Below are positions 1 to 64,000 of a DNA stretch of 64,000 nt, one piece after another (the stretch's first letter is position 1; each line of letters begins with the position of its first letter). The translations under genes and the position numbers were made by a program. The stretch is from positions 1,522-65,521 of the forward strand of contig JBAQGA010000239.1 in the NCBI GenBank assembly GCA_049287565.1, in the 5' to 3' direction. A model generated the notes under the pieces. It ran no database searches, was not told the DNA's origin, and saw nothing but the letters and a program-made list of their open reading frames with translations. The DNA is from Candidatus Aminicenantales bacterium (GTDB lineage: Bacteria > Acidobacteriota > Aminicenantia > Aminicenantales > UBA8522).

Positions 1-630
1 ATCATTGAGCACACTGTCGATCAGCGTGGGGCTAGTGTTAAAATCCGGGTTGTCTCCGGGATCGTGACCGTTCTCCACGTAGTAGTTTTCAAAAATCCAT
101 AACCTTCCCCTCCAGGACAGGGCGGCGATATCGGCGTCGCCATCGCCATTATAGTCCCCGGCACCAAGTGCTATGATCTCGAAAGTCGTAAATGTAGAGG
201 TGTAATTGATGTAATATGGGCCGCTGAACACGAACCTCAGCGGGTCCGCCGGGTCTTTACCCAGGCAGGTGAAGATGGAGATGTTGGTGTCTCCCGGTTG
301 ATAAGTATGATTATCACAATTCCGCCCGCCCTCGACCATGTCCACCAACCCGTCCCTGTTAAAGTCCGCAGACGCACCCGTCATTCTCCAGTTCGTCGTG
401 ACCGGATAATCGCTCGACGGCTCGAAGTTGGCTCCTTTGTTCTGGAGCCTGAGGAAGAGGCCGACTGGGTCGTTGATGATGCCATCCATCTCGGCGATGG
501 TCGAACTATCCCCGCCGACATAGCCGGTGGCTCGGGCCGAAAGCGTGTCGCAGCTTTGTCCGCCAGCCTGAGTCAGCCCCGTCGCAAGAAACGTCGAAAG
601 AACGATCAGCCGAAAAAGATGCTTTCTCAT
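1..630 (-). CDS. PilY1-like pilus-associated adhesin, partial. The C-terminal part lies outside the window; the N-terminus with signal peptide starts at 630.
   Basis: Minus-strand ORF running off the window edge. The N-terminus MRKHLFRLIVLSTFLATGLTQA looks like a signal peptide. There are FG-GAP/integrin-like Ca-binding repeats (ADFNRDGLVDMV, DYNGDGDADIAAL). It is the last gene of the fimT-pilV-pilW-pilX operon, which is the PilY1 position. Confidence 0.5.
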   Translation of the reverse strand, partial: MRKHLFRLIVLSTFLATGLTQAGGQSCDTLSARATGYVGGDSSTIAEMDGIINDPVGLFLRLQNKGANFEPSSDYPVTTNWRMTGASADFNRDGLVDMVEGGRNCDNHTYQPGDTNISIFTCLGKDPADPLRFVFSGPYYINYTSTFTTFEIIALGAGDYNGDGDADIAALSWRGRLWIFENYYVENGHDPGDNPDFNTSPTLIDSVLND

Positions 631-653
631 GTCCGCTCCCTTTTTTTATCCTT

Positions 654-1196
654 TTATGTCGTTTGAATCTCGATCACGACCTCGATCCGGGCATAGGTAT
701 CCAGGCCGGCCCGGCCGATGCAGACGACGATGCAGTCCCGTTCGTTCGGCGTGGCCCCGGTCAGGGCCTCGTCATCAATCAGGAAAACGGTGAAGCTCAG
801 GGAACCGTCGTTCGGCAGCGGCTGGCTAACGAACAGGGTGTTGGTGGAGTCGCTGATCATGTCGGCGACCAGCTCCTCGTCGGTCCGTTTGCGGAAATAA
901 TTGTCGCTCAGCGGGTCATCGAGTCCGACCTGACCTTGAAAGGTCGTCCTGTACTGGCTTCCGAAATCCGGCCAGGTGCCGCTGATGATGGTGTCGTTCA
1001 GCACGCGCCAGACCTCGTCGAATCCGGCTTCAGCGGCGTTGAAGGCCCGTTCCTGCAGCCGGACGTTGGCGGCCACCTCCGGACCCGTGCCGGTGACGAA
1101 GAGGAGGAGGATGCCCACAGCCAGCAGGAAGGCCATGACGATGATGAGGACGATCAGCCCCGATCCCCGGTCTTTTCTCACCTTTCCTCTTCTCAT
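654..1196 (-). CDS. pilX: Type IV pilus minor pilin PilX-like
   Basis: N-terminal RGSGLIVLIIVMAFLLAVGILLLF hydrophobic segment typical of the PilX N-domain. 180 aa. Operon context with pilV and pilW. Confidence 0.7.
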   Translation of the reverse strand: MRRGKVRKDRGSGLIVLIIVMAFLLAVGILLLFVTGTGPEVAANVRLQERAFNAAEAGFDEVWRVLNDTIISGTWPDFGSQYRTTFQGQVGLDDPLSDNYFRKRTDEELVADMISDSTNTLFVSQPLPNDGSLSFTVFLIDDEALTGATPNERDCIVVCIGRAGLDTYARIEVVIEIQTT

Positions 1197-1205
1197 TTCA
1201 TCCCC

Positions 1206-2318
1206 CTAGCGTGTGCCCGAGTTATACAAGTTCAAAGACAGGTTTCTGATGTTGGAAGTGGATTCGAGGAGAAACCTTCTATGGCGGTCCGGCTGGGCGC
1301 CGCCGGCCGTATTCGAGAGCGGTGGACGCTGGTAGACATTGCGGTTGGGGTCGGGATTTCCGGAGACACTGACGAAGGCCCGGGGAGTCCTCCCCTGGAC
1401 CAGGATCCGTATTTCCCTGATCCTTCCGATCTCATCCAGCAGCCAGGTGTTCTGCCAGGGCAGGAAGCCGTCCAGGTCCCCATCGTTGTCCAGGTCGCCG
1501 TTATACTCGAACTGGAGATTCTCGACGTCTTGAGAAATGGGATAGTGGATGCCGTTCAGGGTCATGTAAAGGATGTCGCCCTGGCCGTTCCCGATATAGC
1601 CGTTCACGCCGGCCGTCAGGCCCAGGTAGTTACCGGTGATGTCCAGCCAGAACTCCTTGACGTCGATGAAAGTGACCAACCCGCCGATATAGTCGCTCGA
1701 TGCGCCGCAGTACCCCGAAAGGCCGCCGGGAGGATTGATGCCAGGGGCCAGACCGGGAGAAAAGTTGAGCTTCTCGTTCGTCCCTCCCGTGCTGTGCGTC
1801 ACATGAGTGAGCTGTCTTACCTGGCCGAAGCGGCAGCCCGAGGCCGGGTTGGGCAGGATGAGGCAAATTTTGTTCTCATAGTACTCGTCGGGGTAGGGAA
1901 ATTGCTCGAAACTGTAGTCATCGATACCGAGGGTGATGGAAGAGCCGTTATAATCCTGGATGGACAAGTTCAACGGGTCTTCGATATTGCCCATTATCAG
2001 CAACCGGTCGGGAGTGACCTCGACTCCCCCGCCCTGATCCTCGTTGTCCGTGCCCTCGAAGTAATATTGTTGGAACTCGATCGGCAGCCCGACCCCCGAC
2101 ATCCGGATGTCCCGGGTGATGAAGTACATGGCCGAACGGACATCGTGCTGGAGCTCGGCGTACATATTCTGGTCGACGGCCACCTTGTTGCTCCGCATGT
2201 AGAGGGACAGTGTACCCACGATGATGATGAGCATCACCGTGCTTCCGACCAAGAGCTCGATCAGCGTGAAACCCCGCCGGCTTTCTTGTCTTTTCATTTT
2301 GTTCATTATCAGCCTCAT
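1206..2318 (-). CDS. pilW: Type IV pilus minor pilin PilW-like
   Basis: Prepilin-type N-terminal cleavage/methylation motif RRGFTLIELLVGSTV after a short basic leader. 370 aa. Sits between pilV and pilX. Confidence 0.75.
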   Translation of the reverse strand: MRLIMNKMKRQESRRGFTLIELLVGSTVMLIIIVGTLSLYMRSNKVAVDQNMYAELQHDVRSAMYFITRDIRMSGVGLPIEFQQYYFEGTDNEDQGGGVEVTPDRLLIMGNIEDPLNLSIQDYNGSSITLGIDDYSFEQFPYPDEYYENKICLILPNPASGCRFGQVRQLTHVTHSTGGTNEKLNFSPGLAPGINPPGGLSGYCGASSDYIGGLVTFIDVKEFWLDITGNYLGLTAGVNGYIGNGQGDILYMTLNGIHYPISQDVENLQFEYNGDLDNDGDLDGFLPWQNTWLLDEIGRIREIRILVQGRTPRAFVSVSGNPDPNRNVYQRPPLSNTAGGAQPDRHRRFLLESTSNIRNLSLNLYNSGTR

Positions 2319-2337
2319 GGTGTTCCCATCCTCCCGA

Positions 2338-2817
2338 TCATCGATGGATGATCGTGCTGACCCTGGCCCTGACCCGGTGGTCCTGGGGGTTCGAGATCAA
2401 GTCGGCCTCGTTGGCGCCGAAGGCCTCGGCCGTAAAGACGAGGACCTGCACCTGCCAGGCGGTTCCGTAGGTCACGACATCGGTGATCCGGCGGTAATCG
2501 TTGAGGTTGTCCTGGTTGAGATCGATGAGCTCGTCTCTGAAAAGGTCGTTGGTGCCGTCGTTGTTAAGGTCCACAGCCGCGCTCGAAGCCACCAGGCTCA
2601 ATTCGGCCGCGGTCAGGTTCCTGAGCACATCGATCTGCTGCTGAACCAGGAAGGAGGCGGTCGTGATCCGGTCGGAACGCATGTTGTTCAGGACGCTCAA
2701 GGTGAACATCTGGGCGAGCCCGAGGATGGCGATGGCGACGAGGGCGATCCCGATGACCGACTCCAAAAGGGTGAAGCCCGCTTTGTTGTTTTTCTCTTTG
2801 CGCAATCTTTTCATCAT
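2338..2817 (-). CDS. pilV: Type IV pilus minor pilin PilV-like
   Basis: Leader MKRLRKEKNNKAG followed by FTLLESVIGIALVAIAILG, a prepilin signal. The start was chosen at an internal Met that has an upstream GGGGGAGAG ribosome-binding site. Confidence 0.75.
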   Translation of the reverse strand: MMKRLRKEKNNKAGFTLLESVIGIALVAIAILGLAQMFTLSVLNNMRSDRITTASFLVQQQIDVLRNLTAAELSLVASSAAVDLNNDGTNDLFRDELIDLNQDNLNDYRRITDVVTYGTAWQVQVLVFTAEAFGANEADLISNPQDHRVRARVSTIIHR

Positions 2818-2838
2818 GCTCTCCCCCATCCTTGTATC

Positions 2839-3330
2839 CTAGGTCGACTTGATGTACTGAACGGAGCCGCCCGCGAAGGTCATGATTGTCCGCGTGCTCG
2901 GCTGGTTCTGCAGGCTTAGAGTCGGGTTCTGAATGGAAATACTATTCAGGGATGTGCTGTAGTTCAGGACCATCCCCAGCGGCGAATAGATACACTGCTG
3001 GTTGGGCAGGCTGACCGTGACGGTGTATTTAGAGGGGATGGACCTCCGGATGTAACCCGGGACCTCCAGCCAGATGTTGTACTGGACCTCGCGCTCGAGA
3101 TAATAAACCCATGTCCCGGAGGTGTTATCAAATGTGATCCGGTGATTGAGCTTGGTTTTGACGGCCTGGAACTTGGCCTGCTGGAGGGTCGTCAGGATCT
3201 CCCTGGCCTCGTTCTCCAGGTTCCTCACCTCGAGGGAGCTCTTGATATTCGGATAGGACACCATCAGCAGGACTCCGATGATGGCGATGACCAGTAAAAC
3301 TTCGATGAGTGTAAAGCCGCGTTGTTTCAT
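2839..3330 (-). CDS. FimT/GspH-like type IV minor pilin (pseudopilin)
   Basis: Leader MKQRG|FTLIEVLLVIAIIGVLL. First gene of the minor pilin operon. The long ORF was trimmed to the Met preceded by a GGGTGGGAGA ribosome-binding site. Confidence 0.7.
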   Translation of the reverse strand: MKQRGFTLIEVLLVIAIIGVLLMVSYPNIKSSLEVRNLENEAREILTTLQQAKFQAVKTKLNHRITFDNTSGTWVYYLEREVQYNIWLEVPGYIRRSIPSKYTVTVSLPNQQCIYSPLGMVLNYSTSLNSISIQNPTLSLQNQPSTRTIMTFAGGSVQYIKST

Positions 3331-3687
3331 TCTCCCACCCGCTTCAGGGAGCCGGCCCGACGGCCCTCTGGTAGAGTACCCCGTGCTTCCCATTTCCCTG
3401 GAAATTCCGCACAAATCATCCTCTACCACGTATTGTAAAGTCTTTTACGGTCTAATTCAAGCCATCCGTCCTCTGCTCAATCAACCGGCCTAGAGATCCA
3501 TCAGGAATGGACGGTATTATTTATCGTTCTTATCCTTATTAATAGCAATCCCCCCCGGCGATGATTCGGGTGAGCATAATTCCTTCCAAGTTCTCCCCCT
3601 TCAGCCGTCTCCCTCTCACCCCCATCGGCTAGCCACGATCCGGGCCTCTGTCAGCGAACGGATTTTCCAATCGGTTTTCATCTCTGT

Positions 3688-3693
3688 TATAAT
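3688..3693 (+). promoter_or_regulatory. Candidate -10 hexamer TATAAT upstream of the P-type ATPase
   Basis: A perfect TATAAT lies 38 nt upstream of the preferred ATG at 3731. The -35 is weak (TTCCAA with a 17-nt spacer). The longest ORF start (3692) overlaps this hexamer, which argues for the downstream start. Confidence 0.3.
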
Positions 3694-3730
3694 GGGCGGC
3701 TATCCGGACTTCACTAGAAAAAGGCAAACC

Positions 3731-6493
3731 ATGCAGATCCCCGCCTGGCACGCCGAAGACGTGGTCAAGGTCCTCCACCGCCTCCGTTCTGATCCGCGAC
3801 AAGGATTGGCCACCGAAGAGGTCGAAAAACGCCTGACTCAATTCGGCCCCAACGAGCTCAGGAAAGAGGAAAAAGCCTCTCCTTTCTCGCTTTTCCTCAG
3901 CCAATTCAAAAACGTACTTATCATCATCCTCCTCGCCGCCATCGTCCTCTCCGTCCTGATCGGGGAGGTCCTGGATGCCGTGATGATCAGCGCCATCGTC
4001 CTGTTCAGCGCCCTGCTCGGTTTCATCCAGGAGCACAAGGCCGAACAGGCTCTCGAGGCTCTCAAGAGGATGCTTTCGCCGATGATCACCGTCCTGCGAA
4101 ACGGGAAAGAAGAGGAGATCCCTTCTCGAGACCTGGTCCCGGGGGACATCCTTCTCCTCGAGGCCGGGGATAAGATCCCGGCGGATGCCCGACTGGTCGA
4201 GGTCCATCTGCTCGACTGCGACGAGGCCGCCTTGACGGGAGAGTCGGTCCCGGTCCGAAAAGAAACGGCTCCCCTCCGCTCCGATATTCTGGCGAGCGAC
4301 CGGAAGAACATGGTCTTCGCCGGGACGATCGTGACCTACGGACGGGGGAAAGCCGCCGTGACCGCGACGGGCATGAACACGGAATTCGGCCGGATCGCCG
4401 AGGAGGTCGCGGCCGCCGAAACCAAGAAAACACCGCTTGAGAAAAGGACGGAAGAGATCGGCCGATGGCTGGGCATCATGGCCGTATCGATCTGCGTTCT
4501 CGTGGCCGGGGTCAGTGCCCTCAGAAAGGCTTTTATCGGCCGGCTTAGCCTGGAATTCATGATCGACACGGTCATGTTCGCCGTCGCCCTGGCGATTGCC
4601 GCCGTCCCGGAGGCGCTGACGGCCATCGTGACGGGCGCGTTGGCCATCGGCATGCACCAGATGGCCAAACGCAATGCCCTGGTGCGCAAAATGCCCGCCG
4701 TGGAAACTCTGGGCTGCGCGACCGTCATCTGCTCGGACAAGACGGGGACCCTGACAAAGGGAGAGATGACGGTCCGGAAGATCTATGCCGCCGGGAACGA
4801 CCACGAGGTCAGCGGCGTCGGCTACGAACCCGTCGGGGAAATTCTGGGGGCAGAAAAGAAACCGGACCCCGACAGCCCCTTGGGAAGACTTTTCAAGGCG
4901 GCCCTGCTCTGCAACGATGCCCAGCTTCAAGAGATCGAGGGAAAGTGGACGATCAAGGGTGATCCGACAGAGGGCGCCCTGGTCGTGGTCGCAGCCAAAG
5001 CCGGCCTTCATGTGATCGAGACGAGGTTGAGTCACCCCCGCATCGAAGAGATCCCCTTCAGTTCGGAACGCAAGCGGATGACCACCATCCACGATGAGCC
5101 CGATGGCCGCAGGATCGCCTACCTCAAGGGCGCGCCCGAAGAGATTCTCGACCGCTGCCGCTTCCACTTGACCGAAAAGGGCGTCCTCCCCTTCTCGACG
5201 GAGGAAAAGGAAGCGGCTCTCGAGGCCAACCGGGGAATGGCTCAAGCGGCTCTGAGAGTCCTCGGCATGGCCATGAAATTCTTGCTGGCCGAGCACACTC
5301 GCTACTCGGAAGAAGACGAGCGGGGAATGGTTTTCCTCGGCCTGATCGGAATGATGGATCCCCCCCGGGCCGAAGCGATCGAGGCGGTCAAGACCTGCCA
5401 ACGGATCAAAATCCGAACGGTCCTGATCACCGGCGACCATGAAATCACCGCCCGGGCCGTGGCCGAGGAAATCGGGATTTACAGGGAGGGCGACCTCGTT
5501 CTGAACGGAGAAAAACTGGCCGCGATGAACGAGGGAGATCTTGAGAAAGTCGTCGACCGGGTGACCGTCTACGCCCGGGTTTCGCCGATCGATAAGCTCA
5601 AGATCGTCAGGGCATGGAAAAGCCGGGGTGAAGTTGTCGCGATGACGGGTGACGGGGTCAACGACGCCCCGGCCCTCAAGCAGGCGGATATCGGTATCGC
5701 CATGGGAATCACCGGCACCGAGGTGACCAAGGATGCGGCCGACCTGGTCCTCAGCGATGACAATTTTGCCACCATCCTGAAGGCCATCGAGAGGGGCCGC
5801 TGGATCTACGATAACATCAAGAAATATCTGACCTACCTGTTGCGCTGCAACATCACGGAGGTCGCCGTCATCGGCGGCATCGTCCTCATCAAAGGCCCCG
5901 ATTATCTCCCTCTCCTCGCGGCGGCGATCCTTTACATCAACCTGGCCACGGACGGACTGCCCGCCCTGGCCCTCGGCATCGCCCCGCCGGAACCCGATAT
6001 CATGGAGCGGCCGCCTCGAGATCCCCGGGAAAGCGTTTTTTCCTGGGATGTCAAAGCGTTCATCCTCATGGCCTTGGTGATCGAAACGCCCTTTTTCTAC
6101 CTGCTTTTTTTTCATGATTTTTCACACCTGGAACACGCCCGGACAGAGATCTTTTTCATGTTCATCATCGTCGAGCTGGTCATCGTTCTCAACTTCCGCT
6201 CGCTCAGGTTTAGCATCTTCAAGGTTCCGCCCCACCGCTGGCTGATTCTGGCCATTCTTTGGGAGCTTGTTCTTGTCTCTGTTCTTGTCCGGATCCCTTC
6301 GGTGCGAGATGCTTTTGGCATTCTTATCCCGACGATTTCCGACCTGGGGATCATCTTCGGGTTCAGTATTTTTGTCTTTGCGGCCATGGAGATTGCGAAA
6401 GCGGCGCTGCGGAGGAAACTCGCCCGGGCGGACCGCCGCGACGGCCTCTCCGAGCGCGGCGGAAGGGCATCGAAATCATCCGCTAAGGACTGA
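3731..6493 (+). CDS. P-type (E1-E2) cation-transporting ATPase, P2-type, probably Ca2+
   Basis: DKTGTLT phosphorylation motif (ICSDKTGTLTKGEM). TGDGVNDAPALKQADIGIAMG hinge motif. A PEAL motif in TM4 and ten predicted TM segments. About 920 aa. Confidence 0.9.
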   Translation: MQIPAWHAEDVVKVLHRLRSDPRQGLATEEVEKRLTQFGPNELRKEEKASPFSLFLSQFKNVLIIILLAAIVLSVLIGEVLDAVMISAIVLFSALLGFIQEHKAEQALEALKRMLSPMITVLRNGKEEEIPSRDLVPGDILLLEAGDKIPADARLVEVHLLDCDEAALTGESVPVRKETAPLRSDILASDRKNMVFAGTIVTYGRGKAAVTATGMNTEFGRIAEEVAAAETKKTPLEKRTEEIGRWLGIMAVSICVLVAGVSALRKAFIGRLSLEFMIDTVMFAVALAIAAVPEALTAIVTGALAIGMHQMAKRNALVRKMPAVETLGCATVICSDKTGTLTKGEMTVRKIYAAGNDHEVSGVGYEPVGEILGAEKKPDPDSPLGRLFKAALLCNDAQLQEIEGKWTIKGDPTEGALVVVAAKAGLHVIETRLSHPRIEEIPFSSERKRMTTIHDEPDGRRIAYLKGAPEEILDRCRFHLTEKGVLPFSTEEKEAALEANRGMAQAALRVLGMAMKFLLAEHTRYSEEDERGMVFLGLIGMMDPPRAEAIEAVKTCQRIKIRTVLITGDHEITARAVAEEIGIYREGDLVLNGEKLAAMNEGDLEKVVDRVTVYARVSPIDKLKIVRAWKSRGEVVAMTGDGVNDAPALKQADIGIAMGITGTEVTKDAADLVLSDDNFATILKAIERGRWIYDNIKKYLTYLLRCNITEVAVIGGIVLIKGPDYLPLLAAAILYINLATDGLPALALGIAPPEPDIMERPPRDPRESVFSWDVKAFILMALVIETPFFYLLFFHDFSHLEHARTEIFFMFIIVELVIVLNFRSLRFSIFKVPPHRWLILAILWELVLVSVLVRIPSVRDAFGILIPTISDLGIIFGFSIFVFAAMEIAKAALRRKLARADRRDGLSERGGRASKSSAKD

Positions 6494-6497
6494 GGCT

Positions 6498-6617
6498 ATG
6501 GGCAGACGATTCACCCGACGACATCCCCTGAAGCCGTTTTTCCTGCGGCTTTCCCTGACGCTCGGGGCGATCGCCACCGCTATTTTCGCTTTTCTTCTGG
6601 CCGAAGAGGGGATCTAG
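6498..6617 (+). CDS. Small (39 aa) single-TM peptide immediately downstream of the ATPase
   Basis: ATG 4 nt after the ATPase stop with an AAGGA ribosome-binding site. Sequence MGRRFTRRHPLKPFFLRLSLTLGAIATAIFAFLLAEEGI: a basic N-terminus followed by one hydrophobic helix. It is the 3' portion of track ORF 6267..6617. Confidence 0.35.
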   Translation: MGRRFTRRHPLKPFFLRLSLTLGAIATAIFAFLLAEEGI

Positions 6618-7069
6618 GACTTCTCCGCTCGACGGCGGTTCGCGGTGCAGTCCTTGCAGTACCCGAAGACCTGGATGGAGAACTTGTCTAGAAGATACCC
6701 CTTTTCCTCCCCGATCCTGTTTATGGCAGCTTGAATCTCGGCGTGGCTGAATTCTTGGACCCGGCCGCAGGAAAGGCAGATGAGGTGGCCGTGGGAGATC
6801 CTGTTCCAGTCCGGTTCGAAGTGACTGTGGCTCTCGCCCAGGTCGATGGCGGTCACCAGGCCGCTGCGAACCAGCAGGTTGAGCGTCCGGTAGATAGTCG
6901 CCAGGCCGACCGGCTTCTTCTTGGCCCGCAACCGGCGGTGGATCTCCTCGGCGTTGGGATGAACGCCCGGGGAAGAGAGGATCTCCCTGAAGACCAGTTC
7001 CCTGGCTCGGGTCATCTTGAGGCCGTGCTCCCGCAGGTAGGCTTCGAACTTGGTGAATCCCTTGTTCAT
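6614..7069 (-). CDS. fur: Fur-family metal-responsive transcriptional regulator (Fur/Zur/PerR)
   Basis: Winged-helix N-domain. HxH and CxxC...CxxC metal-site residues (HGHLICLSCGRV...CKDC). 151 aa. Confidence 0.85.
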   Translation of the reverse strand: MNKGFTKFEAYLREHGLKMTRARELVFREILSSPGVHPNAEEIHRRLRAKKKPVGLATIYRTLNLLVRSGLVTAIDLGESHSHFEPDWNRISHGHLICLSCGRVQEFSHAEIQAAINRIGEEKGYLLDKFSIQVFGYCKDCTANRRRAEKS

Positions 7070-8382
7070 CCTGCGTCCTTTATTTTTCTCTGTCGTTCTA
7101 TTTTCTGCCGCAGCCGTTCGAGCCGGCGAGAGAAGTCCTCTTGCAGGCTCCGGGACGCTCCGCCGGACAAGGCCAGCCCCTCTAAGGCGACCTCCCTAGC
7201 CTTCTTGTAATCCTTTTCCCTGTGTTCATAATACATCGCCAGCTCACGGAAACAGTCGAGCTGATGCAGAGAAGTCATCTCGTTCCAGAGGCTCAACGCT
7301 TTTTCCCATTCCCGGTTCTTCTTGAAATGGCCGGCCAACTTCATCTTCGCCAGGACGGCATACTCCCCGGAAAGCCGGCCCTCGAGGGCCCGGCTCATGT
7401 ACAGGGCCGACCTCTCCCTCTCCCCCGTCCGTTCCAGCAGCCGGGCTGCTCCGAACAGGTCCATAGCATCGCCCGGAAGGTCGAGCTCTTCGCCTCGCTC
7501 TTCGCTGAACAAAGCGGCGCCCCTGATGACCACGCCGAGGAGCGAAAGGAGGTCCTCCTGGTTATGGTAAAGGATAGGTTCGATGAGCGAAAATTCGCCC
7601 GTTCTCAAGTACTCGAAATAGCGATTGGGGATTTCGGCGGACGGGATATCCTCTTCCCGGTACGCTTCCAGGACCTCTTGGGCCAGGTGATAAAGCCGGC
7701 AGCTTTCGTGCTTATGGCTCCAGAGACTTCGGGCGGAGAACAGGAAATCGAGGTGGGGCAAGCCGCTGAGCTCCAGTGTCTCCCGCTGGAGGATGAACCG
7801 GGTTTCCAAAAGCGGCAGGTCGAAGGCCTTTCCGTTGAAGCTTACCACCGACCGGAAATCCATCTGTCTGAAGAACCGTCCGAGCTCCTGGATGAGGCCC
7901 TCCTCCTCCGCCAGGTCGCCAAGAAAGAATTGGCTGACCTGGAACTTGTCATCTCGAAAATAGCCGAGTCCGACCAGAAAGGGGACGACCCCGACCCCGC
8001 CCGAGAGACCGGTCGTCTCGAGGTCCAGGAAGAGAGCCGTGGAAAGGTCGAGCTCGGCGAAAGCCCGGTCCCGGCTGAGGACGGAGAGGATTTCGCCGTT
8101 GATCTTGAGCCCGGCGCCGATGGGTATCTTTCCATACCGGCTTCGTAGATGATATTGGTTCTCGAATATTTCCAGAGCCTTCCTTTTTTCCGGTTCGGCA
8201 GGCGCAGCATGGGTTTTTGCTTTTTTTGATGTCCGGGTCAAGGTGATCAGCCTTTCCAGCTTCTCCTTGGTGGAGAGGTTGGATTTTCTATCGAGTTCGT
8301 GCCAGGCCGAGGTGATCGAATCCGTCTTCGTCCGGGAAGACCTCTCTTTTCTGATCCGTCTCAGTCTATCCTCGAAGTTCAT
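7066..8382 (-). CDS. Predicted 3'-5' exonuclease (RNase H-like/DnaQ fold, YprB-type) with C-terminal TPR-like repeats
   Basis: Exo I motif LFLDLETTGL plus downstream DEDD-like residues. A helical, TPR-like C-terminus. A 4-nt ATGA overlap with the fur start implies co-transcription. Confidence 0.55.
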   Translation of the reverse strand: MNFEDRLRRIRKERSSRTKTDSITSAWHELDRKSNLSTKEKLERLITLTRTSKKAKTHAAPAEPEKRKALEIFENQYHLRSRYGKIPIGAGLKINGEILSVLSRDRAFAELDLSTALFLDLETTGLSGGVGVVPFLVGLGYFRDDKFQVSQFFLGDLAEEEGLIQELGRFFRQMDFRSVVSFNGKAFDLPLLETRFILQRETLELSGLPHLDFLFSARSLWSHKHESCRLYHLAQEVLEAYREEDIPSAEIPNRYFEYLRTGEFSLIEPILYHNQEDLLSLLGVVIRGAALFSEERGEELDLPGDAMDLFGAARLLERTGERERSALYMSRALEGRLSGEYAVLAKMKLAGHFKKNREWEKALSLWNEMTSLHQLDCFRELAMYYEHREKDYKKAREVALEGLALSGGASRSLQEDFSRRLERLRQKIERQRKIKDAG

Positions 8383-8486
8383 AGCAAATTACTCCTTCAC
8401 CATCTTAGAATATTTCAGGACACTTTCTCAAGTCTTGTAAGATCTGACGCTTGAAATCGGAAGGGAATGGATATATAAGGGAAGAA

Positions 8487-9962
8487 ATGGAATCGAGGCT
8501 TTTCTTGGCCTTTGACCTGGGGGCCGAAAGCGGCCGGACCGTCCTCGGCCGGCTGTCCGAAAGGAGGATTCAAACCCGGGAACTGACCCGATTCCCCAAC
8601 GCTCCCGTCCATGTCCTCGGCCACCAGCACTGGAACGTTTACGGTCTTTTCGAAGAGATCAAGAAAGGGATTAAAGCCGGATTGGCCGAAGCCGGAAAGC
8701 AGCTGGAAAGCCTGGCGGTGGATACATGGGGAGTCGATTTCGGACTGCTGGCCGGCGACGGGACAATTCTCGGTCTACCCTACGCCTACCGTGATGACCG
8801 TACCGAGGGCGCCATGGAAGGGTTCTTCAAGCGGATGCCGCGGAAAGACATCTATGAGCGCACGGGAATTCAGTTCCTGCCTTTTAACAGCCTCTTCCAG
8901 CTGTTCGCGACAGCCAGGGATAGCCCGACCCTGCTCGAGCGGGCAGAAAGCCTCCTGTTCATGCCCGACATCTTCACCTTTCTCCTGACCGGGGAAAAGA
9001 CCAGCGAATTCACCATCGCCTCAACCTCCCAAGTTCTCGACCCGCGACTCCGGACCTGGGATGAAACGATCCTGTCCGCGCTCGGCCTTTCCTCCCGTAT
9101 CATGCCGGATGTCTTGGCACCGGGGACGGTGATCGGGACATTGCTCCCCTCCGTCTCCGAAGATACAGGGCTTCAGGATACCCAGGTCATCGCCACGGCC
9201 AGCCACGATACCGCGGCGGCCGTCGCCGCCATCCCCGCTTCAGGAGAGAATTGGGCTTACGTCAGCTCAGGGACTTGGTCTCTGATGGGTGTCGAGCTCC
9301 CATCCCCCCTGATCGCGCCCCAGACGCTGGCCGCCAATTTCACCAACGAGGGAGGAGTCGCCGGTACCATCCGGTTCCTCAAGAATATCGCCGGTCTCTG
9401 GCTTCTCCGGCAATGCCGCAAAGAATGGTCCAGGAGCATGGAACTGAGCTACGATGAGTTGATCCGGATGGCGGGAGAGGCCCCTCCTTTCAAGGTTTTC
9501 GTCGACCCGGATTGCCCCGATTTCCTGAACCCGCAGAGCATGCCCGAAGCCATTCGAAAGTTTTGTCTCCGGATCGGGCAAGTTCCTCCCCTGTCCCCGG
9601 CGGAGACCGTCCGGTGCATCTTGGAAAGCCTGGCCCTGAAATACCGTCAGACGCTCGACCAGGTCCGCCTCCTTACTGGCAGGGCGATCGAACGCCTCCA
9701 TGTGATCGGCGGGGGGAGCCGCAACGAGCTGCTCTGTCAATTCACGGCTGACGCCACTAATCTGACCGTATTGGCTGGCCCGGCCGAGGCGACGGCCACA
9801 GGAAATATCATGGTCCAGGCCCTGGCCTTGGGATATGTCGGCTCGCTCAGCGAAATTCGGGCCATCGTCCGTAACTCGGTGAAAGTCAAAACCTTTGAGC
9901 CGGCCGGGCGGGCCGATTGGGACCGTGCCTATGAGAGATTCCGATATGTTACAGGCCTCTGA
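8487..9962 (+). CDS. rhaB: Rhamnulokinase (FGGY sugar kinase family)
   Basis: N-terminal LAFDLGAESGR actin-like ATPase motif. FGGY N- and C-domains. Collinear with E. coli RhaB and followed by rhaA. Confidence 0.85.
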   Translation: MESRLFLAFDLGAESGRTVLGRLSERRIQTRELTRFPNAPVHVLGHQHWNVYGLFEEIKKGIKAGLAEAGKQLESLAVDTWGVDFGLLAGDGTILGLPYAYRDDRTEGAMEGFFKRMPRKDIYERTGIQFLPFNSLFQLFATARDSPTLLERAESLLFMPDIFTFLLTGEKTSEFTIASTSQVLDPRLRTWDETILSALGLSSRIMPDVLAPGTVIGTLLPSVSEDTGLQDTQVIATASHDTAAAVAAIPASGENWAYVSSGTWSLMGVELPSPLIAPQTLAANFTNEGGVAGTIRFLKNIAGLWLLRQCRKEWSRSMELSYDELIRMAGEAPPFKVFVDPDCPDFLNPQSMPEAIRKFCLRIGQVPPLSPAETVRCILESLALKYRQTLDQVRLLTGRAIERLHVIGGGSRNELLCQFTADATNLTVLAGPAEATATGNIMVQALALGYVGSLSEIRAIVRNSVKVKTFEPAGRADWDRAYERFRYVTGL

Positions 9963-9990
9963 GACGACCGAGCGCCGGGGAGAGTGAAGG

Positions 9991-11256
9991 ATGAGTCCAG
10001 CGACCATCGAGAAAGCTTTTGTCCTTGCCAAAGAAAGATATGAGGGCTTGGGAATCGACGTGGAAGCCGCGCTCGAAACCATGAGTTCGCTCACGCTCTC
10101 TCTGCCTTGCTGGCAGGGCGACGACGTCCGCGGCTTCGAAAAAACAAAAGAGCTGGCTTTTTCCGGCGGCATCCAGGCGGCCGGAAACTATCCGGGCCGG
10201 GCCAGAACCGCCGACGAGCTCCGCAGGGACCTCAAAAAGGCCCTTGCCCTGATTCCTGGAAACCAGCGCGTCAACCTGCATGCCATCTACGGCGAGTTCG
10301 GCCACAAAGCGGTGTCCAGAGACGAGATCGAACCTGGCCATTTCCACGGCTGGCTGTCATGGGCGAAAGAAGAGAGCGTGAAGCTCGATTTCAACGCGAC
10401 CTGTTTCGCCCATCCCAAAGCCGATACGGGCTTCACCCTGAGTAGCCCGGACAAAGGAATCCGGAGATTCTGGATCGAACACGTCAAGCGCTGCCGCAAA
10501 ATCGCCGGTTTCTTGGGTCGGGAGCTCAAAGCGGTCTGTATTCACAACATCTGGATCCCCGATGGCTCTAAGGATGAGCCTTTCGACCGCTGGACCCCCC
10601 GCGCCTTCCTTAGGGAATCCCTGGATGAAATTTTCCAGACCGAATACAGCCCTTCCCTAATGAAAGATTCTCTGGAGAGCAAGCTTTTCGGGCTCGGGAG
10701 CGAAGCCTATGTCGTCGGTTCGCACGAGTTCTATTCGGGCTATGCCCTTTCCAGGCGGAAGATGGTCTGCCTGGACCTCGGCCATTTCCACCCCACCGAA
10801 TCCGTCGCCGACAAGCTCTCGGCCCTTCTCCAGTTCTTCGGCGAGTTGGTCCTTCATCTCAGCCGGCCCGTCCGCTGGGACTCCGATCATGTCGTCATCC
10901 TCGATGATGAACTGAAACGGGTGGCAGCGGAGATCGTCCGCGGCCGGGCTCTGGAAAAGACCCACCTCGCCCTGGATTTCTTCGACGCTTCGATGAACCG
11001 CGTCGGCGCCCTGGCCATCGGAGCACGGGCGACTCTGAAGGCTTTTTTGCTGGCTCTCCTGGAAGCTGGGAAGAAACTCCAGGAAGCCGAGGTTGACGGC
11101 GATCATTTCCGCCGGCTGGCTCTCTTCGAGGAGGCCAAGATGCTGCCGTTCGGAGCGCTCTGGGATTATCACTGCCTCCGCCAAGGTGTCCCCACGGACA
11201 AGGAATTGCCCGACCTCGTCAAGGATTACGAGAGAACCGTCCTGAGCAAGCGCTGA
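9991..11256 (+). CDS. rhaA: L-rhamnose isomerase
   Basis: Alignable along its full length with E. coli RhaA. Matching blocks include CWQGDDV, GGIQA.GNYPG, HAIY, IWIPDG, LDLGHFHPTE and SRPVRWDSDHVV.LDDE. Confidence 0.9.
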   Translation: MSPATIEKAFVLAKERYEGLGIDVEAALETMSSLTLSLPCWQGDDVRGFEKTKELAFSGGIQAAGNYPGRARTADELRRDLKKALALIPGNQRVNLHAIYGEFGHKAVSRDEIEPGHFHGWLSWAKEESVKLDFNATCFAHPKADTGFTLSSPDKGIRRFWIEHVKRCRKIAGFLGRELKAVCIHNIWIPDGSKDEPFDRWTPRAFLRESLDEIFQTEYSPSLMKDSLESKLFGLGSEAYVVGSHEFYSGYALSRRKMVCLDLGHFHPTESVADKLSALLQFFGELVLHLSRPVRWDSDHVVILDDELKRVAAEIVRGRALEKTHLALDFFDASMNRVGALAIGARATLKAFLLALLEAGKKLQEAEVDGDHFRRLALFEEAKMLPFGALWDYHCLRQGVPTDKELPDLVKDYERTVLSKR

Positions 11257-11288
11257 TCGTTCGCGGGATAGCGGACGCTTCCCCTGAA

Positions 11289-11317
11289 TTGACGGTGGCG
11301 CGACTAAAATATAGAAT
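11289..11317 (+). promoter_or_regulatory. Candidate sigma70-like promoter (TTGACG-17-TAGAAT) in the rhaA/HEAT-gene gap
   Basis: -35 TTGACG at 11289-11294 and -10 TAGAAT at 11312-11317, giving 17-nt spacing. It would make the HEAT/HD-GYP genes a separate transcription unit from rhaBA. Confidence 0.35.
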
Positions 11318-11319
11318 AG

Positions 11320-13083
11320 GTGGACGTGGCTGAAACAGAGACATCTCCCATCGACCAGGTCCAGAGAGACAAGGCCAAAGAGATCCTCCTCGTTATGGTC
11401 AACACCATCTCTGCGGCCAAGCTCTTCCCCTCTGATCATCAGACGGTCGTCAATTTCATTTCCGACTTGCATAAGCATCTGACTCGATACCTCGATGTGT
11501 ACTGGAAACTGGAGCTCGTCATCGAGGAACACGCCTTCAACCTGGGAAGAGAGAGGATCTACGAGGACCCCCACCCGGTGAAGAGCCTTCCCTTTTTCTT
11601 CTTCAAGGACGGGATGCAGAGGCTCTATTTCTATAAAGGCCTGACCAGGGAAGAACTCAGGGAATTCCTGGAGACGATGCGGGCGGTTTCCCAGCTTCCC
11701 CCGGAAGAGGGCGATATCGTCACCGCCCTCTGGGAGAAGGATTTCGCCAACATCCGTTACCTCGCTCCCGATGATTTCCTGGAGACAAGGATCGGGGTTG
11801 GCCGCCCCTCGCTGCGGCCGAGAGTGGACGGGACCAGTCTCAGCCGGGGCCGGATCGATCTCGATCCTGAGGACCTGAAGGACATGAAAAGATATGGCCA
11901 GGCTTTATTGGCCTCAGAAACAAAGCCTCCTGAAAACACCCCAGCGGAAGGGGCCTCGAGCATGACCACTTCATCTGAAGACAGCGGGGCGAACGAAATC
12001 GAGGCCCTCCTTCAGTCCAGCCGTCGGGTCTCCCCAGAAGACGAATATCTTAACCTGGTGGTGGAGCTGATCTACCTTGAGGACCGGGCAGATCACTTCC
12101 CGGCGATCGTCGATGTCCTGGAGCAATATCACCAGGATATCATGGCCAAAAAAGATTTCGCCAAAGCGGCCGCCCTGATCCGCGCCCTCTCCGAGATCAG
12201 GGACCGCATTGCCAAAAAAGACAAACCCAAGTCCGAGCTGATCGGCCGCGTCATCAGCCTGTTAAGCAGAAAGAGCGTTCTGGTCGAACTTCAGGCGACG
12301 CTCGACCTCAGCTCGGTCAACGACCTGGACGGGCTTTTTGCCTATTTGAAATTGTTCGGCTCGGATGCGGCCGGTCTCCTTGCCGATATCTACGAGCGGG
12401 TCAGGAGCGCGGAATGGCGCGACAAGGCTCTGGAGATGCTGACGAAGATCGGGCAGGACGATATCCAGAAACTGGGAGCCTTGATCCAGGAATCAAGGCC
12501 GGCCCTGAGTCAGGAGATCATCCGCCTCTTGAGAGAGAGCCAAAATAGGCGGGTCGCTACGTTGTTGGCCAATGTGGTGAGTTACAAAAATCCGGCCATC
12601 AAGCTGGCCGCCATCAGGGCTCTCGGAGAGATCTCGAGCGAGGCGGCCAACAAGATCCTGTTGGGATTCCTCTCCGACCCGCACGAGGACGTCCGGATAA
12701 CCGCCCTCGACAACTTAAAGAAGGCTGAAGACAAGCCGCTCATCTCTCATATCACCGGGCTTGTCTCCGAAAAGAATTTCGTCAAAAAGAGCGCCCGCGA
12801 GAAAAAAGCGCACTTCGATTTCCTCGGCCGGAGCGACAGTGAAGAGGCCTGCGCATTTCTGGCCGGTATCCTCGGAAAGGTTCCGTTTCTGCCGAACGCG
12901 AGACATACCGAGCTTTGTCTCTACGCCGTCTCCGCGCTGGCGGGGATGAAGCGTCCGAGATCGCTGGACATTCTGAAAGAAGGGAGCAAGCGCCGCAGCT
13001 TGAAGATTCGCAACGCCTGCCTCAAGGCTCTTCAATCCAGATCAGAGATTCCCATCACCTACACGGGAAGGATGCCGCAATGA
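11320..13083 (+). CDS. HEAT/PBS-lyase repeat protein with an N-terminal DUF3391-like domain; function unknown
   Basis: C-terminal half made of HEAT-like repeats (AIKLAAIRALGEI, EDVRITALDNL). The N-terminus resembles the N-domain of the downstream HD-GYP protein. The start codon is uncertain (GTG at 11320 lies too close to the putative -10; the first in-frame ATG is at 11395). Confidence 0.5.
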   Translation: MDVAETETSPIDQVQRDKAKEILLVMVNTISAAKLFPSDHQTVVNFISDLHKHLTRYLDVYWKLELVIEEHAFNLGRERIYEDPHPVKSLPFFFFKDGMQRLYFYKGLTREELREFLETMRAVSQLPPEEGDIVTALWEKDFANIRYLAPDDFLETRIGVGRPSLRPRVDGTSLSRGRIDLDPEDLKDMKRYGQALLASETKPPENTPAEGASSMTTSSEDSGANEIEALLQSSRRVSPEDEYLNLVVELIYLEDRADHFPAIVDVLEQYHQDIMAKKDFAKAAALIRALSEIRDRIAKKDKPKSELIGRVISLLSRKSVLVELQATLDLSSVNDLDGLFAYLKLFGSDAAGLLADIYERVRSAEWRDKALEMLTKIGQDDIQKLGALIQESRPALSQEIIRLLRESQNRRVATLLANVVSYKNPAIKLAAIRALGEISSEAANKILLGFLSDPHEDVRITALDNLKKAEDKPLISHITGLVSEKNFVKKSAREKKAHFDFLGRSDSEEACAFLAGILGKVPFLPNARHTELCLYAVSALAGMKRPRSLDILKEGSKRRSLKIRNACLKALQSRSEIPITYTGRMPQ

Positions 13084-14531
13084 CCCCTCCCCACGAAGAA
13101 CAGCCCCACCTCGACAAAACCAAGGCCCGCCACCAACTGGCCGTAGAGATGATCACCCGTCTGAACGTTATCCTCAAGGGCGCTCGCATCTACGAGCCGA
13201 ACAACCTTCTTTTCCAGCGCCAGGTGAGCCTCTTCCTGATGCTCCTCAGGAAGGCACTGAAGGATTCCGGAGAAGCGTCCTTTGCGGTCCGCGGGAACAC
13301 CCTATTCTTCAATAACATTCGGCTGAAGTATGGGTTTGCCAACTACCATTTTTTCAAGTTCGTCCTCGAAGAGTTTCGCAAGAAACAGCTGGGAGCGATC
13401 CGGTTCGAACCCGAAGTCAGCGAAGACGACCTCGGGACCATGATGATCATCTGGGCAAAGGGGGATTCCCAAACCGTGCATCCTTATGATGCCCTGGTCG
13501 CTGAGGCCGGGAAAAGGGGCGTACGCCACATCGCTGTTGATAAGATGATCGCTTCCGACCTGAACAGAAGCAAGGAGGAATCCGCCGCCAAGATCTTTTT
13601 CCTGGGGATGACCCACCTTGAAGAAGCCTTCGAGGGCGGTGTTCGCGAGGAAAGGTTCCACCTGGGCACAACCCGCCGCCTGATGCAGTCGATCTTCAAC
13701 CACATCTCCGACCATGAGGCCTTCGTCCAGGGCCTGACCAATATCAAGAACTTCCATGAATACACCCTCAATCATTCCATGAACGTCTGCATCCTCTCTG
13801 TGGCTCTGGGAAGGCGTTTAGGGCTCGACCGGAACGAGCTCGTCGATCTGGGGATAAGCGCCTTCTTCCATGACTTCGGCAAGCTGGACACACCGAAGGA
13901 AATCCTGGACAAACCGGGCAAGCTCAATGACCAGGAGCGCGAAATCATCGAAAAGCATCCCTGTCAGGGAGCGGGAAAGCTGATCCAGTTCAAGGAGTTC
14001 AAGAACCTCCCCCTTCAGGCGATCCAGGTCGCCCTGGAACACCACGTCAAGGAGGACATGACGGGCTATCCTCGCTACTTCAAAAAGCAGTCGATCAACC
14101 TGTTCAGCAAGATCGTCAAGATCGCCGACTTTTTCGACGCCGTCACCACCCCGCGTGTCTACCGAACCAAGCATTTTACCAGGGACGAAGCCCTAACGAT
14201 GATGCTCGCCCAGAGCGGCAAGGAGTTCCATCCCCTCCTTCTTCGGGAATTTGTCAAGATGATGGGCGTTTATCCCGTCGGCTCGCTCGTCGGCCTTGAC
14301 AGCCTGGAACTGGCCGTCGTCGTCGAAAATAACCCGGATACAGTCCTGCTGCTGCGGCCGAGGGTAAAGCTCATTGCCGACGCTTCAGGGAATAAGATAG
14401 ACGGCGAAATCGTCGACCTGAGCGAAGTCGATCCGGAGACCAGGAAGTTTGTTCGAACCATCGTCAAGGTTCTTGATCCGGATAAGTACGGCATCCGAGT
14501 GGCCGATTATTTCCTGGCCCGGGCCATGTGA
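13080..14531 (+). CDS. HD-GYP domain c-di-GMP phosphodiesterase with N-terminal DUF3391-like domain
   Basis: HD motif FFHDFGKL. HHVKEDMTGYPRY (HD-GYP signature). Overlaps the HEAT gene stop by 4 nt (ATGA). Confidence 0.8.
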   Translation: MTPPHEEQPHLDKTKARHQLAVEMITRLNVILKGARIYEPNNLLFQRQVSLFLMLLRKALKDSGEASFAVRGNTLFFNNIRLKYGFANYHFFKFVLEEFRKKQLGAIRFEPEVSEDDLGTMMIIWAKGDSQTVHPYDALVAEAGKRGVRHIAVDKMIASDLNRSKEESAAKIFFLGMTHLEEAFEGGVREERFHLGTTRRLMQSIFNHISDHEAFVQGLTNIKNFHEYTLNHSMNVCILSVALGRRLGLDRNELVDLGISAFFHDFGKLDTPKEILDKPGKLNDQEREIIEKHPCQGAGKLIQFKEFKNLPLQAIQVALEHHVKEDMTGYPRYFKKQSINLFSKIVKIADFFDAVTTPRVYRTKHFTRDEALTMMLAQSGKEFHPLLLREFVKMMGVYPVGSLVGLDSLELAVVVENNPDTVLLLRPRVKLIADASGNKIDGEIVDLSEVDPETRKFVRTIVKVLDPDKYGIRVADYFLARAM

Positions 14532-14607
14532 ACCGGCGCGCCCCGGCCGGAACGAGTTCCGTTTCTGAAATGTGCTCCCGGCCGATGGTCTGAAAGGACG
14601 AACGGAA

Positions 14608-17316
14608 ATGAATCCACTTCCTCCCGTGCGCCTGCGCTGTGAATACCTGGACAATCCGATCGGCTTGGGTACCGGAGCGCCGCGTTTCTCCTGGGTGCCG
14701 GAACATCCCCGTCGTGGAGCCAGACAGGCCGGCTATCAGGTCATTGTCTCCCCGGAGCGAGATTTTTTGCAGAAAGGGATAGGAGATTACTGGGACAGCC
14801 AAAGGGTGGGGTCGGAGCGGACTTCAGGCATTTCCTACGAAGGGGCCCCGCTATGGAGCGGAAAGCGCTATTTTTGGCGGCTGCGCTGGTGGGACGAGGA
14901 GGGGAACATCAGCCCCTGGAGCGAAACGTCTTGGTTCGAGATGGGCCTGCTCCTGAAGAGGGACTGGAAGGCCAAATGGATCAGCCGGCCGAAGCTGGCC
15001 GAGTTCACCTCTCGCGGGAACGTGATGCAGGGTGTATATTCCGGGGATTTTGTCCAGAGTCTGGCCATCTACCTGCGGAAGGAATTCGAGGTCAAGGGTG
15101 CCGTCCGCCGCGCCCGCGCCTATGTCTGCGGGCTCGGCTACTACGAACTCCGGCTCAACGGACGCAAAGTCGGCGATCATGTCCTCGACCCGGCCCAAAC
15201 CGACTACCGAAAAATCGCCCTTTATTCCGTTTTCGACATCACCGCTCACATCCGGGAAAGGAATGCGCTGGCCGTCATCCTCGGCAACGGCCGACACATC
15301 AAGAACTTCGGCTACGGCAAGCCGCGGCTTCTCCTCCAGCTCCATCTGGAGAGAGAGAACGAGCTCGTCGACCGGATCGACAGCGATGGGACCTGGAAAG
15401 CCAACTCCGGTCCCCTCCTGGAAAACGGCCTTTACTCAGGCGAGCGCTATGACGCCAGGCTTGAATGGGAGGATTGGGACGTGCCGGGATTCGACGACTC
15501 GTCTTGGGAAGAGGCGGAGGTCGTCTCCGGTCCGTCCGTGGCTCCCCAAGTGCTCCCTCCGATACAGGTCGTCGAAACGCTTCGACCGGTCAATCTATGG
15601 ACCCCGCGGCCGGGTGCTTATGTCTTCGATTTCGGCCAGAATTTTTCCGGCTGGGTCAGGCTCAAGACCCGGGGACCGCGCGGACGGGAGATTCGGCTCC
15701 GGCATGCCGAGCTCATCTATGAGGACGGCACGATCAACGTCCTGCCCAATCAGAACGCCGAGGCCACCGATGTCTTTATCCTAAAGGGACAGGGTGAGGA
15801 AGTCTACGAGCCGAGGTTCACCTATCACGGATTCCGTTATGCCGAGGTCGAAGGCTTGCCCGGAGAGCCCGAGCCGGACACCCTGGAGGGGTGTTTCGTC
15901 CATAGCGATGTCGAGAGGAGCGGAGACTTCCGCTGCTCGCATTCTCTTCTCAACCGGGTCCATCAGAACATCATCTGGGGTCAGCTGTCCAACTTGATGA
16001 GCATCCCGACGGATTGCCCCCAGCGCGATGAACGACACGGCTGGCTCGGGGACGCCCATCTTGCCGCCGAGGAGTCCATCCTCAATTTCGACATGTCCTC
16101 TTTTTATAGCAAATTCCTGGAGGATATCCGGTTGTCCCAAAAAGAGGACGGCAGTCTTCCCGACACCGTCCCTCCCTACATCCAGCGGCTTTACCCGGCC
16201 GATCCGGCCTGGGGAATCGCCTATTTGGAACTGGCCTGGCTGATGTTTCTCTACTTCGGGGACGAGCGTGTCTTGCAGAAGCATTACGCGGGGATGAAAA
16301 AATACGTCGACCACCTCAGCAGAAACACGGAAGAATACATCGTCCAGAAGCTCGGCAAGTACGGTGACTGGTGTCCGCCGGGAAGCATAGTCCCCAAAAA
16401 GACCCCTCTCGAACTGACTTCGACGTGGTCCTATTATCGAGCCGCCGGCCTTTTAGCCACATTTGCCAGGGTTTTGGGCCGGACAGATGACAGCCGGGAC
16501 TATGGCCGGCTGGCCGAAGCCATCAAGGCCGCTTTCAACGCCAGATTCCTGGCCGGCGACCAGTACGCCGCTTTCCGGGTCGGCCCGGCCGATAAAAGCC
16601 CCGACCAATCCTCGAACGTGCTGCCGTTGGCCCTGGATATGGTCCCTGAGGATAAAAAGAACAAAGTCCTCACCCGCCTGCTCGACAGCGTCGTCAAGGA
16701 GTGGGATTATCACCTCGACACCGGGATCATTGGAACGCGGTACCTGCTCGACGTTTTAACCGATAACGGCCACGGAGAGACCGCCTTCCGGGTGGCCACC
16801 CAGCACACCTATCCGGGTTGGGGCTTCATGGTCGAAGCCGGGGCGACGACCCTCTGGGAACGTTGGGAGAAGCTAACCGGAGGCGGAATGAATTCTCACA
16901 ATCACATCATGCTCGGAAGCATCGATGCCTGGCTCTACCGCACGGTGGCCGGACTGAGGTGTGTCGCTCCTGGGTGGATGAAGATGGTCATCCGGCCGCT
17001 GCTCTGCGCCGGTCTCAACGAGGCCTCAGCCAATGTCCTGACCGTCCGGGGGCCGGCCGAAGTCGCCTGGCGGAAAGAGGAACGGGACTTCGAGCTCAGT
17101 GCTCGTATCCCGGTCGGTGCCGAGGCGGAGATCCATATTCCCGGACGCTCTGCCGGAAGCCTGATCAAGGAAAGTGGAACGGTGATCTGGAGAGATGGCC
17201 AAGCGGCGAACCTTCCGCCCGAGATTTCCGGCCCGAAAGAAGCCGGCCCATATATGCTTTTCACCGTCGGGAGCGGCCGCTACTCTTTCCGCAGCGAATC
17301 GGACGCGGCCCTTTGA
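14608..17316 (+). CDS. Alpha-L-rhamnosidase (glycoside hydrolase family 78)
   Basis: GH78 N-domain plus six-hairpin catalytic domain. Conserved DCPQRDERHGWLGD block. About 900 aa. Adjacent to rhaBA. Confidence 0.85.
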   Translation: MNPLPPVRLRCEYLDNPIGLGTGAPRFSWVPEHPRRGARQAGYQVIVSPERDFLQKGIGDYWDSQRVGSERTSGISYEGAPLWSGKRYFWRLRWWDEEGNISPWSETSWFEMGLLLKRDWKAKWISRPKLAEFTSRGNVMQGVYSGDFVQSLAIYLRKEFEVKGAVRRARAYVCGLGYYELRLNGRKVGDHVLDPAQTDYRKIALYSVFDITAHIRERNALAVILGNGRHIKNFGYGKPRLLLQLHLERENELVDRIDSDGTWKANSGPLLENGLYSGERYDARLEWEDWDVPGFDDSSWEEAEVVSGPSVAPQVLPPIQVVETLRPVNLWTPRPGAYVFDFGQNFSGWVRLKTRGPRGREIRLRHAELIYEDGTINVLPNQNAEATDVFILKGQGEEVYEPRFTYHGFRYAEVEGLPGEPEPDTLEGCFVHSDVERSGDFRCSHSLLNRVHQNIIWGQLSNLMSIPTDCPQRDERHGWLGDAHLAAEESILNFDMSSFYSKFLEDIRLSQKEDGSLPDTVPPYIQRLYPADPAWGIAYLELAWLMFLYFGDERVLQKHYAGMKKYVDHLSRNTEEYIVQKLGKYGDWCPPGSIVPKKTPLELTSTWSYYRAAGLLATFARVLGRTDDSRDYGRLAEAIKAAFNARFLAGDQYAAFRVGPADKSPDQSSNVLPLALDMVPEDKKNKVLTRLLDSVVKEWDYHLDTGIIGTRYLLDVLTDNGHGETAFRVATQHTYPGWGFMVEAGATTLWERWEKLTGGGMNSHNHIMLGSIDAWLYRTVAGLRCVAPGWMKMVIRPLLCAGLNEASANVLTVRGPAEVAWRKEERDFELSARIPVGAEAEIHIPGRSAGSLIKESGTVIWRDGQAANLPPEISGPKEAGPYMLFTVGSGRYSFRSESDAAL

Positions 17317-17365
17317 TTATGCCCGCCATTCCCTCTAAAATGAAAGCCGAGAAAGGAGAATCTCC

Positions 17366-17503
17366 ATGGACATGCTGAACAAAGAGGTCCGGGAGGCGAC
17401 CCAAAAAAAGTTCGACAACGAGACCGTCTTCATAGAAGGGGCGGTGCCCGAGGGCGTCTTTCTCGGCCACATCCTCAAGGCCGTCGCTCAGGATCGGAAG
17501 TAG
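17366..17503 (+). CDS. Small ORF (45 aa) with a strong ribosome-binding site, just upstream of the acyl-CoA synthetase
   Basis: AAAGGAGAA ribosome-binding site 6 nt before the ATG. Sequence MDMLNKEVREATQKKFDNETVFIEGAVPEGVFLGHILKAVAQDRK. Its stop lies 3 nt before the next gene's ATG. Not in the ORF track (under 60 aa). Confidence 0.35.
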   Translation: MDMLNKEVREATQKKFDNETVFIEGAVPEGVFLGHILKAVAQDRK

Positions 17504-17506
17504 GTT

Positions 17507-19639
17507 ATGTCCAAGCTCGATTCCCTCTTCTATCCGAGGTCGATCGCCGTTATCGGCGCCTCCCGCCGGCCCGGAAGCGTCGGTCATTCGCTGCTCGCCA
17601 ATCTTTTGATGAACCGCTACCAGGGGATCATCTATCCGGTCAATCCGAATGCTTCGAGCGTCCTGAGCATCAAGTGTTATCCCCGTGTGCTCGAGATCTC
17701 GGACGACGTGGACCTGGCGGTCGTCATCGTCCCCAGCCGGTTCGTCGCCTCCGTCATCGAGGACTGCGGGAGGATGGGGATCAAGGCCGCCATCGTCATC
17801 AGCGCGGGCTTCAAGGAGATCGGGGGCAAAGGCGTCGACCTGGAACAGCGCGTTCTGGAGGTCAGCCGCAAGTATGACATCGCCCTGGTCGGGCCCAACT
17901 GCCTGGGGATCATCAACACCGACCCCGTCTCCCAGATGAGCGCGACCTTCGCCACGGACATGCCGAAGGTGGGAAACATCGGTTTCATCTCCCAGAGCGG
18001 GGCGCTCTGCGTGGCCGTGCTCAACTACGCCCAGGAAGCCAATATCGGCTTCTCCAAGTTCATCAGCATGGGGAACAAGGCCGGCGTCGGAGAGAACGAA
18101 CTCCTCTCCTACCTCAAGTCCGACCCCAAGACCGATGTCATTCTCATGTACCTCGAGGACCTGGTTAATGGCCGCGAGTTCATGCGGATCGCCCGCGAGA
18201 CCACCGGCTCCATCAAAAGGCCCAAACCGATCATCGCCCTCAAGGCCGGACGGACTTTGCCCGGCGCCCGGGCCGCGTCCTCCCATACCGGCTCGCTGGC
18301 CGGTTCGGACAGGGTTTACGACGCCATCTTTGAGCAGTCCGGTGTTCTGCGCGTGGAAACACTCGAGGAGCTCTTCGATTATGTCAAAGGGTTTTCCCGT
18401 CAGCCGCTTCCCGAAGGCCCCAACGTCGGAATCGTCACCAACTCCGGCGGCCCGGGTATCCTGGCCACTGATGCCTGCATCCGCCACGGTCTGAACATCC
18501 CTCCGCTCAGCGGCCCCACGGTTTCGAAGTTGCGCCGGGTCCTGCCGAAGACGGCCAGCCTTCATAATCCCGTGGACCTGGTGGCCGAGGCTCAGGCCGA
18601 GCAGTATGAAGCCGCCTTGAGGTCCGTCCTCAGGGATCGCCAGATCCATTCGGCCATCGTCATCCTCACCTCCACGGCCTTTACTGAAGTGGACAAGATC
18701 TCGGCGGCGGTCGTCAAGGTCGCCGGCGAATTCGAGAAGCCGGTCGTCAGCTGTCTTCTCGGCGTGTTCGACGTTTCCAAGGGGATCGAGATCCTCGAAG
18801 CCGACGGGATTCCCAACTACCGTTTTCCCGAATCGGCAGCCCGGGTTCTCTCCGAGATGGCCAAGTTCACGCTCTGGCGCGGCCGGCCGCAGACGCGCGC
18901 CCGGGCTTATCGCGTCGATAAGGTCAAGGTCAAAGCGATCTTTGACGCGGTTAAGAAAGAAGGCCGTCGGTTTCTGCTCGAGCAGGAAGCCTATGACGTT
19001 CTCCGGGCCTATCGCTTCCCGGTGATCGAGTCGCGGCTCGCCGGGACCGAGGGCGAGGCCGCCGAGGCCGCCCGGAAGATCGGCTTTCCGGTTGTCCTGA
19101 AGATCGCCTCGGCCGATGTCGTCCACAAGTTCGATTTTGACGCTGTCCGGCTCGACCTCAAGGACGAGGCCGAGGTCAGGCAGGCCTACCGGGAGATTCT
19201 GAAAAACGTCCGCCGCCGCAAAAGGAATGCCCGGATCGCCGGGGTCACCGTCGAGAAGATGGCCCGGCCGGGAAAAGAGATCATCCTGGGCATGAGCCGA
19301 GACCTCCAGTTCGGGCCGGTCCTGATGTTCGGCTTGGGCGGCATCTATGTCGAAGCCCTCGAGGATGTCTCCTTCCGCCTGGCGCCTATCCGTGAATATT
19401 CGGCCCTGGCCATGATCAGGAAGACAAAGACCCACAAGATCCTGGAAGGTTTTCGGGGCGGGCCCGTCTATGACCTGGAGGCCATCGCCGAATGCCTGAA
19501 AAAACTGTCCCAACTGGTCGTCGATTTCGAGGACATCCAGGAGCTGGACATCAACCCGCTGTTCGTCTACGAGAAAGGACAGGGCTGCCGCGTCGTCGAC
19601 GCCCGGATCGTCATCAAAGACGACGTCCACCGTCCATAG
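17507..19639 (+). CDS. Acetyl/acyl-CoA synthetase (ADP/NDP-forming), fused alpha+beta
   Basis: N-terminal CoA-binding Rossmann domain (SIAVIGASRRPGSVG). A succinyl-CoA-synthetase-like ligase domain. A C-terminal ATP-grasp domain (GFPVVLKIAS...). 710 aa. The antisense ORF 17261..19630 is rejected. Confidence 0.85.
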   Translation: MSKLDSLFYPRSIAVIGASRRPGSVGHSLLANLLMNRYQGIIYPVNPNASSVLSIKCYPRVLEISDDVDLAVVIVPSRFVASVIEDCGRMGIKAAIVISAGFKEIGGKGVDLEQRVLEVSRKYDIALVGPNCLGIINTDPVSQMSATFATDMPKVGNIGFISQSGALCVAVLNYAQEANIGFSKFISMGNKAGVGENELLSYLKSDPKTDVILMYLEDLVNGREFMRIARETTGSIKRPKPIIALKAGRTLPGARAASSHTGSLAGSDRVYDAIFEQSGVLRVETLEELFDYVKGFSRQPLPEGPNVGIVTNSGGPGILATDACIRHGLNIPPLSGPTVSKLRRVLPKTASLHNPVDLVAEAQAEQYEAALRSVLRDRQIHSAIVILTSTAFTEVDKISAAVVKVAGEFEKPVVSCLLGVFDVSKGIEILEADGIPNYRFPESAARVLSEMAKFTLWRGRPQTRARAYRVDKVKVKAIFDAVKKEGRRFLLEQEAYDVLRAYRFPVIESRLAGTEGEAAEAARKIGFPVVLKIASADVVHKFDFDAVRLDLKDEAEVRQAYREILKNVRRRKRNARIAGVTVEKMARPGKEIILGMSRDLQFGPVLMFGLGGIYVEALEDVSFRLAPIREYSALAMIRKTKTHKILEGFRGGPVYDLEAIAECLKKLSQLVVDFEDIQELDINPLFVYEKGQGCRVVDARIVIKDDVHRP

Positions 19640-19681
19640 TCCCGATTTATCGAGATTGTGGTATAATATTGACCTTTGATA

Positions 19682-20977
19682 ATGGCCTTATTTCAGAAAA
19701 AGAAAAGAACGCGGACCTGCATCATCGGCCTGGACGGAGTCCCCTACTCTCTCGTCCTCGAGCTGGCCGACCGGGGGATTATGCCGTCGTTGGCCGGACT
19801 CCTCAAGAGCGGCCACCTGCACAGGATGAAGGCCAGCCTCCCCGAGATCTCGGCCGTGTCCTGGACGGATTTCATGACCGGTGTGGATTCCGGCTCCCAC
19901 GGCATCTTCGGGTTCAGCGACCTCAAGCCCGGCTCCTACGGGATGCGTTTCCCCAATTTTTCCGACGTCAAGCGGGAGACCATCTGGGACATCCTGGGGA
20001 AGCAGGGACGGAAATCGATCATCATCAACCAGCCCTCGACCTATCCGGCCCGTCCCCTTAACGGCGTGCTGATTGCGGGGTTCGTCGCCCTCGACCTCGC
20101 CAAAGCCGTCTTCCCCCTGTCACAGAAAACAGCGCTGGAGCGGCTGGGCTACCGGATCGATATCGATACCATGAAGTCCCGGGAAGACCACGCCTTCCTC
20201 TGGCAGGAGCTCCAGACGACCCTGGACGGCCGGGAGAAGGCGCTGGACCACTTCTGGAAAGAGGACTGGGATTATTTCGAGTTCGTCATCACCGGGACCG
20301 ACAGGCTCCATCATTTTCTCTGGAACGCCTATGCGGATGAAAGCCATTCCTTTCATGCCAAATTCCTGGATTATTACCGCCGGGTCGACGGGATCATCGG
20401 CCGGATCGTCCGCTCCTTCCGCAGCTTGAGGGGAAGCGACGGCGGCCTCCATCTCCTTTCCGATCACGGCTTCTGTCAGATCGAGCAGGAGGTCTATCTC
20501 AACGCCTGGCTCGAGGAGAAAGGTTATCTCCGCTTCAGCGGCGAGACGCCCGGCGAACTCGGAGACATCGCCGCCGGCAGCGTCGCCTTCGCCCTGGACC
20601 CGAACCGGATCTATCTTCACCTCGTGGATCGTTTTCCAAAAGGCGCCGTCACTCCGGCCGACCGGCCGGCGCTGAAAGAAAGAATCTCCCGGGAACTCAA
20701 GGAGCTGACCTTTGAGGGTCGTCCGGTCATCCGCCGCGTCTTCGATGCGGAGAAGACCTATTCCGGTCCGTTTGTCCCCTCCGGGCCCGACCTCCTCGTC
20801 CTGGCCGAACCCGGTTTCGACCTCAAAGGGTCGATCAAGAAGAAAGATGTTTTCGGCCGGACCAACCTGGAAGGCATGCATACCTGGGACGACGCCTTCT
20901 TCTGGGCTGACCGGAAGGTTGGAGACGACCTGAGGATCAGTCAGCTGTCCGCCCACATCCTGAGCCATTTCTCATGA
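19682..20977 (+). CDS. Alkaline-phosphatase superfamily, type I phosphodiesterase/nucleotide pyrophosphatase (NPP) family protein, cytoplasmic paralog
   Basis: Shares IIGLDG, a Thr-nucleophile region (SAVSWTDFMTGVDSGSHGIFGF), LLSDHGF and a C-terminal GMHTWDD metal-ligand motif with the two downstream paralogs. No signal peptide. 431 aa. Confidence 0.7.
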   Translation: MALFQKKKRTRTCIIGLDGVPYSLVLELADRGIMPSLAGLLKSGHLHRMKASLPEISAVSWTDFMTGVDSGSHGIFGFSDLKPGSYGMRFPNFSDVKRETIWDILGKQGRKSIIINQPSTYPARPLNGVLIAGFVALDLAKAVFPLSQKTALERLGYRIDIDTMKSREDHAFLWQELQTTLDGREKALDHFWKEDWDYFEFVITGTDRLHHFLWNAYADESHSFHAKFLDYYRRVDGIIGRIVRSFRSLRGSDGGLHLLSDHGFCQIEQEVYLNAWLEEKGYLRFSGETPGELGDIAAGSVAFALDPNRIYLHLVDRFPKGAVTPADRPALKERISRELKELTFEGRPVIRRVFDAEKTYSGPFVPSGPDLLVLAEPGFDLKGSIKKKDVFGRTNLEGMHTWDDAFFWADRKVGDDLRISQLSAHILSHFS

Positions 20978-23118
20978 ACAAAAACTTTCCAACACGAACA
21001 CTTCTCATCGTTATAGGACTCCTTTTTTGTTGCGGCCTGCCCGCCCAGGCATACATAGGTCCGGGCGCCGGGTTCGCTTTTCTCTCCTCGTTCCTCGTCT
21101 TTTTCCTCACCTTTTTCCTGGCCGTTTTCTCTTTTCTTTCCTGGCCTTTTCGCCTGCTCATCCGGATGATCAAGGGCCGAAGAACACTCAAGGGTGCGCT
21201 CGTCGACAAGGTGGTCATCATCGGACTGGACGGGCTCGAACCCACGCTGGCCGAAAAATTCATGAGCGAGGGCAAGCTCCCCCATCTCTCCAGGCTTAAG
21301 AAAGAAGGCACCTACGCGCGCCTCCAGACAACGACCCCGGCCATCTCGCCGGTGGCCTGGTCGTCTTTCATGACCGGCTCCGAGCCGTCCAAACACAACA
21401 TCTTCGATTTTCTCAGCCGTGACCCGCGGACCTACCTCCCCTCCCTGTCGTCCGCCTATATCGGCCGTCCGAAAAGAGTCCTTTCCCTAGGGAAGTACTC
21501 CATTCCTCTGTCCAAGCCCGAGATCCGGGGGATGAGGAAGAGCGTACCCTTCTGGAAGACCCTGGGAGATGCCGGCATCTTCAGCACCGTCCTCCGCGTG
21601 CCGATCACCTTTCCGCCGGAAAAATTCTCCGGCCACCTCCTCTCCGGGATGTGCGCGCCGGACCTCAAGGGGAGCCAGGGAACGTTCGCTTTTTACACCA
21701 CCGACTCGGCCAAGATAACGAAGCGGGAGGGCGGAGTGGCCATTCCTGTCGAGGTCCGGGATGACCGGGTGGAAACCTATATTTCCGGGCCGGAAAATTC
21801 ACTCATCAAGAGCGCTCCGGAGATCCGCATCCCCCTGAGGATCGAGATCCGCCGGGAAAAACGCGAGGTCAGAGTCCACGTTTCCGGCCAACGATTCGAC
21901 CTCCGGGCCGGCGAGTTCTCTCCCTGGACCCGGATCGTCTTCAAGCCGGGGCTGGGGATGAAGGTCAAAGCCGTTGCCCGCTTCTATGTCTCCTCGCTCG
22001 ACCCTCACTTCGAGATGTACATGACCCCCTTGAACATCGATCCGGAGAAACCGGCCCTGCCCATCTCTCATCCTTTTATCTATTCCGTCTATCTCAGCAA
22101 GCTCCTGGGAAGTTTCATCACCCTCGGCGAAGCCAACGATACCTGGGCCCTGAACGAGGGCGCGCTCAAAGAGGCTCCCTTCCTCGATCTCACCTATTCC
22201 AACCACAGGGAATGGGAAGCGATGCTTTTCAACGCCCTGGCCAAGACGAAAAGAGGAACCGTTATCTGCGTTTTCGAGACCACCGACAGCATCCAACACA
22301 TGTTCTGGAGGTATCTGGACAAGGCCCATCCGGCCCTCCGGACGACGTCACCGGAGATGAGCTCCCAGGTCATCGAGGACCTCTACACAAAGATGGATGA
22401 CCTGATCGGCCGGGTCAGGGCCAAGCTCGACTCCCGGAGCGCCCTCATCGTCATGTCGGACCACGGCTTCAAGTCCTTCCGCCGGGGCGTCAACCTCAAC
22501 TCCTGGCTCTATCTCAACGGCTATCTGAGTCTCAAAGACGGGAAGACCGCAAGTGAAGAATGGTTCAAGGACGTGGATTGGGAGAAAACCAGAGCCTATG
22601 CCCTGGGGCTGGGAGGGCTGTACATCAACCAAAAGGGCCGGGAAGCAAAAGGCATCGTCGGGGCCGGAGAAGAAACGCGGGCCCTCAAGGCGGAACTGAT
22701 CACCAAACTCAACCGGCTTCGGGACGAGGCCGCCGGCGACGTCGCCATCACCGAGGCTTATGACCGTGACCGGATCTATGCAGGACCGTACGTCCATAAC
22801 GCGCCCGACCTCGTCATCGGCTACAACCAGGGGTTTCGGGCCTCCTGGGATTCGGTGACGGGAAAGGTCAACGGCACCATCTTCGAAGACAATATCAAGG
22901 CCTGGAGCGGCGACCACTGCATCGATCCCCGGCACGTCCCCGGCGTTTTCTACTTCAGCCGGAAGACGGCTTCCAAGACGCCTTCGATCATGGATGTGGC
23001 GCCGACCGTTCTGACCCTCTTCGGGCTTCCGGCGCCGGCCCACATGGACGGCCGTCCGCTCCTGGATTCGGAGGCGCCGCCTGAAACACCGCCAAGAAAT
23101 AAAGGAGATAAAAAATGA
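20974..23118 (+). CDS. NPP/alkaline-phosphatase family protein, membrane-anchored paralog with an inserted beta-rich domain
   Basis: N-terminal TM segments. VIIGLDGLEP, TTPAISPVAWSSFMTGSEPSKHNIF, VMSDHGFKSF and WSGDHCIDP motifs. An insert of about 250 aa relative to paralog 1. ATGA overlap with the upstream gene. Confidence 0.7.
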   Translation: MNKNFPTRTLLIVIGLLFCCGLPAQAYIGPGAGFAFLSSFLVFFLTFFLAVFSFLSWPFRLLIRMIKGRRTLKGALVDKVVIIGLDGLEPTLAEKFMSEGKLPHLSRLKKEGTYARLQTTTPAISPVAWSSFMTGSEPSKHNIFDFLSRDPRTYLPSLSSAYIGRPKRVLSLGKYSIPLSKPEIRGMRKSVPFWKTLGDAGIFSTVLRVPITFPPEKFSGHLLSGMCAPDLKGSQGTFAFYTTDSAKITKREGGVAIPVEVRDDRVETYISGPENSLIKSAPEIRIPLRIEIRREKREVRVHVSGQRFDLRAGEFSPWTRIVFKPGLGMKVKAVARFYVSSLDPHFEMYMTPLNIDPEKPALPISHPFIYSVYLSKLLGSFITLGEANDTWALNEGALKEAPFLDLTYSNHREWEAMLFNALAKTKRGTVICVFETTDSIQHMFWRYLDKAHPALRTTSPEMSSQVIEDLYTKMDDLIGRVRAKLDSRSALIVMSDHGFKSFRRGVNLNSWLYLNGYLSLKDGKTASEEWFKDVDWEKTRAYALGLGGLYINQKGREAKGIVGAGEETRALKAELITKLNRLRDEAAGDVAITEAYDRDRIYAGPYVHNAPDLVIGYNQGFRASWDSVTGKVNGTIFEDNIKAWSGDHCIDPRHVPGVFYFSRKTASKTPSIMDVAPTVLTLFGLPAPAHMDGRPLLDSEAPPETPPRNKGDKK

Positions 23119-25100
23119 GCAGCATGAATAGACGGGAATTCCTCAAACAAGGCCTGGCCGCCTCTTCCTTGCTGGCTGCCGGTAGCGGCCTCGCGCCTCT
23201 TCTTCGCGGCTCCGGCAGGAGCGCGACCAGGGCCAAGGTGCTGGTCCTCGGGTTCGACGGCCTGGACCCGAAGCTCCTCTATCGCTGGCTGGATGAAGGA
23301 AAACTGCCGTCCTTCGCCCGGCTCATCGCAGCCGGAGGTTTCCGGCCGCTCGGCACAAGCATTCCACCGCAAAGTCCAGTGGCCTGGTCGAATTTCATCA
23401 CCGGCACCGACCCGGGAGGTCACGGCATCTTTGACTTCATCCACCGCGACCCGAACACCTACATCCCTATTTTCTCCGCCACCCTCTCAACCGAGGCCAA
23501 GAAAGCACTCAAGATCGGCGACCTTGTGCTTCCCTTGAGCGGCGGCGAGGTCAAGAACCTGATCCAGGCGAAGGCGTTCTGGCAGGTCCTGGAAGAGCAC
23601 GATATCCCGGCCACCGTTTTCAAGATGCCTTCGAACTATCCACCCGTTCCGACCAAACAGCGGACCCTTTCCGGCATGGGTACGCCCGACCTCAAAGGAA
23701 GCTACGGAATCTCCTGTTTCTATACGACCGATCCCGATATGCCCAAGGGAGAGCTTTCTGGCGGGAGGGTTTATGAGGTCTACGTTATCGGGAACCGGGT
23801 CGAGGCCAAGCTTCCCGGACCGGTCAACACTTTCAAGAAAGACCGGCCGGAAGCCCTCATTGACTTTCAGGTCTTCGTCGATCCCGTCCATCCGATGGCC
23901 AAAGTCGTCCTGCCGGACCAGGAATTTATCATCAAGGAAAAGGAATGGAGCGGCTGGAAGAGGGTCAATTTCGGCCTCATCCCGACTCAGAGTGTAAGCG
24001 GGATCTGCATGTTCTACCTCAAGGAGGTCCGTCCCCATTTCAAGCTCTATGTCAGCCCCATCAATATCGACCCGGCTCATCCGGCCCAGCCGATCTCGAC
24101 TCCGGGAAGCTACGCCCAGGAGCTGGAGCGGGTCTTCGGGCCCTTCTTCACCAAGGGCCTTCCGGCCGACACCTCGGCCCTCGACAACAATGTCCTCGAC
24201 GAGGAAGAGTTCCTGGAGCAGGACGACATGATCCTGCGGGAGCGCGAGCAGATGTTCGACTACGAGTTCAAGCGTTTTGAATCCGGACTTCTTTTCTATT
24301 ACGTTTCGAGTACCGACCAACGTCAGCACATGTTCTGGCGTTTGCTGGACGAGATGCACCCGGAATACGACCCCCGGCTCGCCGCTCGCTACGGGCGGAC
24401 CATCGAAAACATCTACGTCGAAGCAGACCGCTTCCTCGGGCGGGTTCTGCCGAAGATCGACAAGGAAACTGTGCTCCTGGTCATGTCCGACCACGGATTC
24501 AATCCCTTCCGCCGGGCCTTCAACCTCAACACTTGGCTTTTCGAGAACGGATACCACAGGCTGCGCAACCCCTGGAAACAGGGGGAAGGGAGTTTCTTTG
24601 ATAACACCGATTGGTCGAGGACGAAAGCCTATGGGATCGGCCTCAACGGCCTCTATATCAACCAGAGGAGCCGGGAGAGAGAGGGAATCGTCAATCCCGG
24701 AGCCGACAGCGCGAATCTGATCCGGGAGATCGCCCAGAAGCTCGAACAGACGGTCGATCCCAAGACGGGTGAGCGGGCCATCCTCCGGGCTTTCATCTCC
24801 AAGGACGTCTATCACGGTTCCCAGATCGAACACGCCCCCGACATCATCTGCGGCTTCAACAAGGGCTATCGCATATCCTGGGATTCGCCCCTCGGCAAGT
24901 TCCCCAAAGATATCTTTTTAGATAACGGCGAGAAGTGGAGCGGCGACCATATGGGCGCTCCCGAGGTCCTCCCCGGGATCCTGGCCGCCAACCGCCCCAT
25001 CCGGGCCGACGCTCCGGCCCTCTACGACTTGACGGCCACGATCCTCGACTTATTCGGCCTCCCCAAGACGAAAGAGATGATCGGAAAACCCGTTTTTTGA
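23115..25100 (+). CDS. NPP/alkaline-phosphatase family protein, Tat-exported paralog
   Basis: Twin-arginine signal MNRREFLKQGLAASSLLAAGSGLA. LVLGFDGLDP, SIPPQSPVAWSNFITGTDPGGHGIF, VMSDHGFNPF and WSGDHMGAP motifs. ATGA overlap with the upstream gene. Confidence 0.7.
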   Translation: MSSMNRREFLKQGLAASSLLAAGSGLAPLLRGSGRSATRAKVLVLGFDGLDPKLLYRWLDEGKLPSFARLIAAGGFRPLGTSIPPQSPVAWSNFITGTDPGGHGIFDFIHRDPNTYIPIFSATLSTEAKKALKIGDLVLPLSGGEVKNLIQAKAFWQVLEEHDIPATVFKMPSNYPPVPTKQRTLSGMGTPDLKGSYGISCFYTTDPDMPKGELSGGRVYEVYVIGNRVEAKLPGPVNTFKKDRPEALIDFQVFVDPVHPMAKVVLPDQEFIIKEKEWSGWKRVNFGLIPTQSVSGICMFYLKEVRPHFKLYVSPINIDPAHPAQPISTPGSYAQELERVFGPFFTKGLPADTSALDNNVLDEEEFLEQDDMILREREQMFDYEFKRFESGLLFYYVSSTDQRQHMFWRLLDEMHPEYDPRLAARYGRTIENIYVEADRFLGRVLPKIDKETVLLVMSDHGFNPFRRAFNLNTWLFENGYHRLRNPWKQGEGSFFDNTDWSRTKAYGIGLNGLYINQRSREREGIVNPGADSANLIREIAQKLEQTVDPKTGERAILRAFISKDVYHGSQIEHAPDIICGFNKGYRISWDSPLGKFPKDIFLDNGEKWSGDHMGAPEVLPGILAANRPIRADAPALYDLTATILDLFGLPKTKEMIGKPVF

Positions 25101-25111
25101 GAGGAGATGGC

Positions 25112-25303
25112 ATGGGCAAATCGAAGATCAAACTGGACAAAGACCTGCTGGAGAAAGTTAGGAAATTCGCCAAAATCGTAGGCTACTCCTCTCCGGAGGA
25201 ATTCGTCACTCACTGTCTGGAGAAAGAGATCGCCCAGCTCGAGGAGTCCGACTCCGAAGAGGAAATCAAGAAGAAGCTCAAGGGACTCGGATATATATCC
25301 TGA
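25112..25303 (+). CDS. Small ribbon-helix-helix (CopG/Arc/MetJ-like) DNA-binding protein with an acidic tail
   Basis: GAGAGGAGA ribosome-binding site. KIKLDKDLLEKVRKFAKIVGYSSPEEFVTHCLEKEI fits the beta-strand/helix/helix RHH pattern. 63 aa. Its stop overlaps the next ATG. Confidence 0.45.
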   Translation: MGKSKIKLDKDLLEKVRKFAKIVGYSSPEEFVTHCLEKEIAQLEESDSEEEIKKKLKGLGYIS

Positions 25304-26130
25304 TGTGGCCCGTTAATACCGTCCTGGGCAAGCTCTTCGATCTCATCTTCCTGCCTTTCCGTTCGCTCAATCCGTGGGCCGGGATGGTCATCATCTCCCT
25401 TTTGACCGGGCTGCTTATGCTGTTCATCTATCGCTTGACTTCCAACCAAGGAGGCATCCGCGAGGTCAAGGACAAGATCAAAGCCCACCTCCTGGAACTT
25501 CGCCTCTATAAGGACAATATGGGCGTCACCATGAAAGCCCAGGGGCAGATCCTGCGCGCTAACCTGAGGTACATTGTCCTCAACTTCAAACCGCTGTTGG
25601 TGATGATCGTGCCTTTCGTCTTGGTCCTGGCCCAGCTCAACCTCTGGTTCGGATCCGAGCCGATGGAGGTCGGCCGGCCGGCCATCGTCAAGGTGGAACT
25701 GGCGCCCGAAATCAGGTTGCTGGATATGGAATTCGTGCTCGAGGCACCGCCGCAGATCACCGTCGAAACGCCGCCGCTCCGGCTTGAGGAACTCAAGGAA
25801 GTTGACTGGCGCATTCGTGCCGAATCGCCCGGCATCTTCGACCTCACCGTCAGGGCCGGGGAACAGAAGGTGCTTAAGACCGTGGTCGTGGAAGGCCGTC
25901 CCCTGCAAAAGATCTCCTCTCTCAAGGTGCGACGGAACCTCCTGGACGAGGTTCTCTATCCCGGGGAAAAACCGCTACCCGGGGGTAACCCGGTGCGTTC
26001 GGTCGAGCTCGCCTATCCGGCAGGCCGGCTCAATTTATTCAGGCTTCGTGTCCATTGGCTCATCGCCTATCTCGGATTATCGATTGTCTTCGGCTTCGCG
26101 CTGAAGCGGCCATTCAAGGTCGAGATCTGA
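25303..26130 (+). CDS. Membrane protein of unknown function (2 N-terminal and 1 C-terminal TM segments with a central soluble domain)
   Basis: Hydrophobic segments MVIISLLTGLLMLFIY, LLVMIVPFVLVLAQLNLWF and WLIAYLGLSIVFGFAL. Translationally coupled to the RHH gene. Confidence 0.5.
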   Translation: MWPVNTVLGKLFDLIFLPFRSLNPWAGMVIISLLTGLLMLFIYRLTSNQGGIREVKDKIKAHLLELRLYKDNMGVTMKAQGQILRANLRYIVLNFKPLLVMIVPFVLVLAQLNLWFGSEPMEVGRPAIVKVELAPEIRLLDMEFVLEAPPQITVETPPLRLEELKEVDWRIRAESPGIFDLTVRAGEQKVLKTVVVEGRPLQKISSLKVRRNLLDEVLYPGEKPLPGGNPVRSVELAYPAGRLNLFRLRVHWLIAYLGLSIVFGFALKRPFKVEI

Positions 26131-26152
26131 TCGCGCGAAAAAGGAGCAAGTC

Positions 26153-27277
26153 ATGAAGATCGAACAATTCCAGATGGAACGCATGCAGTCCACCTGGGAA
26201 AACGTGGTCGAATTCAACCTCTCAGAGAGCGGAGTCCATCCCCTCACCCTGGGACAGCTTCTCTCCGAACAAGAACTCCGGGAAGTCTTGGACATCGGCC
26301 TCGGTTACAGTCAGACCAACGGGACTCCCGAGCTCCGCGAACAGATCGTCCAGCTCTATCCGGGTGCCAACCTTGACCAGGTCCTGGTTACGGCCGGTTC
26401 ATCGGAAGCCAACTACCTCCTCATGTGGAGCAACCTTGAGCCCGGCGACGAGGTCGTTTTCATGATGCCCAACTACATGCAGATGTGGGGATTGGTGCGG
26501 GGCTTCGGGGCCGTCCTCAAGCCATTCTGGCTCAAAGAAGAGCTTGGCTGGGACCCCGATCTCGATGAACTCAGGGAACTGGTCACAGCCAGAACGAAAC
26601 TCATCATCGTCACCAACCCCAACAACCCGACCGGCGCTGTGTTGAGCCCGGAGGCCATGTCGGCCATCATCGATAACGCGGCCCGTGTCGGCGCTTGGAT
26701 CGTTGCCGACGAGGTCTATCAGGGGGCAGAACGCGAAGGCCCGATATCGCCGAGCTTCTGGGGGAAGTCCGACCGCGCCGTCATCGTCAACGGCCTGTCC
26801 AAAGCCTACGGTCTTCCCGGCGTCCGCATCGGCTGGATCGTCGGTGCGGAGGACTTTGTTCAGAAGACCTGGCCATACCATGACTACACCACCATCTCGC
26901 CGAGCATCCTCAGTGACCGCATCGCCCGGATCGCTCTCTCCCCCGTCAACCGGGAAAAGATCCTGGAGAGGACGCGCGGCATTCTCCGGAAGAATTTCCC
27001 GCTGATCGAGTCATGGCTGAACAAGCAGCCCGAGCTATTCTCCTACGTCCCGCCGCGGGCCGGAGCGATCGCCTACGCCCGCTATCATCATGAGATAAAC
27101 TCCACCGAGCTAGTCACCCGGCTCATCCGGGAGAAAAGCACCCTGATCGTGCCCGGCGACCACTTCGAGATGGACCGCTATCTCCGCTTCGGGTTCGGGT
27201 CCGAGCCGGAATATCTCGGGCACGGGCTGGCCTGCGTCGAGGAATTGTTCACCGAACTCAAGGCCGGCGGGCGCTAG
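26153..27277 (+). CDS. PLP-dependent aminotransferase, class I/II (aspartate aminotransferase fold)
   Basis: NPNNPTG motif. The SKAYGLPGVRIG region contains the PLP-binding lysine. 374 aa. Confidence 0.85.
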   Translation: MKIEQFQMERMQSTWENVVEFNLSESGVHPLTLGQLLSEQELREVLDIGLGYSQTNGTPELREQIVQLYPGANLDQVLVTAGSSEANYLLMWSNLEPGDEVVFMMPNYMQMWGLVRGFGAVLKPFWLKEELGWDPDLDELRELVTARTKLIIVTNPNNPTGAVLSPEAMSAIIDNAARVGAWIVADEVYQGAEREGPISPSFWGKSDRAVIVNGLSKAYGLPGVRIGWIVGAEDFVQKTWPYHDYTTISPSILSDRIARIALSPVNREKILERTRGILRKNFPLIESWLNKQPELFSYVPPRAGAIAYARYHHEINSTELVTRLIREKSTLIVPGDHFEMDRYLRFGFGSEPEYLGHGLACVEELFTELKAGGR

Positions 27278-27300
27278 GGTCTTTGTATCCGGTATTTCCG

Positions 27301-27340
27301 GCAGACGGGCCGAAATTCGGGGAAGATCGCCGTCTGTTTG
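27301..27340 (+). terminator. Weak candidate intrinsic terminator after the aminotransferase gene
   Basis: Inverted repeat CAGACGG...CCGTCTG followed by TTTG. The loop is large (about 20 nt), so the call is weak. Lies in the convergent gap before the outer-membrane protein gene. Confidence 0.25.
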
Positions 27341-27343
27341 GGG

Positions 27344-30300
27344 CTAGAATCCCGGCCAGAAGCTGAACTGGAAATACCAGCCCTTGTCCGGCCGGTCAAA
27401 TGGCTTGACATAGTTGACACCCACAACCAAATAGCCGAAGACGTTCACTCGCAGGCCGATACCGGCGCTGGAGATGGGCTTGCGTGTTCCTCCCAGGATC
27501 GTAGGCTTGTTGTTCTGGCCCTCTGAATCCGCGTACCAGGCGACACCCCAATCGTAAAAGAGGATCATGTCGATGGGAAAAGCCCCGTAATACCCTTTCC
27601 CTAGTCCCAGGACTCCCAGCAAAGGAAAGCGGAGCTCGGCGTTGGCGACCAGCATCTTAGAGCCGAAGAGTCTTCCCTGGTCAAACCCCTCTCCTCCGGG
27701 ATATTCGCTGCTGCCGTAAGAATAGTAATCGTAACCGCGGACGAAGCTTTCATAACCGATGTAAAGCGGGTACATCCGTTCGTCCTCGGCGTCCTTGCCG
27801 TAGCGGCCATAATGAAAGGCCCGGAAAGCGAGCGTGAACGGCCGGACGGGCATGAAATAACGCCGATAATCGGCCATGATCGTGTACATATTGAAGGAAC
27901 CAAAGGTGGGCGTCGCCTCAAGAATATAACTCTGACCCAGGATCGGCCCCGTTGCGCCGAAGAGCGAGCTGTCATAGACCAGGGCGAAGCTCGTGTAGGC
28001 ATAATGGATGCTCGGCGCCGAAGGAAGCTTCTCGACATCGCGATAGACCAGGCTTCCATCGTACAATGAGTAGGCCTGGGTGATGATCTCCGTATCGAAG
28101 TCGATATACTGATAGCCTGCGTACATTTCCACCCGCTGGACCTGATTGAATGGATAGGCCAAATAACCGCCGATCTGATAGTTGAACTGCCAGGCCAGGT
28201 ATTGCTCTTCGATATAGAGCTGATTGATCTCGTCGTAGGAAATGCCGTATCCCCCATACACATAGGGAATGCGGCCGACCACCGCTCCCCAATTGAGGCG
28301 GTGCCGCGAGTTCTGATAGCTGAGGATCCCGGTCAGGTCCTTCAACCGGCTCGAGGACTGGACGATGGTCGCGAGGGAATGGTATCCGAGCATGTCGGTC
28401 CAGTAGAGCCCGATTCCCCCGCCCGCATATGTCCCGAAGCGGTCGATGCCGACACCGATCTGCGGCGGGGCGACGTAGTCGAGGGTGAGCTTGGGCTTGT
28501 AAGAGGACTCGGGGAATTCGACCTGCTCCGGCAGACCGAAAAGCGGGTTTCTCAGGAGCCCGAGCAGGGCGCCGCCGGGCTGCTCGCGCGGCGGCAAGAC
28601 AGAGAGCAGCCTTCCTCCGAAGGTGGCAATATCGGGACTCCCCTGCAGGGCTTCATCCCGGTCGATCAGATAAATGGTGTAATAGCCGTCGTCATAACCG
28701 GAATAGGCCAGCCGTCCCGAGTCATGAGCAACCGAGATGGCCGGGCTCAGGTCGGTGATCCCGCTGACTCCCGTGTAGATGTTGGTCACTTGAAAGATCT
28801 TTTTAGAGGCCAGATCGATACGGTAGATGTCGGTTTTGCCGCTCTGATCGGAGATGAAGATCAGGCTGCGGTTGTCCTTCGTCCACTGGGGATTGGCGTT
28901 CTTGGCGGCCGAAAAAGCGGGGATGCGCTCGATCTTTCCGGAGACAGGATCGATCAGGGCCAACTCGTAGTCGCCCATGCTCAGCAAGGTCAGGTCGGTG
29001 GTGAAACGGTCGGTGACGAAAGCAATGCGTCGGCCGTCGGGGGACCAGCTCGGCTGGAGGTCGGCGAAGAAATCGTCGGTGAACGGCTTCAGATCCTTCG
29101 TTTCCAGGTCATAGAGAAAAAGGTCCGTCTTCCCGCCGGTCAGAGCTGAGAAGGCGATAAATCTCCCGTCCGGCGACCAGGCCGGGCTGAAGATCTCGTC
29201 CAGGCTCTTGAACTCGATCTCCTCGACGATCTTTCCTTTGTCCAGGTCGTAAAAGCTGAGGATGGGCTCTCCCTTCGAGATGGCGCCGAAGACAAAAGTC
29301 TTTCCCTGGGGGTCCCAGGCGCCGGCCGAGCGGATGAACTGGAGACTTTCGAACTCGGGGTCGACGGCGGTCTGGGTGATCTTGTCCATGACCTTGCCTG
29401 TCCGGGCGTCGGCCAGGTACAGGTCGATGGAAAAGAGGTCGCGAGTGGACAGAAACATGATGTGTCGGCCGTCGGGGCTGATAACGGGCGAGACGTTGTA
29501 AGGATTTTTTTCCTCCCCTTTAAGAAGAACCCGGCTGTTCGGGTCGGTAAGCTGCGTTCCTTCCAGGACCGGTTTGAAGGCTTTTTCATAAGCCTCATGC
29601 CAGTCTTTGGTCAGCTGTTCATAGGAGACCCCCAGGAGTTTGGTGACCACGGCTTCCATATCGCCCCCCCGTCCGATGCTCTTCATCAGACGGGAAATCG
29701 TTTCGTCTCCCCATCGTCCCGTCATATAAGCCAAGAGGGCTTGCCCGTAACGATAGGGGAAATATTTATAAGGGTTATTCAGTTTCTTCAGGGCAGGAAG
29801 AAAATTGCGGCGGCTGGCATCTCTCATCCACATGGCCGTATGCGGGTCGACCGATCCGATCGACAGGTATTCCGCCATTCCTTCGATGAACCACAGGGGA
29901 ACCTGGGCCAGGCCGAGACCCATCCCGCCCCCGCTTCCAGGCCCACCGGACGAGCTCATGTCGTATTGAAAGGCATGGACGAGCTCGTGGCCGATGACGT
30001 GATCGGTCTCGGCCGGTGACGTCCCGATGGGAAGGATGATCCGGCGTTTGAACGACTCCGTGACACCGCCCGTCCCTTCGCCGATCATTCCGGTCAGGGC
30101 AGTTGTCTGCTGGAAATGCGGGCTGCTGGCGTACAGGATCAGGGGCTGCCGTCCTTTGAGCTCATGGTTGAGCATTCTGGAGTAACGGGCATACCACCGT
30201 TCCGCCATGCGGGCCGATTCCTCGGCCACGCCCCTGAACTCCTGATAAAAATAAACGTCGAAATGCTTCGTCTTGATGATCTGGAAATCGAATTTCTGGT

Positions 30301-30409
30301 ATTGGACCTTGTTCCGGCCGAAATACTGGGCCTCGAGCGGCTGGCTGAGAAGCGACAAGGCCAAGGCAGCTATAAGAATCATAACGCCAAACTTTATTGT
30401 TTTGGACAT
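27344..30409 (-). CDS. Large outer-membrane protein: N-terminal HEXXH peptidase-like (MA clan) domain + TolB-like beta-propeller + C-terminal Omp85/D15 beta-barrel
   Basis: Signal peptide MSKTIKFGVMILIAALALSLLSQPLEA after a GAGGAGGG ribosome-binding site. HELVHAFQYD zinc-binding motif. PD40/TolB repeats (PAWSPDGRFIAF, PSWSPDGRRIAF). C-terminal Omp85 surface-antigen barrel (ANAELRFPL...) ending in an aromatic residue (FWPGF). Confidence 0.7.
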   Translation of the reverse strand: MSKTIKFGVMILIAALALSLLSQPLEAQYFGRNKVQYQKFDFQIIKTKHFDVYFYQEFRGVAEESARMAERWYARYSRMLNHELKGRQPLILYASSPHFQQTTALTGMIGEGTGGVTESFKRRIILPIGTSPAETDHVIGHELVHAFQYDMSSSGGPGSGGGMGLGLAQVPLWFIEGMAEYLSIGSVDPHTAMWMRDASRRNFLPALKKLNNPYKYFPYRYGQALLAYMTGRWGDETISRLMKSIGRGGDMEAVVTKLLGVSYEQLTKDWHEAYEKAFKPVLEGTQLTDPNSRVLLKGEEKNPYNVSPVISPDGRHIMFLSTRDLFSIDLYLADARTGKVMDKITQTAVDPEFESLQFIRSAGAWDPQGKTFVFGAISKGEPILSFYDLDKGKIVEEIEFKSLDEIFSPAWSPDGRFIAFSALTGGKTDLFLYDLETKDLKPFTDDFFADLQPSWSPDGRRIAFVTDRFTTDLTLLSMGDYELALIDPVSGKIERIPAFSAAKNANPQWTKDNRSLIFISDQSGKTDIYRIDLASKKIFQVTNIYTGVSGITDLSPAISVAHDSGRLAYSGYDDGYYTIYLIDRDEALQGSPDIATFGGRLLSVLPPREQPGGALLGLLRNPLFGLPEQVEFPESSYKPKLTLDYVAPPQIGVGIDRFGTYAGGGIGLYWTDMLGYHSLATIVQSSSRLKDLTGILSYQNSRHRLNWGAVVGRIPYVYGGYGISYDEINQLYIEEQYLAWQFNYQIGGYLAYPFNQVQRVEMYAGYQYIDFDTEIITQAYSLYDGSLVYRDVEKLPSAPSIHYAYTSFALVYDSSLFGATGPILGQSYILEATPTFGSFNMYTIMADYRRYFMPVRPFTLAFRAFHYGRYGKDAEDERMYPLYIGYESFVRGYDYYSYGSSEYPGGEGFDQGRLFGSKMLVANAELRFPLLGVLGLGKGYYGAFPIDMILFYDWGVAWYADSEGQNNKPTILGGTRKPISSAGIGLRVNVFGYLVVGVNYVKPFDRPDKGWYFQFSFWPGF

Positions 30410-30744
30410 TGTTCCCTCCTCGGTCTCAGGCATCGAAAACACCTATATCCAGATCAGACCTAATCACTATTATCCTTATAAATTTTATCAAATTAATATA
30501 ATATTGGCAATTCAAGAACCCAACGGGCCGTCTGGATGGCCATGATTCACTCTCATGTCTTCGACATTACTATTATACTATCCATGCCTTTTAGAGCAAA
30601 TTCCATGCCAATTTCTTTGCTTTCTATCTCAGCGCGATGCTCCCTGGAACCAGAGACCGCCGGCTATTTTGAGCCTCGGGAATGTCTCTCGCCGAGGACA
30701 GATGTCATCCAATTGGGTGCAGGCCTCGACGCGGGACTCTTGGA

Positions 30745-31314
30745 TCAATCTTTTGGGCGGTTGAACCAAACGATCTCGCTCAAGCTCTTCCGGCTCTTTT
30801 CCCGCGGTTTTTTTTCGTAATACCCCAAGGCCATCAAGCAGACGATCTTGTACCGGCGGGGAATGCGGAAGAACTTCCGGGTTCTCCGCCCGTTGAACCA
30901 GCCGATCCAGCAGGTCCCCAGCCCGAGCTCTTCGGCCTGGAGTGAGAGGTGTCCGCCGGCGATGCCCACGTCGATGAGGTAGAAAGGGACGTTCTGGAGA
31001 TAGTTCCCGATGCGGTTGGCGAGAAGATCCAGGCGGGCCAGGATGAGGATAAGCACCGGCGCCTTGGCCGCGAACCGGGAGAATTGATAGATTCCCGAGA
31101 AGGCGGCGGCCGAGAAACGATCCTTGATGTCCGGGTCATCGATGACCAGAAACCGCCAGGGCTGAACGTTCTCAGCCGAAGGGGCCAGCCGGGCGGCTTC
31201 TAGACAGACGAGCACCTTTTCCCTTTCCACCGGCCTGTCGAGATACCGCCGAACGCTGCGACGGCCCCGCACCAGTTTCTGAAACGGCGTGCGCTCTATC
31301 GTCATCGGCATCAC
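30745..31314 (-). CDS. Nitroreductase family protein
   Basis: RRSVRRY...LAPSAENVQPWRF motif of FMN-dependent nitroreductases. 189 aa. Confidence 0.8.
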   Translation of the reverse strand: MMPMTIERTPFQKLVRGRRSVRRYLDRPVEREKVLVCLEAARLAPSAENVQPWRFLVIDDPDIKDRFSAAAFSGIYQFSRFAAKAPVLILILARLDLLANRIGNYLQNVPFYLIDVGIAGGHLSLQAEELGLGTCWIGWFNGRRTRKFFRIPRRYKIVCLMALGYYEKKPREKSRKSLSEIVWFNRPKD

Positions 31315-31432
31315 GGCTCATTCAATAACATAAAACGGGACGGCTGAAAAGAGCCCGGGATTTTCTAAATCTTTTGATTTGAGCTAGAATAAATCGCGCC
31401 GGATCTCAGATTCCGATGACATGGAGGCCGTC

Positions 31433-31885
31433 ATGAGCAAGAAATTCCTGTTTGGAATGAGCGCTGTCCTTTTTCTCGTCTCCGTGGCTTCCCCCGCCCC
31501 GCCCGGCAAGTTTGGAGTTGGACTGATTATCTTTGATCCTTCCGGCCTATCGGCCAAAGCCTGGATGCGCGGCTCCACGGCCATCGCGGGCGGGCTCGGC
31601 TGGTCGGCCGAAGAGAATCACTACTTTCATCTTCACGCTGATTTCCTTTTCACCAACATCCGCCTGGCCTCCGACCGGAACCTCGACCTCGACTTCTACT
31701 TGGGCGCCGGCGGCAAGATCGTCTTCCGGGATCACGATAATGCCTGGTTCCGTATTCCCCTGGGAATCGATTTCCTGCTCAAGCGGTCGCCGCTCAATTT
31801 CTTTTTCGAAGTCGTTCCTTCCTTCAACTTCTCCGAGCTCAAACTCTTCGGGGCCATCGGCTTCCGCTACGTCTTTGCCACCTGA
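31433..31885 (+). CDS. Small secreted beta-barrel-like protein (hypothetical outer-membrane protein)
   Basis: Signal peptide MSKKFLFGMSAVLFLVSVASPA. Alternating amphipathic beta-strand pattern. C-terminal aromatic-rich FRYVFAT. Confidence 0.45.
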   Translation: MSKKFLFGMSAVLFLVSVASPAPPGKFGVGLIIFDPSGLSAKAWMRGSTAIAGGLGWSAEENHYFHLHADFLFTNIRLASDRNLDLDFYLGAGGKIVFRDHDNAWFRIPLGIDFLLKRSPLNFFFEVVPSFNFSELKLFGAIGFRYVFAT

Positions 31886-31974
31886 AAAGTGTTGCCTCCG
31901 CCAAGCCTTTCTGATATAGTTGATAAAACAACCATGAAGGTTGACTAATTCGTGAGAGAAAAGGAGAAGTTACA

Positions 31975-32973
31975 GTGAAAAAAATCGCCGCCAGTGCTCT
32001 TGCTTTCGTCTTTGTTCTGGCAGGTCTGATGTCCTGCAGCAAGGCAACGGCTCCCAAGGCCGGCTCGGCCAAAGCCACGGATATGCTTTCCCTCCTCCCC
32101 GTTGATTCAAAGGGAGCGGTCGTTGTCGATGTCCATCGGATCATGCAGAACGAATTTGTCCAGAAATCGATCGCCGAGAACGAGGACAAAGCCAAGTACG
32201 ACGAATTTGTCCAGACCACGGGGATTGATCCGCAGCAGGACATTTTCTTTTTCGTCGGTGCCATGATGGGGGATATCGGACAAAAGGAGCCGGACGGGGC
32301 TGGCCTGGTCAACCTGAGATACGATAAGGATAAGGTCCTGGCTTTAGTCCAGAAAGAGGGAGGCGAATTGGGCCAGGAAGAATACAGCGGCCTGACGGTC
32401 TATCGGACCGCTGCCGGCGAAGACAAGAAACCCATGAGCTTCGTCTTCATGGATGAGTCCAACATCCTCCTGGGCACGGATGCTGCGGTCAGGAAGGTCA
32501 TCGATGTCTACCAGAAAAAGGCCGACAATATCTGGAAGAACGAGAATATGTCCGCCCTGCTCAAGGGAATGAATACCGCCGCCATGGTCTGGGGAGGGTT
32601 CGCCATCCCCCCGGATGCCATGAAGCAGGCCTCTTCCCAGAACCCGATGCTGAGCGCTTTTTCCGACATCCGCTCTATCGTCCTCTCCTTCGACTACAAG
32701 GATAAGAACGTCCTCGCCGAGATCAAGGCGCTGAGCCCGGACGCGGCCAAGAACAAGCAGATGGGCGACGCCCTAAACGGGTTCAAGGCTCTGGGAGCCG
32801 GAGCCGCAGCCCAGGAGCCCCTCTGGGGCGAGCTTCTGAACAAGATCGAGATCAACTCTGCCGCCGACCACGTCAAGATCGCCGCCACCCTGCCAGAGGA
32901 GTTGATCAGGAGTCTGGGCGAGAAAATGAAGCCGAAGAAGCCGGAAGCCGAGCTGGAAGAGAACGAGAACTAG
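31975..32973 (+). CDS. Lipoprotein of unknown function
   Basis: Signal peptide with lipobox LAGLMSC. Soluble 300-aa domain with an acidic C-terminus. Convergent with the ABC-2 transporter genes. Confidence 0.55.
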   Translation: MKKIAASALAFVFVLAGLMSCSKATAPKAGSAKATDMLSLLPVDSKGAVVVDVHRIMQNEFVQKSIAENEDKAKYDEFVQTTGIDPQQDIFFFVGAMMGDIGQKEPDGAGLVNLRYDKDKVLALVQKEGGELGQEEYSGLTVYRTAAGEDKKPMSFVFMDESNILLGTDAAVRKVIDVYQKKADNIWKNENMSALLKGMNTAAMVWGGFAIPPDAMKQASSQNPMLSAFSDIRSIVLSFDYKDKNVLAEIKALSPDAAKNKQMGDALNGFKALGAGAAAQEPLWGELLNKIEINSAADHVKIAATLPEELIRSLGEKMKPKKPEAELEENEN

Positions 32974-33782
32974 TCGTCGAGAATATATTCCTTCTTCGTA
33001 AAGAAAAGGCAGGCCAGCGCCAGGAGCGCGGCCGTGATGAGGAATAGCATCAGGAGGGCGAGCCCCGGCTTGGTCGGCTCCAAGTGGAACGTCAGGATGG
33101 AAAAGCGTCCCGACGAGGTCGCCGGCAGGAACGATTTCAGGTAGTGGGCGATGGCCAGCCGCTGGGTCGAGCCCGGAAAATATTGGATGACGTTCTCCCA
33201 GCCGAAACAGAACAGCAGTCCGAAGAAGATCGACCGCTTCAAAAAACTCCCGAAAAAGGTGAACAGAGCCCCGTAAGCCATTACTCCCAGGATAAGAACT
33301 CCCAGATACCGGCCGAGGATTCGGTATATCGAGAGATCAAGGAGGCGGTCGAGGTTGAGGACAAAGAAGGAAAACACCAGGCCCAGGGTGACCATCCCGA
33401 TCATCACGATCGTGTAGGCGGCATACTTGCCCAGCACGACGGCCGCCTTGGAGACGGGCCGGGTGACGAGATAGGGCAAGGTCTTCCCCTCCACTTCTTC
33501 CGAACAGACCGAAGTCCCGTAGAATAGCGCCAGGATAAGAATGATCAGCTGAAGGTAAAAGAGCATGATCAGGTTGTTGAAGAGATAGCCGTTCCCGCTT
33601 CCCGGTTTGCCGGAAAAGATCTGGTTGAACTTGATGACCAACGAGACGGCAACCGGCAGGAAGCTGAACAGGAAGAAAAACCGGGTCCGCCGGGCCTTCC
33701 GTCCCTGCGGAAAAAAGACGGCAAAGACCCGCCCTGCGGAACGCAGCAACGAAAAAAGATTGGCGGCTGGGCTGGCGGTCAT
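32970..33782 (-). CDS. ABC-2 family transporter permease
   Basis: Six hydrophobic segments. Typical ABC-2 exporter permease size (270 aa). 2-nt gap from the upstream ATPase gene. Confidence 0.7.
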   Translation of the reverse strand: MTASPAANLFSLLRSAGRVFAVFFPQGRKARRTRFFFLFSFLPVAVSLVIKFNQIFSGKPGSGNGYLFNNLIMLFYLQLIILILALFYGTSVCSEEVEGKTLPYLVTRPVSKAAVVLGKYAAYTIVMIGMVTLGLVFSFFVLNLDRLLDLSIYRILGRYLGVLILGVMAYGALFTFFGSFLKRSIFFGLLFCFGWENVIQYFPGSTQRLAIAHYLKSFLPATSSGRFSILTFHLEPTKPGLALLMLFLITAALLALACLFFTKKEYILDD

Positions 33783-33783
33783 G

Positions 33784-34710
33784 TTATTTCCCCACGAGAT
33801 AATCGAAGACGGCCTGGAGGTTGTCGTCGGGCGAGGTGATCTCCTCGACTTCCATCTTGGTCTTGACGAGCAGGCTCAGGAGCCGGGCAAAAAATTTATC
33901 CCGGTTGGTGGTCTCGACCAGGAGGGATCTCGCGTCCGGCCCGAAATACACTTTCAAGACGTTATCCTCGCCCAGGAACTGAGCGGCCAGGCCCCGCGGG
34001 TCGGCGCACTTGATGGCCACCATGTGGGGATGCGTCTCGATGAGGTCCCGGATATAGTGGATGTCCCCCCGGGCAAAGATTTTTCCCTGATGGATCAGGA
34101 TGATGTTTCTGGTGAGGGCCTCGATCTCGGGGAGGACGTGGCTGGAAACGATCACCGTCTTGCCCTCCTCCTTGTATGTCTTGATCAGGCGAATGAGTTT
34201 CCGTTTCCCCAGCGGGTCCAGGCCGCTCATCGGTTCGTCCAGGATGATGATCTCCGGATCATGGGCGATGGCCTGGGCGAACTTGAGCCTCTGGCGCATT
34301 CCCCGGCTGTAGGCCCGGACCAGCCGGTCGCGATCGGTCGAGAGCTCGACGATTTCGAGCGTTTTCTCCGCCCGCGAACGGACTTCGGCCGGCGCGAATC
34401 CGTGGAGCCTGAGAAGGCTGGTCAGGAAAACCCAGCCCGTCATGTCCTCGTAGAAGGAGTCGTGTTCGGGGCAAAACCCGATGCGGGAAAAAAGGGACGG
34501 GTTGTTCTGGACCTTCTGGCCGAGGATCCGGACGGTGCCGATGCTGGGCCGGATCTGTCCGGTGAGGAGCTTGAGAAAGGTCGATTTGCCGGCGCCGTTC
34601 GGCCCTAGGAGGCCGCTGATCCCGGGCTCGACCTCGATGGTGACATCGCTCAGCCCGAGGACGTTCCCGTACCATTTGGAAAGGCTGGAGGTCTGGATCA
34701 CGGCCGTCAT
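33784..34710 (-). CDS. ABC transporter ATP-binding protein
   Basis: Walker A GPNGAGKST. ABC signature YSRGMRQRL. Walker B ILDEP. Confidence 0.9.
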   Translation of the reverse strand: MTAVIQTSSLSKWYGNVLGLSDVTIEVEPGISGLLGPNGAGKSTFLKLLTGQIRPSIGTVRILGQKVQNNPSLFSRIGFCPEHDSFYEDMTGWVFLTSLLRLHGFAPAEVRSRAEKTLEIVELSTDRDRLVRAYSRGMRQRLKFAQAIAHDPEIIILDEPMSGLDPLGKRKLIRLIKTYKEEGKTVIVSSHVLPEIEALTRNIILIHQGKIFARGDIHYIRDLIETHPHMVAIKCADPRGLAAQFLGEDNVLKVYFGPDARSLLVETTNRDKFFARLLSLLVKTKMEVEEITSPDDNLQAVFDYLVGK

Positions 34711-35582
34711 TTGGCGACCTCCACACCCCGGACTTTCTTGTTCAGAACAGCGGCTGCCGCCACTCCGACGGCCAGGAGGATGAGGAACGACCAGTACCAG
34801 GGAACTGCGTACTCTGGCTTGAGTTTAAAGAACCAGGCTGCGACCTGCTGCAAGTTCGTTCTTATGGAAAGCAGGGCATAGGCTGGATCCTTCTTGATGT
34901 TCTCGAAGAAGAACCTGAAGAGGATCTCGGAGAAGAAATAGATCGCAAAAATCAGGATGGAGACATATCTCCTGTTCTTGCTCAGCGAGGACAAGAGCAA
35001 CGTATAGGAGCAGAAAAATCCGGTGACGAACAAGGAATAGCCGATGACCGAGAGCGGCAGCCAGGGATAGGTCATAAGGAGATGGAAGTTCCCGGCGAAA
35101 AGGAGCTTGAAGAGGATGAAGACCAGCCCGGGGACGAGCGTAATCAGGAGGAGGAAAAAGACAATGACGTTCGCCTTGCCGAGGAGGTAATCGCTCTTTC
35201 GGAGCGGACGGGCGAAATAGAGCTGGAGGGAATTGTGCTTAAGGTCGTCGGCGATCAATCCCGCCCCGCTGACCAACAGGATCATCACCATCATGAAGAG
35301 CATGCCGTTCCAGCTCAGGTAAACTTTAAAAAAGGCCGGATTGACCTCGAGGACCGCGCTTTCGCCGTTGATCATATAGCGGAAGTCCTCGATCCGCTCT
35401 GAAACATAGATGCCGACGAGAAACACAAACGCAAGCCCGAGAGCGCTGAACAGGATGAACTTGAAATACTTCCTCTTGAAGGCCAGCCGGATACCCAGCC
35501 AGGTGATCGGCCACCAGGGGAACCGCTTCTCTTTCAACTCCCCGTCCCAGTGCATGTAGCCTTTCTCTCGGATGGTCATCAA
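34707..35582 (-). CDS. ABC-2 family transporter permease (second cassette)
   Basis: Polytopic membrane protein (291 aa). Overlaps neighbours by 4 nt on both sides. Confidence 0.7.
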   Translation of the reverse strand: MMTIREKGYMHWDGELKEKRFPWWPITWLGIRLAFKRKYFKFILFSALGLAFVFLVGIYVSERIEDFRYMINGESAVLEVNPAFFKVYLSWNGMLFMMVMILLVSGAGLIADDLKHNSLQLYFARPLRKSDYLLGKANVIVFFLLLITLVPGLVFILFKLLFAGNFHLLMTYPWLPLSVIGYSLFVTGFFCSYTLLLSSLSKNRRYVSILIFAIYFFSEILFRFFFENIKKDPAYALLSIRTNLQQVAAWFFKLKPEYAVPWYWSFLILLAVGVAAAAVLNKKVRGVEVAK

Positions 35583-36490
35583 TCCACTCCCACCGTCTGA
35601 GCAAAAAAATCTTCGAGCGAGGTCTGGCTTCGCACGAAATGGCGCACCTGGACCTTCACCTGCTCCGCGGCCGCCAGGATCTCCCGCGCATCCATGTCCG
35701 CAGGCATGTAGACCTTCAGAAGCTTGTCGGCCGTTTCCTCGACGCGGCAGCCGAGCGCTTTGAGCCTGCCGCTGAATCCTTCCCCTTCTCCTTTTATCCG
35801 GACCTCGTAAAGGCGATAGTCAAGAGTCCTGAGCTCGCTCAGCTTTCCCTGCGCGGCCAATCGCCCCTTGTTCAGGATGATCACATCAGAGCAGACGGAC
35901 TCGATGTCCGAGAGGATGTGGGATGAGACAAGGACCTGGATCTCCTTTTTCGAAGAGATATCCCGGATGAGCTCGAGGACCTCTTTCCGGCCCTGCGGAT
36001 CGAGATTGCTGGTCGGCTCGTCGAGGAAGAGGAGCTTCGGATCGTGGACGATCGCCTGGGCCAGCTTGAGACGCTGTTTCATGCCGGCCGAATAGGACTC
36101 GAGAGGGCGGTAGCGCGACTCCCCGAGCCCGACATAAAAAAGGACGTCGTGAGTCCTCTTCATTGCTTCCTGACGGGGCATTCCGGAAAGCTCGCCGAAA
36201 TGGGCGGTGAAGGTCACGGCGTCCATGCCCGGTATCAGACAATCGTCTTCCGGCATGTAGCCGACATGGCGGCGGATGCGAGGCTGTTCCAGCCGGATGT
36301 CGTAGCCGAGGACCCGTCCTCGACCTTTCTGGGGAACTAGGAAACCGAGAAGGATGCGGAGGAGCGTGCTTTTACCGGCCCCGTTCGGGCCGAGCAGGCC
36401 GACCGCTCCTTCCGCCATTCTCAGCGTAATTCCATCCAGGGCCTTGCTGCGGCCGTACGAGAACTGAAGGTCGGAGACCTCGACGATCAT
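35579..36490 (-). CDS. ABC transporter ATP-binding protein (second cassette)
   Basis: Walker A GPNGAGKST. Signature YSAGMKQRL. Walker B FLDEPTSNLD. Confidence 0.9.
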   Translation of the reverse strand: MIVEVSDLQFSYGRSKALDGITLRMAEGAVGLLGPNGAGKSTLLRILLGFLVPQKGRGRVLGYDIRLEQPRIRRHVGYMPEDDCLIPGMDAVTFTAHFGELSGMPRQEAMKRTHDVLFYVGLGESRYRPLESYSAGMKQRLKLAQAIVHDPKLLFLDEPTSNLDPQGRKEVLELIRDISSKKEIQVLVSSHILSDIESVCSDVIILNKGRLAAQGKLSELRTLDYRLYEVRIKGEGEGFSGRLKALGCRVEETADKLLKVYMPADMDAREILAAAEQVKVQVRHFVRSQTSLEDFFAQTVGVD

Positions 36491-36576
36491 CTTCTTTTCC
36501 GGTGAGACAACGCACGCCTCTCCCTTATATCATACGTGGAGTGCCCGGCGGAAGTTCAACCCGAGTGTCCTCCGGA

Positions 36577-38175
36577 TCAGCCGGAGACGCGGCTGCCTAC
36601 TCCCTGAACGAGGGCCCGATAGGCCTTCTCCACGCGGTCCCAGTTGTCCTCCCGGTCAAGGGACCAGTGGCGGCCCATGACCGTGACCATTTCCCCCAGA
36701 CCCAGCTTCCGGCCCATCTCTTCGACCTTTTCTACGTAGATCGCGCCGCTTTCGGGCTTCTCTCCCCGGCGGCCGATGAACCCGTGGATATAGACTTCCT
36801 CCAGGCCCTGCTCTTTGGTCAGACGCATCAGGGCAAAAAGATGTCTCAGAGTACCGTGCGAGCTGTAATGCGAGACGATGCCCATGAGGTGGAGAGGTCT
36901 CTTTGCGACCTTGGCTTCTTCTATCGCCCAGAGGAAAGCCTGATTGCGGAAGAAGCTGCCGTCTTCGACCGCTCGGTCGATTTTGACGCGGTCCAAAGAG
37001 ACGCGCCGGCCGGCCCCGAGATGAAGGTGCCCGGCCTCGGAGTTGCCGACGGCATGAGCGGGCATCCCGACCGCTTCCCCGGAAGCCTGGAGAACCGCGT
37101 GCGGAAACTCCGACCAAAAAGCGTCGAAATGCGGCGTCCGCGCTTCCCGGATGATATTGCCGAAAGCTTCGTCCCGGTGTCCCCAGCCATCCAGGATAAG
37201 CAGGACGACTCTGGGCGTTGGAACCAGCGGACGGGGCCGGAGGATGAGGCTTTGACCCGTCATCTCGACCGGGCGGGGCAGACCGAGCAGGTCCAGCACG
37301 GTCGGAGCGACGTCGGCCAACTCTCCCTCCGCTCTCAAAGTGGGCTTCTCCCATCCTTTCCTGAAATCAGCCAGAATAAACGGTGCCGGATTCCTGGTGT
37401 GCCCGGTATTGATGGTTCCGTCGGGATAGAGCCACTCCTCAACGGTGCCGTGGTCAGATGTCACGATCAGAGTCACGGCTTGGCGGCGGCATTCTGAGGC
37501 GATCACCCCCAGAGCCACATCCGTCTCCTCAACCGCTCTCAGGACGGCCGGGCGGTCTTCGATATGACCGATCACATCGACGTTGGCCAGGTTGGCGATG
37601 ACCACGGGATAGGCGGGGTCCTGGATCTTTGAAAGGACCTCTCGGGCCACCGCAGCAGCGCTCATCTCCGGCGTCTGGACATAGGACGAAACACCCTGAG
37701 GCGAGGGAACGATGAACCTTTCCTCTCCAGGAAAGATATCATCCCGTTTCCCGTTCAGGAAATGGCCGATATGAACGGCCTTTTCGGATTCGGCCACCTT
37801 GGCCAGGCGAAGCCCGGCGCGGCAAATGACCTCGACGAGGGTGTTGCGGAGCCTATCCTCGGCCGGGAAGGCGACCCGCACATCGAGAGATGGATCGTAG
37901 GTGATCATGGTGACGAAATGAAGCCGGCGGGCCTTTTTGCGCCCGAAATGAGGGAAATCCCTCTCGATCAGGCTCCGGGTCAGCTCGACCTCACGCTCTC
38001 CCCTGATATCATAAAAAATGACGCTGTCGCCGTCGCCGATTCGTCCCCGGGGGCGGCCGGAAGTGTCGACTTTGATGATCGGCTCCAGGGCCTCGTCCTC
38101 CTGCCCCAGCTTGTAGGCTTCTCTGATGGCGCCGGCAAGAGTTATTCTCCGGAACGGCGTCGATTTGTCCTTCAT
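36577..38175 (-). CDS. gpmI: 2,3-bisphosphoglycerate-independent phosphoglycerate mutase (iPGM) homolog with circularly permuted domain order
   Basis: All canonical iPGM blocks are present in one 532-aa ORF but in the order C-part then N-part. Residues 1-300 match the canonical C-terminal phosphatase half (VIFYDIRGER..., VIANLANVDVIGH, TSDHGT, APTVLDLLGLPRPVEMTGQSLIL). A Pro-rich linker RPRPLVPTP follows. Then come the canonical N-terminus (VVLLILDGWGHRDE, GNSEAGHLHLGAGR) and the transferase domain (HGFIGRRG, DNWDRVEKAYRAL). I re-translated the junction from the DNA and it is in frame. Confidence 0.8.
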   Translation of the reverse strand: MKDKSTPFRRITLAGAIREAYKLGQEDEALEPIIKVDTSGRPRGRIGDGDSVIFYDIRGEREVELTRSLIERDFPHFGRKKARRLHFVTMITYDPSLDVRVAFPAEDRLRNTLVEVICRAGLRLAKVAESEKAVHIGHFLNGKRDDIFPGEERFIVPSPQGVSSYVQTPEMSAAAVAREVLSKIQDPAYPVVIANLANVDVIGHIEDRPAVLRAVEETDVALGVIASECRRQAVTLIVTSDHGTVEEWLYPDGTINTGHTRNPAPFILADFRKGWEKPTLRAEGELADVAPTVLDLLGLPRPVEMTGQSLILRPRPLVPTPRVVLLILDGWGHRDEAFGNIIREARTPHFDAFWSEFPHAVLQASGEAVGMPAHAVGNSEAGHLHLGAGRRVSLDRVKIDRAVEDGSFFRNQAFLWAIEEAKVAKRPLHLMGIVSHYSSHGTLRHLFALMRLTKEQGLEEVYIHGFIGRRGEKPESGAIYVEKVEEMGRKLGLGEMVTVMGRHWSLDREDNWDRVEKAYRALVQGVGSRVSG

Positions 38176-38350
38176 AATGCGTCCTGAAATGAAGCCATAC
38201 TATAGGAGGAGCAGCACTGGATGTCAACTTGGCGCGATCACGAAGGCTTAGCTCTCCCGAGGCGTTTTCTCGAGATGAGCAGCCCCTATTATTTTGACCC
38301 AGGCGAAGGGCTTGGATGAGGAAGTCCGTTAACGACTAAGCGGAGGGTTT

Positions 38351-38413
38351 GGGGCAGTGGCATCGAAACCGTGCCCGCTCTCTCCTCATACGGATTTCTC
38401 CAGCCACTGCCCC
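38351..38413. repeat. Perfect 11-bp inverted repeat (GGGGCAGTGGC...GCCACTGCCCC) with a 41-nt spacer, inside a 470-nt non-coding region
   Basis: Read directly from the sequence. Followed by an A-run on the plus strand. The arrangement is not canonical intrinsic-terminator geometry for either strand. Located in the 5' region of the minus-strand iPGM gene. Confidence 0.5.
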
Positions 38414-38648
38414 TCACCTCATAAAAAAACAAAGCAAGCATATTCTCTCAAACAAGGCGAGAGGTATAGGCGCAGAAGGTCATCCGGAGGCGAGCGGGCA
38501 GGGATCCTCGAAGCGGAGAGCGAGCCGAGGAAATAAGCGAATTTATCTCGCCGGGGGAAATTCGCGGGCCTTCGGGCCTATACCCCGAGCCTCAACGGCG
38601 TTAAGAACCTGAGCGGAAGCGCTGACATTCCCAAGTTGTCTCTCATCA

Positions 38649-39539
38649 TCATTCCGGAAGACTGAGTTCCAGCAAGGCCTGAGGATCGACCCGGCTGCCC
38701 AGGATCCTTACCGCCCAGTGGAGATGCGGGCCGGTCGAGCGGCCGGTGCTCCCGGCCAGCGCGAGGATATCGCCCTTCTTGACGTCTTGGCCCCTGCTCA
38801 CCTTGAGCCGCGAAAAATGGCAGTAGATGCTGAATACCCCCAGGCCGTGGTCGAGGATAACCGTTTTTCCGGAAAAATAAAGATCCCGGGCCAAGACGAC
38901 CCGGCCGGAGTTGGACGCCCGCACCGGCGAACCGAAGGGGGCCGCGATATCGAGGCCCGAATGAGAAGAGCGGGGGACCCCGTTGTAGATCCTCCTCTCG
39001 CCGAAATTGCCGGCGTTCTCGCCGGGATGAGGCCACTCGAAAGCGCCTTCTCCGAGCCACGTCTCGGTGATCACGCTGTAGACCATCTGGAGAAGCTCGG
39101 ACTCCCAGCGGATGCGCTCCTCGACCTCGGGAGGCGGGGTGACGAATTCCTGTTTAACCCGGAGCTTCTTAACGGGGAATTCGCGATCCCCTACCAACAG
39201 GCGGTGTCTCAGCTCTTCGACCCGGCCGTCCCGGAGGAAAACGGTTATCTTGAGGTCATGCGATCCCGGTTTGAGGCCCAGATCAAGACCGATCAAGGCG
39301 AACGCTTCGCTTCCCTCTTGCCCCATCCTCAATTCGTAAACGGCGTCCCCGAAACCGATGACGACCCTCTTGGCCCCGGACGCTTGAACCAGCCTGGCCA
39401 GGAGAATCCGGCCCGGTTCAAGAGAGGGCGCGATGAGCTCGACCTCGATGCCGCAGGCGAACCGGACGACCGCGTTATCTGCGCCGCTGGAGGGGATCAG
39501 CATCAAGAGGAATAGAACCTGAGGGAAAACCCTTTTCAT
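38649..39539 (-). CDS. M23 family (LytM-like) metallopeptidase
   Basis: Signal peptide MKRVFPQVLFLLMLIPSSGA. HxxxD and GSTGRSTGPHLHWAV (HxH) M23 motifs. Confidence 0.85.
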   Translation of the reverse strand: MKRVFPQVLFLLMLIPSSGADNAVVRFACGIEVELIAPSLEPGRILLARLVQASGAKRVVIGFGDAVYELRMGQEGSEAFALIGLDLGLKPGSHDLKITVFLRDGRVEELRHRLLVGDREFPVKKLRVKQEFVTPPPEVEERIRWESELLQMVYSVITETWLGEGAFEWPHPGENAGNFGERRIYNGVPRSSHSGLDIAAPFGSPVRASNSGRVVLARDLYFSGKTVILDHGLGVFSIYCHFSRLKVSRGQDVKKGDILALAGSTGRSTGPHLHWAVRILGSRVDPQALLELSLPE

Positions 39540-39543
39540 GCCG

Positions 39544-41241
39544 CTAGACCTTTTTTCTGAGGACCCGGCCGGGAAGTAGGCCCGTATGTTCCCCACCTTC
39601 AATTACGACCTGTCCGTTGACGATCACATATTCGATGCCAACCGGATATTGGTGAGGCTCGACCCAAGTGGCTCGGTCGGCGATCCTTTCCGGATCGAAG
39701 ATCACCAGGTCGGCAAAAGCGCCGGGTCTGATGACACCTCTTCTCTCAAACCCGAACCGGGAGGCCGGGACGGACGTCATCTTCCTGATCATCTCCTCGG
39801 CCGGCACGATTTTCTCCTCCCGGACATACTTCCCGAGAATGCGCGGGAAGGTGCCGTAGTTCCGGGGATGAGGGCGGCTTCGGCTCAGGATCCCGTAGGG
39901 AGCGACCGCCGAGCCGTCGCAGCCGACACCGACCAGCGGATGGGCCAGGACTTTTTTCAGGTTGTTCTCAGCCATCATGAAGGCGATCATCCCGACCATC
40001 GCTTTTTCCTCAATGAGCAAATCCCTCATGAAATCATAGGGCTTTTTCCCCGCTTGGCCGGCCGCCTCGAGGACTGTCTTTCCCTGAAGATGTCGCTTCT
40101 TCTCCGAGGGAATCGAAGACAACAGGATCTTATCCCAGGAACCGATCTTCTCTTCCTGGGAGGCGAGATGAGCCCGCAGCCTGGAATCGAGCGCCGGGTC
40201 CTGGAGGCGGCGAATGAAGTCGTCCGTCGTCCCTTCTTTGGACCACATCGGGAAATAAAGGCTGAGACCTGTCGACCCCGCGATATAGGGATAGCGGTCG
40301 CAAAAAATGTCAACGCCATCCTCTTTTGCCTGTTCGATCTTGGCCAGCGCGGGGCCCAGCTTTGCCCAATTCCGGGGATAGGCCGCCTTGAAGTGGGAGA
40401 TCTGAAGCCGGATGCCGGAGAGACGCGCCGTTTCGATCGCCTCTTCGAGCGACTCGAGGAGGCCGTCACCTTCATCCCGCATGTGAGTCGCGTAGACACC
40501 GCCTGTGGCGGCCGCGCCCCGGCATAGCTCGACGATCTCGTCAGCTCCGGCAAAGCTCCCGGGCGCGTATTCGAGACCGGTCGACATCCCGAAGGCGCCA
40601 GCTCGAATACATTCTTCGACCAGCTGCACCATTCGCTTCAGTTCTTCGGGCGTCGGGGGACGGTCCCCGAAACCCATGACCGCGCCCCGGATCGACCCGT
40701 GACCGACAAGAGTGGCATAGTTCATAGCGATCCCGCTGGTCTCAAGGCGGGCGAAGAACCCGGTCAGGTTTTTCCAATCGAGGTCGATTTCATAGAATGC
40801 CTTGATATTCTCTTTTTCCTCGTCGAAGGTCACTTCCGCGATCGGGAAGGGCGAACTGCCGCATTGGCCGCTGACGACGAGGGTGATCCCCTGATGGACC
40901 AGGCTTTCCGCCCGGGGATTAACGAGCAGGCTGATATCGGAATGATCATGAACATCGATGAACCCGGCCGAAACGGCCAGGCCTTGCGCATCGATGACCC
41001 CCCGTGCCTGGCTGGCCTTCACCCGCCCGATCTTTCTGATCAAATCGCCCGCGACCGCGATGTCGGCCCGGACCGGTGGGCCGCCCAGTCCGTCGTAAAC
41101 CAGGCCGTTCTTGACGACCCAATCGAATTGTTTCTTAGAAAAACACCCTTGAAGCAAAGGACCGCAGCCCGTCAGTCCGGCGACGGCTGCCGCCTTGGCC
41201 GTCTGCTTCAAAAAAACCCGTCTCGGTAGAGGTTTGTCCAT
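39544..41241 (-). CDS. N-acyl-D-amino-acid deacylase (D-aminoacylase) family amidohydrolase, Tat-exported
   Basis: Twin-arginine signal RRVFLKQTAKAAAVAGLTG. Amidohydrolase metal-binding HxH (IDVHDHSD). D-aminoacylase-like length and insert. The start was trimmed to Met 65 of the long ORF. Confidence 0.7.
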   Translation of the reverse strand: MDKPLPRRVFLKQTAKAAAVAGLTGCGPLLQGCFSKKQFDWVVKNGLVYDGLGGPPVRADIAVAGDLIRKIGRVKASQARGVIDAQGLAVSAGFIDVHDHSDISLLVNPRAESLVHQGITLVVSGQCGSSPFPIAEVTFDEEKENIKAFYEIDLDWKNLTGFFARLETSGIAMNYATLVGHGSIRGAVMGFGDRPPTPEELKRMVQLVEECIRAGAFGMSTGLEYAPGSFAGADEIVELCRGAAATGGVYATHMRDEGDGLLESLEEAIETARLSGIRLQISHFKAAYPRNWAKLGPALAKIEQAKEDGVDIFCDRYPYIAGSTGLSLYFPMWSKEGTTDDFIRRLQDPALDSRLRAHLASQEEKIGSWDKILLSSIPSEKKRHLQGKTVLEAAGQAGKKPYDFMRDLLIEEKAMVGMIAFMMAENNLKKVLAHPLVGVGCDGSAVAPYGILSRSRPHPRNYGTFPRILGKYVREEKIVPAEEMIRKMTSVPASRFGFERRGVIRPGAFADLVIFDPERIADRATWVEPHQYPVGIEYVIVNGQVVIEGGEHTGLLPGRVLRKKV

Positions 41242-41279
41242 GCTGTGTCTCCTCGTCATCCGCTGGAGGCGTCTATTCT

Positions 41280-42131
41280 TCAGAAAGCGATGTTCAGAGT
41301 CAAGGCCCTGCGGCCGCCGGCGCAGTCGAGTCCGAGGCTGATCCCACTCCCGTCCCTCCGTCTGTTGAGGTCGCAGATCTTTTTGGCCACGAAATATCCT
41401 ATGGCCGACCCGAAGAACACATCGGCGGCCCAATGCTTGTTCTCATGAATCCTGGAAATCCCAACCAGTGTCGCCAGGCTATAGGCGAGAACATCGACCA
41501 GCGGGCTCTCCGTTTGTTCGGCGATGGCTGTGGCCACGGAAAAGGAAGCGATCGCATGTCCCGAAGGCAACGACCAATAGCTATTCTTGAATGCAAAGGG
41601 GTGGAAACTGCGGCTCGATTCGTCGGTGTATGGACGTGCCCGACCGGCGATGACCTTGATCGTCCAAGCCACTATGCTCGCGGCGGCTAGACTCTCCAGG
41701 CTCAGGAGCGCCGTTCTTCGCAGACCGAAGTCATGCCCGATCTCTCCGGCGGCATATATGGCCGCGCTAAGACCCACCAGGGTAGTTCCATCGCCCAGAA
41801 ACGAGAAAAAAGACGAGGCCTTGTCGGAGGTGGAAGTGCGGTGGTCCTCAGCCCAGGTCCGGATGTCCTGGTCGAAGGCGAAAAGAACAAGACCGGTCCC
41901 TGAGACCACGGTCAAAGTCAAGAAATCCCGCCTATCCCAACGCGCAGGAGAGCAGATCACATCCTGGAAATCCCGCCCAAAACGGACAAGGAAGGCACGG
42001 TCGAGTTTGGATCCCTCTTTTGTCTCTGCTGCCCTAACCGGCGCCCCAACGAATATCGCAAAGGCCATGAATCCGATGGTCAGGGCCCCAGCTCGTTGCC
42101 GGCTTCCGATCTTCCTGTCTGACCGGTTCAT
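41280..42131 (-). CDS. PAP2 family (acid/lipid) phosphatase, candidate lipid A phosphatase
   Basis: PAP2 motifs KVIAGRARP, PSGHA and SRIHENKHWAADV. TM segments. ATGA overlap with kdtA. Confidence 0.75.
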   Translation of the reverse strand: MNRSDRKIGSRQRAGALTIGFMAFAIFVGAPVRAAETKEGSKLDRAFLVRFGRDFQDVICSPARWDRRDFLTLTVVSGTGLVLFAFDQDIRTWAEDHRTSTSDKASSFFSFLGDGTTLVGLSAAIYAAGEIGHDFGLRRTALLSLESLAAASIVAWTIKVIAGRARPYTDESSRSFHPFAFKNSYWSLPSGHAIASFSVATAIAEQTESPLVDVLAYSLATLVGISRIHENKHWAADVFFGSAIGYFVAKKICDLNRRRDGSGISLGLDCAGGRRALTLNIAF

Positions 42132-43423
42132 TTTTTGTCTCCAGCCTTGTCTCCAGTTCCCGCAAGCAGTGATTCGATGACTTGAATTGTCCTGTCTGTG
42201 GCTCCTTGGAGCGAACGGAGGAGCTCCCGCGCTTTCGTCCCCATCTCCTCCAGCGCCTCCTGGTCCTTCATCAAGAAAATCTCCTCCAGATCGGTCCGGT
42301 CCCGCACGATCCGGGCCGCACCCGAGCGGAAAAATTCTTCTGCCAGAAAGGCGAAGTTGTCCATGTGCGGTCCGAAGATGAGGGGTTTTCCATAATAGGC
42401 TGGCTCAAGCAGATTCTGGCCGCCGTGAGGAACCAAGCTTCCTCCGATGAACGTTAGATCAGCCAGGGCATAAAATCTGGGCAACTCGCCGATGGAATCC
42501 AGGATGAGAACATCCCAAGGCCGGTCGGGCTCAGCTTGGGTTCTTCTTACGACGCTCAACGACAGCCCCGCCGCGATCCTCTCCACCTCGGAGGACCTTT
42601 CCGGATGACGAGGGGCGATGACCACTCCGAGGTCCTGGCAAGACCTCTTGGCGCCTGAAAAAGCCGCCAGGATCTTCTTTTCTTCGCCCTTATGCGTGCT
42701 CCCCGCGACGATGAGCTTTTTTTGGGGCGAGGCCCCGATTTTTCTCCTGAGATCGACGATCTCCTTAGGGCTCACCACAGGAAGCCGGATGTCCGCCTTC
42801 AGATTCCCGGCCACTTCGACCCGCTCGGATGGAATACCGATTTTCTCCAGCCTTCTCCGGTCACTTTCGGTCTGGACGAGGAAGCGGTCAATGGGACTCA
42901 ACAGGCGCCTGGCCAGGACTTTAAAGCGGCAATATTTCCGGAAGGAGCGTTGGGATATCCTCCCGTTGATCAAGAGCACGGACCGGCAGGTTTTCCCGGC
43001 CCGTCGAAGGAGATGCGGCCAAAACTCCGACTCGGCTAGGATGAACAGGCGGGGCCGGAGGGCAGAAAAGAACCTTCGGACGGTCCAACCGAAATCCAGG
43101 GGGACCAAGAAAATCGCATCGGCTTCGGGCAGTTTTTGCCTGGCGATCCTGTAGCCGGTGTTGGTCAGAGTTGAAAAATAGACAGGCCAAGAGGGATGCT
43201 TTTTTTTGATCTCGGAGACCAGGCGGCGAAGACTCAAGACCTCGCCGACCGAGACGGCATGAACCCAGATGGCGGGCTCCCCCGGGCTGGCCGGCGGGAG
43301 TCTCAATCCCAACCTTTCGCGAAAATAGAGGCTCTCTTTTCGCCCGAACTTCATCCGGACGGAATAAACAGGAGCATAGATGAGCAAGAGCAGCATAAGG
43401 ATGAAAGAATAGAGCCCATACAC
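42128..43423 (-). CDS. waaA: 3-deoxy-D-manno-octulosonic acid (Kdo) transferase
   Basis: N-terminal membrane anchor. WVHAVSVGE motif. GT-B fold with a glycosyltransferase family 30 pattern. 431 aa. Confidence 0.85.
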   Translation of the reverse strand: MYGLYSFILMLLLLIYAPVYSVRMKFGRKESLYFRERLGLRLPPASPGEPAIWVHAVSVGEVLSLRRLVSEIKKKHPSWPVYFSTLTNTGYRIARQKLPEADAIFLVPLDFGWTVRRFFSALRPRLFILAESEFWPHLLRRAGKTCRSVLLINGRISQRSFRKYCRFKVLARRLLSPIDRFLVQTESDRRRLEKIGIPSERVEVAGNLKADIRLPVVSPKEIVDLRRKIGASPQKKLIVAGSTHKGEEKKILAAFSGAKRSCQDLGVVIAPRHPERSSEVERIAAGLSLSVVRRTQAEPDRPWDVLILDSIGELPRFYALADLTFIGGSLVPHGGQNLLEPAYYGKPLIFGPHMDNFAFLAEEFFRSGAARIVRDRTDLEEIFLMKDQEALEEMGTKARELLRSLQGATDRTIQVIESLLAGTGDKAGDKK

Positions 43424-43549
43424 GCCTGTTGACTATACTAGAATAGGCCCAAGCGCGCAAGGTTCTTGCGGCCGGGAGGGAATTCTGCTATCCTGAGTTC
43501 TTTGAATGCCTCTCGGGATTCCGTGCCTATCGAGAGAAAGGAAAGACAG

Positions 43550-43732
43550 ATGGCCGAAGAAAAGCAAGAACAAACCCAGGACAAGCCGAAGCGGGGCAAG
43601 AAGATCAACAAGATGTCCATCTCAGAGGTTGAAAAGGCTCTGGAGACGGCCAAAAACACCCAGGGTGGTCTGAGCTCACGCTATGCCCGGGCGCTCGTTC
43701 GCCGGAAGGAGATCCTCCGCCCCGGCGAGTGA
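43550..43732 (+). CDS. Small basic hypothetical protein (60 aa) upstream of rpsO
   Basis: GAGAGAAAGGAAAG ribosome-binding site. Sequence MAEEKQEQTQDKPKRGKKINKMSISEVEKALETAKNTQGGLSSRYARALVRRKEILRPGE. No family recognised. Confidence 0.4.
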   Translation: MAEEKQEQTQDKPKRGKKINKMSISEVEKALETAKNTQGGLSSRYARALVRRKEILRPGE

Positions 43733-43833
43733 GCCCGCCCGCTCCCTTCGATTGACCATTTCGCGTTGAATATAAGCGATTTACATTCTGAGAATGTTCT
43801 GTTAAAATGGGAAACCGAATAGGAGTATAAAGA

Positions 43834-44100
43834 GTGCTAAGTCAAGAACAGAAGACCAAAATCATCGAGGACAACCGGCTCAAGGTTGAAGACACCGGTT
43901 CTCCCGACGTCCAGATCGCTCTGTTGAGCGAGCGCATCGCTTCCCTCACCGGCCACCTCATCACCCATAAAAGGGACTTCACTTCTCGAGTCGGCCTGAT
44001 GCGGCTTGTCGGCAAGAGGAAAAGGCTCCTCGCCTATCTGAAGAGAGAAGATTCCGCTCGCTACGATGAGTTGATCAAGAAGCTCAACTTGCGCAAGTAG
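43834..44100 (+). CDS. rpsO: 30S ribosomal protein S15
   Basis: 88 aa. DTGSPDVQIALLSERI...HLITHKRD...RVGLMRLVGKRKRLLAYL is the S15 signature. Confidence 0.95.
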   Translation: MLSQEQKTKIIEDNRLKVEDTGSPDVQIALLSERIASLTGHLITHKRDFTSRVGLMRLVGKRKRLLAYLKREDSARYDELIKKLNLRK

Positions 44101-44114
44101 GTCCCCATCTGGAT

Positions 44115-46298
44115 ATGTCCATGTCTGAAACTATCGTTCTGGATATCAACAATCGGCCCCTTTCTATAGAGATCGGAAAGATCGGTCGGCAAGCCGATGG
44201 CTCCGCGCTGGTCCGTTACGGCGAGACCATCATGTTCTGCACCGCGACCTCGAAAAAAGAGGTCAAGGAAATGCGCCCGTTCCTGCCGCTGATCGTCGAT
44301 TACCGGGAAAACACCTATGCCGCCGGAAAGATTCCGGGCGGTTTTTTCAAGCGTCAGGGCAGACCTTCGGAGAGAGAGATCCTGGTCAGCCGTCTGATCG
44401 ACCGTCCGGTCCGTCCCCTTTTCCCGGAGGGATATTTTTTTGACACCCAGATCGTCGCCCTTCTCCTCTCCGCCGACCTGGAGAACGAGCCCGATACGCT
44501 GGGCGTCATCGGCGCTTCCGCGGCTCTCTATTTTTCCGATATCCCTTTCACGACACCATTGGGAGCGGTCAAAGTGGGGCTGGTCGACGGCCAGTACTTG
44601 ATCAATCCCACAGCCGCCCAGCTCGAAAAAAGCCCCCTCAGCATGGTCGTCGTCGGCACTGATCAGGGGATCATCATGATCGAAGCGGTGGCCCTCGAGG
44701 TCGAGGACGAGAAGGTCGTCGAGGCCGCCACCCTGGCCCTGGAGCCAATCCGCCGGATCATCGAGGCCCAGAAGGATCTCTTCCGGAAACTCTCCATCAA
44801 GAAACGTGAGTTCACGGTCAAGACCGTGGATAAGGCCAAGGCCGAACAGACAGAGCAGCGGGTCAGCGCCGACCTTCTCAAGGCCATCCAGACCCCTGAG
44901 AAAAAAGCCAGCGAGGCCGAATCCAACCGGATCCTCAAGGCGCTGATCGAGGAAATTCCGCCCGAGAACGAGGAAGAGATCAGCACCACCAAAGAGATCT
45001 TCTACAACCTCGAGAAAAAGTTGGTCCGCGACCTGGTCTTGAACCAGGGCAAGCGCGCGGACGGCCGCGGATTCGACGAGATCAGGCCGATCTCCATCGA
45101 AGTGGGGCTCCTCCCCCGCACCCACGGCTCCGCCCTGTTCACCCGCGGCGAGACCCAATGTCTGGCGACGGTCACTCTGGGGACCTTCGAGGATGTCCAA
45201 AGGCTGGACGGTCTTGGAGAAGAGGCGGAGAAACGGTTCATGCTCCACTATAATTTTCCGCCGTTCTCGGTGGGTGAAGTCTCCTTCCTGCGCGCCGCGG
45301 GGAGGCGGGAGATCGGACACGGCGCCCTGGCCGAAAAATCGATCCTGCCCTCCATCCCCGACGCCGAAATTTTTCCCTATACGATCCGCATCGTCTCCGA
45401 CATCCTAGAATCCAACGGTTCTTCTTCCATGGCCACGGTCTGCGGCGGTGTCCTGGCCTTGATGGATGCCGGAGTGCCTCTGTCCATGACCGTTGCCGGC
45501 ATCGCCATCGGGCTGGTCACAGAAGGATCCCGGTATGCGCTCCTGACGGATATCGCCGGCCTGGAAGACCACCTCGGGGACATGGACCTCAAGGTCACGG
45601 GTACCGAAAAGGGGATCACGGCCATTCAGCTCGACCTGAAGATCCCGGCCATCGGCCTGGAGATCTTACGCGAAGGCTTGGTCAAGGCCCGGAATGCCAG
45701 GCTGGAAGTCCTGGCCAAGATGAAGGAAGCGCTTTCTGCGCCACGTCCTGAGATATCCCCTTATGCGCCCCGGATCCTGACCCTCTTCATCAACCCCGAA
45801 AAAGTGAGCGAGGTTATCGGGCCGGCCGGAAAGGTCATCAAGAAGATCATCGCCGCCACTAAAGCGAAGATCGACATCGAAGAGGGCGGCAAGATCATCA
45901 TCGCCTCCACGGATGTGGAGGCTGCCGAAAGGGCCAAGGAGATGATCCGCGAGATCACCATCGAGGCCGAGGTCGGCAAGGTCTACAACGGGAAGGTCGT
46001 GCGCATCGAAGAGTACGGCGCCTTTCTCGAGATCCTCCCCAATATCATCGGGCTTCTCCACGTCTCCGAAATCGCCCATCACCGGATCCGGAGCGTCCGC
46101 GACGTCCTCAAGATGGGTCAAATGCTCGAAGTCAAGGTCATCAGCATCGACGAGGACAACAAGGTCCGGGTGAGTCGCAAAGCCCTCGAGGAACCGCCCG
46201 CTTCGATGCCGGATTCCGACCGCGGCGGGGATCGCTTTCCGGGGCGGAAGCCACATGACCGGAATCCCCGGGGACCGAGAAATAGATCCCGATTTTGA
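44115..46298 (+). CDS. pnp: Polyribonucleotide nucleotidyltransferase (PNPase)
   Basis: Two RNase PH domains, a KH domain and an S1 domain. 727 aa with a short basic C-terminal tail. Conserved rpsO-pnp order. Confidence 0.95.
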   Translation: MSMSETIVLDINNRPLSIEIGKIGRQADGSALVRYGETIMFCTATSKKEVKEMRPFLPLIVDYRENTYAAGKIPGGFFKRQGRPSEREILVSRLIDRPVRPLFPEGYFFDTQIVALLLSADLENEPDTLGVIGASAALYFSDIPFTTPLGAVKVGLVDGQYLINPTAAQLEKSPLSMVVVGTDQGIIMIEAVALEVEDEKVVEAATLALEPIRRIIEAQKDLFRKLSIKKREFTVKTVDKAKAEQTEQRVSADLLKAIQTPEKKASEAESNRILKALIEEIPPENEEEISTTKEIFYNLEKKLVRDLVLNQGKRADGRGFDEIRPISIEVGLLPRTHGSALFTRGETQCLATVTLGTFEDVQRLDGLGEEAEKRFMLHYNFPPFSVGEVSFLRAAGRREIGHGALAEKSILPSIPDAEIFPYTIRIVSDILESNGSSSMATVCGGVLALMDAGVPLSMTVAGIAIGLVTEGSRYALLTDIAGLEDHLGDMDLKVTGTEKGITAIQLDLKIPAIGLEILREGLVKARNARLEVLAKMKEALSAPRPEISPYAPRILTLFINPEKVSEVIGPAGKVIKKIIAATKAKIDIEEGGKIIIASTDVEAAERAKEMIREITIEAEVGKVYNGKVVRIEEYGAFLEILPNIIGLLHVSEIAHHRIRSVRDVLKMGQMLEVKVISIDEDNKVRVSRKALEEPPASMPDSDRGGDRFPGRKPHDRNPRGPRNRSRF

Positions 46299-46318
46299 GC
46301 GCACACGACGAGGCAGTC

Positions 46319-46840
46319 ATGCCCGGTCTCAGACAGAGAAAGAAAAAGGGGTTTACTCTTGTCGAAATGCTGATCACCCTGACCATCCTGGCCATCCTGG
46401 CCGCCGCGGTCATGCCCCTCGCCAAGGTCGCCGTCAAGCGGGAAAAGGAGATCGAGCTGCGTCGCAACCTCCGGTTCCTCCGCGAGGCCATCGATGCGTA
46501 TAAAAAGTTGGCCGATGAAAAAAAGATCGAGGTGGAGGAGGACTCCGAAGGTTATCCGCCCGATCTGGAGACGCTGGTCAAAGGGGTCGAGGTGAAAGCG
46601 GACCAGTCGCAAGCCCTTCCCGGGGCCGGCCAGCCGCCCACCAAATCCAGTGATGAAAAAAAGATCGTCAAATTCCTGCGGCGCATACCCAAGGACCCGA
46701 TGACAGATTCCATTGATTGGGGACTTCGTTCCTACCAGGACGAACCCGATGATGAAGTCTGGGGAGGCGAAAATGTCTATGATGTTTATACCAAGAGCCC
46801 AGGGACGGCCCTGGATGGCTCGAAGTACCGGGAATGGTGA
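46319..46840 (+). CDS. GspG-like (T2SS major pseudopilin family) prepilin-type protein 1
   Basis: Leader MPGLRQRKKKG|FTLVEMLITLTILAILAA. C-terminal GspG-like DPMTD...W...YDVY...DG..Y.EW. The pnp stop lies within the first few codons of the long ORF. Confidence 0.7.
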   Translation: MPGLRQRKKKGFTLVEMLITLTILAILAAAVMPLAKVAVKREKEIELRRNLRFLREAIDAYKKLADEKKIEVEEDSEGYPPDLETLVKGVEVKADQSQALPGAGQPPTKSSDEKKIVKFLRRIPKDPMTDSIDWGLRSYQDEPDDEVWGGENVYDVYTKSPGTALDGSKYREW

Positions 46841-46844
46841 AACA

Positions 46845-47255
46845 ATGATCGGGACGCGCCTCTATCCGTCGAAAGGATTCACCCTCATCGAGATCATGAT
46901 TGTCTTCGCCCTGATCGGGATTCTCGTCGGGCTGGCGCTTCCCCGCTATCAACATTCTCGTCGCCGGGCCCAAGAGGCCGTTCTGAAGGAAGACCTTTTC
47001 ACCTTGAGAGACCTGATCAACAAATACTATACCGATAAGGGAAAATATCCGGCCTCGCTCCGAACCCTGGTTGAGGATGGATATCTGCGCATGATACCGA
47101 TCGATCCGATGACCGGTTCGGCCGAGACCTGGATGGAGATCAGGGACACCCCCTCGTACGAAGAAATGGTCCCCAACATGGAGTTCGGCATCATCGACGT
47201 TCGTTCCGGTTCCCAGGCCAAAGCCGTGGATGGGACGACTTACGATACCTGGTAG
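46845..47255 (+). CDS. GspG-like pseudopilin 2
   Basis: Leader MIGTRLYPSKG|FTLIEIMIVFALIG. C-terminal DPMTGS...DGTTYDTW. Confidence 0.7.
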   Translation: MIGTRLYPSKGFTLIEIMIVFALIGILVGLALPRYQHSRRRAQEAVLKEDLFTLRDLINKYYTDKGKYPASLRTLVEDGYLRMIPIDPMTGSAETWMEIRDTPSYEEMVPNMEFGIIDVRSGSQAKAVDGTTYDTW

Positions 47256-47260
47256 ATGGA

Positions 47261-47839
47261 ATGACCAACCGCGCTTCTGGCTATGTCCTGATCATGCTTT
47301 TATTCTTGATCACGGCCATGGCGATCGGCCTGATGGTGGCGGTCCCTGTCTGGCAGACGCAGATCCAGCGGGAAAAAGAAGCAGAGCTCATCTTCCGTGG
47401 AAACCAGTACGTCGAGGCGGTTCGGATCTTTCAGCTCAAGAAACCCGGCACTTTCCCCAAATCGCTCGACGACTTGATCAAGGAGAAATGCCTCCGCCGC
47501 CTTTACAAGGACCCGATGAATCCGGACGGCGATTGGAACCTCATCCTCCAGCCCGAGGTTGTCGTCGGAGGTGCCGTCCAGCGCGGTCCTGACGGCAACC
47601 CTGTGCGCCCGGTGCAACGTCGCGGCGCCGCGTTTTCGGTCCAGAGAATCCTGGTTGCCGCAGGAAGTGCTTTGTCTTCGATCCGGAACGCTCAGATCCT
47701 CGGCGTTGTCAGTTCGTCCACCCAAAAATCCTTCCGGATCTATAATGGAGAAGAAAGCTATGACAAGTGGCTTTTCTTCTACGGCCACGACCCGAATAAC
47801 CCGCCGGAGATCCTCTATTACGGCCGTTCCGTCCGATGA
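47261..47839 (+). CDS. Pseudopilin-like protein 3 (degenerate prepilin signal)
   Basis: N-terminus MTNRASG|YVLIMLLFLITAMAIGL has the G+1 but lacks Glu at +5. C-terminal DPMNPDGDW...YDKW. ATGA overlap with lpxB. Confidence 0.55.
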   Translation: MTNRASGYVLIMLLFLITAMAIGLMVAVPVWQTQIQREKEAELIFRGNQYVEAVRIFQLKKPGTFPKSLDDLIKEKCLRRLYKDPMNPDGDWNLILQPEVVVGGAVQRGPDGNPVRPVQRRGAAFSVQRILVAAGSALSSIRNAQILGVVSSSTQKSFRIYNGEESYDKWLFFYGHDPNNPPEILYYGRSVR

Positions 47840-48975
47840 AGTCCGTTCTGATCGTCGCCGGCGAGAATTCTGGAGACAAACACGGAGCGGACGTTGTCCG
47901 AGAATTCAAGAAACGGCACCCGGACACCCGCTTTTTCGGGGTCGGCGGTCGAAGATTGGCCGAGGAGGGAGTCGAGATCATCTGTCCCATCGAGAGGTTG
48001 AGCGCCGTCGGGATCTTCGAGGTCGTGACCCGGCTCCCCCATTTCCGCCGGATCTTCAGCCGGATCAAGAGAGAAACGCAAGTGCGCAATCCCCAGGCCG
48101 CCGTCCTCATCGATTCGCCGGACTTCAACCTCCGCCTGGCCAAGATGTTGCACAAGATCGCCACGCCCGTCCTCTATTACATCAGCCCGACGGTTTGGGC
48201 CTGGCGAAAAAACCGCCTCAAGACCATCCGGAAGGTCGTGACCCGGATGTGCCTGATCTTCCCGTTCGAGAAGAAGATCTACGAAGACCACTGCATCCCG
48301 GCTTCTTTTGTCGGCCATCCGCTCAAGGGTAGGGTTGGGACCCGGCTGAGTCGAGATGAATTCTTGGCCAAACATTCCCTCCCCTCCGAGGTCCGCTTGA
48401 TCACCCTCTTGCCGGGAAGCCGCCGGACAGAAGTCAAGAACCACCTTCCCGTGCTGGTCGAGGTCGCCCGGAGGTTACAGGGCGAACTCCCGGTCCGTTT
48501 CCTCCTTGTTCAGGCCGGGAGCGTTCAGCGCGACTTTCTCGATCGGTATCTTCCCCCGGGAGAGCCGGGAATCGATATTCTGACAGAGGACGGGTATGAA
48601 GCGGTCGCTTATTCCGACTTGGTGCTCTCCTCGTGCGGGACGGCCAACCTGGAGGCGGCCCTTTTGGGCACGCCATTCATCGCCTTCTACCGCCTTTCTC
48701 CTTTCACCTATTATCCCTTTCGCCGCCTCGTGAAGGTCCGGGAATACAGTATTGTGAATATTCTCGCCGGCAGAAAGGTCGTACCGGAGCTCATTCAGAG
48801 GGACTTTCGGGCCGATCATCTCGTTCTTGAAATAAAGGAATTGCTGTTTTCCGAGGATAAAAAGTCCCGGATGAAAAACGAGTTCCGCCGGATCGACGAC
48901 CTCCTGGGAACCGAGAGCGCGGCCGAGAACGTCGCCCGGGAGCTGGAGGCGATCGTCCGGCCCGGGACGTTCTGA
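47836..48975 (+). CDS. lpxB: Lipid-A-disaccharide synthase
   Basis: GT19 family. N-terminal IVAGENSGD. GTANLEAALLGTPFI. 379 aa. Confidence 0.9.
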   Translation: MKSVLIVAGENSGDKHGADVVREFKKRHPDTRFFGVGGRRLAEEGVEIICPIERLSAVGIFEVVTRLPHFRRIFSRIKRETQVRNPQAAVLIDSPDFNLRLAKMLHKIATPVLYYISPTVWAWRKNRLKTIRKVVTRMCLIFPFEKKIYEDHCIPASFVGHPLKGRVGTRLSRDEFLAKHSLPSEVRLITLLPGSRRTEVKNHLPVLVEVARRLQGELPVRFLLVQAGSVQRDFLDRYLPPGEPGIDILTEDGYEAVAYSDLVLSSCGTANLEAALLGTPFIAFYRLSPFTYYPFRRLVKVREYSIVNILAGRKVVPELIQRDFRADHLVLEIKELLFSEDKKSRMKNEFRRIDDLLGTESAAENVARELEAIVRPGTF

Positions 48976-49055
48976 CGGCTCTCTCCTCTTGCCAAGTCCC
49001 CGCCGTGGTGATATTGTCTAGGACGCGGATGAGGTTTCGAATAGGGAGGCGCATC

Positions 49056-49565
49056 ATGAAAAGATTTTTCTGGCTGGCTTTTCTGGTCGTCCTGACGGCC
49101 TCACTCAGCATGTCTCAGGAAAGCAAGATCCTGGAGCTCAAGGAGAAGATCATTGAAATCCAGAACACGGGCGAACTCGGGTTTCGCCATTTCACCTTCT
49201 GCTCGAACATCATCGGCTTCGGCTCCTATGTCCCCATGGCCGAACCGGTCCTGGATAAGAACGGGGAGCTCGTCGTTTATTACGAACCGGTCAACGTTTT
49301 CACCAGTAAAAAAGAAGGTCTCTACGAAATCTGGTACACCCAGGACATGGCCTTGCTCAACACCAAGGACGAAGTCCTCCGAGAATGGCCGAATATCCTC
49401 AATTTCCATTACACCACCAAGACTCCTGTCCTGGACTTGTATGCTCAGAACAGTGTCACCCTGGGCGGCCAAGTGCCGGCGGGCCATTACAAGTTCAAGG
49501 CCGTACTGAAAGACAAACTCAGCGGGAAAAGCGCCGTCAAGATCGTTGACTTCGAAGTCCGCTGA
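49056..49565 (+). CDS. Hypothetical secreted protein
   Basis: Signal peptide MKRFFWLAFLVVLTASLSMSQ. 169 aa. No recognisable family. Confidence 0.45.
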   Translation: MKRFFWLAFLVVLTASLSMSQESKILELKEKIIEIQNTGELGFRHFTFCSNIIGFGSYVPMAEPVLDKNGELVVYYEPVNVFTSKKEGLYEIWYTQDMALLNTKDEVLREWPNILNFHYTTKTPVLDLYAQNSVTLGGQVPAGHYKFKAVLKDKLSGKSAVKIVDFEVR

Positions 49566-50010
49566 GTTCTTTCGGGAGGATGAACTCGAGCCGGTCAGAG
49601 ATACGCAGCCCGTGCTTTTCGGCGCAGCCGGACTGGAGCTCGAGCACAAAGGCGGCAGCCGCGGCGGGAACGTATGTCGGGCAGGGCTCACGGGGACAGG
49701 GCGGGACCCGGGCCTCGATGTGGACAATTCTCTTGCCCCTATCCAGCCAGAGAATATCGATCGGGAAGCGCATATTCTTCATCCAGAAAGAATGGATGTC
49801 CTCTTCAGGGAAGAGAAACAACATGGCCTGATCCTCAAGGATTTGTTCCCGGAACATCAGCCCCCGGGCTCTTTCCTCGTCGTTCACGGCGAGCTCCGCA
49901 ATGACCGCAAATCCGTCGGTGAAAAAAACCTTGACGAACCTGTCCTTCCTTGTCTGTCCAGAGCAATAAAGAGTCAGGAAAGCCACAAGGAGAATGAATT
50001 TTTTCTTCAT
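49537..50010 (-). CDS. DUF192/COG1430 family protein
   Basis: Signal peptide and lipobox-like LYCSG. Conserved GLMFR...FWMKNMRFPIDILWLD...YVLEL pattern. Confidence 0.7.
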   Translation of the reverse strand: MKKKFILLVAFLTLYCSGQTRKDRFVKVFFTDGFAVIAELAVNDEERARGLMFREQILEDQAMLFLFPEEDIHSFWMKNMRFPIDILWLDRGKRIVHIEARVPPCPREPCPTYVPAAAAAFVLELQSGCAEKHGLRISDRLEFILPKELSGLRSQRS

Positions 50011-50063
50011 CGTTTGTCTCCGCCGCCTCTCCGAGGACTGGCCGCCCTTGCCCTGTCGGGTCC

Positions 50064-50711
50064 TCAATGGGTGGACACCAAAGGAACGAAGCGGACCGGC
50101 AGAAGCTTTTTCTTCCGAAAACCCCTCCGTTCACGACTGATGAGGACGAGTTCCTGGAAACCCACGCCGACAGGGATGATCATACGTCCCTGGGGGGCGA
50201 GCTGCTCCCGCAGTCTCTTCGGCACCGCCTCGGCCGCGGCGGTCACCATGATCGCCTCAAAGGGAGAATGCTCTTCCCATCCGACTGTTCCGTTACCTGT
50301 CCGAAAACGGACGTTCGTGTAACCGAGCTTCTGCAGCAACGTTTGGGCCTTTTCGGAAAGCCCGCCGATCAGTTCCACTGTGAAGACGACCGGAACGATC
50401 TCGGCCAGCACGGCCGTCTGATAGCCGCTGCCCGTTCCCACCTCCAAGACCTTCTCCCCTCCCTTGAGCTCGAGGGCCGCTGTCATATACGCGACAATAT
50501 AAGGCTGGGAGATCGTTTGACCCTCTCCGATAGGAAGCGGTTCGTCCCCGTAGGCGAAGGGCTGGAGTTCCGCGGGGACGAAAAGGTGGCGAGGCACTTT
50601 GCGCATAGCGGCCAGGACCCGATCGTCATTCACCCCCCGGACCCGGATCTGAACCTCCACCATGTTCTCTCGCTGACCGCTGAATTCATCCTCTGGATCA
50701 GACAAGCTCAC
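50064..50711 (-). CDS. pcm: Protein-L-isoaspartate O-methyltransferase
   Basis: AdoMet-binding VLEVGTGSGYQTAVLA. PIMT-specific ISQPYIVAYM motif. 215 aa. Confidence 0.9.
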   Translation of the reverse strand: MSLSDPEDEFSGQRENMVEVQIRVRGVNDDRVLAAMRKVPRHLFVPAELQPFAYGDEPLPIGEGQTISQPYIVAYMTAALELKGGEKVLEVGTGSGYQTAVLAEIVPVVFTVELIGGLSEKAQTLLQKLGYTNVRFRTGNGTVGWEEHSPFEAIMVTAAAEAVPKRLREQLAPQGRMIIPVGVGFQELVLISRERRGFRKKKLLPVRFVPLVSTH

Positions 50712-50803
50712 CCTTTTTCCCCTCGCTTTCGCCGCCCGCCGTCGCTCGGTCCCGCCCCGCCCTCATCTCCGGAGCCGGCCTAACCCTGGCGGAGCGCCCG
50801 GCC

Positions 50804-52258
50804 TTAGTACGCTCTGGCGAATAAAACCAGGTTGCGACCTTTCTTGCGGCAGCAAACGCAGTCTCCTACGTTTTCTTCTTTGTTTTTCTTTAGAGGGATC
50901 ACTCGGACGGTGGCCATCGTCTCTTCTTTGATGCGATCCTCACAGGACGTATCGCCGCACCACCAACTTCTGATGAATCCTCGTTTGGACTCGATGACTT
51001 CCTTGAACTCGTTGTAATCAGAAACAACCCGAGTGTTTTCCCTTAGAAACCGGAGCGCCTGAGCGAACAGGGACGCCTGGATCTCTCCAAGCGTTTCTTT
51101 GACCCGCGGGGCCAGCGCCGCCAGATTGGCAAATTCTTTTTTCTGGACATCCCGGCGAACCAGGACGGCGCGGTTCTCCTTGATATCCCTGGGCCCGATC
51201 TCAATCCTGAGCGGGACCCCCCGCATCTCCCATTCGGAGAATTTCCAGCCCGGGGTGAATTCCTCTCGGGCATCGAGCCGGACCCGCCAGCCGGCCTGTC
51301 GGAGTTCCTGCTCGATGGCCAAAGCGGCCGGGAGGACGTTCTCCTTCCAGTTACCCAGCGAGATGGGGACGACGACGACTTGGACTGGAGCCACCTGCGG
51401 TGGGAGTCGCAATCCTGAATCGTCCCCGTGGGTCATCACCAGGGCGCCTATCAAGCGCGTCGACATCCCCCAGGACGTCTGCCAGACATACTGCAGTTTC
51501 TGTTCGCGGTCCTCGAAACGGATGTCAAAGACTTTGGAGAAGTGCTGACCGAGGTTGTGCGATGTGCCCATCTGGAGGGCTTTGCCATCCGACATCAACG
51601 CTTCGATGGCATAGGTCTCCAGCGCCCCGGCGAATTTTTCCCGGAGCGTTTTGCGGCCTTCGACCACGGGTATGGCCAGCTCCGACTCAACAAATCCCTT
51701 GTAGAGAGAGAGGATCTTAATGGTCTCTTCCTGGGCTTCATCGAACGTCTCGTGGGCCGTGTGCCCCTCCTGCCAGAGGAACTCAGTTGTCCTGAGAAAT
51801 GGCCGGGTGACCTTTTCCCAACGCACAATATTGGCCCACTGGTTGATCAGCACCGGAAGGTCCCGGTAAGAATGAATCCACTTGGCGTACATCGAGCCGA
51901 TGATGGCCTCGGATGTCGGCCGGACGGCCAACCGTTCCTCCAACTCTTCCTGGCCTCCCCGGGTGACCCAGGCGACCTCCGGGGCGAATCCTTCCAGATG
52001 CTCCATCTCCTTCTTGAGGAAGCTTTCCGGGATAAATAGGGGAAAATAGGCGTTGACGTGCCCGCTCTCTTTGATCCGTCTATCCAGCAGCCGCTGGATG
52101 TTTTCCCAGATCGAGTAACCGTCGGGCCGGATGACCATCATGCCCTTCATCGGGGCATAGTCCGCCAGCTCCGTTTTGCGGATGATCTCTAAATACCAGC
52201 GGGAAAAATCCTCGCTCTTGGCGGAAATTTTCTTGACAAACCGTTCGTCCTTGACCAC
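50804..52258 (-). CDS. proS: Proline--tRNA ligase, archaeal/eukaryotic type
   Basis: Class II aaRS motifs. C-terminal Zn-binding domain with a terminal Tyr (...CCRKKGRNLVLFARAY). Lacks the bacterial-type INS editing domain. 484 aa. Confidence 0.9.
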   Translation of the reverse strand: MVKDERFVKKISAKSEDFSRWYLEIIRKTELADYAPMKGMMVIRPDGYSIWENIQRLLDRRIKESGHVNAYFPLFIPESFLKKEMEHLEGFAPEVAWVTRGGQEELEERLAVRPTSEAIIGSMYAKWIHSYRDLPVLINQWANIVRWEKVTRPFLRTTEFLWQEGHTAHETFDEAQEETIKILSLYKGFVESELAIPVVEGRKTLREKFAGALETYAIEALMSDGKALQMGTSHNLGQHFSKVFDIRFEDREQKLQYVWQTSWGMSTRLIGALVMTHGDDSGLRLPPQVAPVQVVVVPISLGNWKENVLPAALAIEQELRQAGWRVRLDAREEFTPGWKFSEWEMRGVPLRIEIGPRDIKENRAVLVRRDVQKKEFANLAALAPRVKETLGEIQASLFAQALRFLRENTRVVSDYNEFKEVIESKRGFIRSWWCGDTSCEDRIKEETMATVRVIPLKKNKEENVGDCVCCRKKGRNLVLFARAY

Positions 52259-52396
52259 GCATCACTCCAGGTTGCGATTTCCGGTTCATTCTATTCGCCG
52301 CCCTTTTCTTTGTCAAGAAACATGGCGGTTGCTCCGGACCGTTGATGAAAAGGGTAAGGGGGTGAGGGAAGGCATCACGGTGCGGCGAAAAAAAAT

Positions 52397-52440
52397 TCAC
52401 CCCTCGTTTCATCCAAAGGGGTGATTGACCCCTCTATAAG
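52397..52440. promoter_or_regulatory. Array of CACCCCT/AGGGGTG half-sites (inverted and direct) in the proS/PilZ divergent intergenic region
   Basis: TCACCCCT-N12-AGGGGTGA followed by TTG-ACCCCT-C-TATAAG. Operator-like palindromes overlapping a possible -10 (TATAAG) for the PilZ-LuxR genes. Confidence 0.3.
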
Positions 52441-52482
52441 GGCATGGCAAAGTGAACACCGAAAAAGGAAAAGGAAGCGAAG

Positions 52483-52842
52483 ATGTTATCGAAATCCTCG
52501 CCATTTCAGCCTGAAAAAACCGAAAGGAAAGACCAGATCTTCAACCTGCCTCTTCCCACCGTCGTCGAAGGCCGCAACGCCGCAGGGAAAGCATTCCAGG
52601 AGAAAACCGTCCTCTTCTACATCAGCCATCACGGCGCTTCGTTCAACCTGTTCAACACCATTGCCTTGGGCTCGAAGCTGAAATTGATCATCGACCTCCC
52701 TCCCTCTCTGGCCGATGACAAGAACCTGAAACTCGTTATCAATGGGAAGGCGGCATTGGTCGAGGCCAACCATTCGCATCCCTCGAAGCAGCGAGTTTCT
52801 CTGCGCTTCGAAAACAAGTATTTCATCAAAGCCGCCGGATAA
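52483..52842 (+). CDS. PilZ-like domain protein 1 (degenerate c-di-GMP-binding motifs)
   Basis: AAGGAAG ribosome-binding site. Shares the L.LP....EG....G..F.E.T....IS..GA.F.L......G..L.L.IDLP pattern with the two paralogs below. KxxxK replaces RxxxR. 119 aa. Confidence 0.55.
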   Translation: MLSKSSPFQPEKTERKDQIFNLPLPTVVEGRNAAGKAFQEKTVLFYISHHGASFNLFNTIALGSKLKLIIDLPPSLADDKNLKLVINGKAALVEANHSHPSKQRVSLRFENKYFIKAAG

Positions 52843-52909
52843 GAAAATGGCCTCTCCGACTTCTCCTCGGGGGAAACTCGGGGGGAGCGCTGAGGCCTAA
52901 TCGTTTTGG

Positions 52910-53389
52910 ATGACGAAAATGTCAAAAAAATCACCCTGCGATTCACCGCCAAGAGGGATTGTCCTCTTGGAGAGCACCGGGGATAATGACTTTCCGAACA
53001 TGGAAGAAAAGCAAGAGACCCTAAAACCCTCCATCCACGGCGCTTCCAAGGCCGGGAAGAGGGAGCGTGCTTTCGAGCTCTCTCTTCCCGCCTTGGTAAC
53101 CGGCCTGGATGCCATGGAAAACAGGTTTCGCGAGAAAACCCTGATCAGCTCGATCAGCGCCGAGGAGGCCACCGTCTGGCTTCGCTCCCCGGTGACGATC
53201 GGAGCCAAGTTGGACATCTCGTTGGATATTCCGAAGACATTGATCTTGGAGAATAGCCTCAAACTGCAGTTGTCCGGGACCGTCAGACTCGCCCAGATAG
53301 ATTCCACGCGGCTCGGGAAAAAGCAGCTGGTCTCGCTGCAGTTGGACAAGAAATTCAAACTCCTGCCCATCCCGCCGAATATCAATTAG
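52910..53389 (+). CDS. PilZ-like domain protein 2 (degenerate)
   Basis: Same paralogous fold pattern (FELSLPALVTGLD...ISSISAEEATVWL...GAKLDISLDIP). 159 aa. The N-terminal RxxxR motif is degenerate (KRER). Confidence 0.5.
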   Translation: MTKMSKKSPCDSPPRGIVLLESTGDNDFPNMEEKQETLKPSIHGASKAGKRERAFELSLPALVTGLDAMENRFREKTLISSISAEEATVWLRSPVTIGAKLDISLDIPKTLILENSLKLQLSGTVRLAQIDSTRLGKKQLVSLQLDKKFKLLPIPPNIN

Positions 53390-53593
53390 CCCCTTTTTTC
53401 CTGTCTGCGTCTCAGTCAACACGGGAACTCGGCCTTATAAAAAAGCCATTTCAGGTGCGGAACAGCCCAAGGCGAGCTTATGGATGAACCTTTACTTGAC
53501 AAGAAGGAAGTGATTTAATAGAATTTCGCCGGACCAAGAGTGAGAGTGGATATTCCGACGTTGGGGTTAAGACATATAAAGAGTGAGTGAGAT

Positions 53594-54280
53594 ATGAGCA
53601 AGAAAACCATCTCGACGGAAGAGAAAAAAATCAAGATCCTCATTTTCTGTCCTTCAGAGATCATTCTTTCGGGGATCTTGAAAGCCATGGAGGCGGATGC
53701 CGGCATCGAGATTTCCAACGTCGAAAAGAACACCATCGACAGCTTCATGGAATCCATCCGAAAGCTGCGCCCCCAGGTCATCCTCTTCGCCAACACAGAG
53801 CCCTTGCCCAACATGCGCGAGATCTGCAAGGCTATCAAGGAGATCTCCAAGCTCCAGAGCAAATCGCAGCTGCTGATCCTGGGAAGCATCCCCTCTCACG
53901 AGGAAATCGTCGGCTTGATCAACGCCGGCGCCAGGGGATATTTCGACCTGACCGACCCGGCCGGTCAGCTCTCCGAGGCCATCCGAGTCATCCATAAAGG
54001 AGAGATCTGGCTCCCCCGGGACAAGATGAGCAGCATCATGGACAGGATCATCTCCGTCGTCGGCCGGGACCTCAAAGAGAAAACGCTGGACCAGCTCACG
54101 CCTACGGAGTTTCAAGTCCTCCGGCTCATCGGCCAAGGGAAGAGCAACGATGAGATCGCCGAGATCCTGTTCATCAGCAAGAACACGGTCCGGTCGCATA
54201 TCAAGAGCATCTATGCCAAGCTGGACACGCACAGCCGCCTCCAGCTGGCCCTGTATGCCATCAATTCCGCCCTGTTTTAG
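53594..54280 (+). CDS. LuxR/NarL-family transcriptional regulator with a degenerate (pseudo-)receiver domain
   Basis: C-terminal LuxR HTH (LTPTEFQVLRLIGQGKSNDEIAEILFISKNTVRSHIKSIY). The N-terminal receiver-like fold lacks the acidic pair (FCPSE), the phospho-acceptor Asp (ILFANTEP) and the conserved Lys. Confidence 0.75.
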   Translation: MSKKTISTEEKKIKILIFCPSEIILSGILKAMEADAGIEISNVEKNTIDSFMESIRKLRPQVILFANTEPLPNMREICKAIKEISKLQSKSQLLILGSIPSHEEIVGLINAGARGYFDLTDPAGQLSEAIRVIHKGEIWLPRDKMSSIMDRIISVVGRDLKEKTLDQLTPTEFQVLRLIGQGKSNDEIAEILFISKNTVRSHIKSIYAKLDTHSRLQLALYAINSALF

Positions 54281-54303
54281 CAGGGAGTCAAACAGAGGTT
54301 GTG

Positions 54304-54708
54304 ATGAAAAAAGCCCAGCGACCCAAAAAGGAAGAGGCCATTCCTTCCATCCAGGCCAACCGGCGGAGAGAATGGCGACTCGACCTGCCGCTCTCGACGA
54401 TCATCGAAGGACGGCTTCCCCACGGCGCGAAATTTTCGGAGACGACCACCCTCGAGAATATCAGCTCCGCCGGAGCCTACTTTTGCCTCGACTCTGGTGT
54501 CGTCGTCGGCTCCCGGCTCAACCTCATGATCGATCTGCCCAAGAACCTCACCGGCGGAAGGGAGATCAAGCTCAACCTCGGCGGGATCACGGTCCGCCTC
54601 GAGGAACCGGACAAGAAAGGCAAGCGGCAGGGTGTTGCCATCCGTTTCAGCAAGGACTTCAAATTCGTCGAGCCCGGCAAGAAAAAGAAAAAAAAGAAAG
54701 CGAAATAG
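54304..54708 (+). CDS. PilZ domain protein 3 (canonical c-di-GMP-binding motifs)
   Basis: RRREWR (RxxxR) and ENISSAG (D/NxSxxG) motifs. Poly-Lys tail. 134 aa. AGAGG ribosome-binding site. Confidence 0.75.
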   Translation: MKKAQRPKKEEAIPSIQANRRREWRLDLPLSTIIEGRLPHGAKFSETTTLENISSAGAYFCLDSGVVVGSRLNLMIDLPKNLTGGREIKLNLGGITVRLEEPDKKGKRQGVAIRFSKDFKFVEPGKKKKKKKAK

Positions 54709-54715
54709 CACCCCA

Positions 54716-55399
54716 GTGTCCATACTGACTGTGGCTCTGACGGGGGGCATTGCCACCGGAAAATCCGTCGTCGCCAATCTCTTGGCCGATCATGGCTGTT
54801 TTGTCCAATCGGCCGATCGGTTGGCCCATGAGCTGATGACGCCCGGCCGGCCGGCATGGCGCCAAATCGTGGCCCATTTCGGAACAGACATTCTGAATTC
54901 CGATCGGACCATCAACCGCACCCGCCTGGGAACGATCGTCTTTGGCTCGGCCCAGGAAAGGCAGTTCCTGAACAGGCTTATCCATCCTCTCGTCCTGGCA
55001 AAAAAGAAGACGGCCATCCGGACGCTCGAAAAAAAAAGCACTCATAAGATCTTCGTATCCGAAGCGGCCCTGACCATCGAATCGGGATTCGCTCCCTTCT
55101 TCGACAAGGTCATCGTCGTCCACTGCCCGGAAAGACTTCGGGTCGAGCGCCTGATGAAGAGGGACGCGATCACGCGGCGCGAAGCCTGGAAAAGGATTCG
55201 CAGCCAGATGCCGACGAGCGAGAAGATCAAGCAGGCCGATTATCTCATTAAAACGACGGGCTCAGCGGACGAGACCGCCGCCCAGACCGATCGGGTGTAC
55301 GAGAATCTGCTGGCGGATTTCCGGAAGAAACGAGCGCATGAGAAAAGGCGTCAGGCTAGGAGCCGGCCGCGAGCGCGGCGGCGAGCAGCGGGACCATAA
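54716..55399 (+). CDS. coaE: Dephospho-CoA kinase
   Basis: P-loop ALTGGIATGKS near the N-terminus. CoaE fold length. Inferred GTG start (the long ORF's N-terminal extension overlaps the PilZ gene). Basic C-terminal tail. Confidence 0.75.
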   Translation: MSILTVALTGGIATGKSVVANLLADHGCFVQSADRLAHELMTPGRPAWRQIVAHFGTDILNSDRTINRTRLGTIVFGSAQERQFLNRLIHPLVLAKKKTAIRTLEKKSTHKIFVSEAALTIESGFAPFFDKVIVVHCPERLRVERLMKRDAITRREAWKRIRSQMPTSEKIKQADYLIKTTGSADETAAQTDRVYENLLADFRKKRAHEKRRQARSRPRARRRAAGP

Positions 55400-56261
55400 T
55401 CTCGTGGTGCCCGATGAAATAGAATCCCCTCCCCTTTTTTCCCACGGCCCGGCGGACGACGTTCTGCTCCGGACGATAGTGATGGAGGAAATCGAACACG
55501 GCGGTGGAGAATTTTTCGAGCTTCGCACCTCTGTTTCGGACGTAGCTCAGCGCCTTTAAAAAGACTTCGGGGAGGACGACGGCCGAACCGATGTTGATAA
55601 AGACCCCGCCGCCCTCGAGCTTTTCCAGTAGCGAGCAGAAGAGGAAGAAATCGGTCAACGATGTCTTGCCCAAAGCTTCTCCGCTGGCCCCGGGATGGAA
55701 GTGGATGGTATCAGTCCCGATGGCGACATGGACGCTCACCGGAATCCCGAGCTCGTGGGCGGAAAAAAGCAGGCTGAGATATCTGTAGGGAAAATGGGAA
55801 TCGGCCATCATCCGACCGACCGCCTCGCCCAATCCGATTCCCTGCACGGCCCCTCTTCTGATGGCCTTGTTCAACAGCTCTCCCGTCTCCCGGGCCATCC
55901 CGAACTTACCGGATCGGAGCTGGGCCCCGACGTCCTCGGAGGTACGGCCGCAAAAGGCGATCTCGAAATCGTGAATGATGCCGGCTCCATTGAGCGCGAT
56001 CCCCGTGATCCAGCCGTCCTTCATCAGGCGGATGAGGACGGGATTGAGTCCTACTTTGATGACGTGAGCGCCCAGGGCAAAGAGGATGGCCCTTTTCTTC
56101 CTCCTGGCCGTTTGCAGAAGAGCGAGGAAGTCTTTGAAGTCCTTTCCGGCCAGGATATTCGGCAGGCCGTCGATGAAGCCGGCCAAACGCTCTTCGGGCT
56201 CGAATGGTTTGGCAAAATCCCGGACATCCACCTTGCTCGGCCGATCAAGAAGGCTGTGCAT
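55356..56261 (-). CDS. Deoxyhypusine synthase-like (DS family) protein
   Basis: Rossmann-like GxG segments (GIALNGAGIIHD, GGGVFINIGSAVV) resembling deoxyhypusine/homospermidine synthase. About 300 aa. Convergent 44-nt overlap with coaE. Confidence 0.4.
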   Translation of the reverse strand: MHSLLDRPSKVDVRDFAKPFEPEERLAGFIDGLPNILAGKDFKDFLALLQTARRKKRAILFALGAHVIKVGLNPVLIRLMKDGWITGIALNGAGIIHDFEIAFCGRTSEDVGAQLRSGKFGMARETGELLNKAIRRGAVQGIGLGEAVGRMMADSHFPYRYLSLLFSAHELGIPVSVHVAIGTDTIHFHPGASGEALGKTSLTDFFLFCSLLEKLEGGGVFINIGSAVVLPEVFLKALSYVRNRGAKLEKFSTAVFDFLHHYRPEQNVVRRAVGKKGRGFYFIGHHEIMVPLLAAALAAGS

Positions 56262-56361
56262 GTTCAGCCCGGATGAGCCGAAGCGCTGTGGCCCTCGAGT
56301 GTTCCGGCGATGACGGGGCAAGTATCGCGGACGGTCGGATCGCGCTCTCGGCACTGGCCGC

Positions 56362-56640
56362 TTATTTCCTGGTCAGCATATTCTTCAATTCCTGGCCGGA
56401 GCGGAACTTGATCCGTTTCCCTTTTTCTATCTTGATCTGTTTCTTCCGGCGGATATCTCGTCCATAACCGGTCTTCTTATCGACTACCCGGAAACTTCCG
56501 AATCCCCGGACCTCGATCTTCTGATTCTTTTCCAATGCTTCTTTCAAGGATTTCAGGATTGTTTCAACGATGAGCAACGATTTGGCCCTGTTGAATTCCG
56601 AGTTCTTCTCAATGGCCAGGGCGATATCGTTTTTGATCAT
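56362..56640 (-). CDS. HU/IHF family nucleoid-associated DNA-binding protein
   Basis: 92 aa. RGFGSFRVVDKKTGYGRDIRRKKQIKIEKGKRIKFRSGQELK matches the HU/IHF beta-arm signature. Confidence 0.85.
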   Translation of the reverse strand: MIKNDIALAIEKNSEFNRAKSLLIVETILKSLKEALEKNQKIEVRGFGSFRVVDKKTGYGRDIRRKKQIKIEKGKRIKFRSGQELKNMLTRK

Positions 56641-56751
56641 AAGAAACTCCTTCGGTCCGGCTGGACGATAGATAATAATTAATGAATCATTCCCAAAAAG
56701 TCAAGCCGCATTGTTGACTTGATTTCCGCGAATCCCTATAATGAATTCAAT

Positions 56752-58059
56752 ATGAAAAGAGCCGTCCTGCCGGCCGTCCTTCTTTGTGTTCTCGTTCTTC
56801 CGGGCTGGGCGTCCATCTATCGGATTATCGTCGACGCGCCGGTGCACCCGATCTCCTCCGAGTACATCACCCGTTCGATCGAAAAGGCCGAGCGCGATAA
56901 CGCACCCCTGCTGATCATAGTGCTGAACACTCCCGGGGGACTCGATTCCTCCATGCGAGAGATCATCGCCAAGATCTTGGCCTCGCGCGTCCCCATCGTG
57001 ACCTATGTCGCTCCGGGAGGAGCGCGGGCCGCTTCGGCCGGATTCTACATCGGTATCGCCAGCGATCTCTTCGTCATGGCACCCGGGACGAACACCGGAG
57101 CCGCCCACCCTGTGGGGATTTCGATCACCGGCCAGGCCATGGACAAGACTATGGAAGAGAAGGTCACTCACGACGCCGCCTCCTACATCAAGACACTGGC
57201 AGAAAGAAGAGGCCGCAATGTCCAGCCGGCGGAGGACGCGGTACGAAAAAGCCTGTCCTATACGGAAAAGGAGGCTCTCGATAAGGGGCTGATCGATTTC
57301 GTGGCCGGGAGCGAGCAGGAGATCATCGATCACTTCGATGGACGAATGATCAAACGCTTCAACGGAGAAATGACTCCGCTCGAGCTCAAGGGGGAACCCA
57401 TCGTCGACATCCCGATGACCGCCCGGCAAAAATTCTTGATCACCATCTCCAACCCGAACCTGGCCTACATTCTCCTGATGATCGGGCTTCTCGGTCTCTA
57501 CTTCGAATTCTCCCATCCGGGAGCCATTCTGCCTGGTGTCCTCGGCGGGATCTGCCTCCTTCTGGCCATTTTCTCGTTCCAGATACTCCCTCTTAACTAC
57601 GTCGCGCTGATCCTGATCCTGCTCGCTATCGGGCTGTTCATTCTGGAGGTTAAAGTGCAGAGTTATGGTATACTCGGCATCGGAGGCGTTATCGCTATGG
57701 TCATCGGTTCTGTTATGCTTATCAACTCTCCGATCCCCGAGCTCCAGCCCAGCCTGATCTTCATCATTCCTCTGGCTGTCGGCCTCTCCCTGATCTTCCT
57801 TTTCCTCCTGTTTCTCGTTGTCCGCGCCCATTCTAGAAAACCGGCTACGGGCAAAGAAGGACTCATCGGCGAGGTCGGACTGGCTCAGACCGACCTCAGT
57901 CCGGAGGGGAAAGTCTTCGTCCACGGCGAAATCTGGAATGCCGAAGCCGACGGACCGATCGCCAAAGGATGCAAGGTCAAGGTTGTTGGGGTCTATGACT
58001 CCCTCAAGATCCGCGTCGAGAAGTTGTCAAAGGAAACCCGACCAGTCGGTCCGCGTTGA
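56752..58059 (+). CDS. NfeD-family membrane-bound serine protease (ClpP-class), stomatin-operon partner
   Basis: Signal peptide. ClpP-like domain. Central TM bundle. C-terminal OB-fold NfeD domain ([17 protein letters not shown]). Confidence 0.85.
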
Positions 58060-58091
58060 CGGCTGCTTGGGCGGAAAGAAAGGAGGTTTCC

Positions 58092-58859
58092 ATGGTCTTA
58101 TCGGTTCCGATCATCATCGCCGGGATTATCGTCCTCTATCTTTTGAACTGCATCAAGGTTTTGCGTGAATACGAACGCGGTGTCATCTTTCGCCTGGGGC
58201 GCGTCCTTCCTCAGCCCAAAGGGCCGGGCCTGATCTTCGTCTTCGCGCCCATCGACCGCATGCTGCGAGTCAGCCTGAGACTGGTCACCCTGGACATTCC
58301 GCCCCAGGACGTCATAACCAAGGACAACGTCACGGTTAAGGTCAACGCCGTCGTCTATTTCCGGGTTATGGAACCGCTCAAAGCGATCATCGAGGTCCAG
58401 GATTTTCTCTACGCCACTTCTCAGCTTTCCCAGACGACGCTCCGCAGCGTACTCGGGGAAGTCGAACTCGACGACCTCCTCTCCGAGCGGGAGAAACTGA
58501 ATGCCCAGCTTCAGGAGATACTGGACAAGCACACCGACCCCTGGGGGATCAAAGTCCAGCTGGTCGAGATGAAGCATGTCGACCTCCCCGATACGATGGT
58601 CCGGGCGATCGCCAGGCAGGCCGAGGCGGAACGGGAGCGGCGGGCCAAGGTCATCCATGCCGACGGAGAATTCCAGGCCGCCACCAAGCTGACCGACGCG
58701 GCCGACATCATCTCCCGGAATCCCCAGACCCTGCAGTTGCGTTTCTTACAGACCATGACCGAGATCGCCACGGAAAAGAACTCGACCATCATCTTTCCTC
58801 TCCCCATCGAGTTCCTGAAATCTTTTGCCATCGAAAAGCCACGGCCCGATAAATCGTGA
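58092..58859 (+). CDS. SPFH/band-7 (stomatin-like) protein
   Basis: N-terminal TM segment. SPFH domain. [20 protein letters not shown] coiled coil. Downstream of NfeD. Confidence 0.9.
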
Positions 58860-59476
58860 TGAAAAATAGAGAATTCCGGGAGATTCAGGTCTCCAGCACC
58901 CAGCTGGCCGTTATCTTCCTGGGCATTTTGATCATCGGTGTCGTCATCTTTCTGCTCGGCGTCTCGGTCGGCAAGAAGCACGCTCAAGTCGCCCAGAATG
59001 CCAACATCATCGCTCAAAAGGAACCTGAACAGATCAAGGAGAAGATCACGACGCTGCCTCAGATGAAACCGGAACAGGAGCCGGTTCGCGAGTCGGCCGG
59101 GAAACAGACGGCGCCCGAAGCGCCATCAACGCGGCTCAAAAAAGAGATCCTTCCCGAGAAATCCGAGACCGCGCCCCCTAAAACCAAGCCCAAGGCCGTG
59201 CCCAAGCTCGGCCAACAGAGGCCGGTTGAACAAAAGAACCTCTATTATGTCCAGGTCGCCGCCCTCGCTGAACAGCCGGCCGCTCAAACCACGGCCCAGA
59301 AGTTCAGGGGAATGGGCTATACTGTCGTGGTGATGGACCCGCAGCCGAATGATCGGACTCCCGTCTACAGGGTTCGGGTCGGGGGCTTCCTGACTAGGGA
59401 ACAAGCGGATGAGGTTCGGGCCAAGCTTTCTGCTGCGGCCGGCGGGAAAACTGACTATTTTATCGTTCGGGACTGA
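58856..59476 (+). CDS. SPOR-domain (peptidoglycan-binding) membrane protein
   Basis: N-terminal TM segment. Low-complexity linker. C-terminal SPOR domain ([11 protein letters not shown]...GYTVVVMD...[21 protein letters not shown]). Confidence 0.7.
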
Positions 59477-59511
59477 CAGGCGCCGGCGCGATCCCCTTCC
59501 TGCTGGCGATC

Positions 59512-59856
59512 TTGAGCGGTGCGCTGACCGCTCTTTGTTTTCCCAAGTTCGATCTCTTCTTCTTGGCCTGGGTCTGCCTGATCCCGCTTCTCTTCGCTCT
59601 TCTTAAAAAACGCTCCTGGCCGGGCTTCCGCATCGGCTTCATCGGCGGTCTTGTCTTCTCCGATATTTTCCTTTACTGGATTCCCTATGTTCCCGCTCAT
59701 TACGTTGGGCTATCCCCCGTGTTGAGCCTCCTCATCTATCTCGTGCTGGTCGTTTTATGGCCCTCTCCTGTCCCGCTACGGCAATGTTCTCTCCTATCTG
59801 AGCTTGACTTTTACCGGTGTCTTCGTTATTCTCGCCTTTGTCAAGAAGGCCGATGA
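59512..59856 (+). CDS. Small polytopic membrane protein of unknown function; possible frameshift near 59750
   Basis: Begins at TTG with no in-frame ATG. It has 3-4 hydrophobic helices. After about 59750 the +1 frame continues with membrane-protein-like sequence (…LSYLSLTFTGVFVILAFVKKADERKKFALRRTAI, stop 59891), whereas the annotated frame becomes Cys/Arg-rich. Its stop overlaps the prfB ATG (ATGA). Confidence 0.35.
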   Translation: MSGALTALCFPKFDLFFLAWVCLIPLLFALLKKRSWPGFRIGFIGGLVFSDIFLYWIPYVPAHYVGLSPVLSLLIYLVLVVLWPSPVPLRQCSLLSELDFYRCLRYSRLCQEGR

Positions 59857-60990
59857 ACGTAAAAAATTTGCCCTCCGCAGAACAGCCATCTGATCTTCAG
59901 GCCCAGATCAAAGAGCATCTTCTCAAGTTCGAAGAGCTCCGAGGTTTTCTTTGACCTAGAGAGCAAGAGATCCCAACTCGCCGCCATCACCGCTGAGCTT
60001 TCAGCGCCGGCGACCTGGCAGGACCAGAAGAGGTCTCAGTCGCTGCAGCAGAAGAAAAAAAAGCTTGATCACGAGGTCAAGGCCTTTTCCCGGCTGGAAG
60101 AAAAAAAAGAGGAGATCGAGGTCCTGTCCGAGCTCGCAGCCGAGGGAGAGGATGTCGGCGGAGAGTTGAAACAGGCTCTCGCCGCTTTGGCGAAAAGCCT
60201 CGAAGCGGCCGAACTCCAGGCCCTGTTCTTTGAGGAGGACGACGACCGCAACGCTCTCTTCACCATCCACCCCGGCGCAGGAGGGACCGAATCCCAGGAT
60301 TGGGCCCAAATGCTCCTGCGCATGTACTTGAGATACGCCGAACGCAGGGGCTACAAGACCGAGGTCCTCGACTTAATGTCGGGAGAGGAAGCCGGGATCA
60401 AGAGTGTCACCGTGCGGGTGGAGGGCGATTATGCGTTCGGACACTTCGGCCAGGAATCGGGCGTCCACCGGCTGGTCCGAATCTCGCCGTTCGATGCCAA
60501 CAAGCGGCGCCATACCTCCTTCGCCGCCGTTTTCGTCTTTCCCGAGGTGGAGGAGGACATCGCCATCTCCATCAATCCCGAAGACCTTCGAGTCGACACC
60601 TACCGGTCCTCCGGCCGGGGCGGTCAGCATGTCAACGTGACCGACTCGGCCGTCCGGATCACCCACCTACCGACCGGCATCGTCGTTCAATGCCAGAACG
60701 AGAGGTCGCAGCACAAGAACAGAGCCTCGGCGATGAAAGTGTTGAAAGCGCGCCTCTACGAGATGGAAAAAAAAAGGCAGCTCGAAAAGTTCGAGAAAAG
60801 GGAAGAGACCAAGTCCGAAATTGCCTGGGGAAATCAAATACGGTCTTATGTTCTGCACCCCTACCGGCTGATCAAGGACCTGCGGACTCGGATAGAAACC
60901 GGGGATGTCGACAGGATCCTGGACGGCGACCTCGACGAATTCATCAAGGCCAGCCTGGTGATGAGGAAGAAATCGGCGCCGGCATCATAG
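59853..60990 (+). CDS. prfB: Peptide chain release factor 2, requires programmed +1 ribosomal frameshift at 59949-59955 (CTT TGA C)
   Basis: Frame 0: MNVKNLPSAEQPSDLQAQIKEHLLKFEELRGFL then in-frame TGA. The +1 frame continues DLESKRSQLAAITAEL..., then SPFD, GGQHVN (GGQ motif) and RF2-specific blocks, to the stop at 60990. The slippery CTTTGAC is preceded by an SD-like GAGG. Confidence 0.9.
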
Positions 60991-61311
60991 CGCTTCTTTC
61001 TTGACTTTTTCTCAGAGTTTACCTCTCAAATCGTCTTCCGCTGCTCTCTCTTCTCCATACCAGGCTCCCTTGAAAAATCGCCGGAAAAATTGTAGCATTG
61101 ACGTTCAGAACGATAGTCGAGGCGGCGATAAATATCAATTCCCCTTCCCGGGAGGGAAAGAGTCCGGCAAGAGGACAACCATGACCAAGAAAAATTCTCA
61201 AGACCCTCAGCGCCCAAAGGAGTCAAGCGAGCGCCCCGGAAGAGAATTTCTGCCATCAGCAGCTCAAGGAAGGCTACCTGAAGAAGACCAAGATCATCAA
61301 CTTCTGATCCC

Positions 61312-62271
61312 ATGAAGATCTTACGCGGGCTCGAGGAACGGCCGGTTTTTCCGGACGGCACGGCGGTTGCCATCGGCAACTTCGACGGGCTTCATCTGGG
61401 CCACCAAGAGATCCTTCGCTTTTTGGTCGATAAAGCCCGGGAGAGAAAACTGACCTCCCTTGTCCTGACCTTCTCGCCCCACCCAGAGAAGGTTCTCGGC
61501 GGAGGCCGGACCGCCATGATCCAGACCCTGGAGCAGAGGCTGGCCGGCATCCGGGCCAGCGGTGTAGAAGCCGTTCTTCTGGCGGACTTCACCAAAGCGT
61601 TCGCCGACCTGACCGTCGAAGAGTTCGTCTCTCGGATCATCGTCACTTTTTTGGCGGCCAAAGAAGTGGTCATCGGCGAAAATTTTCGGTTCGGCCGGAA
61701 TCGCCGGGGGGATGTTGGTGACCTGCGCCGCTATGGCCGAAAAACGGGCTTCGCCGTGCATCCGCGCCCGGCCATTTTCAGAAATGGACAGGTCGTCAGC
61801 AGCAGCCGCATCCGGGGCCTTCTTCAAGCCGGGAACATCCTTGTGGCCAACAGACTTATCGGGCGCCCCTACCTAGTCGAAGGCCGGGTGATCAGAGGTC
61901 GGGGCCGCGGCCGAGACCTGGGCTTCCCCACGGCCAACATCCGGGCGGAAAATGAGATCGCTCCGCCGGGAGTCTATCTCACCCTGGCTCGGATCCAAGA
62001 CCGCCTCTATCCCTCGTTGACGAACAGCGGGTCCAGGCCGACATTCGGCGGCGGCCCAGCGCAGATCGAAACATACATCTTAGGTTTGCAGGGCGTCCTT
62101 TACCGCAAGAGAATCGGTCTTCACTTTCTCCGCAGGCTCAGGAAGGAAAAACGGTTCCCCGGAGAAGGCGAGTTGATCAGGCAGATCCGGAAAGACGTGG
62201 CCGCTTCGCGTTTGTATTTCGAGAAGAACGCACCGGCTCTGGGAGCGATTCGAGTTTCACCCAAACGATGA
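61312..62271 (+). CDS. ribF: Bifunctional riboflavin kinase / FMN adenylyltransferase
   Basis: N-terminal FAD synthetase domain (AIGNFDGLHLGHQ). C-terminal riboflavin kinase domain (GRPY...GRGRGRDLGFPTAN, PPGVY). 319 aa. Confidence 0.9.
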   Translation: MKILRGLEERPVFPDGTAVAIGNFDGLHLGHQEILRFLVDKARERKLTSLVLTFSPHPEKVLGGGRTAMIQTLEQRLAGIRASGVEAVLLADFTKAFADLTVEEFVSRIIVTFLAAKEVVIGENFRFGRNRRGDVGDLRRYGRKTGFAVHPRPAIFRNGQVVSSSRIRGLLQAGNILVANRLIGRPYLVEGRVIRGRGRGRDLGFPTANIRAENEIAPPGVYLTLARIQDRLYPSLTNSGSRPTFGGGPAQIETYILGLQGVLYRKRIGLHFLRRLRKEKRFPGEGELIRQIRKDVAASRLYFEKNAPALGAIRVSPKR

Positions 62272-62347
62272 CCACCCGCAGACAATTGACTTTTTCTTCG
62301 GCTTCGGGCATTTTCAAAGGGAACGCCTCGCGCTCAGGAGATCGTTC

Positions 62348-62944
62348 ATGAAATTCAAGATCAAAGCCAGAGTCATGGACGGGAGCAAGATCAAGAGAGC
62401 CCTCATCCGGATGACGACCGAGATCCTGGAAGGCAACCGCAACCTGAAAAACCTGGTGATCATCGGCATCCGGACGCGCGGTATCTACCTCGGCAGGCGC
62501 ATCTCCCAATTGATCAAAGAGCTGGAGAGAGTGGACATCCCGGTCGGAGCGCTCGATATCGCCCCTTACCGGGATGATGTGTCCGGGCTCGACGTCTCTT
62601 CCATGGTCCAGAAGACAGAGATCCCTTTCTCTATCGCCAACATGGACGTACTCTTGGTCGATGATGTTCTCAATACCGGCCGGACCATCCGGGCGGCCAT
62701 GGATGGACTCTTCAACCTAGGGAGGCCGCGGACAATCCAATTGCTTGTTCTGATCGACCGCGGCCACCGTGAACTGCCTGTCCGGGCCGACTACGTGGGA
62801 AAGGTCCTGCCCACCTCCAAGCGAGAGCTCGTTCAGGTGAAGCTGACCGAAGTCGATGACTGCGATGAGGTTCTGATCACCGAACCCGCCGGGCTCAAAA
62901 GAAAGAGAACTCCGAGAGAGAACACGCGTGAGACTCCTGATTAA
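62348..62944 (+). CDS. pyrR: Bifunctional pyrimidine operon regulator / uracil phosphoribosyltransferase PyrR
   Basis: PRTase motif VLLVDDVLNTGRT. PyrR length and N-terminal RNA-binding region. Followed by pyrC. Confidence 0.9.
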   Translation: MKFKIKARVMDGSKIKRALIRMTTEILEGNRNLKNLVIIGIRTRGIYLGRRISQLIKELERVDIPVGALDIAPYRDDVSGLDVSSMVQKTEIPFSIANMDVLLVDDVLNTGRTIRAAMDGLFNLGRPRTIQLLVLIDRGHRELPVRADYVGKVLPTSKRELVQVKLTEVDDCDEVLITEPAGLKRKRTPRENTRETPD

Positions 62945-64000
62945 GAACGGGAGGGTCATCGACCCCTCCTCCCGGACCGACGAAACCCTGGACATCCTTA
63001 TCGAAAAGGGAAAGATCCTCGCCCTCGGACCCAGGATCGAGGGAGCGGGAATCCCGGCGATCGATGCCTCTCGGCTCGTGGTGGCCCCGGGTTTCATCGA
63101 CATGCATACCCATGTCAGGGAACCGGGTCAGAAGGAGAAAGAGGATATCGGAACGGCCTCCCGGTCAGCGGCCAAGGGAGGTTTTGCATCGATCTGCGCC
63201 ATGGCCAACACGAATCCCGTCAATGACACTCGCGCCGTGACGGAATACATTATCGCCGAAGCTCGAAAACGGGCCATCGTCTCCCTCCTGCCCATTGCCG
63301 CCATCACCAAAGGGCTGTCCGGAAACGAACTGACCGATATGGCCGACCTCCTGGCGGCCGGGGCCGTCGCCTTCTCTGATGACGGCCACGGACTCCAGAA
63401 CAGCCGGATCATGAGGCAAGCCCTGGAAATCGCCAAGGGCCTGAACGCTTTGATCATCGATCACTGTGAAGACGATAACCTCAGCCGTGGAGGCGTGATG
63501 AATGAAGGCCCGATCTGTGCCCGAATGGGACTTCGAGGGATTCCTGCCGCAGCGGAAGACGTCATGGTTTCACGGGACATCATCCTGGCCGAGGCGGCCG
63601 GCGCCAAAGTGCATATTGCTCACCTCAGCACGCGGGGAGCCGTCGAGCTTGTCCGACGGGCCAAGGAGAGAAAGGTCCCGGTGACCGCTGAGGTCACTCC
63701 CCACCATCTGGTCTTAACCGATGCCGCCCTCGAAGGCCGAGATCCCGACCTCAAAGTCAATCCCCCCCTACGTGATCCCAAGGATACCGAAGCCCTTCAG
63801 AAGGCCGTCGGTGAGGGCGTTATCGATGTCTTCGCCACCGACCATGCTCCCCACACTCCCGCCCAAAAGGCGCTCGGTTTCGACCAGGCTCCCTTCGGAA
63901 TCGCCGGCCTGGAGACAGCGGTTTCTGTTCTCCTGGACAGCCTGGTCAGAAAACGGATCATTCCCCTGATGCGGCTGATCGAAATGCTCTCCACCCGGCC
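62928..64000 (+). CDS. pyrC: Dihydroorotase (partial, continues beyond the window)
   Basis: GTG start overlapping the pyrR stop. LIKNGRVIDP. Metal-binding DMHTHVREPG (HxH). DHAPH (the FATDHAPHT Asp/His). Open to the window end. Confidence 0.85.
   Translation, partial: MRLLIKNGRVIDPSSRTDETLDILIEKGKILALGPRIEGAGIPAIDASRLVVAPGFIDMHTHVREPGQKEKEDIGTASRSAAKGGFASICAMANTNPVNDTRAVTEYIIAEARKRAIVSLLPIAAITKGLSGNELTDMADLLAAGAVAFSDDGHGLQNSRIMRQALEIAKGLNALIIDHCEDDNLSRGGVMNEGPICARMGLRGIPAAAEDVMVSRDIILAEAAGAKVHIAHLSTRGAVELVRRAKERKVPVTAEVTPHHLVLTDAALEGRDPDLKVNPPLRDPKDTEALQKAVGEGVIDVFATDHAPHTPAQKALGFDQAPFGIAGLETAVSVLLDSLVRKRIIPLMRLIEMLSTR

Follow-up and report, generated by a model that had tools for sequence, protein, structure and literature searches.

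A conserved four-gene locus of Aminicenantes with one canonical and two degenerate PilZ paralogs around a LuxR regulator that lacks a phosphorylation site

Introduction

The locus described here raises the question of how a transcriptional regulator built on a receiver domain without phosphorylation chemistry is switched, and what three PilZ-like genes placed around it contribute. It lies in a window of 64,000 nucleotides, the whole stretch of DNA that was analysed, from a Candidatus Aminicenantales bacterium (contig JBAQGA010000239.1, positions 1,522 to 65,521). An earlier note on this DNA had described three paralogous PilZ-domain proteins (here A, B and C) around a LuxR/NarL-type regulator and had proposed a c-di-GMP-responsive, phosphorylation-independent switch in which two of the PilZ proteins act as adaptors or decoys. 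In pairing a DNA-binding output with a receiver fold that lacks the phospho-acceptor and other catalytic residues, the regulator resembles the aspartate-less and pseudo-receiver regulators (ALR, PsR) (PMC4395418, PMC12632262). In a 2025 J Bacteriol review, PsR activation mechanisms "remain a mystery" and PilZ occurs 0 times. The analysis established which genes the locus holds, how their products fold, which motif states they carry, where the promoters and the conserved operator lie, and that the locus is conserved throughout the class; on these grounds possible mechanisms were weighed.

Results

Gene content and conservation of the locus

The cluster consists of one canonical and two degenerate PilZ paralogs around a LuxR regulator without a phosphorylation site. 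Open reading frames for A, B, the regulator and C were found on the plus strand, in agreement with the earlier coordinates (Table 1), and each trait described in the earlier note extends to 66–81 orthologs (A, n = 72; B, n = 66; C, n = 77–78; regulator, n = 81).

Table 1. Positions of genes and regulatory elements in the window
Feature	Coordinates	Strand	Remarks
Prepilin-type N_methyl protein	2338-2829	-	
Prepilin-type N_methyl protein	2839-3429	-	
HD-GYP gene	13080-14531		Pfam HD_5 81 bits; HDFGK...HHVKEDMTGYP
Prepilin-type N_methyl protein	46295-46840	+	
Divergent proS promoter	52288..52316	-	TTGACA-N17-TAGAAT; consensus scan 11/12
Distal heptamer GGGGTGA	52359..52365	+	third half-site; kept in close relatives L001-L007
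Operator-like element	52393..52430	+	AAtaTCcCCC-N4-tTTCAtC-N-ttAGGGGTGA; abuts -35 TTGACC (52425-52430); column consensus of 65 loci
Putative A-B promoter	52425..52453	+	TTGACC - 17 nt - CAAAGT; TGG before -10 (extended -10-like); read from sequence
PilZ paralog A	52483..52842	+	119 aa, non-canonical: no RxxxR, Y/F-x-S-x-x-G; fold inferred by homology to B and C
PilZ paralog B	52910..53389	+	159 aa, alternative starts 52919 / 53000; non-canonical (K-R-E-R cluster, S-I-S-A-E-E)
luxR promoter	53496..53524	+	TTGACA-N17-TAGAAT; consensus scan 11/12
NarL/LuxR-family regulator	53594..54280	+	228 aa; pseudo-receiver C19 P20, A66, G97, L119; W139-L-P-R142; GerE HTH
Canonical PilZ C	54304..54708	+	134 aa (135 aa from GTG 54301); R22xxxR26 and N53xS55xxG58
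coaE (dephospho-CoA kinase)	54716..55399	+	7 nt after C; Pfam CoaE 165.6 bits; position kept in all loci

The order A-B-LuxR-C was found in 72 of 80 loci. Of the remaining eight, seven were cut short upstream and one carried extra PilZ-like matches, three upstream and two downstream; the arrangement is therefore kept at every Aminicenantes species locus that extends far enough upstream (73/73). The gap between the luxR stop and the C start has a median of 20 bp across 78 species, and no promoter or terminator was called between these two adjacent genes. coaE is probably on the same transcript as luxR and C, and is outside the signalling module. The conservation of the four-gene order, which the earlier note had left to comparative genomics, was thus confirmed, yet the neighbouring genes proS, pcm, coaE and HU match the cluster in synteny. 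Because the housekeeping genes proS and coaE are equally syntenic, conserved order alone does not prove coupling, and the order may be fixed because the region is stable in general. Residual-distance (mirror-tree-like) correlations among REC, A, B and C were 0.26–0.56, values obtained with a design that forces negative reference correlations and with an equally high correlation between REC and HU.

Pfam HD_5 and N_methyl matches confirmed that an HD-GYP phosphodiesterase and separate pilin/pseudopilin sets are encoded elsewhere in the window. Their distances from the cluster range from 6 to 50 kb (about 6 kb for the closest, at 46295-46840, and about 38 kb for the HD-GYP gene), and no linkage of either to the cluster was seen in the window. 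An open reading frame at 11320-13083, considered as a phosphodiesterase, was rejected, as it encodes a HEAT-repeat protein.

PilZ paralogs

Proteins A, B and C matched one another in BLASTP (A and C, 36% identity, E = 2e-21; B and C, 34% identity, E = 5e-17; A and B, 32% identity, E = 4e-17) and in profile-profile alignment with hhalign (A and B, 99.7% probability, E = 8e-27; A and C, 99.65% probability, E = 4e-25). The AlphaFold2 model of B has six strands in residues 50–155 (pLDDT about 90) after 48 disordered N-terminal residues, and its top Foldseek matches are PilZ domains, those of MotI/DgrA, Alg44, BcsA, MrkH and MapZ (5vx6, 4rt1, 4xrn, 5ej1). Searches of PDB sequences with a profile HMM for each of the three ortholog groups gave no PilZ match, so the PilZ fold was assigned through AlphaFold2, Foldseek and paralogy, that of A by homology. 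On this basis the three are paralogous PilZ-fold proteins, as had been claimed. In the Pfam PilZ search that the note had suggested, C was the sole paralog to reach the PF07238 threshold (23.9 bits, cut-off 22.5, a marginal score), and A and B had zero Pfam or NCBIfam matches even at E ≤ 10. PF07238 is also a precomputed match on most C orthologs, and B is annotated "hypothetical protein" in public records.

The further claim, that C alone retains RxxxR and D/NxSxxG, was upheld. In C the second motif reads N53-I-S55-S-A-G58, and 78/78 orthologs carry R22, R26, N53, S55 and G58; C is predicted to bind c-di-GMP. At the motif positions A reads RKDQI and YISHHG, without RxxxR, and B reads KRERA and SISAEE. 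These degenerate states are themselves conserved. Position 26 of A is Gly in 54 of 72 orthologs, and in its Y/F-x-S-x-x-G motif Ser is kept in 72/72 and Gly in 63/72; B orthologs have Lys at position 22, Ser, Ala or Thr at position 26, and a [SGA]-x-S-x-x-E motif (Glu in 64/66).

C is very basic, with a median pI of 10.1, a net charge of about +14 and Lys-rich N- and C-terminal tails (77 orthologs), properties that would suit an improbable alternative in which the PilZ proteins are nucleic-acid-binding co-regulators of the MrkH or PlzA kind and c-di-GMP-loaded C binds DNA beside the regulator. MrkH, which B matches in structure, is an activator that has a PilZ domain and binds DNA, and its gene adjoins one of the LuxR type (PMC3161979, PMC5055493). 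However, MrkH requires two PilZ-like domains where each of these proteins has one, no DNA-binding motif was detected in them, and basic tails often accompany RxxxR loops as well.

Regulator

The regulator matched the GerE HTH of Pfam (PF00196, 73.2 bits, residues 166–222) and had no match to Response_reg. It aligned over its full length to LiaR/VraR 5hev (E = 2e-23). In this alignment the DD pair is occupied by C19-P20, the phospho-acceptor Asp by A66, Thr by G97 and Lys by L119, and these substitutions are fixed in 77–81 of 81 orthologs. Since the acidic pair, Asp, Thr and Lys are all replaced, the domain is a pseudo-receiver and not that of a phosphorylatable response regulator; the earlier observation that the acidic pocket, phospho-acceptor and Lys are missing thus holds across the 81 orthologs, in which the D-D-D-T-K residues are absent. 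The AlphaFold2 model shows a (beta-alpha)5 receiver with b1 to a5 in order, a long helix a6 and a four-helix HTH; a6 spans residues 142–163 directly after W139-L-P141, where pLDDT is moderate (54–81). The top Foldseek matches were LiaR, VraR, RcsB and NarL. VpsT was only 15th among the structural matches, and the search did not support a closer structural kinship with VpsT than with ordinary members of the NarL family. In 49/49 loci the conservation of the regulator exceeds that of ProS and HU; identity is 98% across its C-terminal half, and the a4-b5 stretch of the pseudo-receiver is invariant.

WLPR occurs in 81/81 orthologs, with Pro at position 3 throughout. W139 and R142 are in register with W131-R134 of the verified VpsT sequence, and VpsT K120 aligns with E128 (Glu in 77/81, Asp in 4/81). 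According to two reports, the VpsT motif W[F/L/M][T/S]R opens helix a6 and K120 contacts c-di-GMP (PMC7288161, PMC6237807). The second of these describes WLPR as the proline variant of this motif and QstR and BrpT as working independently of c-di-GMP; the change P129T makes QstR c-di-GMP-dependent (PMC6237807). A regulator that itself senses c-di-GMP in the manner of VpsT, through W139 and R142 and with the PilZ proteins as accessories, is very unlikely. The exact alignment of W and R, the presence of helix a6 and the W-[IV]-x-R carried by the nearest outgroup relatives speak for such a receptor; it was largely rejected on the Pro variant, which abolishes c-di-GMP dependence in QstR and BrpT (PMC6237807), on the Glu in place of K120 and on the rank of VpsT in the structural search. 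As WLPR is the c-di-GMP-independent variant, a PilZ protein is the only obvious entry point for c-di-GMP.

Two Cys residues are invariant or nearly so in the regulator, C19 (80/81), where the acidic pocket used to be, and C78 (81/81), which lies in a3. Cys-based redox control has been documented in aspartate-less regulators, RitR among them (PMC12632262), and the pseudo-receiver could sense redox state or a metal through this pair, the c-di-GMP link then being one of co-expression only. Such sensing is highly improbable here: proximity or exposure of C19 and C78 found no support, and the three PilZ genes would be left unexplained.

Promoters and operator-like repeat

The luxR promoter (TTGACA...TAGAAT/TATGAT) is kept in nearly all of 66 loci, and TTGTCAAG, the reverse complement of the proS promoter, in 63/68 intergenic regions. 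The strict consensus scan missed the putative A-B promoter, of which the -35 is invariant across loci and the -10 nATnnT-like. Rfam on the whole window, together with a sensitive scan of the cluster, gave no riboswitch or other RNA family, only two chance-level miRNA matches.

The CACCCCT/AGGGGTG half-site array that had been noticed upstream of A proved to be a perfect inverted repeat, TCACCCCT (52397-52404) - N12 - AGGGGTGA (52417-52424), 100% complementary, with a third GGGGTGA half-site, and to belong to a conserved element. Judged on the window by itself, the repeat is within chance (expected 0.11; 11 of 100 shuffles reach one match), and its significance derives from its conservation across species: GGTGATTGA was found in 68/68 proS-A intergenic regions. 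Heptamer density is 5.8/kb in the proS-A spacer versus 0.12/kb in the rest of the loci, an enrichment of 48-fold there and of 28-fold in the B-luxR spacer. Other species have this heptamer ahead of the luxR promoter as well; in the window's own B-luxR spacer it is absent. TCACCCC, which we take to resemble the NarL site TACYYMT, is not enriched in the window overall (10 found versus 11 expected). Beyond the two spacers, its frequency in the 830 kb of locus sequence is that of the background, and a wider regulon could therefore not be defined. Tandem CTCACCCC sites are present in a distant species, for example at locus L027.

The location of the operator at the A promoter bears on a rival explanation that we lean against, in which there is only a regulator and its regulon: a constitutive dimer, set by its own abundance, transcribes the PilZ genes, and their products act on pili, secretion or polysaccharide synthesis and never on the regulator. 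WLPR regulators are known to act without a cofactor (PMC6237807). Of the single-domain PilZ proteins that have been characterised, most bind enzymes or motors, and pseudopilin and HD-GYP genes lie within the same 64 kb. This rival leaves unexplained the canonical PilZ gene at 20 bp from that of the regulator in 78 species, the ProS-like conservation of the pseudo-receiver and its invariant a4-b5 stretch.

Discussion

As an explanation of the whole, we tentatively propose a lineage-specific, c-di-GMP-linked transcription module of two transcription units with coupling between the regulator and PilZ C. The first unit would be A-B, encoding two non-canonical PilZ-fold proteins without c-di-GMP-binding residues, from a promoter that has an inverted repeat of NarL-like heptamers (TCACCCC) directly against its -35 box. 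The second would be luxR-C(-coaE), transcribed from a near-consensus sigma-70 promoter and pairing an unphosphorylatable NarL/LuxR regulator with a presumed canonical PilZ c-di-GMP receptor 20 bp further on. By analogy with QstR and BrpT, the regulator with its WLPR would dimerise and bind DNA without c-di-GMP itself; it would bind the TCACCCC heptamers and so control the A-B pair and, in many species, its own promoter. c-di-GMP would enter through C, which would contact the regulator, most likely on the conserved pseudo-receiver surface, and alter its activity. A and B, with canonical c-di-GMP binding lost, may be signal-independent modulators or competitors of the contact between C and the regulator. 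We infer both the binding of the regulator to the heptamers and any contact between a PilZ protein and the regulator. The usual targets of PilZ proteins are non-transcriptional, which counts against this mechanism. The c-di-GMP-responsive, phosphorylation-independent switch of the earlier note, in which A and B would serve as adaptors or decoys, fits the data, is plausible and has precedents in the binding of HapZ to SagS and in the mrkH-mrkI operon.

A more specific form of the module is rather unlikely: phosphorylation would have been replaced class-wide by PilZ C acting in trans, with c-di-GMP-loaded C docking on the pseudo-receiver and regulator-controlled A and B competing for that surface, a three-PilZ partner-switch with feedback.

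Among known systems, mrkH-mrkI of Klebsiella pneumoniae, in which the PilZ-domain activator MrkH is co-transcribed with the LuxR/CsgD-type MrkI (PMC3161979), likewise has a PilZ gene adjoining a FixJ/LuxR-type regulator gene, a regulator without the working c-di-GMP motif of VpsT, and a degenerate PilZ-like module beside a canonical one (PMC3161979, PMC5055493). MrkH is, however, one DNA-binding protein with two PilZ-like domains, whereas here there are three separate single-domain proteins of 119–159 aa, the regulator precedes the PilZ gene that follows it, no EAL gene is adjacent and the lineage is unrelated. With VpsT, QstR and BrpT of Vibrio the regulator shares a receiver-like domain and GerE HTH, dispensable phosphorylation and a motif at the start of helix a6, which is exactly the WLPR of QstR and BrpT (PMC6237807). 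BLASTP aligns only the C-terminal 110 residues with these proteins (34% identity), Ala stands where they keep Asp, Glu replaces K120 of VpsT, and they have no known PilZ partner. HapZ of Pseudomonas aeruginosa, a single-domain PilZ adaptor that binds the REC domain of SagS (bioRxiv 10.1101/2020.02.11.943704), is like C a stand-alone canonical PilZ protein with a receiver-fold target, as proposed here for C. The target of HapZ is the functional receiver of a hybrid kinase, in contrast to the pseudo-receiver of a transcription factor, and that system has no degenerate paralogs and no comparable gene adjacency. Like A and B, the PilZ proteins PA2960/XAC1133 and XCC6012 have the fold without RxxxR and D/NxSxxG, and those act as protein-protein adaptors; the searches run gave no sequence relatedness of A or B to their clusters, and unlike them A and B are recent-looking paralogs of a canonical PilZ protein at the same locus. 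The parts are thus of known kinds (non-canonical PilZ, pseudo-receiver, mrkHI-like pairing), and the combination is undescribed.

How pseudo-receivers are switched is an acknowledged open question, for which this module is a concrete, testable candidate; recombinant proteins and synthetic DNA suffice for its study, and no culture of the organism is needed. The cluster suggests a new route by which a second-messenger signal is fed into a pseudo-receiver regulator; the PilZ-docking partner-switch, if true, would be a hitherto undescribed mode of pseudo-receiver control. A fold and a likely role are given to two "hypothetical" protein families that no Pfam model detects. For the uncultivated Aminicenantes, an operator and a regulator more conserved than ProS provide a first regulatory handle.

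Gene cluster and conservation of gene order

Four plus-strand genes lie between proS and coaE, encoding the small PilZ-fold proteins A and B, a LuxR/NarL-type regulator (luxR) and a third PilZ-fold protein, C; the G+C content of this stretch is 0.52, slightly under the window average of ~0.58. GTDB species genomes were scanned once with the regulator, which yielded 80 loci, all from Aminicenantes-type MAGs, and ortholog genes were taken by position in the loci and then aligned. In 72/80 loci the regulator was preceded by two PilZ-like genes and followed by one; seven others were truncated upstream and one had extra matches (three upstream, two downstream). The A-B-luxR-C arrangement, whose conservation the earlier note had proposed to examine, was present in every locus having sufficient upstream sequence. 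The order pcm(−), proS(−), A(+), B(+), luxR(+), C(+), coaE(+), (332-aa ORF(−)), HU(−) was constant, and because the whole neighborhood is equally constant, conserved order alone is no proof that the four genes are functionally coupled. The 332-aa ORF was found in some of the related loci only. Among public MAG records with an Aminicenantes-type locus, many bear the title Eubacteriales, Clostridiales, Terriglobales or Desulfaltia (loci L001, L006, L008, L014, L034 and others), labels that are likely wrong.

The HD-GYP gene and two pilin/pseudopilin gene sets that the earlier note had listed elsewhere in the window were recovered between 6 and 50 kb away from the cluster, and no link to it was found. 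The HEAT-repeat protein gene overlaps the HD-GYP gene start by 4 bases, so the two are probably translationally coupled.

Features of the cluster and of other genes discussed (window positions)
Feature	Position	Strand	Remarks
Prepilin-type (pseudopilin) genes	2338-3429	minus	
Single TCACCCC	3616-3622		
P-type ATPase gene	3692-6493		
HEAT-repeat protein gene	11320-13083		
HD-GYP gene	13080-14531		HD_5, 81 bits
Prepilin-type gene	46295-46840	plus	
proS	50804-52258	minus	divergent to cluster
Third half-site	52359-52365		GGGGTGA, proS-A spacer
Left half-site	52395-52405		ATTCACCCCTC
Perfect inverted repeat	52397-52404, 52417-52424		TCACCCCT-N12-AGGGGTGA, proS-A spacer
A promoter −35 region	52424-52434		ATTGACCCCTC
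A	52483-52842	plus	119 aa
B	52910-53389	plus	159 aa
luxR promoter	53496-53524	plus	TTGACA-N17-TAGAAT
luxR 5′ repeats	53536-53544, 53579-53587		AAGAGTGAG
luxR	53594-54280	plus	228 aa
C19 and C78 codons	53648-53650, 53825-53827		
Regulator residues 136-228	53999-54280		
C	54304-54708	plus	134 aa from ATG; 135 aa with GTG at 54301
coaE	54716-55399	plus	bounds cluster downstream
332-aa ORF	55356-56354	minus	no Pfam match

PilZ paralogs

The description of A, B and C as PilZ-fold paralogs was borne out by BLASTP (A and C, 36% identity, E 2e-21; B and C, 34%, 5e-17; A and B, 32%, 4e-17), by species-ortholog profiles, which matched mutually with 99.7% hhalign probability, and by a structure model of B. 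In HMM searches of the small proteins the assignment stood for C, the only one to pass the Pfam PilZ threshold (23.9 bits vs 22.5), whereas A and B gave no Pfam or NCBIfam match even at E ≤ 10; public records name B "hypothetical protein" and C "PilZ domain-containing protein". Profile searches with all three against PDB sequences gave no match, which argues for a divergent PilZ branch. The AlphaFold2 model of B, made from a 37-sequence alignment, had 48 disordered N-terminal residues and a six-stranded all-beta domain (residues 50-155, pLDDT about 90), and its closest solved structures were PilZ domains (MotI/DgrA, Alg44, PA4608-type, BcsA, MrkH and MapZ); the PilZ fold is assigned to A by homology. 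DNA binding by a PilZ protein, as with MrkH, was given a small probability.

C was, as proposed, the only canonical member: R22 and R26 of RxxxR and N53, S55 and G58 of (D/N)xSxxG were invariant among 78 orthologs. A orthologs (n = 72) had no RxxxR (54 of them carried Gly where the second Arg would be) and a second motif Y/F-x-S-x-x-G (S in 72/72, G in 63/72); B orthologs (n = 66) had a basic K-R-E-R cluster in shifted register, and the second-motif Gly was replaced by Glu in 64. That these degenerate states are kept among orthologs argues that they are old and under selection, not decaying. They are also complementary, A retaining xxSxxG from the second motif without the Arg motif and B combining its basic cluster with Glu where Gly is expected; a site composed jointly by A and B is conceivable, as is another ligand. 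C orthologs were strongly basic (median pI 10.1, net charge about +14), with recurrent Lys-rich tails; C of the window has a basic N-terminus and a C-terminal seven-lysine run inside GKKKKKKKAK.

Regulator

The regulator had a strong GerE HTH (73 bits) and no Pfam Response_reg match, and aligned end to end with LiaR/VraR (E 2e-23) and also with DevR and NarL. In the full-length LiaR/VraR alignment the acidic pair was C19-P20, the phospho-acceptor Asp A66, the Thr G97 and the Lys L119, all fixed in 77-81 of 81 orthologs; intact D-D-D-T-K residues were absent, upholding the earlier note's view of a receiver without acidic pocket, phospho-acceptor Asp and Lys. In the AlphaFold2 model (pLDDT 72) a regular receiver of the (beta-alpha)5 type is followed by a long helix spanning residues 142-163 and by an HTH of four helices; LiaR, VraR, RcsB and NarL were its structural neighbors. 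The protein is a pseudo-receiver member of the NarL family. Two cysteines of the pseudo-receiver are invariant, C78 and C19, the latter in place of the first acidic-pocket Asp; redox state or a metal may serve as input, as with aspartate-less regulators of the RitR type, and Cys-based redox input ranked among the lesser rival explanations.

A PDB search with the regulator also matched VpsT, whose sequence for alignment was checked against 3kln. GEIW139-L-P-R142 lay exactly over VpsT DEMW131-L-T-R134; in VpsT, c-di-GMP is bound by W[F/L/M][T/S]R and also K120 (PMC7288161). WLPR, absent from the earlier note, was invariant in 81/81 orthologs, and Glu occupied the K120 position. QstR of V. cholerae and BrpT of V. 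vulnificus have the proline variant and function independently of c-di-GMP, and P129T renders QstR c-di-GMP-dependent (PMC6237807). The shared WLPR and the Glu argue for grouping the regulator functionally with phosphorylation-independent, α6-dimerizing LuxR/CsgD-type proteins, and it is itself predicted not to bind c-di-GMP; a regulator binding c-di-GMP directly, as VpsT does, is improbable.

The regulator family formed one cluster among 1.84 billion representative proteins, and its next full-length relatives were only about 35% identical, with W-[IV]-x-R at the WLPR position. Over 49 complete loci, median identity to the window was 81% for the whole regulator (residues 136-228, 98%; receiver part, 72%), 75% for HU, 72% for ProS, 66% for C, 54% for CoaE, 46% for B and 42% for A. 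In 49/49 loci conservation of the whole regulator exceeded that of ProS and of HU; for a transcription factor such constraint is unusually strong.

Heptamer sites and transcription units

The CACCCCT/AGGGGTG half-site array reported upstream was confirmed as a perfect inverted repeat plus a third half-site, although within the window alone the inverted repeat was not beyond chance (expected 0.11). The string GGTGATTGA was present in 68/68 proS-A spacers, and the 38-bp consensus from 65 loci was AAtaTCcCCC-N4-tTTCAtC-N-ttAGGGGTGATTGACC, ending in the −35 box TTGACC. Heptamers (TCACCCC/GGGGTGA) occurred at 5.8/kb in proS-A spacers and 3.5/kb in B-luxR spacers, and at 0.12/kb, the random expectation, in the other 830 kb of the loci. 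The heptamer is similar to the NarL site TACYYMT; this likeness agrees with the NarL-family HTH, invariant across the clade, and we infer that the regulator binds the heptamer sites. In the A promoter, the −35 region matches the left half-site at 10/11 positions, and the −35 box may double as a fourth half-site in the window's clade. The single TCACCCC between the pseudopilin and P-type ATPase genes is at chance frequency, with no partner half-site seen.

The near-consensus luxR promoter (11/12) was kept across loci. Many of the more distant species carry CTCACCCCCC-CTCACCCC as a tandem direct repeat about 5-30 bp ahead of the luxR −35 (L027, L030, L031, L039, L054, L055, L057, L060, L062, L063, L067); its absence there in the window's own clade suggests a gain or loss of luxR autoregulation within the class. 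Two copies of AAGAGTGAG lie in the luxR 5′ untranslated region, the second directly before the start codon. Rfam scans of the window and, with sensitive settings, of the cluster found no family, c-di-GMP riboswitches included. The median distance from the luxR stop to the C start was 20 bp, and coaE begins 7 nt downstream of C; such short gaps make a single luxR-C(-coaE) transcript probable.

Proposed mechanism and relation to known systems

The module unites a canonical PilZ protein and two non-canonical but conserved PilZ paralogs with a NarL-type regulator that is non-phosphorylatable and carries the c-di-GMP-blind WLPR variant; it also has two promoters and a conserved operator made of heptamers. 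As a tentative mechanism, the regulator would bind the heptamers and control A-B and, in many species, also itself; C would bind c-di-GMP and pass on the signal by contacting the regulator, the weakest link of the chain; and A and B would modulate or compete. Both the binding of the SagS receiver by the PilZ adaptor HapZ in Pseudomonas aeruginosa and the Klebsiella pneumoniae mrkH-mrkI operon are precedents for signal transmission by such a contact. The main rival, somewhat less probable, is that the regulator does no more than drive transcription of the PilZ genes, whose products act elsewhere.

Every single component is of a known kind: among single-domain PilZ proteins the non-canonical ones exceed 17% (bioRxiv 10.1101/2020.02.11.943704), pseudo-receivers are found frequently (PMC4395418, PMC12632262), WLPR regulators have been described (PMC6237807) and a PilZ/LuxR gene pair is known in Klebsiella (PMC3161979). 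PilZ is never mentioned in a 2025 pseudo-receiver review (PMC12632262), and in literature searches pairing Aminicenantes with PilZ or c-di-GMP no match listed named Aminicenantes; nor was any earlier description of the combination found. This combination places three single-domain PilZ paralogs, only one of which is canonical, on either side of a WLPR regulator that is fully aspartate-less and has a heptamer operator of its own, and it is fixed in an entire uncultivated class.
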